Of a stretch of 39,859 bases of DNA, positions 1 to 39,859 are shown piece by piece. The stretch's first letter is position 1. The number at the start of each line of letters is the position of its first letter. The notes under the pieces are model-generated. The model had not been told where the DNA came from, ran no database searches, and was given only the letters and a program-made list of their open reading frames with translations. Both the position numbers and the translations under genes were made by a program. The DNA is from an uncultured Deferribacteres bacterium (GTDB lineage: Bacteria > Zhuqueibacterota > Zhuqueibacteria > Zhuqueibacterales > Geothermadaptataceae): assembly GCA_964014485.1 (NCBI GenBank), contig CAXHAT010000060.1:1-39859 (forward strand), in the 5' to 3' direction.

Positions 1-56
1 TTCAATATTTTATGCGTGGGGACAGATCGGAAATCCGACCGCCCTGCTGACATTTT
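1..56. repeat. Exact 56-bp copy of the cas6-leader intergenic sequence at 12170..12225
   Basis: TTCAATATTTTATGCGTGGGGACAGATCGGAAATCCGACCGCCCTGCTGACATTTT is identical at 1..56 and 12170..12225; it may extend beyond the window's left edge. Confidence 0.97.
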
Positions 57-334
57 TCTGTTTTTTACGTCGTCTTTGTTGTCTTTCCGAGCTCGCCTTA
101 ATCGTTTGTTTTAAAATGACTTGAGTTGAAAATATGAAAAACGGCTGTTTTCTGACGGCAGCGTTTTTTGTCAAAAAACGCCAAAAATGCGCCGGTCTTT
201 GACGCAGTTTTGATTGTTTTTTTGCGAACGCCGAGGCCGCTCATACGCCGCGGGCCACGTCAATCTACGTTAAAAACAGTGCGCTTTTTTACATTCGGAT
301 GCAAGAGAATTGAGCCGGTCGTTTCGGCGGCGCG

Positions 335-1066
335 TTATGGCCGCCGGACGGAGATTTTGACGCCGTTGGTATCAACGAGCGCGTCGACGATGAGGGCGAG
401 GTTTGGGTCGTAGCGGGCGCGCATAAGGGCGATTTCGGCGCCGTTTCGATTGTGCCGGTTGAGGGCGGCTTGCTGCGCGGCGATAAAGCGGGCTTCCACT
501 TCCTTTGGCACAAGTAGGACGATTTGCAGTTCGTCCGGCGATAATTGGAGTTCATCGGCGACGCGTCGCAGCCATTGTTCGGCTTGGGGGTAGTTGGCGC
601 CAGATCGCCCGCGAGCGGCGTAGCGCGTCAGTTCCGCGGGAGACACGGGTTGGAAGGCTTGTCCGGAAATTTTGCCGAGCAGACGGTTCCGCGTCATCAC
701 GGCGGGCAGATAGCCGAGCCGCTCGATGACGCTTTCGATGGAAATGCCGCCAAGCTCGATGATGAGATCGGGGATGCGCCCGCGCTTTTCGCGAGCGGAT
801 TTTCGCGGCGGTTCAACAGCGGGGCGTTTGGCCTTTTCAGGCGGGGTTTTCGCCGGATTGACGGTTTCAGGTGCAGGCGCGGCTTCACCGATGTAGGTGT
901 AGCTTGGACTGCTGCGGACGGGTTCCTTTTGGGACGCGGGACGAGGCTTGGGCGGGGCTGCGTGAGCGGTCATTCGGGCGGCGCGCTCCGTTTGACAAGA
1001 AACGAAGCTGACGACCAACAGAACGGCGGCGGCCAGGAAACAGAACCACCAGAGTTTTTTGAGCAT
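335..1066 (-). CDS. Membrane-anchored or lipoprotein with Pro/Ala/Lys-rich linker (TonB-like layout), function unknown
   Basis: 243 aa; hydrophobic N-terminus ending in FVSC (possible lipobox); Pro-rich stretch (APPKPRP, PAPETVNPAKTPPE); last gene of a tightly spaced operon with ExbB/ExbD-like genes. Confidence 0.7.
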   Translation of the reverse strand: MLKKLWWFCFLAAAVLLVVSFVSCQTERAARMTAHAAPPKPRPASQKEPVRSSPSYTYIGEAAPAPETVNPAKTPPEKAKRPAVEPPRKSAREKRGRIPDLIIELGGISIESVIERLGYLPAVMTRNRLLGKISGQAFQPVSPAELTRYAARGRSGANYPQAEQWLRRVADELQLSPDELQIVLLVPKEVEARFIAAQQAALNRHNRNGAEIALMRARYDPNLALIVDALVDTNGVKISVRRP

Positions 1067-1078
1067 AACCGGCGCTCC

Positions 1079-1531
1079 CTAATTTTGACGATTGTTCTTC
1101 AAGAGGGCGCTGTCTTTTTGCGCTTTTCTCAGACGGATTTGACGGTAGCGCCGCATGGTTTTTTGCAGCAAGTCGCGGCTTTGCCGCAAAAAGGCTTCTT
1201 CATTCAAGCGATGCGCGTCGAATGTTTGTTCTACGGCGGTCGTTTCCGGCTCGAACGCGGCGCCCGGCGCAATCACCGGATCGCTTTGCAGGACGGGCGG
1301 CGGTTCCGTTTCGGCAGGATCAGACGGCTCCTGCGCCAGGCTGTCGAATACTTGCCATGCTGGAGATAAAATACTTTCCGATGAATCGACCGCCTGGGAG
1401 CCGGTTTGGCGCCACTGCTCCGCGGCGGCTTCCATTCTCGGTTTCAGTACGGCGATTTTTTCTTGCCAGTCGACAAGCAGCGCCAGCAAGATGATGGCGG
1501 CGCAGGAGATGAAGAGATAGGCTTTTCGCAT
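1079..1531 (-). CDS. Single-TM hypothetical protein
   Basis: Probable start MRKAYLFISCAAIILLALLVDW at 1531 with AGGAG RBS at 1540-1544; the longer ORF start (1747) overlaps the upstream gene and runs through short repeats. Confidence 0.65.
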   Translation of the reverse strand: MRKAYLFISCAAIILLALLVDWQEKIAVLKPRMEAAAEQWRQTGSQAVDSSESILSPAWQVFDSLAQEPSDPAETEPPPVLQSDPVIAPGAAFEPETTAVEQTFDAHRLNEEAFLRQSRDLLQKTMRRYRQIRLRKAQKDSALLKNNRQN

Positions 1532-1550
1532 GGTTTGGACTCCTGAACTT

Positions 1551-1600
1551 GGGTCATTGGTTGTCATTGGCTTCGCGTCATTTTTTGTCATTGGCTTCAC
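1551..1600. repeat. Short GTCATT-based tandem repeats, related in inverted orientation to 12345..12500
   Basis: GTCATTGGCTTCGCGTCATT near 1563 is the reverse complement of AATGACGCGAAGCCAATGAC near 12478. Confidence 0.8.
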
Positions 1601-1625
1601 CTCGTTCGACGCCCGGCATAGACGT

Positions 1626-2060
1626 TTATTGAGGCGCTTTTTTGAGCGCGGCGATTTGTACTTGCACGCCTTCAGCGGACTGCTTGAGGGCGTCGATGAC
1701 GGCGACCACGCGGTTGAAAGGCAGCCGTTGGTCGACGTAGAGCGCAACCTTGTTCGGCCATTTTTCTTTTTTGGCGGCGGCGGCGAAGTCCTTGTACTTC
1801 AGGGACTGTTCTTTTTGATCGAGCATGACGGTCAAATCATTTTGACGCAGGTAGATTTTCGCGGCCAGCTTTTCAGTTTCGCCTCCGGCGCCGGCACGGC
1901 TCAGCTGCAATTCCTGCAGGAGGCGGACTTCGTTTTTGAGCCGTTCGATTTCAGCGGATTCGCGCAGGGCCGGGCGCGTCACGGCGAAGAGCACGAAGAA
2001 CAGGCCGAGAAAGCCGACGGAGATGTCGGCAAGGGCGACGAGGTATTTAAACACTTTCAT
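1626..2060 (-). CDS. ExbD/TolR-like biopolymer transport protein
   Basis: N-terminal TM with an Asp (LVALADISVGFLGLFFVLF); C-terminal VALYVDQRLPFNRVVAVIDALKQS matches the ExbD periplasmic-domain pattern; follows an ExbB-like gene. Confidence 0.8.
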   Translation of the reverse strand: MKVFKYLVALADISVGFLGLFFVLFAVTRPALRESAEIERLKNEVRLLQELQLSRAGAGGETEKLAAKIYLRQNDLTVMLDQKEQSLKYKDFAAAAKKEKWPNKVALYVDQRLPFNRVVAVIDALKQSAEGVQVQIAALKKAPQ

Positions 2061-2068
2061 GGCGACTC

Positions 2069-2614
2069 TCAGTAGACGTTTTCACGGTCTTGCGCGCGCC
2101 AGTCGTCGTCGATTTCCGCTTCGTCAGGCGCGTCGACGAGGTCTTCGTCCGCATTTTCCGGATCAAGGTCGTCGGACGGCGGTTCGCTTTCCGTCAGCGG
2201 CAGAAGGGTTGGCCGCGTGTATGGCTTCAGGGCAAAAAGCAGCATTTCGCCCCAAACGCCGCCGAGAGCAAGTCCGGCGATGGTGGAAACCCAGACATGG
2301 TTGAGGGGCGCGAGAATGCTTTGCAGCGGATTTTCGTTTTCGGACTTACTGAGCGCTTCGCCGAGCGCAGGCAGCACTTCCACCAGGCCGAGGCAGGTGC
2401 CGATCATGCCGCTCAGGATGGCGAGGGTGCTGAACATTTCAACGGCGTCGAAAAGACGGCGCAGAAAGCGCAGGTCTTTCAAGGAATGGGCTTGCATCCA
2501 CGAGCGCATTTTGGCGAAGACGACGAATGCGGTGGTTGCGGTCATGAAGACCAGGCAAAGCGCCATGGCCGGCCAGACGGGGCCAATTTGGGTCAGGGAC
2601 AGGAGCTTCATCAT
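2069..2614 (-). CDS. MotA/TolQ/ExbB proton channel family protein
   Basis: Three hydrophobic segments; SGMIGTCLGL (GxxGTxxG) and STIAGL (TxxGL) motifs; acidic C-terminal tail. Confidence 0.8.
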   Translation of the reverse strand: MMKLLSLTQIGPVWPAMALCLVFMTATTAFVVFAKMRSWMQAHSLKDLRFLRRLFDAVEMFSTLAILSGMIGTCLGLVEVLPALGEALSKSENENPLQSILAPLNHVWVSTIAGLALGGVWGEMLLFALKPYTRPTLLPLTESEPPSDDLDPENADEDLVDAPDEAEIDDDWRAQDRENVY

Positions 2615-2626
2615 GACTGGCTCCGA

Positions 2627-3673
2627 TTACGGGGTTTGCGGTTTGCGCGCGGCAAGCGCTTTTTTCAGGGCTTGTCTCATGGAGTCGAGGCGCGTTTGCG
2701 TCCAGGGCGTTTTGCCGTCGGCTTCGGCCCTGGGCTGTCCCGGCCACTTGAGTGCAGGGATTCCGGGCAGTTCCGGCGGGACGGGTGCGTTTTCGTAGAG
2801 CCGGGATTCGAGTTCGCGCATCTCCTGCAGCGCCTCGCCGCTTTCGTTGATTTTTTCAACGGCGCGGCTGAATTGTTCGGCCACGCCGGTCATTTCGAGC
2901 AGGCGCGCTTCCACGGCAAGCCAGTTTTGGCGCTGTTCGGCGTAGAGATCGATGTAGATCATCTCCGCATTGATCCAGCCGAAGCCGTTTTGCAGATGGT
3001 CGCGCATTTCGGCGAGCGAGCGGCGGACGGCGGGCAGCTCCTTGTTTTGCGTTCCGGCCTGTTGGTGCAGCAGGCGGAGGCGGCGCAGGCTTTCTTCGTG
3101 CAGCGCCAGGCCGTTTTGCTGCAAGATTTGCAGTTTGCGCTGCATCGCGGCGCGCTCGTCCGGTTCAATCGCTTCCTGCTGCAGTTTTTCCAGGATTTGC
3201 AGCATTTCGATGCGCGTTTGCGCGACCAGATCTTCGGTGCGACGAATCTGCTCGCTGATTTTGTTTTGCATGACGGTTGCGCCAAAGTCTTCCTGCTTGG
3301 GGAAGCGCGTCAGCATGTTTTCGAGCTTGTCCAGCGTTTGCAAACGCAGCCCTTCCATTTCTTTCAACGTTTGGTATTTGCCGTCGAGGTAGTCGGCGTA
3401 GATTTGTTCGAACTGGCGCTTTTCAAGGTGAAAGGCGCGAAAATCGTCTTTTTTCAGCGCCATTTTCTGCTCGACGATTTTGAGTGCGTTCATGGCGCGC
3501 CGGGTTTGGTCGTGGACGTTTTCGGTCAGCGCGCTCAGGGAGTCCATGGTGAGCTTGAAGGCGCGCACGTCGTTTTGCAGGATTTGCGGCACGTCCACGC
3601 TTTCTTGCGCAGCGACGGCGAAGGGCAGGAAAAAGACGAGCAGGACGGCGCGCCGGAATTTGTTCGTTTGCAT
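2627..3673 (-). CDS. Secreted/periplasmic coiled-coil protein, function unknown
   Basis: 348 aa; Sec-type signal peptide (RR, hydrophobic core, AVAA/QE); L/E/Q/R-rich heptad-like composition; AGGAGA RBS upstream. Confidence 0.8.
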   Translation of the reverse strand: MQTNKFRRAVLLVFFLPFAVAAQESVDVPQILQNDVRAFKLTMDSLSALTENVHDQTRRAMNALKIVEQKMALKKDDFRAFHLEKRQFEQIYADYLDGKYQTLKEMEGLRLQTLDKLENMLTRFPKQEDFGATVMQNKISEQIRRTEDLVAQTRIEMLQILEKLQQEAIEPDERAAMQRKLQILQQNGLALHEESLRRLRLLHQQAGTQNKELPAVRRSLAEMRDHLQNGFGWINAEMIYIDLYAEQRQNWLAVEARLLEMTGVAEQFSRAVEKINESGEALQEMRELESRLYENAPVPPELPGIPALKWPGQPRAEADGKTPWTQTRLDSMRQALKKALAARKPQTP

Positions 3674-3837
3674 GAGAAAGTCTCCTGATGGTTTGAAATT
3701 GCGTTGTCGCGAGAAAGGTCGTTTGCGGCGGGGAAAATCGAAACCTGGAGCCGTTTCAGGTTAGAAAATCACTTGCGATTCACTGCGTTTGATGCTAGGT
3801 TTGTGCCGGCAATTATTCTTTTTAGGCCCCATGACCG

Positions 3838-4179
3838 ATGAAACCAAAAGTCTACATTGAAACCACAATTCCGAGCTTTTACTTTGAAGATCGCGAAACG
3901 CCGGATGCAGCGGCGCGCCGGGAATGGACGAGAGAATGGTGGGATTTTCATCGAAGCGAATACGATGTGATCACCAGTTTGGCCGTGTTAGACGAGCTTG
4001 GCGCCGAAGGTTATCCTAAAAATAAGCAATCGAAAGCGCTGGCTCTCATAAGTGACGTGAATCTCGTTGCCGTTGAACCTGAAATCGTGGAAATTGTACG
4101 CGTTTACATTCAGCACAAAGTCATGCTTGGACTTTTTGTACCAACCCTGGTGACCCCGCTGGAACTGCTTGGAGAATAA
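3838..4179 (+). pseudogene. PIN/VapC-like toxin with an apparent in-frame internal deletion
   Basis: N-terminal KVYIETTIPSFY...TREWW and C-terminal VPTLVTPLELLG are typical of this PIN family, but the DAxH...TWN segment expected between HKVM and LGL is absent (113 aa only). Confidence 0.65.
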
Positions 4180-4183
4180 AACC

Positions 4184-4351
4184 ATGAAGCATGATCCGAC
4201 AATCGATGAAATCAGAAAAATCCGGCAAGAAATTTCTCGTCGTTTTGGTAATGATCCAAAGCGAATCATAGAATATTATATCCAATTGCAGAAAGAGCGT
4301 CCGAATCGGTTGATTTTCTCGTCGAACGCTCGGCAAAAAAAACGCTGTTGA
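4184..4351 (+). CDS. Small putative antitoxin partner of the PIN gene
   Basis: 55 aa, MKHDPTIDEIRKIRQEISRRFGND; ATG 4 nt after the PIN stop with GGAG RBS. Confidence 0.65.
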   Translation: MKHDPTIDEIRKIRQEISRRFGNDPKRIIEYYIQLQKERPNRLIFSSNARQKKRC

Positions 4352-4547
4352 AAAAGCCGCTTTGGTTTGATGCGGGCGATCTTTTTCAACGACGTCGTAA
4401 CCGGGCGCCAGACAATTCCGCTCAGAACTCGGTTATCGCCGCATTCCTGAGCGGCTTCTCGCCATAGAGCCCCTCCCGATGATGTGCAAGGCGGACCTGT
4501 CCATCTCGCCGAACCTGCTCTTACTCAATGCAATAACTTCAAAACGG

Positions 4548-4850
4548 CTAAACAAAAACCGCGGGATCGTCCTGACGAGCAATTCGATCAGTCGCTTCGA
4601 TGCGCTTGCGGCAGGCTTCGCAGAGAAAGAAGTAGCGAACGCGGTCGCCTTTTTGGGTGTTGATCGATTGTTTGATTGTTTTCTTCATCGCCGCCAGTTG
4701 CGTCGGCGAAAGCAGGCATTCAAAGACGGAATATTGCACGCCGAGGCCGAATCGCTTCAATCGACGGTGCAGCTTCGTGCGGCGCTTGTCGTCGGAAATG
4801 TCATAAGCGACGATGACGAAAGTTTTGGCGCGGGAAGCGGAAGGTTTCAT
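4548..4850 (-). CDS. cas2: CRISPR-associated endonuclease Cas2
   Basis: VAYDISDDKRRTKL and VQYSVFEC motifs; ATGA overlap with cas1. Confidence 0.97.
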   Translation of the reverse strand: MKPSASRAKTFVIVAYDISDDKRRTKLHRRLKRFGLGVQYSVFECLLSPTQLAAMKKTIKQSINTQKGDRVRYFFLCEACRKRIEATDRIARQDDPAVFV

Positions 4851-5830
4851 GATTCCGCCAAGATCGGGACGTAAGCTTTGTCTTTATTCATGAGCAGCCG
4901 GGCAAGTTGGCGCACTTGTCCTTCCATACCGCCGACGGGATCGCCGCCGTTGGCTGGAAGATTCTCCAATTTCCGAATTTGCTGTTCGAATGCGGTGACG
5001 TAGCGCTGCAAGGTCGGCTTTTGCATGGTGCATCGTCCGCCGCTTTTGTTGAACTCTTTCGGTGAGATGCGTTTCGTGTTGATCAGTCGGACGATCAAGG
5101 CGTCGACGACGGGCGTACGCCATTCTTCGATCAGGTCGGAAGCCAGAGCGGCGTGATTGCGTTTCGGTTCGTGAAAAAAGCCGAGATAAGGGTCCAAACC
5201 TTGAACATGCAGCAAGCCGGACATGCGCGAATAGAGCAAGGTATAACCCAAATTGAGCATGGCGTTGATCGGATCGGGCGCCGGGCGCTGAATGCGGCGT
5301 TGGAATTTCCACTCGCCCTTCAAGCGTCCGCGTAAAACAGCGAAATGCGTCGCGGTCGCCGAACCTTCGAAGCCTCGCAAGGCGTCCAGGGAAGACGCGA
5401 ACTTCACATTTTTTGCGATGGATTCCATGCGTTCGAGCCCGCTTTTCACCGCTTCATCCGAACGTTGCCGCCGCCAGAATTCCTGCATCTGCTGAATTTT
5501 TCCGGCAACCACCTTTTTGGAGAATTTTAAGCGAAACCGATTGTCTTTGAATTTTTCATATTGCGCCAGCCGCAGCTTGACGAAGCCGCCGTCGCCGGGC
5601 GCAAACTGGCCGTAGAATTTGCCGTTTTGCGAGACGTAAGCGATGGTGACGCCGTTTTGCATGAAAAAGCGCACCGCCGGCGTCGTAATGTTGGCCGGAA
5701 CCATCAGCACGATGCGCTCGACGTGCAGCGCCGGCATTTCCTTGACAACCTTGCCTTCGCGTCTGATTTGCACGCGCTCGTTGCTCACGCCGACGCTGGC
5801 GCCGTATTCGTTGATGTAGAGAACGGACAT
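4847..5830 (-). CDS. cas1: CRISPR-associated endonuclease Cas1
   Basis: LRGFEG, DPINAMLNLGY, GLDPYLGFFH and LASDLIEEWR catalytic-region motifs. Confidence 0.97.
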   Translation of the reverse strand: MSVLYINEYGASVGVSNERVQIRREGKVVKEMPALHVERIVLMVPANITTPAVRFFMQNGVTIAYVSQNGKFYGQFAPGDGGFVKLRLAQYEKFKDNRFRLKFSKKVVAGKIQQMQEFWRRQRSDEAVKSGLERMESIAKNVKFASSLDALRGFEGSATATHFAVLRGRLKGEWKFQRRIQRPAPDPINAMLNLGYTLLYSRMSGLLHVQGLDPYLGFFHEPKRNHAALASDLIEEWRTPVVDALIVRLINTKRISPKEFNKSGGRCTMQKPTLQRYVTAFEQQIRKLENLPANGGDPVGGMEGQVRQLARLLMNKDKAYVPILAES

Positions 5831-5882
5831 ATTGAAGATTGAAGTTTGTGATTTGAAGTTTGGAGATTCCGGCTCGTCCCGG

Positions 5883-6773
5883 CTATGCGCTCGCCAGCCG
5901 CCACCGCCCGTTGCGCGTTTTGTTCAGCTTGAGCCATTCCCCCAGGTATTTGCAGCCCTTGCCGAGATGAAACAGCCGCGTCTTGTCGCGGTTGATTTCG
6001 AGCTTGAGGTTTTCAAGGACGGCGACGGCGGCGTCCAGCGCTTTTTCGGCTTCCTTGCGATCGGCGGCGAAAACGGCCACGTCGTCGCCGTAGCGTACGA
6101 AGCGCATCTCCTGCGCCCGGGCTCTGCCGTCAAACAAATCGAGATAAACGTTGGCGAGCAAGGGAGAGAGCGGGCTGCCCTGCAGCAGGCCTTTCGCCGA
6201 AGAGAATTGCCGCAGCCCGGAATTCGATTCGATGACGATTTCGGCGGCCAGCAGGCGTTTCAGCAGTTTTCGCAGCGCAAAATCCTTGACCCGCTTGTTC
6301 ACCGAGCGCCAAAGCAGCTTGACCGGCACGCTGCCGAAGCAGTCGCGCAAGTCGATTTTTACCAGCCAGGGCCGTCCGCCCAGCGCATGGTCGCGCGCTT
6401 GCGCCAAGGCGGTTTGCGGCGAACGTCCCGTGCGGTAGGCGTGGCTGTAATCGTCAAAGTGCGGCTCGAACAGCGGGATCAGAATTTGCGCCGCCGCGCG
6501 ATGCACGATGCGGTCCGTCACCGTGAGTACGCCGATCGGGCGCGGCGGCCCCACTTCGCGCTTCAGAAGTATTTTTTTGACCGGCTGCGGGCGATATTTG
6601 AAACTGCGCAAATCGCGCTGCAACGCCTTCAGCAGCAAAAACGACCGGCTTTCAAAATGGCTGATCGCCACGCCGTCCAGTCCGGCGGAATCGCCCCGCC
6701 GCCGAACCGCTCGCCAGGCGCGGTTCAGGTTCTCGTCTTCGCAGAGTTTTGCATAAAGCGGATAAAATAACAT
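5883..6773 (-). CDS. Stand-alone CRISPR-associated reverse transcriptase (group II intron-like RT domain)
   Basis: NLNRAWRAV..AGLDG (RT0), KIDLRDCFGSV, GLLQGSPLSPLLANVYL, RYGDD and KYLG motifs; no maturase/thumb extension; 52 bp upstream of cas1. Confidence 0.95.
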   Translation of the reverse strand: MLFYPLYAKLCEDENLNRAWRAVRRRGDSAGLDGVAISHFESRSFLLLKALQRDLRSFKYRPQPVKKILLKREVGPPRPIGVLTVTDRIVHRAAAQILIPLFEPHFDDYSHAYRTGRSPQTALAQARDHALGGRPWLVKIDLRDCFGSVPVKLLWRSVNKRVKDFALRKLLKRLLAAEIVIESNSGLRQFSSAKGLLQGSPLSPLLANVYLDLFDGRARAQEMRFVRYGDDVAVFAADRKEAEKALDAAVAVLENLKLEINRDKTRLFHLGKGCKYLGEWLKLNKTRNGRWRLASA

Positions 6774-6787
6774 GACCGGCTCCGGCG

Positions 6788-7858
6788 TTAAACAAAGGCT
6801 TCATTTTCCGTGCGGCGCAGCGGTTTGCGCGGTCGAAAACGCATCATTTGCAGAAACCGCATTGTGAATTTAATCAGAGCCGGATAAAAAAAATCCTTCC
6901 ACAGTTGGTCGTCCGCTGCGTTCGCATGTGCGCGGCAGGCTTCGATCTGCAGACGATGGAAGCAGCGAACGCGCTTTAACTCTTTCTTTTCCCCCTGCGC
7001 TTCCAGGGCGATGAGCAAGTTCAGCAAAAACAACCTATGCCCTTCTTCATGAGGGTCAACGAAGCCGACAATCGCCGTCAGCATCGGGTATTTCACCGGT
7101 TCGGGACGATCCGTCATGCGTTCCGCCAGCCACGCGCCCCGAAACTTCACCACGCGCTTCGACGGCGCGGCATGGCCCGAAATACGAATAAAGCGCGCGA
7201 TGCGCTTGTCTTGCAGCGCTTCCGCCGCCTGCCGGGGATCAAGACGCATAAAGCTCGCCAGCAAGCCGAGAGGCAAGGGCGTTCCCGCCAGGCCGGTTTC
7301 GATCAGGATTTGCAGCAGCAGATCAAACTCCTTCGACCGGCGGCCGTTGTTAAAAACGCCTTGCGCAATCAGGTCGTCGGCCACCGAATCGCAGTACGCC
7401 GGATCTTCTTCCGGCACGTTAAAAACGTGAAAGTCCCCTTCGGCGCCCAACGACGCCAGTTCCTTTGCCGCGCAGGTCGCCGCAACCGCGTGGCCGGCTT
7501 CCAGCAGCGCTTTCGCTTGCGGCGCAAAATTGAGAAAGCGGCTCGCCCGCTTTAGCAAAACCAGTCCGGGAGAAGATTCGGGCGCCGCGCCCAAAACCGG
7601 GCGCGCAAGCGGTCTGGCAAAATAGACTGGCTCCTGCGGCCTCTCCGCGCGCGCAAGTCGCGCCAGGTTTTGCAAAAGCCGCAGCGCCGTACGTTCCGCC
7701 GAAGGCGCATAGACCAGCAGCAGCGGTTTTCCAAGGTGCGGAAGCCGCTCGAAAATTCGGTGCGCCGCGGTCAGGCCGTCCAGCGGATCCGGCGCTTCCA
7801 CGCCGTAAACTTCTTCGGGGATCAATTGGTCGCCTGTGAGTTTTGAAAGCGTCATCAT
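6788..7858 (-). CDS. Hypothetical protein, possibly an inactivated STAND-like NTPase with winged helix
   Basis: 356 aa; AGGAG RBS; degenerate Walker A-like LLLVYAPSAERT, Walker B-like GLVLLKRA, GxP-like GTPLPLGLLA, and FRGAWLAE. The CDS is likely; the family call is tentative. Confidence 0.55.
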   Translation of the reverse strand: MMTLSKLTGDQLIPEEVYGVEAPDPLDGLTAAHRIFERLPHLGKPLLLVYAPSAERTALRLLQNLARLARAERPQEPVYFARPLARPVLGAAPESSPGLVLLKRASRFLNFAPQAKALLEAGHAVAATCAAKELASLGAEGDFHVFNVPEEDPAYCDSVADDLIAQGVFNNGRRSKEFDLLLQILIETGLAGTPLPLGLLASFMRLDPRQAAEALQDKRIARFIRISGHAAPSKRVVKFRGAWLAERMTDRPEPVKYPMLTAIVGFVDPHEEGHRLFLLNLLIALEAQGEKKELKRVRCFHRLQIEACRAHANAADDQLWKDFFYPALIKFTMRFLQMMRFRPRKPLRRTENEAFV

Positions 7859-8364
7859 TATTCTCCTTTTGAAATGAACCGGCTCGCAAGGGACGTCCTT
7901 GTCGCGAATAAACCCTGCGAGCGTTTCCCATTGTCAGCGGACTTTCCCGAATTCCGCTTTTCGCCCATGTGCTTGCTCCCATTGCCCGTTTGTCCCAAAA
8001 TCTTTATTTTCCACCCAAAATTTCCGCGCGCAATTCACTATCTGACACTTTTTACAAATTGCCGTTTAGTCCTAGTGAGAAGGCCTCGAATTGTCATTCT
8101 GTAAGAATCTTTGTTAACGTCCAGCACAGATTTTCCCCAAAAGTTCAAGGGTGAGGTCTAAAAAGATGCTTCCAGCATGACAATTTTGGACTCTTTGAGA
8201 CGCTCGAAAAGTTGCTATAAAAAGTGTCAAGTAGTTGACGCGCGGAACACGAATCGCCGTTCGTTTTTATGAAGTGACGGAGCATTGGATTGCCGGCGTT
8301 TGGGATTCCATTCATCCAATAATCCGTCACTCCAAAATCAGCAAAACTTTCTGCAAGCGCGATC

Positions 8365-9180
8365 CTACCCGCAAACCAACAAAACCGTGTCCACCGTCGC
8401 CCAGCCTCTCAATTCCCGCTCGTCCAGATAATCTCGAAAAGTCTCCTTCAACGTCTTGATCCGCTTGGAAAGCGTGCCCGGCTTGATTTTGGGCGCGCAC
8501 TCCCGCAGCGTCTCCAAAATATTCTCCGGCGTATGGACGCCGTCAATTAAGAGCGCCCGCATCGTCAGCCAATGACAGGCGCATTGCCGAATTCTCGCCA
8601 TCTTACGGAAGTACGACAGAAAAACCGCCAGCGCCTGACGCACGCCCGGACGCATTCGGATCGTTTTGGCATAACCGCGCACCACTTCACGGGCCTGTTG
8701 AAATTCAGGCAGGCATTGCGGCCAGTTGAGCAAAGCTTCATGGTCTTGCTCGCTCAAAAAACTCTCCGGAACCGGCGTCTCGGCCTCCTCGCCAATTTCG
8801 AGCGTCTGGAAATCCATGTGCCGCGATTTTCGCTTGCTCAATCGCCGGTACAAGTCCACCCGCCGCGTACAAGCCAAACGCCGCAGCAGCCGCGCCAGAT
8901 TCGCGTCCGTAAAATCGTCTCGGAAAAAACGCGCCGGCTTCGCTTCAGCAACCATCAACAGTTTCTCCATCGCGGCCTGTCTAAAATCGGAAAAGTCAGA
9001 GTAGCCGAGACGATCCAGGCTCTGGTAATACAGCGGCCGCAGATGCGATTCCGCCCAGGGCAGAAAAGCGCCGTCCCGCCGCACGTACAGTCTGCGGATC
9101 GCGCTTCTGTCGCCCGCCTTGCTTTCCAGCCAGGCGGCGATGACGCGAACCTGCTTTTGAGAATGAATCGATGATGCCAT
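8365..9180 (-). CDS. Divergent ECF-type RNA polymerase sigma factor
   Basis: Start at 9180 with AAGGAGGT RBS (271 aa); AGDRSAIRRLY (region 1.2-like), DFRQAAMEKL (2.2), LLRRLACTRRVDLYRR (2.3/2.4), GTLSKRIKTLKETFRDYL (4.2). Confidence 0.7.
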   Translation of the reverse strand: MASSIHSQKQVRVIAAWLESKAGDRSAIRRLYVRRDGAFLPWAESHLRPLYYQSLDRLGYSDFSDFRQAAMEKLLMVAEAKPARFFRDDFTDANLARLLRRLACTRRVDLYRRLSKRKSRHMDFQTLEIGEEAETPVPESFLSEQDHEALLNWPQCLPEFQQAREVVRGYAKTIRMRPGVRQALAVFLSYFRKMARIRQCACHWLTMRALLIDGVHTPENILETLRECAPKIKPGTLSKRIKTLKETFRDYLDERELRGWATVDTVLLVCG

Positions 9181-9812
9181 GACTTGCACCTCCTTTCGCA
9201 GTTCATTTTTCGAGCATTTTTGTTGAAGTGTAAATCCTGTTCTCCTCTCCGGGCGCAATGGCGCCGGGGAACGCGGGCGCGGCCTGTTTTCGTCTAACGC
9301 ATACTGAGCGCTCTTTTTGACGCCGCGCCGTCCCCTGTTCTGCTCTTGAAAAATGAACGTTAAGGGCGGCTTTTCATAGTCGTCTATCGACCGTCGTAAA
9401 ACTCGTTCAAAATAGTATTTGATTTGCCTGTTGGCCAAACAGTCGTTTGGATTGAAAAAAATCGAATTGTTGATATGAAATGATCGGGTTTAAGGAAAGC
9501 GCTTGAGAGGTTTCGGCGCGGGGGTTGGCAATACGTTGGGAGTGTTTAAGCGGGGCGCTGCGATGCTTTTGAGCATGAGATCGCGAATCCAACAAGGGGC
9601 GTTCGCGCTTTCAATTCCCGCCAACGCCGCGTTCGCCGTGAAGTTCCCCAATTTTTTGAAAGCGCAAAAAGAATGACGGCGGAGCTTCCGGCGGTCTGCG
9701 GCAGACTTCCAAACGGCGAAGAAATGAAAAACGGAGCTATAAAACGCTTCACCTGCCGAACTCAGGTGACTTCTAGTCGTCCTCCGTTATCCGTCCCCCA
9801 TCCTCCGCCAGA

Positions 9813-11650
9813 GTCTCAATTCACCCTGTGATCTTCGGAAGGCTCACGCAGAGCGGAGAAAGGAAAAACGGAGAATGGAAAACGGAGAATGGAAAACGGA
9901 ATTCAAGCTGCCTGCAAACCCTTCGGCAAGTTCAAAACGTCCTCCGGTCTCCGTTCCTCCATCTTCCGCCCAAGTCTCAATTCACCCTGTGATCTTCGGT
10001 AGGCTTCCACTCAGCAGTTGAAACCCGTCCGTCTCGTTGAGAAGTTTCAATTCACCCTGTGATCTTCGGTAGGCTTCCACCAACTTGTAGACGTCTGCTT
10101 TCCCGCGCACCTGCGTTTCAATTCACCCTGTGATCTTCGGTAGGCTTCCACAAGTCTTCGGACTTCCGGGAGAATTGAACGGTTATGTTTCAATTCACCC
10201 TGTGATCTTCGGTAGGCTTCCACCCGATCAAGTATCTTGGATATGAGTTCGGCTCAGGTTTCAATTCACCCTGTGATCTTCGGTAGGCTTCCACGTAATA
10301 GAACGAGAGACGACTCTCGAGCTCATTGCGTTTCAATTCACCCTGTGATCTTCGGTAGGCTTCCACGGGAAACCAAACCCCTTTCGAGAACTGACTCTCT
10401 CCGTTTCAATTCACCCTGTGATCTTCGGTAGGCTTCCACTTTATCACGTCAAGCTCTACAAGAAAAAGGCCTATGTCTCAATTCACCCTGTGATCTTCGG
10501 TAGGCTTCCACTTGCATTCAGAGATAACGCGAACTTTGGATTTTGTCTCAATTCACCCTGTGATCTTCGGTAGGCTTCCACGAATCATGATTGAAGTCGC
10601 CGCAGGGATAATAGTGTCTCAATTCACCCTGTGATCTTCGGTAGGCTTCCACGAGTCCTTCTATGTACCTAAAAGGTGGTGATTGTAAGTCTCAATTCAC
10701 CCTGTGATCTTCGGTAGGCTTCCACACACAAGTACAGCCTTCTGCCGAGAAGATGGCGAGTCTCAATTCACCCTGTGATCTTCGGTAGGCTTCCACTGCT
10801 GCGACTTGCTGACGCTCTCCGGGGGCACAGTTTCAATTCACCCTGTGATCTTCGGTAGGCTTCCACTGAAACACTATGCGAACCCCTGGTAGGAATGCAT
10901 GTGTTTCAATTCACCCTGTGATCTTCGGTAGGCTTCCACCTTTTTCCAAAAATAATGATAGCCATGCTGGCTACGTTTCAATTCACCCTGTGATCTTCGG
11001 TAGGCTTCCACAAAAAAGGAATGTTCCGCAACAACACCCCCAAGAGTTTCAATTCACCCTGTGATCTTCGGTAGGCTTCCACCGGAAAAGGATTGCTCCG
11101 CAAATGCAACAAGCTCGTTTCAATTCACCCTGTGATCTTCGGTAGGCTTCCACTGGCAGGTTATTGTGCCAGATAGTTTACGCCGTTAGTTTCAATTCAC
11201 CCTGTGATCTTCGGTAGGCTTCCACTCTACCCAAGTTCCGAATCCGGAACTGTAGTCTAGTTTCAATTCACCCTGTGATCTTCGGTAGGCTTCCACCGGA
11301 TACTTTGAAAGTATTCCGGCTTACTGGTATGTTTCAATTCACCCTGTGATCTTCGGTAGGCTTCCACGAAGATACCCTCGCCTGACGTTGGGCGAGTGAT
11401 GTTTCAATTCACCCTGTGATCTTCGGTAGGCTTCCACAGCGATACAAAAGACGATGGGGTCATGTGTATGCGTTTCAATTCACCCTGTGATCTTCGGTAG
11501 GCTTCCACAAGGAGCAACAGAAAGTGAACCGCCTCTATCCTACGTTTCAATTCACCCTGTGATCTTCGGTAGGCTTCCACGGAAGTATGCGCACAGTCCG
11601 CGCAGTTCTGTACGTTTCAATTCACCCTGTGATCTTCGGTAGGCTTCCAC
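9813..11650 (-). CRISPR. CRISPR array: 24 intact 37-bp repeats (9974..11650), 23 spacers of 33-36 bp, and one degenerate trailer repeat at 9813 separated by a ~124-bp insert
   Basis: Repeat on minus is GTGGAAGCCTACCGAAGATCACAGGGTGAATTGA(A/G)AC. Orientation is inferred from the ATTGAAAC 3' end, the AT-rich leader on the right, the degenerate repeat on the left, and co-orientation with the cas genes. Confidence 0.99.
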
Positions 11651-11830
11651 TCTGTACGCGAGCGTACAGCGTAAACGCTTGTTTTTTAAAGGCCCAAAAT
11701 GGCCGTTTTCGACAACTCCGTTTTCTGCTAAAAAATTAACACATACTTTTTCAATTTTCATGCGCTAAGTTCTTTATTTTCAAGCAAAAGACAACACTTT
11801 TTGATCTAAGTCTCATTTTTTCAAAAGCTT
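11651..11830 (-). promoter_or_regulatory. CRISPR leader (approximate limits)
   Basis: AT-rich non-coding sequence with poly-A/T tracts adjoining the first repeat. Confidence 0.75.
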
Positions 11831-12169
11831 AAGCCCGAAAAATCGCCTGCTAAAAAATTAACAGAAATCGCTGTCGGAATTGACATGGCTTAAAGATAGA
11901 GAAATCATGCAGTTACACAACGGAAATTTCACCAAAAATTTTTCACCGCTTAAATGCCCGTAAAAACAACAACTTAGCAAGGCTAAAAAAATGTGTACGA
12001 TCTGGGACACTATTGAAAATCGGTTTTCAGTCGTCTTTTCCGCGCGACAGGGAGTTTTGTTAGAACAAGGCAAACGTCTTAAAATCAAGGCTTTGGGGCA
12101 ATTTCGAAATTTCCGAAAAACCCTTGTGACAAAAAACAGGGGGCGCTGTCGGGATTTGTCGGGCTTAAG

Positions 12170-12225
12170 TTCAATATTTTATGCGTGGGGACAGATCGGA
12201 AATCCGACCGCCCTGCTGACATTTT
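12170..12225. repeat. 56-bp sequence duplicated at 1..56
   Basis: Exact match; contains the small palindrome TCGGAAATCCGA. Confidence 0.97.
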
Positions 12226-12344
12226 CGCACTTTTTTGGCGTTTTTTCGAAATCAAATCAATTCCTTTAAAAACAAAATGTTGCCGCATTTTCAAAAATAA
12301 GCTTCGTTCCCGTACAACGTCGTTTTCGACCAAAAACAACAAAA

Positions 12345-12500
12345 AATGACGCCGCACCAATGACCAAAATGACAACCTGTGACACCGCACCAACGACGCA
12401 AAGCCAATGACAATGACAATGACAATGACAATGAACGACTCTAAAATGTCACGAAGCAAGTGACCAAAATGACAACCAATGACGCGAAGCCAATGACCAT
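12345..12500. repeat. Short tandem repeats (CAATGA)x5 and AATGAC variants downstream of cas6
   Basis: (CAATGA)5 at 12405..12434 plus dispersed AATGAC/GTGAC units. Confidence 0.85.
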
Positions 12501-12503
12501 TAC

Positions 12504-13346
12504 TCACCGCCGCCGCCGCGAAGGCGCAAACCGCGCCTGTCCCATCCCCAGCGCCGTGTGCGACCCGACGCCGGAAAAGAAGGCGAATTGCGCCAACAAG
12601 TGCAAGCAGAATCGATAGACTTCCGGCAGTGCCGGGTGTATGGCAAAACGCGCCGTGCCGATAAAGCCCGTGCGCCGCAGCCGGTCGTCATGCACGTAGC
12701 GCGTCTCAATTTTGGCGTAGGCCAGGTAAATGCTGTCGACAAAGTGCTGTATGTCTTCCAGCGGCAGTTCATGCGGACTGTTGGTCTGCCATTCGTTGAG
12801 CAGATAGCCAAAGACAAAGCGCGGCACGGGCAGCGGCAGGGACTGGTTGTTCTCAAAAAAACAGGTCGGCGAGCGGAAAAAGAGCGTCGCTTCTGGCGCC
12901 AGACCTTGCAGCTGCGCCAAAGCGTTCTGCGCATTTTCAATGATGTTGCCGAAACTGGAGATTGCGGCCCACTCGTGCTCTTCGGCGGTGCAATGCGCGG
13001 CATCCGGCAGCAGACTGGGCCGGGCGAGGCCGGGGCCGCATTGCTGTTCTTCTATCGCATGGCGCACGGCGTCGTTGAGCGCCGCTTGCACGCCGGTAAC
13101 ACGAAACCAGATCTTTTGCCCGGCCCGCAAGGTGATCCGGCCGCGGTCGTTGCGGAAGTCGCCGTCGAGGTTGGAGATGGTGTAGGGACGGCGGCGGTTT
13201 TTGTCATGCAGCTTGGCGGTGAGTCCAGGACTGGTCTGCTGCAGCCACTTGAGAAACGCAGCTTGCAGCATGCGCGCATTTTGAAACGGCAGCTCAGAGT
13301 CTCGCTCAGACGTCAACGTGAAAACGGTGGACAAGAGGTTGGACAT
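12504..13346 (-). CDS. cas6: CRISPR precrRNA processing endoribonuclease Cas6
   Basis: Start MSNLL at 13346; LHD..RRPYTIS, FRSPT.F, and G-rich loop FSGVGSHTALGMGQ. Confidence 0.95.
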   Translation of the reverse strand: MSNLLSTVFTLTSERDSELPFQNARMLQAAFLKWLQQTSPGLTAKLHDKNRRRPYTISNLDGDFRNDRGRITLRAGQKIWFRVTGVQAALNDAVRHAIEEQQCGPGLARPSLLPDAAHCTAEEHEWAAISSFGNIIENAQNALAQLQGLAPEATLFFRSPTCFFENNQSLPLPVPRFVFGYLLNEWQTNSPHELPLEDIQHFVDSIYLAYAKIETRYVHDDRLRRTGFIGTARFAIHPALPEVYRFCLHLLAQFAFFSGVGSHTALGMGQARFAPSRRRR

Positions 13347-13432
13347 AGGGTGAAATTTCTGACAGTTATTTTCTTTGCTTTTAAGGTCCAGAAGGCGCCT
13401 TTCCGGTGATATGGCGTTCCAGGTTCGATCTA

Positions 13433-15115
13433 TTAAAACGCTTCGGGCGTTCCGACGGCGGAACTGGCGCTGCGGTCTTGCCAGATAAATTGCAAAATCA
13501 GTCCGGCCAGCATGGCGAGCGGCGCAAAGGCCAGGTATTGCGCCAGGTTGACTTTGCCGAACGGGCCCATCAGAAAGCACTTCGTCTCAGGCTCATACGC
13601 CGCGGTGCTGAGCGCAACGGCTGCCAGGCCAACGCCGAGCGCGAGAATCACAACCATCGCCAACACCATCGCGGCGCGCCTGGCCGCTTCCCACTGGTTG
13701 ATGACAATGCGCTGAGCATCGATATAAAAATAGACTGCGCTGGCGACTATGGCAACGCCGGCCAGCAGCCAAAAGGGACCGCTGTTCGACCACTGCGGCA
13801 ACAGGTCATCGCCCCAGATCGCCTGCGCAATGTCGTTATCTTCGATTATGAGCACGAAATAGCCGGCGCCGATGCCACCGAGAATGCGCGGCAGCGCCAG
13901 GTGCGCGAGCAGTCCGAGGTCGAAACTTTTGACATAAATGATGACCATGCCCGCGAGAGCTATCCAGGGGACGAGTATTCTCTGGCTCTGGGAAGGGGCA
14001 ATGATATAGTTGAGCAAAATGGCGACGCCGAACGCCAGCAAGGGTCCGAAAAAGCTCCACAAGGGCTTGGGAGATCGAGCACGCGCGTGCGCTTGCGCAA
14101 ACGGCGTTTTTCGCTCGCGTTTCAGCATGGCGGCGAGATGCAGCGGCGTCACCAGATCGTAGCGCGGCACGAGCCAGTCGCGGATGAGGCGGTTGATGGC
14201 GGCGCGCTCTTGCTGGCGCTGAGATATCCAATTTTCATGTAGTTTGTTTACTAACGCAGGATGGAGCTTAATATTCGTCCAATCTACTCCGCTTTTGTTC
14301 GTCTCCCGAGAACCCAGCCGAATGCCCGGCGCTTCAAGCGGAATCCTAATGTTAATTGTCTGTGAAGTGGATTCTTCAGTTAGAATCATTGAAAGCCGTA
14401 GTCGTTCCGTCATGGGTAAATTGCTCCCAGCATCGAGCCATGAGCCAATGAGTTCTGCTCCGTAAGAAAAACGGTGATCGTCAAGTAGCTCTCTCAAAGC
14501 CCGATAGTTACTTTTGAACTCTTCACGGACGGGTTCTATTAGCTTATGATGTTTCCCAGATGCCTGAAAACGAAGATATATCTCTTTCACAATATTAAAT
14601 GCCTGCCAGCAAGTATAGAGATGAGCTGTGCGGGCATGTAGCATTTCGAACTTTTCATGTATGGTTAGGAATTCATGGAGTCCTTTATATGCCGTATAAG
14701 CAGCAAGAAAATTTTCCCACGGATTGATTGTTAGGTCTGAATCTTCAGTATAAAGGAAATTGTGGCCTCTCCGCAGAGATATAATTCGCCGATCATCAAA
14801 ACGAACTTGAAACTCGTGCATCAATTTTTCTTCAACGAATTTCTGTTCTAGTTTTGTAAGACCGTGTTGAAATATATTTACAGCTTCATGGGTAGGAAAA
14901 AAGGATTTTTCGGTTTCAATTCGGGGTAAAAACTCTCTGGCCTGACTAATGAACCTTTCATCACGTTGATTGACCGTGGTAAAACTGAACTGCCAGCAAG
15001 GACCGTTCGGTTTCCCATCTGAGTCAATTTCAGTTCTACTTTCTTCGAGTTCTTCCCATTCTGGTGAGCTTATCTCTTCTTCAACGCTCTCACTAAAGAA
15101 TTGGATTTTTATCAT
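13433..15115 (-). CDS. CRISPR-linked membrane protein: soluble N-terminal region plus about six C-terminal TM helices
   Basis: Likely start MIKIQFF at 15115, just after the CARF stop; six hydrophobic segments in the last ~200 aa; lies between the CARF gene and cas6. Confidence 0.8.
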   Translation of the reverse strand: MIKIQFFSESVEEEISSPEWEELEESRTEIDSDGKPNGPCWQFSFTTVNQRDERFISQAREFLPRIETEKSFFPTHEAVNIFQHGLTKLEQKFVEEKLMHEFQVRFDDRRIISLRRGHNFLYTEDSDLTINPWENFLAAYTAYKGLHEFLTIHEKFEMLHARTAHLYTCWQAFNIVKEIYLRFQASGKHHKLIEPVREEFKSNYRALRELLDDHRFSYGAELIGSWLDAGSNLPMTERLRLSMILTEESTSQTINIRIPLEAPGIRLGSRETNKSGVDWTNIKLHPALVNKLHENWISQRQQERAAINRLIRDWLVPRYDLVTPLHLAAMLKRERKTPFAQAHARARSPKPLWSFFGPLLAFGVAILLNYIIAPSQSQRILVPWIALAGMVIIYVKSFDLGLLAHLALPRILGGIGAGYFVLIIEDNDIAQAIWGDDLLPQWSNSGPFWLLAGVAIVASAVYFYIDAQRIVINQWEAARRAAMVLAMVVILALGVGLAAVALSTAAYEPETKCFLMGPFGKVNLAQYLAFAPLAMLAGLILQFIWQDRSASSAVGTPEAF

Positions 15116-15126
15116 AACGCTTTTTC

Positions 15127-15984
15127 TCAATATGAAGTGTGCGGCATTTGGAAACGTTTTTCCAAAGCTTTCCTGAACCATTCATTCTTGAGTTGTCCGC
15201 CGCTTTTTTTCTTTAGTTTCTTAAGGCTTTCTTGCCAATACTGCTTGCTCTTTTCTTCAGATGCATCAAATAGTGCCTCGTTGAGAACTTGAAGCTTGTC
15301 GGATTTTTCGAACAAATAACACATCTCGATCCCGAACACGAGAGAGAAAATTGTTAAGCAAGGGATAACTGCTTTATAGCCGCCTGTAATAACAAACAGA
15401 TTTTTTAACTTTGCCTTCTCAGCTATTTCAATCTCTTCCGATATCTGATCGGCGAGACCCCAAGTGACTTCATACGCTTCTGCTGGATTGTCATTGAGTC
15501 CAGGCACGATTTTCTTAGAAATCTGTAGACCTTTGACGCCTGCCCCGTTTATAAGCACCCAAGCAATGACTGCTGTGCTGTAAACACACTCTTGAGTTTC
15601 AGAGCTCAACAACATAATTTCATCTATCGCTGGTTCCCATAGCTTTTGGTCAGCCATCATGATAAGTGTGCTAATTTCCGCCCCAAAAAGGTTATCTTCT
15701 TTTCCAACATATCCCGCCATATTCTCCCACATTTTACTGGGATTATCCTTATGCTGCCATAGTGTATTGTCACAAAGTCTTTTTGTCAATTCTTTAAAAG
15801 ATGGCAAATTCTCACAGTTTTTGAACGCATGTTGATCCTCGAGTGGGGATTGTACTGGCTTGATCGAATTACCGACTTCTTTTGCCAAACGGCCAACGTT
15901 GAATTTCGTTTCGATGAGTTTCAATCGCTCTTCTTCAACTTGCGAAGTGCCACAGGTGACGATCAGGTTGTTCGGCATAGTCAC
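15127..15984 (-). CDS. CARF-domain protein, APE2256-like (putative cOA-binding protein or ring nuclease)
   Basis: LIVTCGTS, AEISTL, LLSSET, ITGGYKAVIP and YLFEKS motifs; no HEPN RxxxxH seen; coupled to the upstream cas7 stop. Confidence 0.85.
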   Translation of the reverse strand: MTMPNNLIVTCGTSQVEEERLKLIETKFNVGRLAKEVGNSIKPVQSPLEDQHAFKNCENLPSFKELTKRLCDNTLWQHKDNPSKMWENMAGYVGKEDNLFGAEISTLIMMADQKLWEPAIDEIMLLSSETQECVYSTAVIAWVLINGAGVKGLQISKKIVPGLNDNPAEAYEVTWGLADQISEEIEIAEKAKLKNLFVITGGYKAVIPCLTIFSLVFGIEMCYLFEKSDKLQVLNEALFDASEEKSKQYWQESLKKLKKKSGGQLKNEWFRKALEKRFQMPHTSY

Positions 15985-18002
15985 TGTCCCTTTTTCTTTT
16001 TGTATTTTTGTTTTTGATTCGCGCGAATCTCGTCCACACGCAGCAGTCGTTGACCCCAGCCGTAACCGCCGCCGCCGTCCCTGCTCTCAGAGCCGAACCA
16101 GGTATAGTGCAATTCCGAATAGTGGGTATCGTCTTTGTCTTTACCTGGGCTGCCGGGCGGGTAGGAAATGCGGACGGATTGCGCTTCGCCGGGCAGCGGC
16201 CGGTCGAGGTTGAGCATGGTGAGCAGGTCGTGCATGTGCGGGATATCACGCAGCCCTTTCTCCGGCTCTGTGAGTTGGTTCCACGCCTTCAACTGCTCGC
16301 GGAACGCATCGAGATAGTTTTTGAGCGCTTCGTTTTGTGGCGCGCTGAAATCGATGGCCGCAGCGTGGTCGCTGAAACTTTTGTTTTCACCGAGATCGAA
16401 GAGATTTTCATAGCGTCTGGCGCGGTCGATGAGGGTGACTTTTTGGGCGGTGATTTTCACCGAGCCGAGACCGAGGGGCTTGCCGCCCCCGAGATGGTGC
16501 GCCAGGTTGCCGTCTTCCGGTAAAGTAAGCGTCCAGAGCAGCATGCCGAGCTCCGTCTCGCTCAAATTTTCGAACTCGATGGTGAACTCGAACCGTGCGC
16601 CGGGTCTGACGACGTCGACGCTGGAATTGGTCCTGGTGGGCGTGCGTTGCTGGCCTCGGGGCGGCAGCTTTTGGAAATAGGCTTTCCGATTGCCGCCGTC
16701 TTGCCAGCGCGATGCGTGGTGCCAATAGAACTTACGCCCGCGCGCCGGGGTCGTGCGCAGCTTGCCGTTTTTCAGCTCGACGTACTCTTCCTTGGCGACA
16801 GACTTGTCGTCCCGGCGACCATCTTGAGGAAACAGATAGAAGCTGCGACAGGAGGGCTTGGGCGTATTCAGGGTTTTCAGGCATTCGATGCGCTCCTGCT
16901 CCCATTCCGAGATACAGGCGGCGGCGCCAAAAGCAACGCGTCCGGCGCGAGCGTTGACTTTTGCCTGATGCCGGCTGCGCTCGTCGCTCGTCTCTTGCGA
17001 CGCCATGCCGAGCAGGGCGCACACCGGGCAAAGATGGTCAGGCTCCGTGCAGGGATGGAAGGAATTGGGAATCGCGTCGCGCGGATTGTAAGACCACTTG
17101 AAGCGAAAATTGCGGCCAAATTGGATGATATAGTCTCTGCCGTCGATCTCGGTAGTGCGGAAAAACCAGTGCGGATTGTGCCAGTCTTTCGGGAATTTGC
17201 GATTGATCGAATGGTTACGATAGTTTTTCAGCCAGAGCGGCGTCGTCCGAGCAATGTAATCAGGCTGCATATCCTCCGGTTTTTTCGCCCCTTCTTCCGG
17301 GTTGTCTTTGTCCAGGAACGTGAAATTCTCATCTCCGATCATTTTGTGATAAAGCTCGGCGATCTCTTCGGGAATGCGTTCAGTGCCGCCTGCTCTTGGA
17401 TAGTTTGGCCGCGTGAAGTACGGCTTTCTGCTGCGACGCTCATTCTGGTTGAAGAGACCTATTCGTAAAAAATCAATGTGTTTGTTCGGGGCGTCGAATC
17501 GGTCAGCCCGCTCTCCTTTTCCAGCGACAGTTTTCCCAATCATCTTGCCCACAGCACGGTCTTTGATTGTGTGGCTGCGATTGTCCCGAAACACGGCCAT
17601 ATTCTCGGTCAACACGCTCATACAGGAATTGGTGGCGGCCTCCATGACCGAGCGGATGGCGCCTTTGATGGAGGCGCCGGGGATATACGGCTTGTCGTCA
17701 ATGAGCAGCAGCGGCTTGACCTTGTGCCCCTCCGGTTGTTCGTAGATTTTTTCTCCATCAGGAATGGCCAATGGCGTGAGCGTTTCAATTTCGCAGGTGA
17801 TGCGGCCGCTCAGGCCGGCGAAGTTTTCGTGCGAAGGCGGTTTGGCTTTGGGCGGCGGATTTCCCGACTCGAACGGCACGAAGTTGTAGGGATTGATGAA
17901 ATCTCCCTCAGGATATTTGTCCTTGTCGTTGCTCTTATTCGGGGCGCGGCCATATTGCTTGCGCCCCTTCCACTGTCCCTGGTGATGATGTTTTTTCGGC
18001 AT
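15981..18002 (-). CDS. cas7: Type III-D Cas7 RAMP with large insertion (TIGR03986-like)
   Basis: FINPYNFVP, IPGASIKGAIRSVMEA, CPVCALLG, RGRKFYWHH and LGGGKPLGLGSV motifs. Confidence 0.92.
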   Translation of the reverse strand: MPKKHHHQGQWKGRKQYGRAPNKSNDKDKYPEGDFINPYNFVPFESGNPPPKAKPPSHENFAGLSGRITCEIETLTPLAIPDGEKIYEQPEGHKVKPLLLIDDKPYIPGASIKGAIRSVMEAATNSCMSVLTENMAVFRDNRSHTIKDRAVGKMIGKTVAGKGERADRFDAPNKHIDFLRIGLFNQNERRSRKPYFTRPNYPRAGGTERIPEEIAELYHKMIGDENFTFLDKDNPEEGAKKPEDMQPDYIARTTPLWLKNYRNHSINRKFPKDWHNPHWFFRTTEIDGRDYIIQFGRNFRFKWSYNPRDAIPNSFHPCTEPDHLCPVCALLGMASQETSDERSRHQAKVNARAGRVAFGAAACISEWEQERIECLKTLNTPKPSCRSFYLFPQDGRRDDKSVAKEEYVELKNGKLRTTPARGRKFYWHHASRWQDGGNRKAYFQKLPPRGQQRTPTRTNSSVDVVRPGARFEFTIEFENLSETELGMLLWTLTLPEDGNLAHHLGGGKPLGLGSVKITAQKVTLIDRARRYENLFDLGENKSFSDHAAAIDFSAPQNEALKNYLDAFREQLKAWNQLTEPEKGLRDIPHMHDLLTMLNLDRPLPGEAQSVRISYPPGSPGKDKDDTHYSELHYTWFGSESRDGGGGYGWGQRLLRVDEIRANQKQKYKKKKGQ

Positions 18003-18021
18003 TTTATGGACTCCTGATTGT

Positions 18022-18588
18022 TTAGTTTTTGCGCACCGCGCTCAGGCCGCAACGTCTGGCGGCGACCGTTTGCCCGGCGGCATCGACATACTCCAGAACC
18101 TCGAGACAAGCTGCATCGTATTCGCGTTCGACGCCGCCGATCTCAGGCGGGACGGGGTAATGCATCTCTTGCGGGATTCGCAATTCCACCCAAGCGTCAC
18201 GCTCTTCGATATATTCGGTTCCCCACAGAACAAAGGTTCGCTTTTTCGGGCCGTCATGTGCTCGTATGCATTCATCTTTTTCAAAATGCCACGTTTCGTC
18301 GAGATCGCCGAAGACGCCGGCGCTGGTGAGAACGAGCCAGAACTGCTCGCCCACACGTCGCCAATGCACCTCAGCCGTTTTGTTCCAGACGCTCCCGCTC
18401 AGGCAGGACCAGCTTTTGGTTTTCAGATTGGCGAGAATGTCGCTGAAATGCGTCAATTGCGCAGCCTCGTCCCACCATTCGACTTCGGCGTGCTCGAATT
18501 GCACGCTGGCGTGCAGTTTTTCCAGCACATCCGCGAGCTCGGCCACGCCTACCGGCGTGCGCGACCAGAGATGGAGTTGGTCCGGCAT
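18022..18588 (-). CDS. csx19: Csx19-like type III-D subunit
   Basis: Position between cas7x2 and cas7-insertion; LWG...ELRIP...YP and C-terminal LEVLEYVD..G...ARRCGL pattern; start MPDQ at 18588 with AGGAG RBS. Confidence 0.7.
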   Translation of the reverse strand: MPDQLHLWSRTPVGVAELADVLEKLHASVQFEHAEVEWWDEAAQLTHFSDILANLKTKSWSCLSGSVWNKTAEVHWRRVGEQFWLVLTSAGVFGDLDETWHFEKDECIRAHDGPKKRTFVLWGTEYIEERDAWVELRIPQEMHYPVPPEIGGVEREYDAACLEVLEYVDAAGQTVAARRCGLSAVRKN

Positions 18589-18695
18589 ACTTTTTCTCCT
18601 TTGTTTGTAGTCCATGCTTTAGCATGCTTTTGAGTTCAAGTATGTAACAAGTTCGCGACATTGGGCTTCAGCCTGAACTCCGAACCCATTCAACA

Positions 18696-20720
18696 TCAGG
18701 CCCGCCGTCCATAAAAGACGCTCGGTTTTGCTTCGCAATCCAATTGTTCCATGAAGGCTGCGTGGCAGTCTGCAATCAATTTTGCGGTAGGCGTTTCTTC
18801 GTCAGGCGGCGCAGTCGACCATCTCGCCGCTCCAAAAAGCTCGTGCAATGGCAAGAAAAACAGGCTGTAGGGAATGGCCTTCGGGCTTTCCGCGGCCGCG
18901 AATCCATACTTGCTGAACATGTCGTGCAATTGCGAGCCTTGCAGCAACAGGGCGAAAGCGCCGTCCAAAGCTTCGCCGTCCGGTTCTTTTACCCAGGCGC
19001 GCATTTTACCGTAGCCGCGCCGCGTGGCGTGGCCGATGCGCATGTCGCCGTTGTGCAGGTCTTTCAGCACTAACGCGAGCAAGCCGAGCATCCACGCTTC
19101 CGGGCGCTCGAGGTGCAGGCGGAGCGCAAAGAGCGGCGCCTTGTTTTCCGCGGGCATGAGCGGCCGGGCGTCGTACTTTTTCGCTTCCGCGGCGCCGCCG
19201 GCAAAGCGGTCGATGGCGACATGGTCGAAGAGCTTTGTCCGCACCACATTCTCATTGATCAGATGGCCTTCACCGGCAAACAGGCGTCCGCGCATCATGC
19301 TGTTGCCAAACAGGCGGCAGGCCATACAGGAGCGCTCGTAAACCTCCCACGCCTGCATTTTCTCTGCCTCTCGCTGCTCTTTCGATTTGGCAAAGCAGCC
19401 GCCGAGAGTGTCGTCATTTCCTGTGCGCTTGCGGGTGACAGCGCAGGCGCAAATACGTTTTTTATACTCGACTTCGTCGCCGTGCGCCTGATGAAAATTG
19501 AGCGTGCGGATGATCTTTTCGGCGCGCGTGCGCAAAATGCCTTTAAGCGACGAACCGGGCAGGAAATAACATTCGCGGCCGCCAGCGAGCAGCGTGCGCA
19601 CAAACGGTTTATCGGAAGGGTATGAAACGTCGAAATCGGGCAGGCTGGCGGCGACGACGGCCGGCTCGAGAAAAGCGACCGTAAGGTCGATAAAGAGATG
19701 CTGCGGCAGAAAGTGCTGCGGCTCTTCCGGCGTCGCCTTGTGAATAGTTGTTGGCACGTCAGTCAGACAGGCATCGAGTTCAGCGCGGGTTTTGAATGCC
19801 TGTTCCGGCAGATCATCGAAGCCGTTTACTCGCAGCCACGCCGATTTCGGATCGTCTTCATTTTCATCGATTTCTTCGTCTGATGAGTCGTTCACCTCGC
19901 TGTCCGATGGCGCTTCCGTTTCAGCGATTTCATCATCTGATGATTCGTTCGCCTCATTTTTGGGCGGCGATTCGGTCTCTTCGCTTGTTTCTCCACCATC
20001 GCTTGCTTCGGCTTCCGCTACCGAGGTCAGGCTCAAGTAATGGCGGAGAATGTCGTCGTTTTCGAAATTCAGCAGATAAAAACGCAGCGAATCCTGGATG
20101 ATTTTGGCCTGTCCCAACCCGGTGGTGACGCGGCCGCCCAAGTGAAAGCCGGTGGCCTGCCAGAGATCGAGCACGGCGAGCATCAATTGCAAATCGATTG
20201 CTTTCGGCGACTCGATGGTGATTTCGAAATGAAAGCGGCTGTCACCCGGCGCCACTTCGCGATCGAATTGCAGGTTTGGTTCCGCCGCGCCGGTCTCGCG
20301 GCTGATGCCGACATGGTCGCGGACTTCGGTTGCGAAGCCTTCGGCGGCATCGCTTTTTCGATCATCGTTCGGCAGCAGAAGCGCATCTTCGACAAACAGG
20401 CGCGAGGCTTGGCCGCCGCGGTCGGCTTCCTGGTCTTTCGGGCCGCGACCGAACAGCGCGCAGACCGGGCAGCCTTCGTCCTTTCGATCATCACAGGCTT
20501 CATACCCGGTCAAAAAACGGCACAGTTCTTCGGCAACTGAGCGCAACAGGCCGGCCAGAGAAGAGCCGGGGATATAAGGCTCGCCGCCGGCCGTGCGGCT
20601 GATGGCCATCTCCGAGATGCGGCTGGCCGTGCCGCTGCCGAGGTGGAATGCCGCCGACGCCGTGATCTCGCCGCGCGCAACCCAGCGGTCGACCTTGCCC
20701 GATGATACGATATTATTCAT
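18696..20720 (-). CDS. cas7: Tandem Cas7-Cas7 (Csm3x2) RAMP fusion with acidic linker
   Basis: Two RAMP units: IPGSSLAGLLR/CPVCALFG/LGGRVTTGLG and LPGSSLKGILR/CMACRLFG/DHVAIDRF/IGHATRRGYG. Confidence 0.92.
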   Translation of the reverse strand: MNNIVSSGKVDRWVARGEITASAAFHLGSGTASRISEMAISRTAGGEPYIPGSSLAGLLRSVAEELCRFLTGYEACDDRKDEGCPVCALFGRGPKDQEADRGGQASRLFVEDALLLPNDDRKSDAAEGFATEVRDHVGISRETGAAEPNLQFDREVAPGDSRFHFEITIESPKAIDLQLMLAVLDLWQATGFHLGGRVTTGLGQAKIIQDSLRFYLLNFENDDILRHYLSLTSVAEAEASDGGETSEETESPPKNEANESSDDEIAETEAPSDSEVNDSSDEEIDENEDDPKSAWLRVNGFDDLPEQAFKTRAELDACLTDVPTTIHKATPEEPQHFLPQHLFIDLTVAFLEPAVVAASLPDFDVSYPSDKPFVRTLLAGGRECYFLPGSSLKGILRTRAEKIIRTLNFHQAHGDEVEYKKRICACAVTRKRTGNDDTLGGCFAKSKEQREAEKMQAWEVYERSCMACRLFGNSMMRGRLFAGEGHLINENVVRTKLFDHVAIDRFAGGAAEAKKYDARPLMPAENKAPLFALRLHLERPEAWMLGLLALVLKDLHNGDMRIGHATRRGYGKMRAWVKEPDGEALDGAFALLLQGSQLHDMFSKYGFAAAESPKAIPYSLFFLPLHELFGAARWSTAPPDEETPTAKLIADCHAAFMEQLDCEAKPSVFYGRRA

Positions 20721-21264
20721 TGCGCAGCCTCCAGATAATTCGTGCGATCAGCTCGCGCAGCGCGGCTTTGAGCAAGCGATCTTCGAAGCTCTCGAAAACT
20801 ATGTCTTCGCGATCCGCGGCTTCTTCCAGCTCCGAATCCAATTTATCCATCTCTTCCTGTCGGATTGTCAAGCGTTTCCACGATTTGGAGTTGGCGATCA
20901 CGCTGCGAGCGAAGCGTATGGCTTCTTCGGCGGGCGATTCTTGCGGGGCTTCACACCATTTCAAAAACGTGGCGGCCAGTTTTTGCGTGTTGGCGCGTTT
21001 CCGGCCTTCTTCGACCTTCAAAAATCCCTTCCAGGTTTGCAGGTTGTCGTCGCGCAGAAATATATTTTCGAACAGGCGGGCGCTGTGCCCGATACGGGTT
21101 TTGCTTTTGTCCAGAAAGTTCTTCGCTTCCGCTCCTGCCAGGTGATCGAGCTTTTCCTGGATTTCCCGCAGAAGCAGGTCGAGCGCCAGTTGGCCATCCG
21201 GTTCCCACCCCTTAGTGAGACGGAGGAGCGGGCGAAAAAAATCACTGATTTCAAAAGTATTCAT
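20713..21264 (-). CDS. cas11: Probable small subunit Cas11 (Csm2-like)
   Basis: 183 aa helical protein; ATGA overlap with the cas5 stop; position after cas5 mirrors the Cas7-Cas5-Cas11 order of III-D variants. The call is mainly positional. Confidence 0.6.
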   Translation of the reverse strand: MNTFEISDFFRPLLRLTKGWEPDGQLALDLLLREIQEKLDHLAGAEAKNFLDKSKTRIGHSARLFENIFLRDDNLQTWKGFLKVEEGRKRANTQKLAATFLKWCEAPQESPAEEAIRFARSVIANSKSWKRLTIRQEEMDKLDSELEEAADREDIVFESFEDRLLKAALRELIARIIWRLRNE

Positions 21265-22382
21265 AAGGCGATCCCCGGCTGTTGGTTTTCGAACATGGCC
21301 ATGTGCAGTGGCGCCGAAAAGGTGATTTGCCCGAAGCCTTCTTCGCGACGCAGTCCGGCGCCGTTCTGAGCCAGCCCCTGCATCCACTGCGTGATTTCGT
21401 CTTCATCCCCGTCTTTGAAATGGAGCAAAGCAGTCGATCCCATGCTGATGGCGATGTCGTCGGGCTTGAACATTTTGCCGACGCCGCTCCAGCCAGCGAC
21501 TTTGCGCCATGTGGCGAAGCTGTTTTCGACTTCAACCGTGATGGCCGTCGGGAGCCCCAAAGCGCAGTGCAACGTCTGATTATCGATGCAGGTTATCGGT
21601 CGCAGCAGACGGTCGATGAGGATGGCGTCGGAAGCGAAAGTCATCGCGGCCCAGCGTTTTTCTTTACTTTGCCAAGCGTGTAATTCCGGCGTCTCCACGG
21701 GCCGATTGAAGCTGTCGAAATCGAAGTCGGCTTTGCCGCTGCGCCTTTTGCCAATGAAACCGGCAATTCTTCCATTGAACAGCTTGATCAGCTCGGCGGC
21801 GCGGCCATCATCGCTGGCAAGCGTTCCCTGGAACTGCTCGCCAGCAGGAATTTCCGATTGCACGAATAGCGCGCCTTCCCTGGGAGCGCCGCTTTGCGTA
21901 ACGGAGGTGCGCATTCGCAAGGCCCGGGACGTCGGATGGCTTTTCAGGTCGTGGGCCGGGCCAGTATAAAAGCGCAACTCGTGGTCGACGAGGGCGTGGC
22001 CGCATTGCTCATGCTCGCAGCGGCGCTCGTTCGCATTCGAGTCCGCTTCGAAGAGCAAATCAACAACGCCGTGCGGCGGCGCTAACAGAGCGGATGTATC
22101 GTTCCTAAACCCCGGAAAGCGTTTGCACGTAAAAGCGGAAAGCGACAGCGGCCGGGAAATGTCCAGGTAGAAATTGGAAAAACGGACGCCGCCGGGCCCG
22201 AAAAATCTTCGGAATTCTTCTGATTCTGCCGACCGGCCGGATGCGAGATAGCAACCGGCAAGCGCGCCGCGAACCGTCGAGCCGGGAATGTAGCCTGAAG
22301 AAAAAACTTCGTTGCCGAGCGCCGGCGTCTCGCTGAGGCAAGCCGGAGTTCGCAATAGCAGCCTTACACCACGCAGCATCAT
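21261..22382 (-). CDS. cas5: Cas5-group RAMP (Csx10-like)
   Basis: YIPGSTVRGALA, VRFSNFY, VAGWS..., MGS and GAGLRREEGFGQI motifs; start at 22382 with GGAGG RBS and ATGA overlap. Confidence 0.85.
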   Translation of the reverse strand: MMLRGVRLLLRTPACLSETPALGNEVFSSGYIPGSTVRGALAGCYLASGRSAESEEFRRFFGPGGVRFSNFYLDISRPLSLSAFTCKRFPGFRNDTSALLAPPHGVVDLLFEADSNANERRCEHEQCGHALVDHELRFYTGPAHDLKSHPTSRALRMRTSVTQSGAPREGALFVQSEIPAGEQFQGTLASDDGRAAELIKLFNGRIAGFIGKRRSGKADFDFDSFNRPVETPELHAWQSKEKRWAAMTFASDAILIDRLLRPITCIDNQTLHCALGLPTAITVEVENSFATWRKVAGWSGVGKMFKPDDIAISMGSTALLHFKDGDEDEITQWMQGLAQNGAGLRREEGFGQITFSAPLHMAMFENQQPGIAL

Positions 22383-23131
22383 AATGTTCCTCCCAACCAA
22401 TTTGTTAGAGCATCTAATGCCGCTTGGTTCCCATTATTCTCGCCGTCTTTCCTGAACTCGAAGCGGCAGCGCCCGCGTCCGCGCCGACGTCCGCCGCCGA
22501 GCCGACAGGTAAAAAGCAACGAGGCCGCTAACCAGGCCCGAGAATCCTGGTTATTCGCGACTGACCGTATCGGCTGCATGCATTCGATACTGCCATATAA
22601 GTCTGCTGCAGGCGCGACGACTTCGGTGCTGAAGAGATGATGAGCTTGGGCGCGCCGCGTCCGCGGATCGATGGAAGCCTGCGCCCGGCTGCGGCTGTCT
22701 CGGAACTCCAACTCGGCGCTTTTGGTATTGTCGCGATAGCGGCCAGCATACTCGGCCGGTGAAAACCAAAGTGACGCGGGCAGCAGCGGCGAGCCGAAAA
22801 GAGCGCAAATCAGGCAGACGGTCTGAGCGCTGTTGCTACAATACTCGGTAGGAGACTCTTTTTCTTTGTCGCCTAGGAAAAAGTATTTCTGGCCCTGACA
22901 GATAAGTTTATCAATATGTTCATCATCTCGACAGCGATATTCGATGAGTTGACGGCAACTTTCCCGCACCAATCCTTTGATTTCGCTGCCGGGCACATAC
23001 GCGAAGTCTTCGTGATCGCGCACGACCATCTCATCCAAAACGCCGGGCACGCCGACGCCGCTGCCGATCTGAAAATCTCCCCAGATCCGCAGCGAATAGG
23101 CGATGGGCTTGAAGCCGGAATGTGTGTTCAT
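22379..23131 (-). CDS. cas7: Cas7 (Csm3-like) RAMP
   Basis: IGSG..GVLDEMVVRD, YVPGSEIKGLVR, CLICALFGS and LGGGRRRGRG motifs. Confidence 0.92.
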   Translation of the reverse strand: MNTHSGFKPIAYSLRIWGDFQIGSGVGVPGVLDEMVVRDHEDFAYVPGSEIKGLVRESCRQLIEYRCRDDEHIDKLICQGQKYFFLGDKEKESPTEYCSNSAQTVCLICALFGSPLLPASLWFSPAEYAGRYRDNTKSAELEFRDSRSRAQASIDPRTRRAQAHHLFSTEVVAPAADLYGSIECMQPIRSVANNQDSRAWLAASLLFTCRLGGGRRRGRGRCRFEFRKDGENNGNQAALDALTNWLGGTL

Positions 23132-23143
23132 GGCATGTTCCCT

Positions 23144-24781
23144 TCAAGATTCAGGTGAGAAGTCGACGATTTCGAGCGCATCCGGCAGCGGCGTTTGGCC
23201 GGATTTGCTGCTTTTTAACTTGCCTTTCAACTCGATGAACGGATTTTTCGCCGAGCACGCGAGCTCTTCGAGTGCGCTTGCGACCGGTCCGGGCTTGCGA
23301 TCCGAGCTGGCTGGATCATTCCGCTGCAAAGCAAAGCGCAAAGCGTGGGTTGCGTTTTCCTTTCCCCGCCAGAATTCGGCGTAAAGCCATTTGCGCTTGC
23401 TTTGCGGGATATTTTCGGCAAGGGCGGCGCGCAAGGCCAGCAGGCACCGGAAATCGGAAAGCGTGTAGGGACGTGCGGTCAGTTCCGGCCTGTTATGCGA
23501 ACCATAGCGTTCTCTCAGCGTCTCAAGGTCTTCGGCATTCGGCGTGGTAATCACCGCGAAGTCGATTCCGGAGAATTCGTGCGCGTCGGGCCTGATACTT
23601 TCGGCGCGCTTGGCGCTTCTGCGCAATTGCCTGGACAGGCGATTGAAGGCAGAGATCGGAAAATGCGGTTTAGCGACGGCGATGCCGATGGCAAGCGTCA
23701 GGGGAGAGGGATTACCTGGCGAAGGCTCCTGAAAATAGAGCTTCGCGCGCTTCAGCTTTCTGCTAAAAAAAGAGGTAATCGCCGATTGAATATGCTCGTT
23801 TTTCCGAGAGAGTTCCTTGAAGCTCTCCGCCCATGCGAGCGCAAAATCGAAGGCGAACTCCGCCGGCATCAGCACAGTGAAGTCATCGCCGCCGGAGATG
23901 ATCGGCATCATTCTAAACCTGGTTTCCCGGTTGGGGGCGAATTCGGTTTTCGTGAGAAACCGATACAGCCGCTCATCTTGGCGTATCGCATGCACAATGG
24001 CGTCTCTACCGAGATCGTCCAGCGCTTGCGAGAATTTTCGATAGGAGTCCGGATCATCAATGCTATCGTGCAGTGAGCCAATGCCGTTGCCGTCCGCCGA
24101 GACCATCGCCAGATAATTCCGCTCGCCCCTGTCCGGCCAAAGGTTTTCGATATTGTGACAGGAGCGCAACGCCGACATTTCTCGTTCTCGCAGCGCTTTG
24201 CGGAGACTTTGTTCGAAAGGAATATTTTCAATTCTAACTTCAATGCGTTTTGCGCAAGATTCGCACAAATACTTGAATTCGCCGGGGTCGCCTTCTGCAA
24301 ATTTGAAATTCGGTTTGTCGTTCTCTTGATTGAAAATCGCTGGATTTTGTTTGCAAAGTTCGCAGTGGCGCAAATGCCCGCCCGAAGGCAAAGAATCCGG
24401 CCACCCGTTGCGTACCGTGTTTTGCTGCTTTTTGGAGCGAATGTCAGCGAACGCTTCTTGTAAAGCCGACGAAAAATCAGCGTTGGAAGAATGGCCGATA
24501 GTGAGAGTCAGAGATGGTCCGCCAATCTCTTTTGTCGCATTATGCAACTGGCCGTTAATCTCCATGCATTTGCTATCGGGTAAATCCTGGAATTGAGCAA
24601 CCAACTGCCCTCCTTGGTGGCGCAGACAGTCCCCGTCGTTGGTTTCGACGATCGTTTTCATCACTTCGCCCAACATCTCGATTAGGGCTGACGATCCCCG
24701 AACTGCACGCAATTGCCCAGCGCCAAAAACATATTCTTGAATATGATCCACGTCTGCAATGACAATCGTTTGAGAGTTCAT
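23144..24781 (-). CDS. cas10: Cas10 large subunit with intact cyclase Palm domain and no HD domain
   Basis: DVDHIQEYVF...VRGSS N-terminus, CELC...CESC Zn finger, ADGNGIG and SGGDDF; 545 aa. Confidence 0.95.
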   Translation of the reverse strand: MNSQTIVIADVDHIQEYVFGAGQLRAVRGSSALIEMLGEVMKTIVETNDGDCLRHQGGQLVAQFQDLPDSKCMEINGQLHNATKEIGGPSLTLTIGHSSNADFSSALQEAFADIRSKKQQNTVRNGWPDSLPSGGHLRHCELCKQNPAIFNQENDKPNFKFAEGDPGEFKYLCESCAKRIEVRIENIPFEQSLRKALREREMSALRSCHNIENLWPDRGERNYLAMVSADGNGIGSLHDSIDDPDSYRKFSQALDDLGRDAIVHAIRQDERLYRFLTKTEFAPNRETRFRMMPIISGGDDFTVLMPAEFAFDFALAWAESFKELSRKNEHIQSAITSFFSRKLKRAKLYFQEPSPGNPSPLTLAIGIAVAKPHFPISAFNRLSRQLRRSAKRAESIRPDAHEFSGIDFAVITTPNAEDLETLRERYGSHNRPELTARPYTLSDFRCLLALRAALAENIPQSKRKWLYAEFWRGKENATHALRFALQRNDPASSDRKPGPVASALEELACSAKNPFIELKGKLKSSKSGQTPLPDALEIVDFSPES

Positions 24782-25228
24782 TTGCAGGCTCCTTAAGACT
24801 GTTTTTCGTTATCGAGTACTCGTTGTTTTATGAATTGAAGCGAAAGATGGCTTGCTGGCGTAAATCGAATCTGATGGAAGGCTTCTCTGGAAGGAAATTC
24901 CAGTTGTTCAGTGGCCCTAATGGTCTGAGTCAGAACGCTCAGAAACAAGGGAAGGCGATGACACCTGGATCTTTCACCGATGGTAACGGCGGCCATTGAT
25001 TAATTCCCCTCTTAAACCAAAACGCGAACGTTTGTGAATCTACTAATAAATGATTAAGGAAGGCGACAAACGCAAGATAAAGATTCCCAAAACTGACGGT
25101 CCTTAAGATGCTTACATTGTACGATCACAAACTCGGCGCAGAACGCGATTATTCGTCTGCGTCAAACTTGCGTCATTTTAGCGTTAAAATCTGTCTATTC
25201 CTGTCCACATTTGACCCTGCCCCAAAAT

Positions 25229-25256
25229 AAAAAAGGGAATCAAAGCTGATTCCCTT
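25229..25256 (-). terminator. Rho-independent terminator-like hairpin downstream of the tRNA fragment
   Basis: AAGGGAATC-6nt-GATTCCCTT stem followed by a T tract on the minus strand. Confidence 0.7.
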
Positions 25257-25283
25257 GTGTCGTAAAAACAAATATTTACGTAA

Positions 25284-25326
25284 GTAGCGGGGGGCGGATT
25301 TGAACCACCGACCTTCAGGTTATGAG
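25284..25326 (-). other. 3' half of tRNA-Met(CAT), initiator-like; att-site remnant, not an intact tRNA
   Basis: Minus strand CTCATAACCTGAAGGTCGGTGGTTCAAATCCGCCCCCCGCTAC gives the anticodon loop, T arm and 3' acceptor strand; the 5' acceptor strand and D arm are missing. Confidence 0.85.
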
Positions 25327-25536
25327 ACCAACGATATTTCGAAAAAACGGGCGTAAACCACTGTTTTTTGGTACAGTCTCAAAAATCTTGCGTCATTTTA
25401 GCGTTATTTTTCAAAAATTCTACTTTGAATAGTATGCGAATTTGCCTGCTCCTGAAAATCAAAACAATGATAAATGTAACTATCACATAAAGAAATGTTG
25501 TGCTGCCTCAGCGTGAATCGGACAAACGGCTTAAAT

Positions 25537-26445
25537 TTATAATGAATTTTCCACGGCTTTTCGCCGTTGGATTTTTGCGTTTTCAAGTTTTTGTTTTCGT
25601 TCTTTCAAACGTTGCTCGATCCTGTTGTTCAACGCATCATCCGGCGTTAGATAGCAGATGGCGCTGTGTAATCTGACGGTGTTGTAATACTCGACGAATG
25701 CGTTGATTCTGCTGCAGGCGTCTTCCAGACTGATAAACGCCTGCCGCCGAATCAACTCATTTTTGACGGTTTTGAACAGTCGCTCGATTTTTCCGTTGCT
25801 CTGCGGATGATTGACGCGCGTTCTGACATGGTCGAATTCACAGGCTTTGACGAAGCAGCGGAATTCCTTGGCGACAAACTGGGAGCCGTTGTCGGTGATC
25901 ATCCTGGGTCGCGCCATCGGGAAGCGCTCCCTGGCTTGTTCGAGCACGATTTCCACATCCGCCGTTTGCATGTTCTTTCTCAAATCATGCGCCAGAATCG
26001 CACGGCTCGCGCCGTCGAGAACCGCGATCAGGAAGTGCGGCTCGCTCAGGACCTTGACATAGGAAATGTCCATATGCCAGTGTTCATGGACGCTCTCAGG
26101 CTGATCGAACCCGTCTTTCTTCGCCGCTTTTGAATCATGCCATCGGTTGAGCAAGCCTGCGTCCTTGAGTAGGCGGTAAACCGTGGCCGGGCTCGCAAAG
26201 GCGACGTTCTCGTCGATCATCATCCATGTCAGCCTGCGATAGCCTTCTTCGAGCTTGCCTGAGCAATAATCAAGAATAGCTTGTCGCTCCTTTGGCAAAA
26301 GCCTGTGGCCGTCGGGAACGCAACGATGATGCCGGTTCGGCTCGCCTGCGCGCTGGCGCCAGTCGTAAAAACGGCTGCGATGAACGCCGATTTTACCGAT
26401 CAAAGCGCCTTGCGAATAAGCGGTTTTAAAAGCCAGATTGTTCAC
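25537..26445 (-). CDS. IS3-family transposase OrfB (DDE integrase core)
   Basis: WHMDISY, ITDNGSQF and PQSNGKIER motifs; the frame stays open back to the slippery site, so OrfAB by -1 frameshift is plausible. Confidence 0.93.
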   Translation of the reverse strand: MNNLAFKTAYSQGALIGKIGVHRSRFYDWRQRAGEPNRHHRCVPDGHRLLPKERQAILDYCSGKLEEGYRRLTWMMIDENVAFASPATVYRLLKDAGLLNRWHDSKAAKKDGFDQPESVHEHWHMDISYVKVLSEPHFLIAVLDGASRAILAHDLRKNMQTADVEIVLEQARERFPMARPRMITDNGSQFVAKEFRCFVKACEFDHVRTRVNHPQSNGKIERLFKTVKNELIRRQAFISLEDACSRINAFVEYYNTVRLHSAICYLTPDDALNNRIEQRLKERKQKLENAKIQRRKAVENSL

Positions 26446-26492
26446 CCAGGCAACAAGTTCGTCCCGGATTTCAGGCGCAACCCAGCAGCCGT

Positions 26493-26798
26493 TTAAGCGC
26501 CGCCACGAAAGCTTTTTTTTAAAGCGGTGTTTTCCGAGATCAGATCGCCAAGAGCGCTGTCCCGAAGACGCAGCGTCTCCTCAAGCTCTTTGATCTTACG
26601 CTTTTGACCGGCGTCGCCGCTCGAGCCTGGAGAAAAAAAGTTGAGCGCGCCTTCAAAAAGCTGTTTCTTCCAAGTGTAAATCTGCGAGGGAGCAAGATCA
26701 TTACGATTACACAACTCGGAAAGCTTGGTCTGGTTTTCGAGCAATTCCCGAAGAATCGCCACTTTTTGTTCCGCTGTAAAACGACGTTTTTTACTCAT
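26493..26798 (-). CDS. IS3-family transposase OrfA (HTH)
   Basis: RRFTAEQKVAILRE...IYTWKKQ; ends over AAAAAAAAG. Confidence 0.93.
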   Translation of the reverse strand: MSKKRRFTAEQKVAILRELLENQTKLSELCNRNDLAPSQIYTWKKQLFEGALNFFSPGSSGDAGQKRKIKELEETLRLRDSALGDLISENTALKKSFRGGA

Positions 26799-26983
26799 GA
26801 TTGTCTCCTGGATTCAGACACTAAAATAACAACTTTTAGTATTATTGCATTGTCCGATTCACGCTGAGACAACACAATGTCTATAAACTCAAGCCTACTT
26901 CTGTCCTGCTATGGTTTCGATCACTGGATTTGCGCTGACCATTGGGCAATTTCTGATGCTCAGAAAGCGGTAACCTATCGCGT

Positions 26984-28369
26984 CTAAATTACTTTTGAAG
27001 CAAGGCCGCGCCTGATAAATTGCCCCGCGCCCTTTAGAATTTTCACTTTTCCTCGATCTATCGCTATTTTCCCGCGCAACAAAACAGTCTCACACTTTCC
27101 TTTCACCCGCCACAATTCGTAGGCGGAATAGTCGCAGTTGTGATGGTGCGATTTCGCGGAGATCGTGTGCTCTTTATCAGGATCAAAAATCACAATGTCC
27201 GCGTCCGAACCGATTGCGATTGTTCCCTTTTTCGGGAACATGCCGAAAATCTTGGCGGCGTTGGTCGCCCCGACTTCGACGAACTTGTTCCAGCTAATCC
27301 GTCCCTTGCGCACGCCCTCGGAGTACAATAATTCCAGCCGATGTTCAATCGCCGGATGGCCGTTGGGGATTTTAGCGAAATCGTGCTCGCCCATGCGCTT
27401 TTGCTCCATGAAAAACGGACAATGATCCGTGCCGACGACGTTGACCAAGCCTTGATTCAATCCCGCCCACAAGGTTTTCTGATCTTTCTTCTGCCGCAGC
27501 GGCGGACTCATGACCCATTTCGAGCCTTCGAAGCCGTCGCTTTCGTACAAGGATGCGTCGAGCAGCAGGTATTGAATGCAGGTCTCAACAAAAACTTTCT
27601 GATTCCGTCGCGTCGCGTCGCGCACCTGGTTGAGGGCGCCTTCACAGGTTAAATGAACAATATAGGCGGGAACGTCGGTGTAAAGCGCCATATCGATAAA
27701 TCGCCCGGACGCTTCCGCCTCGGTAATTTCCGGCTGGGACAGATAATGATAAAGCGGCGACAGCTTGCCCTCGCTTTGGTGCTTGGCAATGAGATGATCG
27801 ATCATGTCGCCGTTGGTCGCGTGCACGGTCACCAATCCGCCGCGCTCGCGCACCTCGTGCATCAGGCCGACCATCTGGCCGTCGTCGACCATGAGCGCGC
27901 CTTTGTAGGCCATGAAAGTTTTGAAGGAAGTGATCCCTTCCTCGTCGATCAGCTTCTTGACTTCCTTGCGCGTGTCCTGGTTAAAATCCGTCACCGCCAA
28001 GTGGAAGGAGTAGTCCCCGAAAGCATTTTTGTCCGATTTTTCCCGCCACGCGTCCAGCGCTTCGAACATCGATTTGCCCTGCGTCTGGATGGCGAAATCG
28101 ATCACCGTCGTCGTGCCGCCATGCAGAGCCGCGCGCGTGCCGGTCTCGTAATTGTCGCTCGAAAACGTGCCCATGAACGGCAGATCGAGATGCACGTGCG
28201 GATCGACTCCGCCAGGAAAAACCACTTTCCCGCTCGCATCGATGGTTTGATTCGCCTCGACGGCAAGATTTTTTCCAATAGCGGAAACCGTTTCGCCTTC
28301 AATAAAAATATCCCCGACATAATCATCCGTCGCCGTAACGACGCGCCCGTTTTTGATGAGAATGGACAT
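26984..28369 (-). CDS. hydA: Dihydropyrimidinase (D-hydantoinase)
   Basis: PGGVDPHVHL, GGTTTVIDF, SFKTFMAYKG, MSPPLR and GTDHCPF motifs; pyrimidine catabolism context. Confidence 0.95.
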   Translation of the reverse strand: MSILIKNGRVVTATDDYVGDIFIEGETVSAIGKNLAVEANQTIDASGKVVFPGGVDPHVHLDLPFMGTFSSDNYETGTRAALHGGTTTVIDFAIQTQGKSMFEALDAWREKSDKNAFGDYSFHLAVTDFNQDTRKEVKKLIDEEGITSFKTFMAYKGALMVDDGQMVGLMHEVRERGGLVTVHATNGDMIDHLIAKHQSEGKLSPLYHYLSQPEITEAEASGRFIDMALYTDVPAYIVHLTCEGALNQVRDATRRNQKVFVETCIQYLLLDASLYESDGFEGSKWVMSPPLRQKKDQKTLWAGLNQGLVNVVGTDHCPFFMEQKRMGEHDFAKIPNGHPAIEHRLELLYSEGVRKGRISWNKFVEVGATNAAKIFGMFPKKGTIAIGSDADIVIFDPDKEHTISAKSHHHNCDYSAYELWRVKGKCETVLLRGKIAIDRGKVKILKGAGQFIRRGLASKVI

Positions 28370-28542
28370 AATGTTTCACCTGATTTTTGGAAATACCGGT
28401 TAGCATAACTGCGTGCCGAATATTCGAAGCGCTGAACTTTCCATCGACAACTGTAGGTCACCAACGCTCCCAAGCTGTAAATCAGCGCTCCGCTACTCAG
28501 TGTCCAGTTGATGCGATTATTAGAGCAACCTTACGATCACGA

Positions 28543-28980
28543 TCAGAACAAATGGTCTGGGAATCGACTATGAGGAATTTTTTTATTTAAGGCACATAGT
28601 ACACTTTTCACTCGTATACTTTTTCCTTCTGGCACCTCTAATTTAATCCACTGCTGTGAGTTTTTCGAGACATCCAGAAGTTGTTCGAACTCATCTATTG
28701 TTAATAAACATATAGTTTCTTTTCCACAAATTAAGCAAAGAAAACACTCTTGATTGCTATTAATATCGTCTACAAGAGTGTCGATATCGTCAGAGTTAAA
28801 CGTGAAGTGCCAATAGTTGTTCTGAAGGCGGCTACTACGTTTCAGAAGGAGCCTTCGATCGGCATTAATCTGATAGTGTCCATGTTTTGAGTTAACTTTA
28901 TTAAGAGCCGTGAAAGACGGATGTTCGACTATTTGAGTTAAAACTGCGCCATGGAAAAGATCTTTGGATTTTATTTTCAT
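28543..28980 (-). CDS. Hypothetical protein (AT-rich cargo)
   Basis: 145-aa ORF with globular composition in AT-rich DNA. Confidence 0.7.
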   Translation of the reverse strand: MKIKSKDLFHGAVLTQIVEHPSFTALNKVNSKHGHYQINADRRLLLKRSSRLQNNYWHFTFNSDDIDTLVDDINSNQECFLCLICGKETICLLTIDEFEQLLDVSKNSQQWIKLEVPEGKSIRVKSVLCALNKKIPHSRFPDHLF

Positions 28981-29054
28981 TTTTTCTTCCCGTTGTTGCA
29001 GATCATTAGTTGAAATTAACTATAAAAGCAGCAATGGATGCTACTCTAAAGCTT

Positions 29055-29528
29055 TTATGACAAAAAAGGAATTGTTTCGACAAACCTTGAAAATCGGTTA
29101 GCCTCCTCTTTGGTCAAATCGACCGGAAATTCGACATCTACGGAATAGTCTTGCCTTAATTGGAAGGTGTGCTTCAAGCTCCTTGATGATTTTGGTGACT
29201 CTGCATCGTCCTTGCTTATAGCTTCAATTGATATATGCTTATTTAGCACTTGTTTAATTGCGGGCAACGATTCCTTCCATTCGAAGCGAGATTGTTTGTT
29301 ACGCCTGCCAACAGTAAATTTGCCTAAACTGAATCGTTCCAAAAGCTTCAAAACTTGTATTAGATCATTGCGTTTCATTTGAATAGAGTTTCTATTAAGC
29401 ATTTCTAGTATTGATTCTACCGACTTTTCGCCTGAAAAACTATTCGTGCGACTTAGCCAGTAATCAAGAAAAAGCTTAAGATTTTTATCTGTAATGTAGT
29501 ATTCAGCCAGACTAGATAATTGAGCCAT
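29055..29528 (-). CDS. Hypothetical protein (AT-rich cargo)
   Basis: 157-aa ORF with GGAGG RBS upstream. Confidence 0.75.
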   Translation of the reverse strand: MAQLSSLAEYYITDKNLKLFLDYWLSRTNSFSGEKSVESILEMLNRNSIQMKRNDLIQVLKLLERFSLGKFTVGRRNKQSRFEWKESLPAIKQVLNKHISIEAISKDDAESPKSSRSLKHTFQLRQDYSVDVEFPVDLTKEEANRFSRFVETIPFLS

Positions 29529-29719
29529 TGATGCAAAACCTCCATTTAGATTCTTTTAAAGAACTCATTTTGGTTATACATACATGGCATATCTATAAAA
29601 TGCAGATTAAAAAAATAACCTTAAGGCGAAATTGGTAATCATAACCGAAAAACGTTATGTTTAATTTTAAATCTACTCTTAGCTCATCTTAACTAACAGT
29701 TCATTCAGCGGCTTGATAA

Positions 29720-29928
29720 CGCCGGAACCCAGTATCCGACCAGCGCCAAAGCAATCCCGGCAAATAGTGCGATCATTGCCGCCGGATTGAAACCGGCGCG
29801 ACAGGCGTATTCGCCGTCCGGATCATAAAGCGCAGAAAGATTCAGCCGTTTTTGCGGAATACAAAATAGTCGCACAGCAAAATCCTCCAAACCGGCCCAG
29901 TAAATCCGCTCACGAAAACCAGAATATT
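29720..29928 (-). pseudogene. Diverged, frameshifted copy of the 3' part of the NCS1 permease gene
   Basis: Aligns by eye to 30879..31088; the translation KRLNLSALYDPDGEYA..AGFNPAAM.A.FAGIALALVGYWVPALS is shared with the permease. Confidence 0.9.
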
Positions 29929-30026
29929 CCTACTGGGAAGGCTTCGGACAATTGCGGGGCCAAAATCTATTTGCATTCAACTTGTTGCTTTTGTAGTTTT
30001 TTAGAAAAATAAACAGGATAGGCGGC

Positions 30027-30356
30027 TTGGGAAAACGTTGGACAGTTCGGGATCGTTCTCGGAATCAGATTTATTTAACGGAAGAACGTTGGCTGCACAT
30101 CACCGAATCAACCAACCATCCTGAAATGCTCGATTTCGAAGAACATTTGAAAACGACGATTAAAAAGGGCTCGCGAAAACAAGAACCGCTGAATCCTCGC
30201 AAATATCGTTACTCTTTTTGGTTTCAGGATTTGCCGCCGGGTTTTAATCATATTGTCGCAATTGTGCTTTTTGGTTTTGAACTTAACAAGCAAGGTCAGA
30301 CTGTCCCGAATAATTATATTGCCACGGCATTTTTGAAACATATGAAAAGACGCTAA
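30027..30356 (+). CDS. Putative toxin-like partner of a DUF2283 gene
   Basis: 109 aa, TTG start; IYLTEERWLHI...HPEM and C-terminal IATAF pattern; 9 bp from the DUF2283-like gene. Confidence 0.65.
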   Translation: MGKRWTVRDRSRNQIYLTEERWLHITESTNHPEMLDFEEHLKTTIKKGSRKQEPLNPRKYRYSFWFQDLPPGFNHIVAIVLFGFELNKQGQTVPNNYIATAFLKHMKRR

Positions 30357-30365
30357 GAGAACGCC

Positions 30366-30743
30366 ATGAAAAAAAGTCCAACATATTCATACGATCAGGA
30401 GGCCGATATTCTCTACGTCGCCTTTTCTCCCGGGGAAAAAGCGACCGCTGCGGTTGAATTGAACGACAATATTTTACTCCGCTTCAATCGAAAAGAAAAA
30501 AGAGCGATTGGCTTAACGCTCATGGATTTTTCCGTACTCGCGCAACTTACAAGTCTCGGCCCGCGGAATTTTCCCCTCACCGGCTTCAAAGAGATCGAAG
30601 AAGATTGGTGGGAAGACGTTGTCGAAATCATCACGTCGCCGCCTGTAAACCAAATCCTCAAAGTTTCAAGCTACACGCCTTCCCTTTCCGAGACCATTCC
30701 AATCACTTCCATCAAAACGCCTGCTCTTCCCGTTGCTGCGTAG
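30366..30743 (+). CDS. DUF2283-like protein (putative antitoxin)
   Basis: YSYDQEADILYVAF...ILLRF...IGLTLMDFS pattern. Confidence 0.75.
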   Translation: MKKSPTYSYDQEADILYVAFSPGEKATAAVELNDNILLRFNRKEKRAIGLTLMDFSVLAQLTSLGPRNFPLTGFKEIEEDWWEDVVEIITSPPVNQILKVSSYTPSLSETIPITSIKTPALPVAA

Positions 30744-30773
30744 CTCGTAAAACGGAGCGTCGGGGCGTTAGGT

Positions 30774-32519
30774 TCACCTCACTGCCAACTTGGCCGTTTG
30801 CTGTTTGAAAAGAATATAGTACAGCACAAACGCGATCAAGAATCCCGTGAACCAGGATAAATTATACAGAAAACTCAGCGCCGGAACCCAGTATCCAACC
30901 AGTGCCAGAGCAATCCCGGCAAACATCGCCATCATCGCCGCCGGATTGAAGCCGGCGCCATAGGCGTATTCGCCGTCCGGATCATAGAGCGCTGAGAGAT
31001 TCAGTCGTTTTTTGCGGATGACAAAATAATCGCAGAGCAAAATTCCCAAAACAGGTCCCAGCAATCCGCTCACGAAAATCAAAATATTGCTGATTTCGTC
31101 GAGCAGCCACCACGGGCAGATAAGAATGCCAATGATTCCGGTGAGCAAGCCGCCTTCTTTGAAGCCCATTTTTTTCGGAAAAATATTAGCAAAGGCGTTC
31201 GCCGGCGCAATCACGTTCGCTGCGATGTTTGTACTCAAGGTCGCGATCAGCATGAAAATCTGCGAGACGATGACAACGGTCGGGCTCTCAAACTTGGCAA
31301 GCAGTGAAACCGGGTCCCACGGCGCATCTTCGGCGATCAGCACATCGTCAAAATTGACCAGCGCGGCGAAGGTGACAAATATGCCGACAAATGAATAGAG
31401 CACCATCGTGCCCGGCAGGCCGAGAAATTGCCCGACAACCTGTTCTTTTTGTGTGTGTGCGTAGCGCGTAATATCCGCAATGCTGAGCGACATCGTCGCC
31501 CAAAAACCGACCATGGCCGTGAGCCAGAGAATGTAACCCCACAGCGGATTTTGCTGCGCCGCATCGCCAGGCGGAGAAACGGAGATTGCGCTCGATTCCA
31601 GAATTTCGTCCCCGGAAACGCGACGGAATTGCACTCCGACCGTCTTCTCTCCGGCCGCAACCGCGCCGTGATCAAAAGCGAATTGGCTCAAATCGACGGT
31701 TGTTTCGCTTTGACTCAATGCTCGCCAATCGATAATCGCCGAGCCGTCCGTCACAGAGGGATCGGTGACGCGAAACTCCGTTGCTTTGAGCTCGCCCTGG
31801 ACATTTTTCAGGGGACTCAAGCGCAGTGTGAGCAGCGACGAGTCAGTTTCCAAAGTCGCGGTCGGCGTGTAAAGCTGCTTGCCGTTTTCAAGCACCACGC
31901 CAAATCCGCCCGCGCGATTCCCGCCCCAAATAATGAGCAGGACGCCGATCAACAGCAGAATGGGCGCGGCGAAGTTTTCCAGCCACTTGATGCTCTCCGT
32001 GCCCTTCCAGATAAAGTAGATGTTGACCAGCCAGAACAGCCCAAAGCCAACGAATTTTCCAACGTCCAATCCGAGCGAACCAGGGCTGCCGGTGATTGCG
32101 TTCCAAATCGCATAAAACGCCAGTCCGCCGATCCAGGTTTGCACGCCGAACCAGCCGCACGCCACCAGCGCGCGCAAAACCGACGCGATGTGAATGCCCG
32201 TCACGCCAAACGACGCGCGCCCAAGCACCGGAAAAGGGACACCGTACTTCACGCCGGCGTGCCCGTTCAGCACCATCGGCACGGTTATGATCAAATTGGC
32301 CAGGCCAATGATGATCAGCGCGGCCTGCCAGCTCAATCCGGATTTGATCATGTATGATGCGAGCAGGTATGTTGGAATGCACACCGCCATCCCCACCCAA
32401 ATCGCCGCCAGATTCCACATATTCCAGGTTCGTCCTTCTTGCGGCACTGGCGCCAAATCCTCGCTATACAACGGCGAATCGGACAGACTCTCTCGAACGT
32501 TTTGAATTTCGTTGTTCAT
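30774..32519 (-). CDS. NCS1 family nucleobase:cation symporter (uracil/allantoin permease-like)
   Basis: EDLAPV..RTW, GVKYGVPFPVLGRASFG, ACGWFGVQTWIGG, GFWATMSLSIADITRY and TNIAANV motifs; likely start MNNE at 32519. Confidence 0.93.
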   Translation of the reverse strand: MNNEIQNVRESLSDSPLYSEDLAPVPQEGRTWNMWNLAAIWVGMAVCIPTYLLASYMIKSGLSWQAALIIIGLANLIITVPMVLNGHAGVKYGVPFPVLGRASFGVTGIHIASVLRALVACGWFGVQTWIGGLAFYAIWNAITGSPGSLGLDVGKFVGFGLFWLVNIYFIWKGTESIKWLENFAAPILLLIGVLLIIWGGNRAGGFGVVLENGKQLYTPTATLETDSSLLTLRLSPLKNVQGELKATEFRVTDPSVTDGSAIIDWRALSQSETTVDLSQFAFDHGAVAAGEKTVGVQFRRVSGDEILESSAISVSPPGDAAQQNPLWGYILWLTAMVGFWATMSLSIADITRYAHTQKEQVVGQFLGLPGTMVLYSFVGIFVTFAALVNFDDVLIAEDAPWDPVSLLAKFESPTVVIVSQIFMLIATLSTNIAANVIAPANAFANIFPKKMGFKEGGLLTGIIGILICPWWLLDEISNILIFVSGLLGPVLGILLCDYFVIRKKRLNLSALYDPDGEYAYGAGFNPAAMMAMFAGIALALVGYWVPALSFLYNLSWFTGFLIAFVLYYILFKQQTAKLAVR

Positions 32520-32567
32520 TGCAATCAGTTTCCAAGAGCAGGGGGTAAATGTCGGATTTTTCAATGC

Positions 32568-32654
32568 CAGAAAGATGGTTGACACAAAAATTGAACTCAG
32601 GCTTCGCCCTTTTCAATTGAAAGAAAAACTGTTTTTCTGCCAATCATTTTTCTG
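32568..32654. repeat. Imperfect intergenic inverted repeat
   Basis: CAGAAAGATGGTTGACACAAAAA ... TTTTTCTGCCAATCATTTTTCTG. Confidence 0.6.
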
Positions 32655-32676
32655 TCATATTTTGACTCTAGCCAAA

Positions 32677-34131
32677 CTAACTCATCCAATTAATCCGTGC
32701 TTCGGGGTTCCATTTGGTGGAGGTTTTCTTGAGTTGGGTAAAAAATTCGATGGAGCTTTTGCCGGTGATGTCGCACACGCCGAATTTCGACTCGTTCCAG
32801 CCGCCGAACGAGAACGGTTCGCGCGGCACGGGCACGCCGATATTCACGCCGATCATCCCGGCGCTGGCGCGTTCGGCGACCTGACGCGCCAAGCCGCCGC
32901 TTTGGGTGTAGACCCCGGCGGCGTTGCCGTAATTCGAGCTGTTTTCAATCGTCATCGCTTCGTCAAGGTCTTTTGCGCGCATGATTGAAAGCACGGGACC
33001 GAAAACTTCTTCTTTGGCAATGGGCATGTCAGGCGTGACGTAATCGATCACCGTCGGGCCAACGTAGTAGCCGTCCTCATGACCTTCGACGACGGCGTTG
33101 CGACCGTCGACCAACACTTTAGCGCCGGCGTTTTCCGCTTCGGTAATGTAGCGTTCGATGCGCTCCTTCGCCTCTTTGGAAATCACCGAACCAAGACTTT
33201 TACCGGGTACGATTTCGCGCGCTTCCTCGCACAATTTGGCGATCACCGCTTCCACATCGCCGACGCCCACCATCGCCGACGACGCCATGCAGCGCTGCCC
33301 GGCGCAGCCAGACATTGAGGCGGCGATGTTGCTCGCGGCCATTTCCACGTGCGCGTCCGGCAGCACGATCAAGTGATTTTTCGCCCCGCCCAGCGCGACG
33401 CATCGTTTGAGATTTGAGCACGCACGCTTGTAAACGATTTTCGCTACCTTCGTCGAGCCGACGAACGAAACCGCGTTGATGCCCGGATGATCGCAAATCC
33501 CCTCGACGATTTCCTGCGCGCCGTTAACCACACTGAAAACGCCTTTCGGCAAACCCGCTTCAGTGAGCATTTCCGCGATGCGCATCGAACTAATCGGCAC
33601 TTTTTCCGACGGCTTGAGAATGACGCAATTGCCGAGCACCAGAGCGTTGGGAATCGTCCAGTGCGGCACCATGTGCGGGAAATTGAACGGACAAATGGAA
33701 GCGACCACGCCGACCGGTTTGCGCTCCACCCGGCACTCCACGCCCGCGCTCACTTCCATAATCTCGCCAGGAATCAACTGCGGCATCGAGCAAGCGAATT
33801 CGGTCAGTTCCACGCTTTTGGCTACTTCGGCAATGGATTCGTCCATGGTTTTGCCGTTTTCTTCATGTACGATCACCGCCAGTTCTTCGAGATTCTGCTC
33901 CAGTAACGTTTTGTAGCGATAAAAAATCTGCGAGCGATCCTTGATGGTCGTGTCCGCCCAGTCAGGCAAAGCTTCCTTCGCCGCTTCGACCGCGAGATCA
34001 AGATCGTTTTTACCAGAAAGCGGAACAGTAGAAAGCTGATCGCCGTTTAGCGGGCAAAATACCTCCATGTTCGCTTGCCCGTTGCGCACAAACTCCCCCG
34101 CGACATAGTTTTTAACTTCGGGATATTTCAT
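32677..34131 (-). CDS. mmsA: CoA-acylating (methyl)malonate-semialdehyde dehydrogenase
   Basis: PFNFP, KPSEKVP, SFVGST, LGGAKNH, GCAGQRCMA, EEVFGPV and GVNIGVPVP motifs. Confidence 0.93.
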   Translation of the reverse strand: MKYPEVKNYVAGEFVRNGQANMEVFCPLNGDQLSTVPLSGKNDLDLAVEAAKEALPDWADTTIKDRSQIFYRYKTLLEQNLEELAVIVHEENGKTMDESIAEVAKSVELTEFACSMPQLIPGEIMEVSAGVECRVERKPVGVVASICPFNFPHMVPHWTIPNALVLGNCVILKPSEKVPISSMRIAEMLTEAGLPKGVFSVVNGAQEIVEGICDHPGINAVSFVGSTKVAKIVYKRACSNLKRCVALGGAKNHLIVLPDAHVEMAASNIAASMSGCAGQRCMASSAMVGVGDVEAVIAKLCEEAREIVPGKSLGSVISKEAKERIERYITEAENAGAKVLVDGRNAVVEGHEDGYYVGPTVIDYVTPDMPIAKEEVFGPVLSIMRAKDLDEAMTIENSSNYGNAAGVYTQSGGLARQVAERASAGMIGVNIGVPVPREPFSFGGWNESKFGVCDITGKSSIEFFTQLKKTSTKWNPEARINWMS

Positions 34132-34518
34132 CGGACGCCTCCGTTTCTTTCAATTTATAGAATTCTTTGATTTTCACTGATCGGCTCGGGTTCCCCCGAA
34201 CTTGTAAGGATTTCTTACAAGCTAACATTTCTCACTTCGTTTTTCAGACCTTAAGCCTTTATTTGTAAATGCTTTAGATGCGGGTTCATCATAATAAAGC
34301 TTCAAAAGAGCTTGAGTGTTACTCTCTGTTATAGTTTCCATTTTACGCTTAAAAAGCTTTAAATTAGCCTCAGATTGAAGTGAGAAATGTTAGTTACAAG
34401 TTTGTTCTTCCGTCTTTTTGTACCGCAGGCTAGGTCACTCGAACTACCCGGGATTTCCGGATAGTTGCGGCATGATATAGCACAGTTTTCATTTGGAACT
34501 ATTCGGAAGTGCTTATTT

Positions 34519-35169
34519 CTAACCTGATTTTGTTATAATACGCCATACTCTTGAACCTCGGATTGTAAACAGGACTATTAAAATATTAAGTACTACAAGG
34601 CAGAGTATCGGAGAATCAGTCACAAGCCTTGTACAAACCGCCAACAAGACTGAGAATAACATAGCCACTAAAGAAAGTACTGTAATTGTTGGGTAGTGAC
34701 CGATACGCTTGAAAACCTTTGCGTTATAGTTCTCCTCATCGGATTCACGATTGGCTTCGCTTCTTGCTTTTGAATACATATTCAGGTAACCCCATATGCC
34801 AACCGTGAACTGAAAAGCTACCCAGAAATACCAAAGTCCAATTTTTGAATTTGGAAGTGTAAGAGTGGTTATTACCCCAAATTGAGCTAGCCCAAAAGCG
34901 AAAGGAATGATCGAATCTTGAAGTCCGAGAACCCATTTGAAATAAATAAGTCCAATAACATATTCATGCCAGATCAAAATAATTAAATGGGTAACAAAAG
35001 CTATCTTTAGCCAAAATATTGTGGAGTCAATATCTAATGACCAAAAGTATTGTTTCGATTCATATATTGTTGTGAAAAGATAGCCGAGCGAGAGGGCTTG
35101 AATGATCCCAATTAATTGAAGATATACTGAAGAAAACCTCTTTTTCGTTTCTCTGCGTATGTATTCCAA
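34519..35169 (-). CDS. Multi-pass membrane protein, paralog of 35200..35931
   Basis: 216 aa, about 6 hydrophobic segments, AT-rich, TTG start. Confidence 0.75.
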   Translation of the reverse strand: MEYIRRETKKRFSSVYLQLIGIIQALSLGYLFTTIYESKQYFWSLDIDSTIFWLKIAFVTHLIILIWHEYVIGLIYFKWVLGLQDSIIPFAFGLAQFGVITTLTLPNSKIGLWYFWVAFQFTVGIWGYLNMYSKARSEANRESDEENYNAKVFKRIGHYPTITVLSLVAMLFSVLLAVCTRLVTDSPILCLVVLNILIVLFTIRGSRVWRIITKSG

Positions 35170-35199
35170 CTTTACAGCCTCGCCATAAACTAAAACTGA

Positions 35200-35931
35200 T
35201 CACCACTTATATTTCTTGATCGATTCTCTTGTGCTGTTGTTTAGCTTCCACCTTAAATCAAATTTGAAAAAGAGGATGAATAACAAGCTTCCAGCACACA
35301 TACAAACTATCATAGTTTGTATATTCTCATTAAGTTGAGAGAAACATAAAATTATAGATAATGCTCCGTATATCAAAGCCGTTACAGCCATTGTCAACAG
35401 CACAATCCCGTGAAATTCGTTTAGTTCTTTCAAAAAGTCTACAGAAAAATCTTCATCTTCTAAACGGAAATGCTCTCTGAGTACGTCCTTTGTTTGATCG
35501 GTTGTTTTTTTGTGTTTAATGAAAGAATTAAGGTATGCAAGAAACCCCCAGACCGTAGTAATTGTGAGCCATAGAGAAAAGTCAAAAGTGGAGCCAGCTT
35601 CATTTCTTATATTTGTGATTAACCAATACTGTGTCCATGCAAAGCCCAAAGGTACTAATGTATCAAACATATCCAGCCGCCAAGAGATATATTGATCATG
35701 TGTGATATATCTATGCCAAATCAAACCAATTACCAGTAAGGTGATTATGCTCTTGGCTATAATGGAAGCGGAAATATCCGGCTGCTGACTAACGTGAATC
35801 AAAAGGCCTCCAATTGCAAATGCTTGGACGACACTGACCAATGTATTGTATACTGAAGCAAAGTATGGAGCAACCGGCTCATGCAAGACGTTTTTTGCGC
35901 TACCGCTTCTGGATTTGTGCTGTGATGTCAT
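35200..35931 (-). CDS. Multi-pass membrane protein, paralog of 34519..35169
   Basis: 243 aa, about 6 hydrophobic segments, AT-rich. Confidence 0.75.
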   Translation of the reverse strand: MTSQHKSRSGSAKNVLHEPVAPYFASVYNTLVSVVQAFAIGGLLIHVSQQPDISASIIAKSIITLLVIGLIWHRYITHDQYISWRLDMFDTLVPLGFAWTQYWLITNIRNEAGSTFDFSLWLTITTVWGFLAYLNSFIKHKKTTDQTKDVLREHFRLEDEDFSVDFLKELNEFHGIVLLTMAVTALIYGALSIILCFSQLNENIQTMIVCMCAGSLLFILFFKFDLRWKLNNSTRESIKKYKW

Positions 35932-35969
35932 TTATTTGGCCATTTTGAATCCAATCTTAACGAACCGCT

Positions 35970-37295
35970 TTAAGCTAAGAATTCTTCGGCTTGTGTCCCC
36001 TTGTTAACGAACATTTTAGTATAGCATCTCTCCAATGCCCCATCCAAAACTCGCAGAAAATCATCCACCTCGCTCTTGGAGATGTTGAGCGCGGGGGCGA
36101 TGCGGGCGACGTTGCCGTGCAGGCCGCCCTTGCCGATCAAAACGCCGTCTTTTTTGGTTTCTTCCATCAGTCGCGCGACAATTGTTGCGTCGGGGGTTTT
36201 GTTTTCGCCGACAAATTCGAGCGCTTGCATCAAGCCCATACCGCGCACGTCGCCAATGGCCGGATATTTTTGTTGCAAATCTTCCAGCCCCTGCCGCAGA
36301 TAGCCGCCCATGATGTGCGCGTTTTCCGCCAGGTTTTCTTCTTCAATTTCCTGAATCGTCGCCAGCGCGGCGGCCATGGAAACCGGGTTGCCGCCAAAGG
36401 TTGAAATCGTCAGGCCGGTAAAGCTGTCGGCGATGTCGGTTCGCGCAATAGTAGCGCCGATGGGCAGGCCGTTCGCCATGCCCTTTGCCATGGTGATAAT
36501 GTCCGGCTCGACCTGCCAATGCTCGATGCCGAACATGCGTTGCCCCGTGCGTCCAAAGCCGGTTTGCACCTCGTCGCAGATGAAAACGCCGCCGTATTTT
36601 TTGATGATGGGCACGGCGACTTCGAAATATTCCTTCGGCGCGGTAATGAATCCGCCCACGCCTTGGATCGGCTCGGCGAGAAATCCGGCAATGTTTCCTG
36701 AGGTGGTCGTCAAAATGAGTTCTTCAATGTCCGTCGCGCATTTGAGATCGCAACTGGGGTAAGTCAGCCCGAACGGGCAGCGATAGCAGTAAGGATTTAC
36801 GGCGTGCTTGATCCCGGCGATGTGCGTGCCGCCGTGCCGCCAGGAGGCGTGACCCGCGAGACTCATGGCCGTCAACGAACGGCCGCTGTAGCTGTGGCGC
36901 AGAACGATAATTTCCTGACTACCGGTGTAGTGCTGCGCCATGAAAACGGCGGTTTCGTCTGCTTCGGTGCCGCTGTTGGTGAAAAACGTTTTTTGCAGTT
37001 TGCCCGGCGTGATTTGCGCCAGCTTTTCCGCGAGAGTGACAATGTTTTCGTTCGGGTAAAGTGTGGAAGTGTGCTGCAATTTTTCGTTCTGCGCCTTGAC
37101 TTTTTCAACGACTCTTGGATTGCAATGTCCGACGCTGACGGTGAGAATGCCGCCGAAAAAATCGAGATATTTGTTGCCGTCGGCGTCAAAAACGTACGAG
37201 CCGTTCCCGCGGTCGATGACGAGCGGCTCCTCGTAATAATTCGCAACGCTGGGGAACAGGTAATCTTTGTGTTTTTGCAAAACTTCGTTTTTCAT
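35970..37295 (-). CDS. Class III PLP aminotransferase (probable beta-alanine aminotransferase)
   Basis: YLDFFGG, FTNSGTEA, EPIQGVGG, DEVQTGFGRTG, MAKG and TFGGNP motifs; substrate inferred from context. Confidence 0.92.
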   Translation of the reverse strand: MKNEVLQKHKDYLFPSVANYYEEPLVIDRGNGSYVFDADGNKYLDFFGGILTVSVGHCNPRVVEKVKAQNEKLQHTSTLYPNENIVTLAEKLAQITPGKLQKTFFTNSGTEADETAVFMAQHYTGSQEIIVLRHSYSGRSLTAMSLAGHASWRHGGTHIAGIKHAVNPYCYRCPFGLTYPSCDLKCATDIEELILTTTSGNIAGFLAEPIQGVGGFITAPKEYFEVAVPIIKKYGGVFICDEVQTGFGRTGQRMFGIEHWQVEPDIITMAKGMANGLPIGATIARTDIADSFTGLTISTFGGNPVSMAAALATIQEIEEENLAENAHIMGGYLRQGLEDLQQKYPAIGDVRGMGLMQALEFVGENKTPDATIVARLMEETKKDGVLIGKGGLHGNVARIAPALNISKSEVDDFLRVLDGALERCYTKMFVNKGTQAEEFLA

Positions 37296-37345
37296 TTTGT
37301 CTCTCCATTTTAAGGTTTTAACGCGGAGTTTGGCAGTAATTTCTA

Positions 37346-37476
37346 AACGCAGAGTCGCAGAGAGCGCTGAGAAAGTTGAACTGCGTCATGAACGTCAGTT
37401 TTTTGCCTATCTCTTTTGTGAAATTTAGATTCTAAGTCTTCTCTGCGTCACTCTGCGCTCTTGGCGACTCTGCGTT
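37346..37476. repeat. Intergenic inverted repeat with CTCTGCG subrepeats
   Basis: Perfect 13-bp IR AACGCAGAGTCGC / GCGACTCTGCGTT with imperfect inward extension; three CTCTGCG units at 37441-37474. Confidence 0.8.
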
Positions 37477-37481
37477 AAAAT

Positions 37482-38813
37482 TCAATTATTCATTTTCAAC
37501 GCATCTTTCGGGTCGGGAACCCAGTGGCCGATTCCGCCCGCCAGGGGGTCGTCGAAAGCCGTCGGTACGTCGTTGTTGTCGGCGCGTTGTTTCCATGTCG
37601 TGACTTCCGTGCTTTGGTCCGTTCGCACCATGCTGATGCAGCCTTCAACCGGGCACACGAGGGCGCAGAGGTTACAACCGACGCAGTTTTCTTCGATGAT
37701 GTGCGGAATGCGGGAACCGTTCATTCCGTTCAGGCCAATCGCCTGGTGCGCGCCGTCCTCACAGGCAATGTAGCAGAGTTGGCATTCGATGCATTTTTCT
37801 TCGTTAATGTCGGCGATAATTTTGTAATTCAGGTTCAAATGCTCCCACGCTGTCACATTAGGCAGCGCTTTGCCGACCATATCGTCAATCGTCGAAAAAT
37901 TCTTCTCGCGCATGTATTGCTCTAACCCGGAGGTCATCTCGCGGATAATGCCGAATCCGTAGTGCATGGCGGCGGTGCAAACTTGCACGGTCGATGCGCC
38001 CAGAAGTAAGTGCTCAACGGCGTCGCGCCAATTCTCGATCCCGCCGATGCCGGAAATCGGCAGGCCGACGTTCGGATCTTGCGCACACTCTTTAATCATG
38101 TTCAGGGCAATCGGCTTGACCGCCGGACCGCAGTAGCCGCCGTTGGTGCTCATACCGTCAACCAGCGGATAGGGCGTGAAATTGTCGAGATCGACGCCGA
38201 CAAGACTCTGCACGGTGTTGATCAATGAAATCGCGTCGCCGCCGCCGGTTGCCGCTGCACGCGCAGGCTCGCGAATATCGGTGATGTTGGGCGTGAGTTT
38301 GACAATAACCGGTACGGTCGCGACGTCTTTAACCCATTGGGTAATCGTTTCCAACACGCGCGGTTCCTGCCCGACCGCCGATCCCATGCCGCGCTCACAC
38401 ATGCCGTGCGGACAGCCGAAATTCAACTCCAGGCCGTCGCAGCCGGCGTTTTCGCAGTCCTTGACGACTTGATTCCACTCTTCGCGGCTTTGCACCATGA
38501 GCGAGGCGATGACCGGATGATCCGGAAAATGCTTTTTGACTTCTTCAATGTCTTTGAGATTGTCGCTCAGCGGACGGTCGGTGATCAGCTCGATATTGGT
38601 GAAGCCGACCATGCGCTTGTCGCGATAATCGACGCTGCCGTAGCGGCTGGAAACATTCACAATGGGTACGCCCAGGGTTTTCCAAACCGCCCCGCCCCAG
38701 CCGGCGTCGAAGGCTTTCATGACTTGGTAGCCCGAATTCGTCGGCGGCCCCGAGGCGAGCCAGAAGGGATTCGGCGATTGGATTCCGGCGAAGTTTACGG
38801 ACAGATGGGGCAT
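37482..38813 (-). CDS. preA: NAD-dependent dihydropyrimidine dehydrogenase subunit PreA
   Basis: NPFWLASGPPT, GWGGAVWKT, ELNFGCPHGMCERGMG, GGYCGPAVKPIAL, and two C-terminal 4Fe-4S motifs. Confidence 0.96.
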   Translation of the reverse strand: MPHLSVNFAGIQSPNPFWLASGPPTNSGYQVMKAFDAGWGGAVWKTLGVPIVNVSSRYGSVDYRDKRMVGFTNIELITDRPLSDNLKDIEEVKKHFPDHPVIASLMVQSREEWNQVVKDCENAGCDGLELNFGCPHGMCERGMGSAVGQEPRVLETITQWVKDVATVPVIVKLTPNITDIREPARAAATGGGDAISLINTVQSLVGVDLDNFTPYPLVDGMSTNGGYCGPAVKPIALNMIKECAQDPNVGLPISGIGGIENWRDAVEHLLLGASTVQVCTAAMHYGFGIIREMTSGLEQYMREKNFSTIDDMVGKALPNVTAWEHLNLNYKIIADINEEKCIECQLCYIACEDGAHQAIGLNGMNGSRIPHIIEENCVGCNLCALVCPVEGCISMVRTDQSTEVTTWKQRADNNDVPTAFDDPLAGGIGHWVPDPKDALKMNN

Positions 38814-39081
38814 GGTTAGTTCTCCTTCCTATGGTGCTTATCTTAATAACTGATGTTACGCAGCTGGCCAATGGTATGGCATTTGACTAAAAGCTTTGCT
38901 CTACGCGTCATTCCTCTTATGATAAGAGGAATGACCTTGAAAAACGATTTGAAGGTCAAACAGCTCTATTTTCAATTGCAATGTTCGATTTAGCCGGAGA
39001 CCTATCTACAATTGGCAAATGCGTAACAACAGTTAATAAGCGTTGTTTGACCGATTATGGAATGACTTAAGAGCACCAATT

Positions 39082-39859
39082 TTACAATTTTTGCTGTGCC
39101 TTTTCCTGTAGAGAATCTAATTTATAAAGTCGAGCCCAGACAAAAAAGTCTCTGAAAACCGTAGCTTCGAAATGTTCAGCGAACCTTGCTGTTCTGTATC
39201 TCAGCCTTCCAATGGACAACCAAGAAAACAACATAATGAGTAAGCTAGGTCCGAAAATACTAAGTACTTTGCTCCAGCTTTGAAAATCAGTAGCCTTAAA
39301 CTGAATCTCCGATACGGCAAATACAAACGCTTCTTTTGCAAAAAGAATTGTGCTTGTCGCAATAGCAATTATTGCAATCACAACGAGACCTCGATGAAGC
39401 CGATAGATCCCACTGAACACATTTGTGCGTTCTGAAATACCTTTTTGTATTATGAGAGAGACACATCCGGCGCATTTCTTTATGAGTTCGATCATGTTGA
39501 GACTGATCATCAACGTTTATTGTAAGTGAAAGATCAAATGTCTCGTTAGCGAGTTTTATTAATTTCTCTTGATCAATTTCTTTAAGTAACTTTGGAGAAA
39601 AATAATAAGGTTTGTCCAGTGCATCTTTTAGAACCGATCTTTTTTCAATAACCCTCCCCGATCTCTCTAAAATACTGGCGATCCCCTGAGCCAAGTGCCC
39701 CATCGCATAACTGCCAGCCAAACTAAAAAGCAAAAGCACGGCTCCTGCTGCTATTCCCTTTGAGTCAAGAAACGAAAGCGGGCCAAAAACTTCATTTGAA
39801 AACCAGAAGAAAATTAGTATAAAAAACATTCCTGGAATCAAGTAAGCAACAAAATCATA
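39082..39859 (-). pseudogene. Frameshifted AT-rich membrane protein gene, 5' end outside the window
   Basis: ORFs 39296..39841 and 39082..39513 join into one plausible protein (...EMRRMCLS/LIIQKGISER...) if one CT unit is added in the CTCTCTC run near 39454-39460. Confidence 0.6.

Follow-up and report, generated by a model that had tools for sequence, protein, structure and literature searches.

Two adjacent minus-strand genes in the 39,859-nucleotide stretch of DNA analysed here (the window), placed between the last effector gene of a type III-D CRISPR operon and cas6, encode a CARF protein of 283 aa and a membrane protein of 560 aa. The pair is tentatively explained as the ancillary module and output of the type III-D system, that is as a cA4-controlled two-protein membrane effector, a reading in which we place a little less than even confidence. 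It builds on the domain make-up of the two proteins, their strict gene pairing, the linkage of the pair to CRISPR loci and searches that turned up no other known effector. Pairs of this kind are found repeatedly in such CRISPR loci, of which they probably form the as yet uncharacterised membrane output. As to which ligand is bound, how the two proteins meet and what happens to the membrane, we infer the following sequence of events. Binding of target RNA would switch on the cyclase of Cas10, which has a GGDD motif and no HD domain, such that cyclic oligoadenylate (cOA), most likely cA4, is made. The cA4 would be bound by the standalone CARF7 protein, presumably as a dimer, and the cA4-loaded CARF would then act on the six-TM membrane protein by way of the helical domain that this protein has in the cytoplasm. 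The membrane protein would perturb the membrane, by leak or depolarisation, upon which growth of the infected cell would halt. The ring-nuclease chemistry of the CARF itself would then remove the cA4 and reset the system.

The span 13433-15984, from which the question arose, is an exact match to two minus-strand ORFs (Table 1), and the likely start codon of the membrane gene lies 11 nt past the stop codon of the CARF gene. The operon is assigned to type III-D from its combination of Cas10, Csx10, Csx19 and multi-domain Cas7 proteins, as recognised by Pfam, TIGR and PADLOC profiles. Degenerate copies of the repeat occur beyond the CRISPR array, near 9813-9850. The array repeat, as its reverse complement, ends in ATTGAAAC, which we take to be a type III tag; from this repeat end the array appears to be read in the same direction as the cas genes, on the minus strand. 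The gene directly upstream of cas10 encodes an IS3-family transposase, and several ORFs of the window belong to no family.

Table 1. Features of the type III-D locus and its two accessory genes, in window positions.
Feature	Position	Strand	Basis
CARF7-type protein without effector domain	15127..15984	-	ORF of 285 aa from GTG; product of 283 aa from 15978
Membrane protein, Cam3-like / Mem_01-related family	13433..15181	-	ORF of 582 aa; 560 aa from ATG 15115
Helical, putatively cytoplasmic soluble domain of membrane protein, residues 75-345	14081..14893	-	Predicted structure, alignment
Six predicted TM helices of membrane protein, residues 353-546	13478..14059	-	Hydropathy and model
Low-GC3 block: whole CARF gene and membrane-gene codons 1-298	14221..15952	-	GC3 change points
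Cas7 with insertion (TIGR03986 RAMP)	15981..18002	-	E 3.6e-91, 307 bits against cut-off of 161
Csx19	18022..18615	-	TIGR03984, 37.3 bits against cut-off of 35
Double Cas7 (Cas7-2x)	18696..20720	-	RAMPs, two stretches, E 2.1e-39; Csx7, 143 bits
224-aa ORF at small-subunit position	20713..21387	-	No family match; putative role from position only
Csx10 (Cas5 of type III-D)	21261..22400	-	TIGR02674, E 8.6e-22, under curated cut-off
Cas7	22379..23131	-	RAMPs, E 8.4e-19
Cas10, 545 aa, without HD domain	23144..24781	-	PADLOC Cas10, E 1.7e-57 over whole profile; palm2
cas6, likely start ATG 13346	12504..13346	-	PF10040, E 7.3e-16
CRISPR array, 24 repeats of 37 nt within 3 mismatches	9974..11650	-	

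The first-pass annotation had described Cas10 as keeping its GGDD motif and lacking the HD domain, and both points hold. The motif is at residues 297-300 (window 23882-23893), the N-terminus begins straight in the palm region, the sole 'HD' dipeptide is at residue 238, and Cas10-Cmr2_palm2 is the only Pfam family found in the protein. It had also recognised no Csx1/Csm6, NucC, Can1/2, SAVED or CorA gene in the window. In agreement, scans of window ORFs of about 100 aa or more, 39 with Pfam and 22 with PADLOC, yielded no Csx1/Csm6, Can/Card1, SAVED, NucC or CorA family. Beyond the cas genes, the CARF and Mem_01 (see below), PADLOC found just Cas2 among its 22 ORFs. The search was then carried to the rest of the genome, which is 97% complete and contains a single Cas10, a single type III locus and a single PF09651 match. 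There are no matches in the genome to Csx1_HEPN, Card1_endonuc, Cas02710, PADLOC Csx1 or the Cam1-like CARF_2M, for all five of which the controls were positive, and tblastn of the genome with Can2-like, Card1-like and CARF-RelE proteins from related loci gave no match. Genome searches for SAVED, Csm6_HEPN and DUF6602, the last of which we take to stand for NucC, were likewise empty, although these are weak negatives as their controls matched nowhere. Because the families of known effectors that were searched for have no member elsewhere in the genome, the proposal that the CARF and the six-TM protein are the only candidate outputs withstands the possibility of an effector acting from outside the locus.

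The CARF protein had been characterised as APE2256-like with no evident nuclease domain. Consistent with this, PF09651 Cas_APE2256 (E 7.6e-15) is its sole Pfam family, and the PADLOC CARF_RelE profile (E 1.2e-25) matches its CARF part only, over positions 3-174 of 294. The protein ends 46 residues past the CARF match, in what the predicted model (pLDDT 86.8) shows as two helices and not as a RelE fold. Cami1 (8PHB) is both the best structural match of the model (Z 20.1, 226 residues) and the best sequence match of the protein (E 1.2e-12), and the aligned part, Cami1 residues 2-263 of 372, stops before the RelE part. In other words, the window protein shares with Cami1 (CARF-RelE; 8PHB, 8PHJ) the CARF7-type domain and the TCGTS and GGFKS motifs, but two end helices stand where Cami1 has its C-terminal RelE nuclease. 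The same is true of the family, in that all 22 aligned CARFs match PF09651 only, with no RelE/ParE or other family. The name CARF7 is used here after the PADLOC profile names and PMC12409355.

Such CARFs had been said in the first-pass annotation to be often ring nucleases, and the window protein indeed looks like one. Its model matches the Crn1-type proteins Sis0811/Sso1393 (7PQ2, 3QYF), which are of similar size, over the full length (model residues 1-280 against chain residues 1-271; Z 17.2-17.6 with 226-230 residues aligned, 228 of 275 at Z 17.5), while at the level of sequence the match is marginal (E 0.08-0.12). Sso2081/Sis0455 match at Z 11-12. The motifs TCGTSQ (15940-15957) and GGYK (15373-15387) are invariant, with S12 of the former and K202 of the latter present in 22 of 22 aligned sequences, and the window protein has retained each of the 17 positions that are invariant among the CARFs. 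K202 is aligned with Sis0811 K169 in the HMMER alignment, and the equivalence of the CARF serine to S12 comes from the N-terminal structural alignment only; S12 and K169 are the two positions that the titles of the mutant structures 7PQ6 and 7PQA refer to. From this resemblance to a full-length ring nuclease, cA4 cleavage is predicted. By analogy with Cami1, Sis0811 and Sso2081, which are cA4 proteins by the titles of their structure entries, the ligand is most likely cA4; the Can2/Card1-type nuclease next to the pair in three of 14 related loci speaks for the same ligand. Against the two-protein reading, a full-length ring-nuclease equivalent in which the lysine and the GTS serine are both kept could be an off-switch only. 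We know of no description of Sis0811 or Sso1393 with an obligate membrane partner.

In the membrane protein, six hydrophobic segments lie within the last ~210 residues, and the AlphaFold2 model (pLDDT 81.2, pTM 0.84) agrees with hydropathy in placing a run of soluble helices ahead of six TM helices, such that the earlier picture of a ~560-aa protein with six C-terminal TM helices adjoining cas6 is borne out. The stretch ahead of TM1 has 12 K+R against 4 D+E, for which reason the soluble domain should be cytoplasmic. Most of the soluble part is poorly conserved, the commonest residue at each position having a mean frequency of 0.14 over residues 1-74 and 0.24 over residues 75-130; within the soluble domain W170, Q171 and K177 are nearly invariant, and there is a VPRYD motif at 14156-14170. 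Across the family Y319, P409, R410, G414 and R480 are invariant. The protein has no Pfam family, CorA included, and fold searches with its model were uninformative. Foldseek with the whole model gave nothing specific (best E 0.38), and VIA-align against 48,161 chains gave at best generic helical repeats at Z 7.1, under the caution line for helical proteins. The ESM Atlas returned one cluster at 0.82, which is sub-threshold, and structure rows with TM below 0.3. The family is rare, with 94 representatives at E<=1e-3 in an exhaustive search, whereas a word-index search for homologues found the protein itself only. A fused CARF-6TM form is absent from the family representatives, 0 of 93 of which match the CARF profile, and a search for longer fused proteins, which is weak evidence, found none; tblastn against plasmids gave no match. 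Csm6 (6TUG) was the only match when the family profile was run against PDB sequences, at E 0.25, and was treated as noise.

That the layout beside cas6 recalls the Cam3 family had been put forward without confirmation of homology. The comparison, which is by description, supports the likeness, as both the published layout and the gene context fit. In the account of Hoikkala, Graham & White 2024 (PMC11229360), Cam3 occurs in 12 loci, all III-B, its soluble part is poorly conserved, and the role of such proteins is called 'enigmatic'. The window protein has in common with Cam3 a soluble part followed by six TM helices (in the window from AlphaFold2 and hydropathy), a gene right downstream of a Cami1-type CARF gene, uninformative fold searches, a poorly conserved soluble part and, in four of its relatives, an occurrence in III-B loci. 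It differs in that the window and nine related loci are III-D, although the III-B setting of Cam3 is there reported as a finding and not as a definition. The gene upstream of Cam3 is annotated as Cami1 in the same text, which does not say if it carries RelE; the window partner is Cami1-like by its CARF domain only and, since the RelE domain is absent, is no Cami1 in the defined sense. The literature search found this 2024 description only, and no experiment on any family member.

Mem_01 (PADLOC-DB PDLC01155), from a defence-system collection, has the same description, 'membrane protein (6TM) with a globular domain at N-terminus', and matches the TM part of the window protein only and weakly (E 1.3e-4, 19.3 bits; window residues 291-550 against profile positions 196-427 of 440). 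It also matches 19 of 73 relatives at E<=1e-3 and 8 of 14 locus proteins at E<=0.01. Judged from these alignments, the membrane family may at best be a distant branch of the Mem_01 superfamily. With Cam1, Csx23 and CRISPR-associated CorA there is an idea in common, in which the Cas10 signal would act through a membrane protein to stop growth. In those three, however, the sensor and the TM part are in one polypeptide, whereas in the window they are in two frames separated by a stop codon and those 11 nt.

The first-pass annotation allowed that the six-TM gene might not be CRISPR-linked in other genomes. Related loci were sought with the 16 closest rows of the 73-row membrane-protein alignment, and in 14 of the 15 that could be assessed the gene is CRISPR-linked, with the next upstream ORF a RelE-less homologue of the window CARF. 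The paired loci comprise nine of type III-D, four of type III-B (L009-L012) and one untyped, and in most of them the gap between the two genes is 2-23 nt. In two (L004 and L006) the pair is itself part of the effector operon, with csx19 on one side and the last cas7 on the other. A Can2/Card1-type nuclease lies beside the pair in three of the 14, which means that the pair is not always the sole output. In the window's phylum three of the four CARF7 proteins scanned extend onto fused-domain PADLOC profiles, and the genomes that encode these, among those searched, have no match to the membrane family; the RelE-less CARFs of the phylum are those with the membrane gene directly after. The CARF profile used here catches other CARF7 architectures, and at genome-wide thresholds misses the divergent CARFs of three genomes (G062, G103 and G125). 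Pairwise identities of the CARF and membrane proteins are correlated (r 0.72-0.74, a value reached by 2-4 of 5000 Mantel permutations). Such co-divergence is also expected of neighbours that are merely co-inherited.

Newly observed here is an abrupt step in GC3 within the pair, such that a low-GC3 block lies inside an operon of GC3 0.60-0.76. Within the block GC3 is 0.44 and 0.362, while the membrane gene beyond it has 0.741. The change point at membrane-gene codon 298 has a log-likelihood ratio (LLR) of 41.6, which 0 of 2000 permutations reach, and a second junction lies near 15952. The CARF gene and membrane-gene codons 1-298 together thus have the appearance of a foreign block, as if sensor and soluble domain had been exchanged together. 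A donor was sought among the relatives, all of which are ~30% identical, and none was resolved. Among these relatives the similarities of the N-half and the C-half are weakly correlated (Spearman 0.22, p 0.086).

The main rival, which we regard as rather unlikely, is that the membrane protein is self-sensing. Its soluble domain would bind the Cas10 product, and the CARF would be a dedicated ring nuclease that stays adjacent because a membrane-damaging effector needs an off-switch. The end-to-end match of the CARF to Sis0811/Sso1393 and the weaker one to Sso2081/Sis0455 speak for such a role, as do the invariant lysine and the serine at position 12 in TCGTSQ. The nearly invariant W170, Q171 and K177 could line a pocket, and domains other than CARF bind the signal in Csx23 or CorA. 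Published accounts point the same way, in that Csx23, CorA and Cam1 sense the signal themselves (PMC11229360) and Cam1 adjoins ring nucleases in 81% of its loci (PMC12409355). Yet most of the soluble domain is poorly conserved, in agreement with the Cam3 description, and fold searches matched it to none of the nucleotide-binding domains. The pairing in 14 of 15 loci moreover exceeds the rates of 30-81% given for effectors with ring nucleases in PMC12409355, and the GC3 block links the CARF gene to the soluble domain and not to the whole membrane gene, all of which argues against a self-sensing protein.

It is improbable, to a greater degree, that neither protein is an effector, the CARF being a ring nuclease or regulator and the membrane protein an accessory that might, for instance, anchor the complex in the membrane or transport the signal or what is left after its breakdown, with immunity coming from RNA cleavage by Cas7 or from an unrecognised effector. 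Membrane anchoring of such proteins was proposed in a 2018 preprint (10.1101/270033). The Can2/Card1 nuclease of three related loci and the window ORFs without a family also leave room for another output. Set against this are the lack of any other known effector among the families searched, in a genome with a single type III locus, the conservation of the pair across two subtypes, and the oddity of a cyclase-active, HD-less Cas10 and a cOA-binding CARF without an output. Least probable, and in our view very unlikely, is that recent recombination has left the module without function, either in decay or as a mismatched chimera. The GC3 change point does fall within a gene, the transposase lies directly upstream of cas10, and the window membrane protein has Q546 and G555 at two nearly invariant C-terminal positions, which in the 73 relatives are E (93%) and W (94%), changes which may alter its activity. 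However, both reading frames run uninterrupted over their full length, the junction keeps the frame, the five invariant positions of the membrane protein are kept along with those of the CARF, and the locus retains a 24-repeat array.

The two-protein membrane effector may also be seen more broadly as a split type III effector, a view that is plausible but somewhat short of even odds. A free CARF sensor would gate, in trans, a separate membrane protein, the low-GC3 block would be a cassette in which the sensor gene and the receiving soluble domain are exchanged as a unit, the Cam3-type protein would replace the RelE, DUF2103 or HD domains that other CARF7 proteins have in cis, and distant relatives outside CRISPR loci would take some other upstream input (a weak lead, L033). 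If true, this would be a new wiring of cOA signalling to the membrane and the first case of a split effector in a type III system. Among the ancillary genes of type III CRISPR systems, those for Cam3-type membrane proteins have a name but as yet no explanation, and the present locus is a clean test case, with its lone type III locus, HD-less GGDD Cas10 and just two accessory genes. To the existing description it adds a RelE-less partner CARF that resembles a full-length ring nuclease, the occurrence of the pair also in III-D loci and at times inside the effector operon, the finding that fused-output CARF7 and the membrane partner are not seen together in the searched genomes of the window's phylum, and the foreign composition common to the CARF gene and to the part of the membrane gene that encodes the soluble domain. 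As to the assembly, three DNA runs of one study, and no listed RNA run, contain the stretch, with short contigs identical to the window; a contig (X1) covering 14171-15193 spans the GC3 change point by 50 nt, and another covering 15790-16477 spans the other GC3 junction.

The CARF gene and the membrane gene that follows it are two minus-strand ORFs at the end of the type III-D operon, in agreement with the boundaries given in the first-pass annotation. The operon runs from Cas10 through Cas7, Csx10, a 224-aa ORF without assignment, a double Cas7, Csx19 and a TIGR03986 Cas7 with an insertion to the CARF gene, the membrane gene, cas6 and the array, with a reverse transcriptase (RT), cas1 and cas2 farther along as separate adaptation genes. 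The two ORFs between the adaptation genes and the array match no Pfam or PADLOC family. The Cas10 had been read as one which keeps GGDD and lacks an HD domain, and this is indeed what is seen: GGDD occupies residues 297-300, the PADLOC Cas10 profile is matched end to end (E 1.7e-57), and the N-terminus is directly the palm region, with no match to an HD domain in Pfam or PADLOC and no space for one.

Features of the CRISPR locus and its surroundings in the window
Feature	Position	Strand	Remark
ORF	2090-3688	plus	532 aa
Adaptation module stretch	4548-9438		
Cas2	4548-4850		
Cas1	4847-5830		
RT	5883-6773		
ORF	6788-7858		no family
ORF	8365-9438		no family
CRISPR array	9974-11650		24 repeats
AATGAC-type repeats	12301-12567		between cas6 and array
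cas6	12504-13346	minus	
Membrane gene	13433-15181	minus	
Conserved C-terminal tail codons	13433-13495	minus	QFIFEE..TASVW.PE
VPRYD codons	14156-14170	minus	
CARF gene	15127-15984	minus	
TIGR03986 Cas7 with insertion	15981-18002	minus	
224-aa ORF without assignment		minus	between Csx10 and double Cas7
Cas10	23144-24781	minus	545 aa
IS3-family transposase genes	25537-26798		HTH_Tnp_1 and rve

The membrane gene and its CARF partner form a conserved, CRISPR-linked pair. Relatives of the membrane gene were drawn from species-representative genomes (loci L003-L006), metagenomes (L007-L017) and the window's own phylum (L026-L030, of which L020-L024 are short forms), leaving out seven loci with missing upstream DNA, namely L005 and L030 (gene cut at the contig start), L014-L017 (fragments of at most 2.1 kb) and L025 (a 29-position fragment). 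In 14 of the 15 judgeable loci the next upstream ORF is a homologue of the window CARF (L003, L004 and L006-L013, with phmmer E 3e-32 to 6e-17, and L026-L029). The sole exception, L033, is the weakest match (E 4e-10), partial, apparently frameshifted and outside any CRISPR locus; here the relative (6213-7820) comes after an AAA+/sigma-54-type ATPase gene and a HATPase_c gene, a lead, from a weak partial match, that distant members of the family may take other upstream partners. Nine of the pairs lie in III-D loci (L003, L004, L006-L008, L013, L026, L027 and L029) and four in III-B loci with Cmr2-Cmr6 (L009-L012); L028 is an untyped locus. As in the window, cas6 directly follows the pair in four loci, with one gene intervening in L008; in L004 and L006 the pair is flanked by csx19 and the final cas7 gene, and in L006, L007 and L008 a Can2/Card1-type nuclease adjoins it. 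The membrane family is rare, being present in seven of the 167 genomes searched from the window's phylum and in two of 401 sampled Chloroflexota genomes. Three of the loci from the window's phylum (L026, L027 and L029) encode shorter membrane proteins of 408-435 aa, without some 150 N-terminal residues, which nonetheless follow a CARF gene, again within III-D loci, and match the PADLOC profile Mem_01 better (E 5e-9 to 2e-5). Other neighbours of the pair are RT with cas1 (L011, L026 and L028), RT alone (L030), a 458-aa pentapeptide-repeat protein after the pair in L003 (4512-5888), and family-less ORFs after the last cas7 gene in L004 (13739-15040, 433 aa) and L006 (13860-15248, 462 aa).

The CARF protein had been described as having no evident nuclease domain, and this description holds. 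Its sole Pfam match is PF09651, and the top PADLOC profile, CARF_RelE (E 1.2e-25), is covered at just positions 3-174 of 294; all 22 aligned CARF relatives (264-310 aa) likewise match PF09651 and no other family at E<=0.1, with TCGTSQ, GAE..T, GG.K, E224 and S226 invariant. The structural model (pLDDT 86.8, pTM 0.88) ends in two helices. By VIA-align it matches Cami1, a CARF-RelE protein (8PHB), with Z 20.1 over 226 aligned residues, ending at residue 263 of a 372-residue chain (2-263), and Sso1393 and Sis0811 with Z 17.2-17.6 over 226-230 residues, across residues 1-271 of about 275; Sso2081 and Sis0455 score ca Z 11. The family lysine falls, by profile-to-sequence alignment, on Sis0811 K169, the residue in mutant entry 7PQA. 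From these structural matches and the lysine alignment, the window protein is a CARF7 protein that corresponds to Cami1 minus its RelE domain and matches a Crn1-type ring nuclease in extent; by analogy with these relatives, cA4 is its likely ligand.

For the membrane gene, the most probable start codon is the ATG at 15115, 11 nt past the CARF stop codon. The 560-aa product matches no Pfam family and, weakly (E 1.3e-4), Mem_01, a 'membrane protein (6TM) with a globular domain at N-terminus'. In the model, built from a 73-row alignment (pLDDT 81.2, pTM 0.84), the first 70 residues are poorly predicted; residues 75-345 form a helical soluble domain and residues 353-546 six transmembrane helices, in keeping with the ca 560-aa protein with six C-terminal helices beside cas6 that had been proposed. 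Since the segment ahead of the first helix carries 12 K+R against 4 D+E, the soluble domain is placed, by prediction, in the cytoplasm. Searches of solved structures with this model found nothing alike beyond generic helical repeats. An exhaustive search yields a family of 94 cluster representatives at E<=1e-3, query included (68 at E<=1e-10, 17 at E<=1e-30), the majority of 500-650 aa and aligned from about residue 135 through the end. In the 73-row alignment Y319, P409, R410, G414 and R480 are invariant, and W170, Q171, Y462, G496, P532, G538, Q542, E546 and W555 nearly so. The window protein itself deviates at two of these positions, both inside the conserved tail, with Q546 against E in 93% and G555 against W in 94% of the 73 relatives.

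The pair is also a compositional mosaic. Against a genome baseline for GC at third codon positions (GC3) in long ORFs of mean 0.584 (sd 0.056, first percentile 0.419), the CARF gene has 0.44, codons 1-298 of the membrane gene 0.362, codons 299-560 0.741 and the other cas genes 0.60-0.76. The GC3 shift falls at codon 298 (window ~14221; log-likelihood ratio 41.6, matched by 0 of 2000 permutations), 50-65 nt ahead of the VPRYD codons, the family's most conserved soluble-side motif, and a second edge lies at ~15952, where the last cas7 gene meets the CARF gene. Both junctions are crossed by contigs of one public run with sequence identical to the window; these contigs do not count as independent support, since that run possibly represents the sample from which the window came. 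We infer that a lower-GC homologous module recombined into the locus, supplanting the sensor gene along with the soluble-domain portion of the membrane gene.

The first-pass annotation had taken the pair as the only candidate outputs, a position open to challenge by known cOA effectors encoded elsewhere. The genome, a 97% complete assembly in 465 contigs, contains one Cas10 match and one PF09651 match. Csx1_HEPN, Card1_endonuc, Cas_Cas02710, PADLOC Csx1 and CARF_2M gave no match in it, with control genomes positive for all five; SAVED, Csm6_HEPN and DUF6602 likewise gave none, these being weak negatives because no control genome was positive. tblastn of the genome, using as queries the Can2-like, Card1-like and CARF-RelE-like proteins of related loci, returned the window's own CARF motif alone. 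Among the families tested, therefore, the genome yielded no second known output, and that challenge is not borne out. CARF profile matches occur in 11 of the 167 genomes of the phylum: in two (G000 and G144) a RelE-less CARF adjoins the membrane gene, and the remaining nine (among them G162, flagged unpublished) have no membrane-family match. Three of four CARF proteins scanned from these nine reach past the CARF part onto fused-domain profiles: L036 matches a CARF7 CARF_RelE profile over positions 1-339 of 356, and L038 and L042 match CARF_DUF2103 nearly to its end (about 9-335 of 340). The match of the fourth protein, L044 (279 aa), is confined to positions 1-275 of 359. This complementary pattern, fused-domain CARF versus membrane partner, has a base of few, related genomes, since the divergent CARFs that accompany the shorter membrane proteins in G062, G103 and G125 escape detection at the genome-wide threshold.

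The first-pass annotation had also pointed to Cam3. As described in PMC11229360, this protein consists of a helix-rich soluble domain and six transmembrane helices; it occurs in 12 III-B loci, in each case immediately behind a gene annotated Cami1, and its function is called 'enigmatic'. A full-text literature search for Cam3 in type III CRISPR returned no description beyond this paper, and Cam3 is the closest description in print to the window membrane protein, which fits its layout and gene context, the comparison being one of description and not of sequence. The window partner is not a Cami1, because RelE was tested for and is absent. III-D2 systems are described in a 2026 paper (PMC13294483) as producing SAM-AMP for a CorA effector; the window differs from that architecture in having Csx19, a double Cas7 and a Cas7 with an insertion, and cOA remains the expected signal, given that the system carries a CARF protein. 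Judged by layout and gene context, the pair is genuine and belongs, with good support, to a class that has a name and is still uncharacterised, to which it adds useful detail and for which it is a good experimental test case.

What is established, at the level of the predicted fold, is that the CARF protein is of the cA4-type sensor/ring-nuclease kind without an output domain. The most likely reading, held tentatively and at a little under even odds, is that the CARF protein would bind cA4 and pass the signal on to the membrane protein, which would then harm membrane function, with ring-nuclease chemistry of the CARF protein restraining the response. The main rival would have the membrane protein itself sense the signal and the CARF protein switch it off; the strongest point of this rival is the likeness of the CARF protein to Sis0811 and Sso1393 over their full length, and it appears somewhat unlikely beside a relay from CARF to membrane. 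An accessory, non-effector role for the pair is doubtful, and improbable to a further degree is that the module is a decayed chimera.

Several minor features surround these genes. Over the short imperfect AATGAC-type repeats (two families, D2 and D5), contig word depth is 200-650 in each of the three public runs and ~2-10 alongside; this is a simple repeat of high copy number, sited in what is presumably the leader. Plus-strand ORFs within 1-4500 match no Pfam or PADLOC family, and this stretch is strongly skewed in composition (GC skew +0.12, AT skew -0.15 to -0.19). The IS3-family transposase genes lie directly upstream of cas10.
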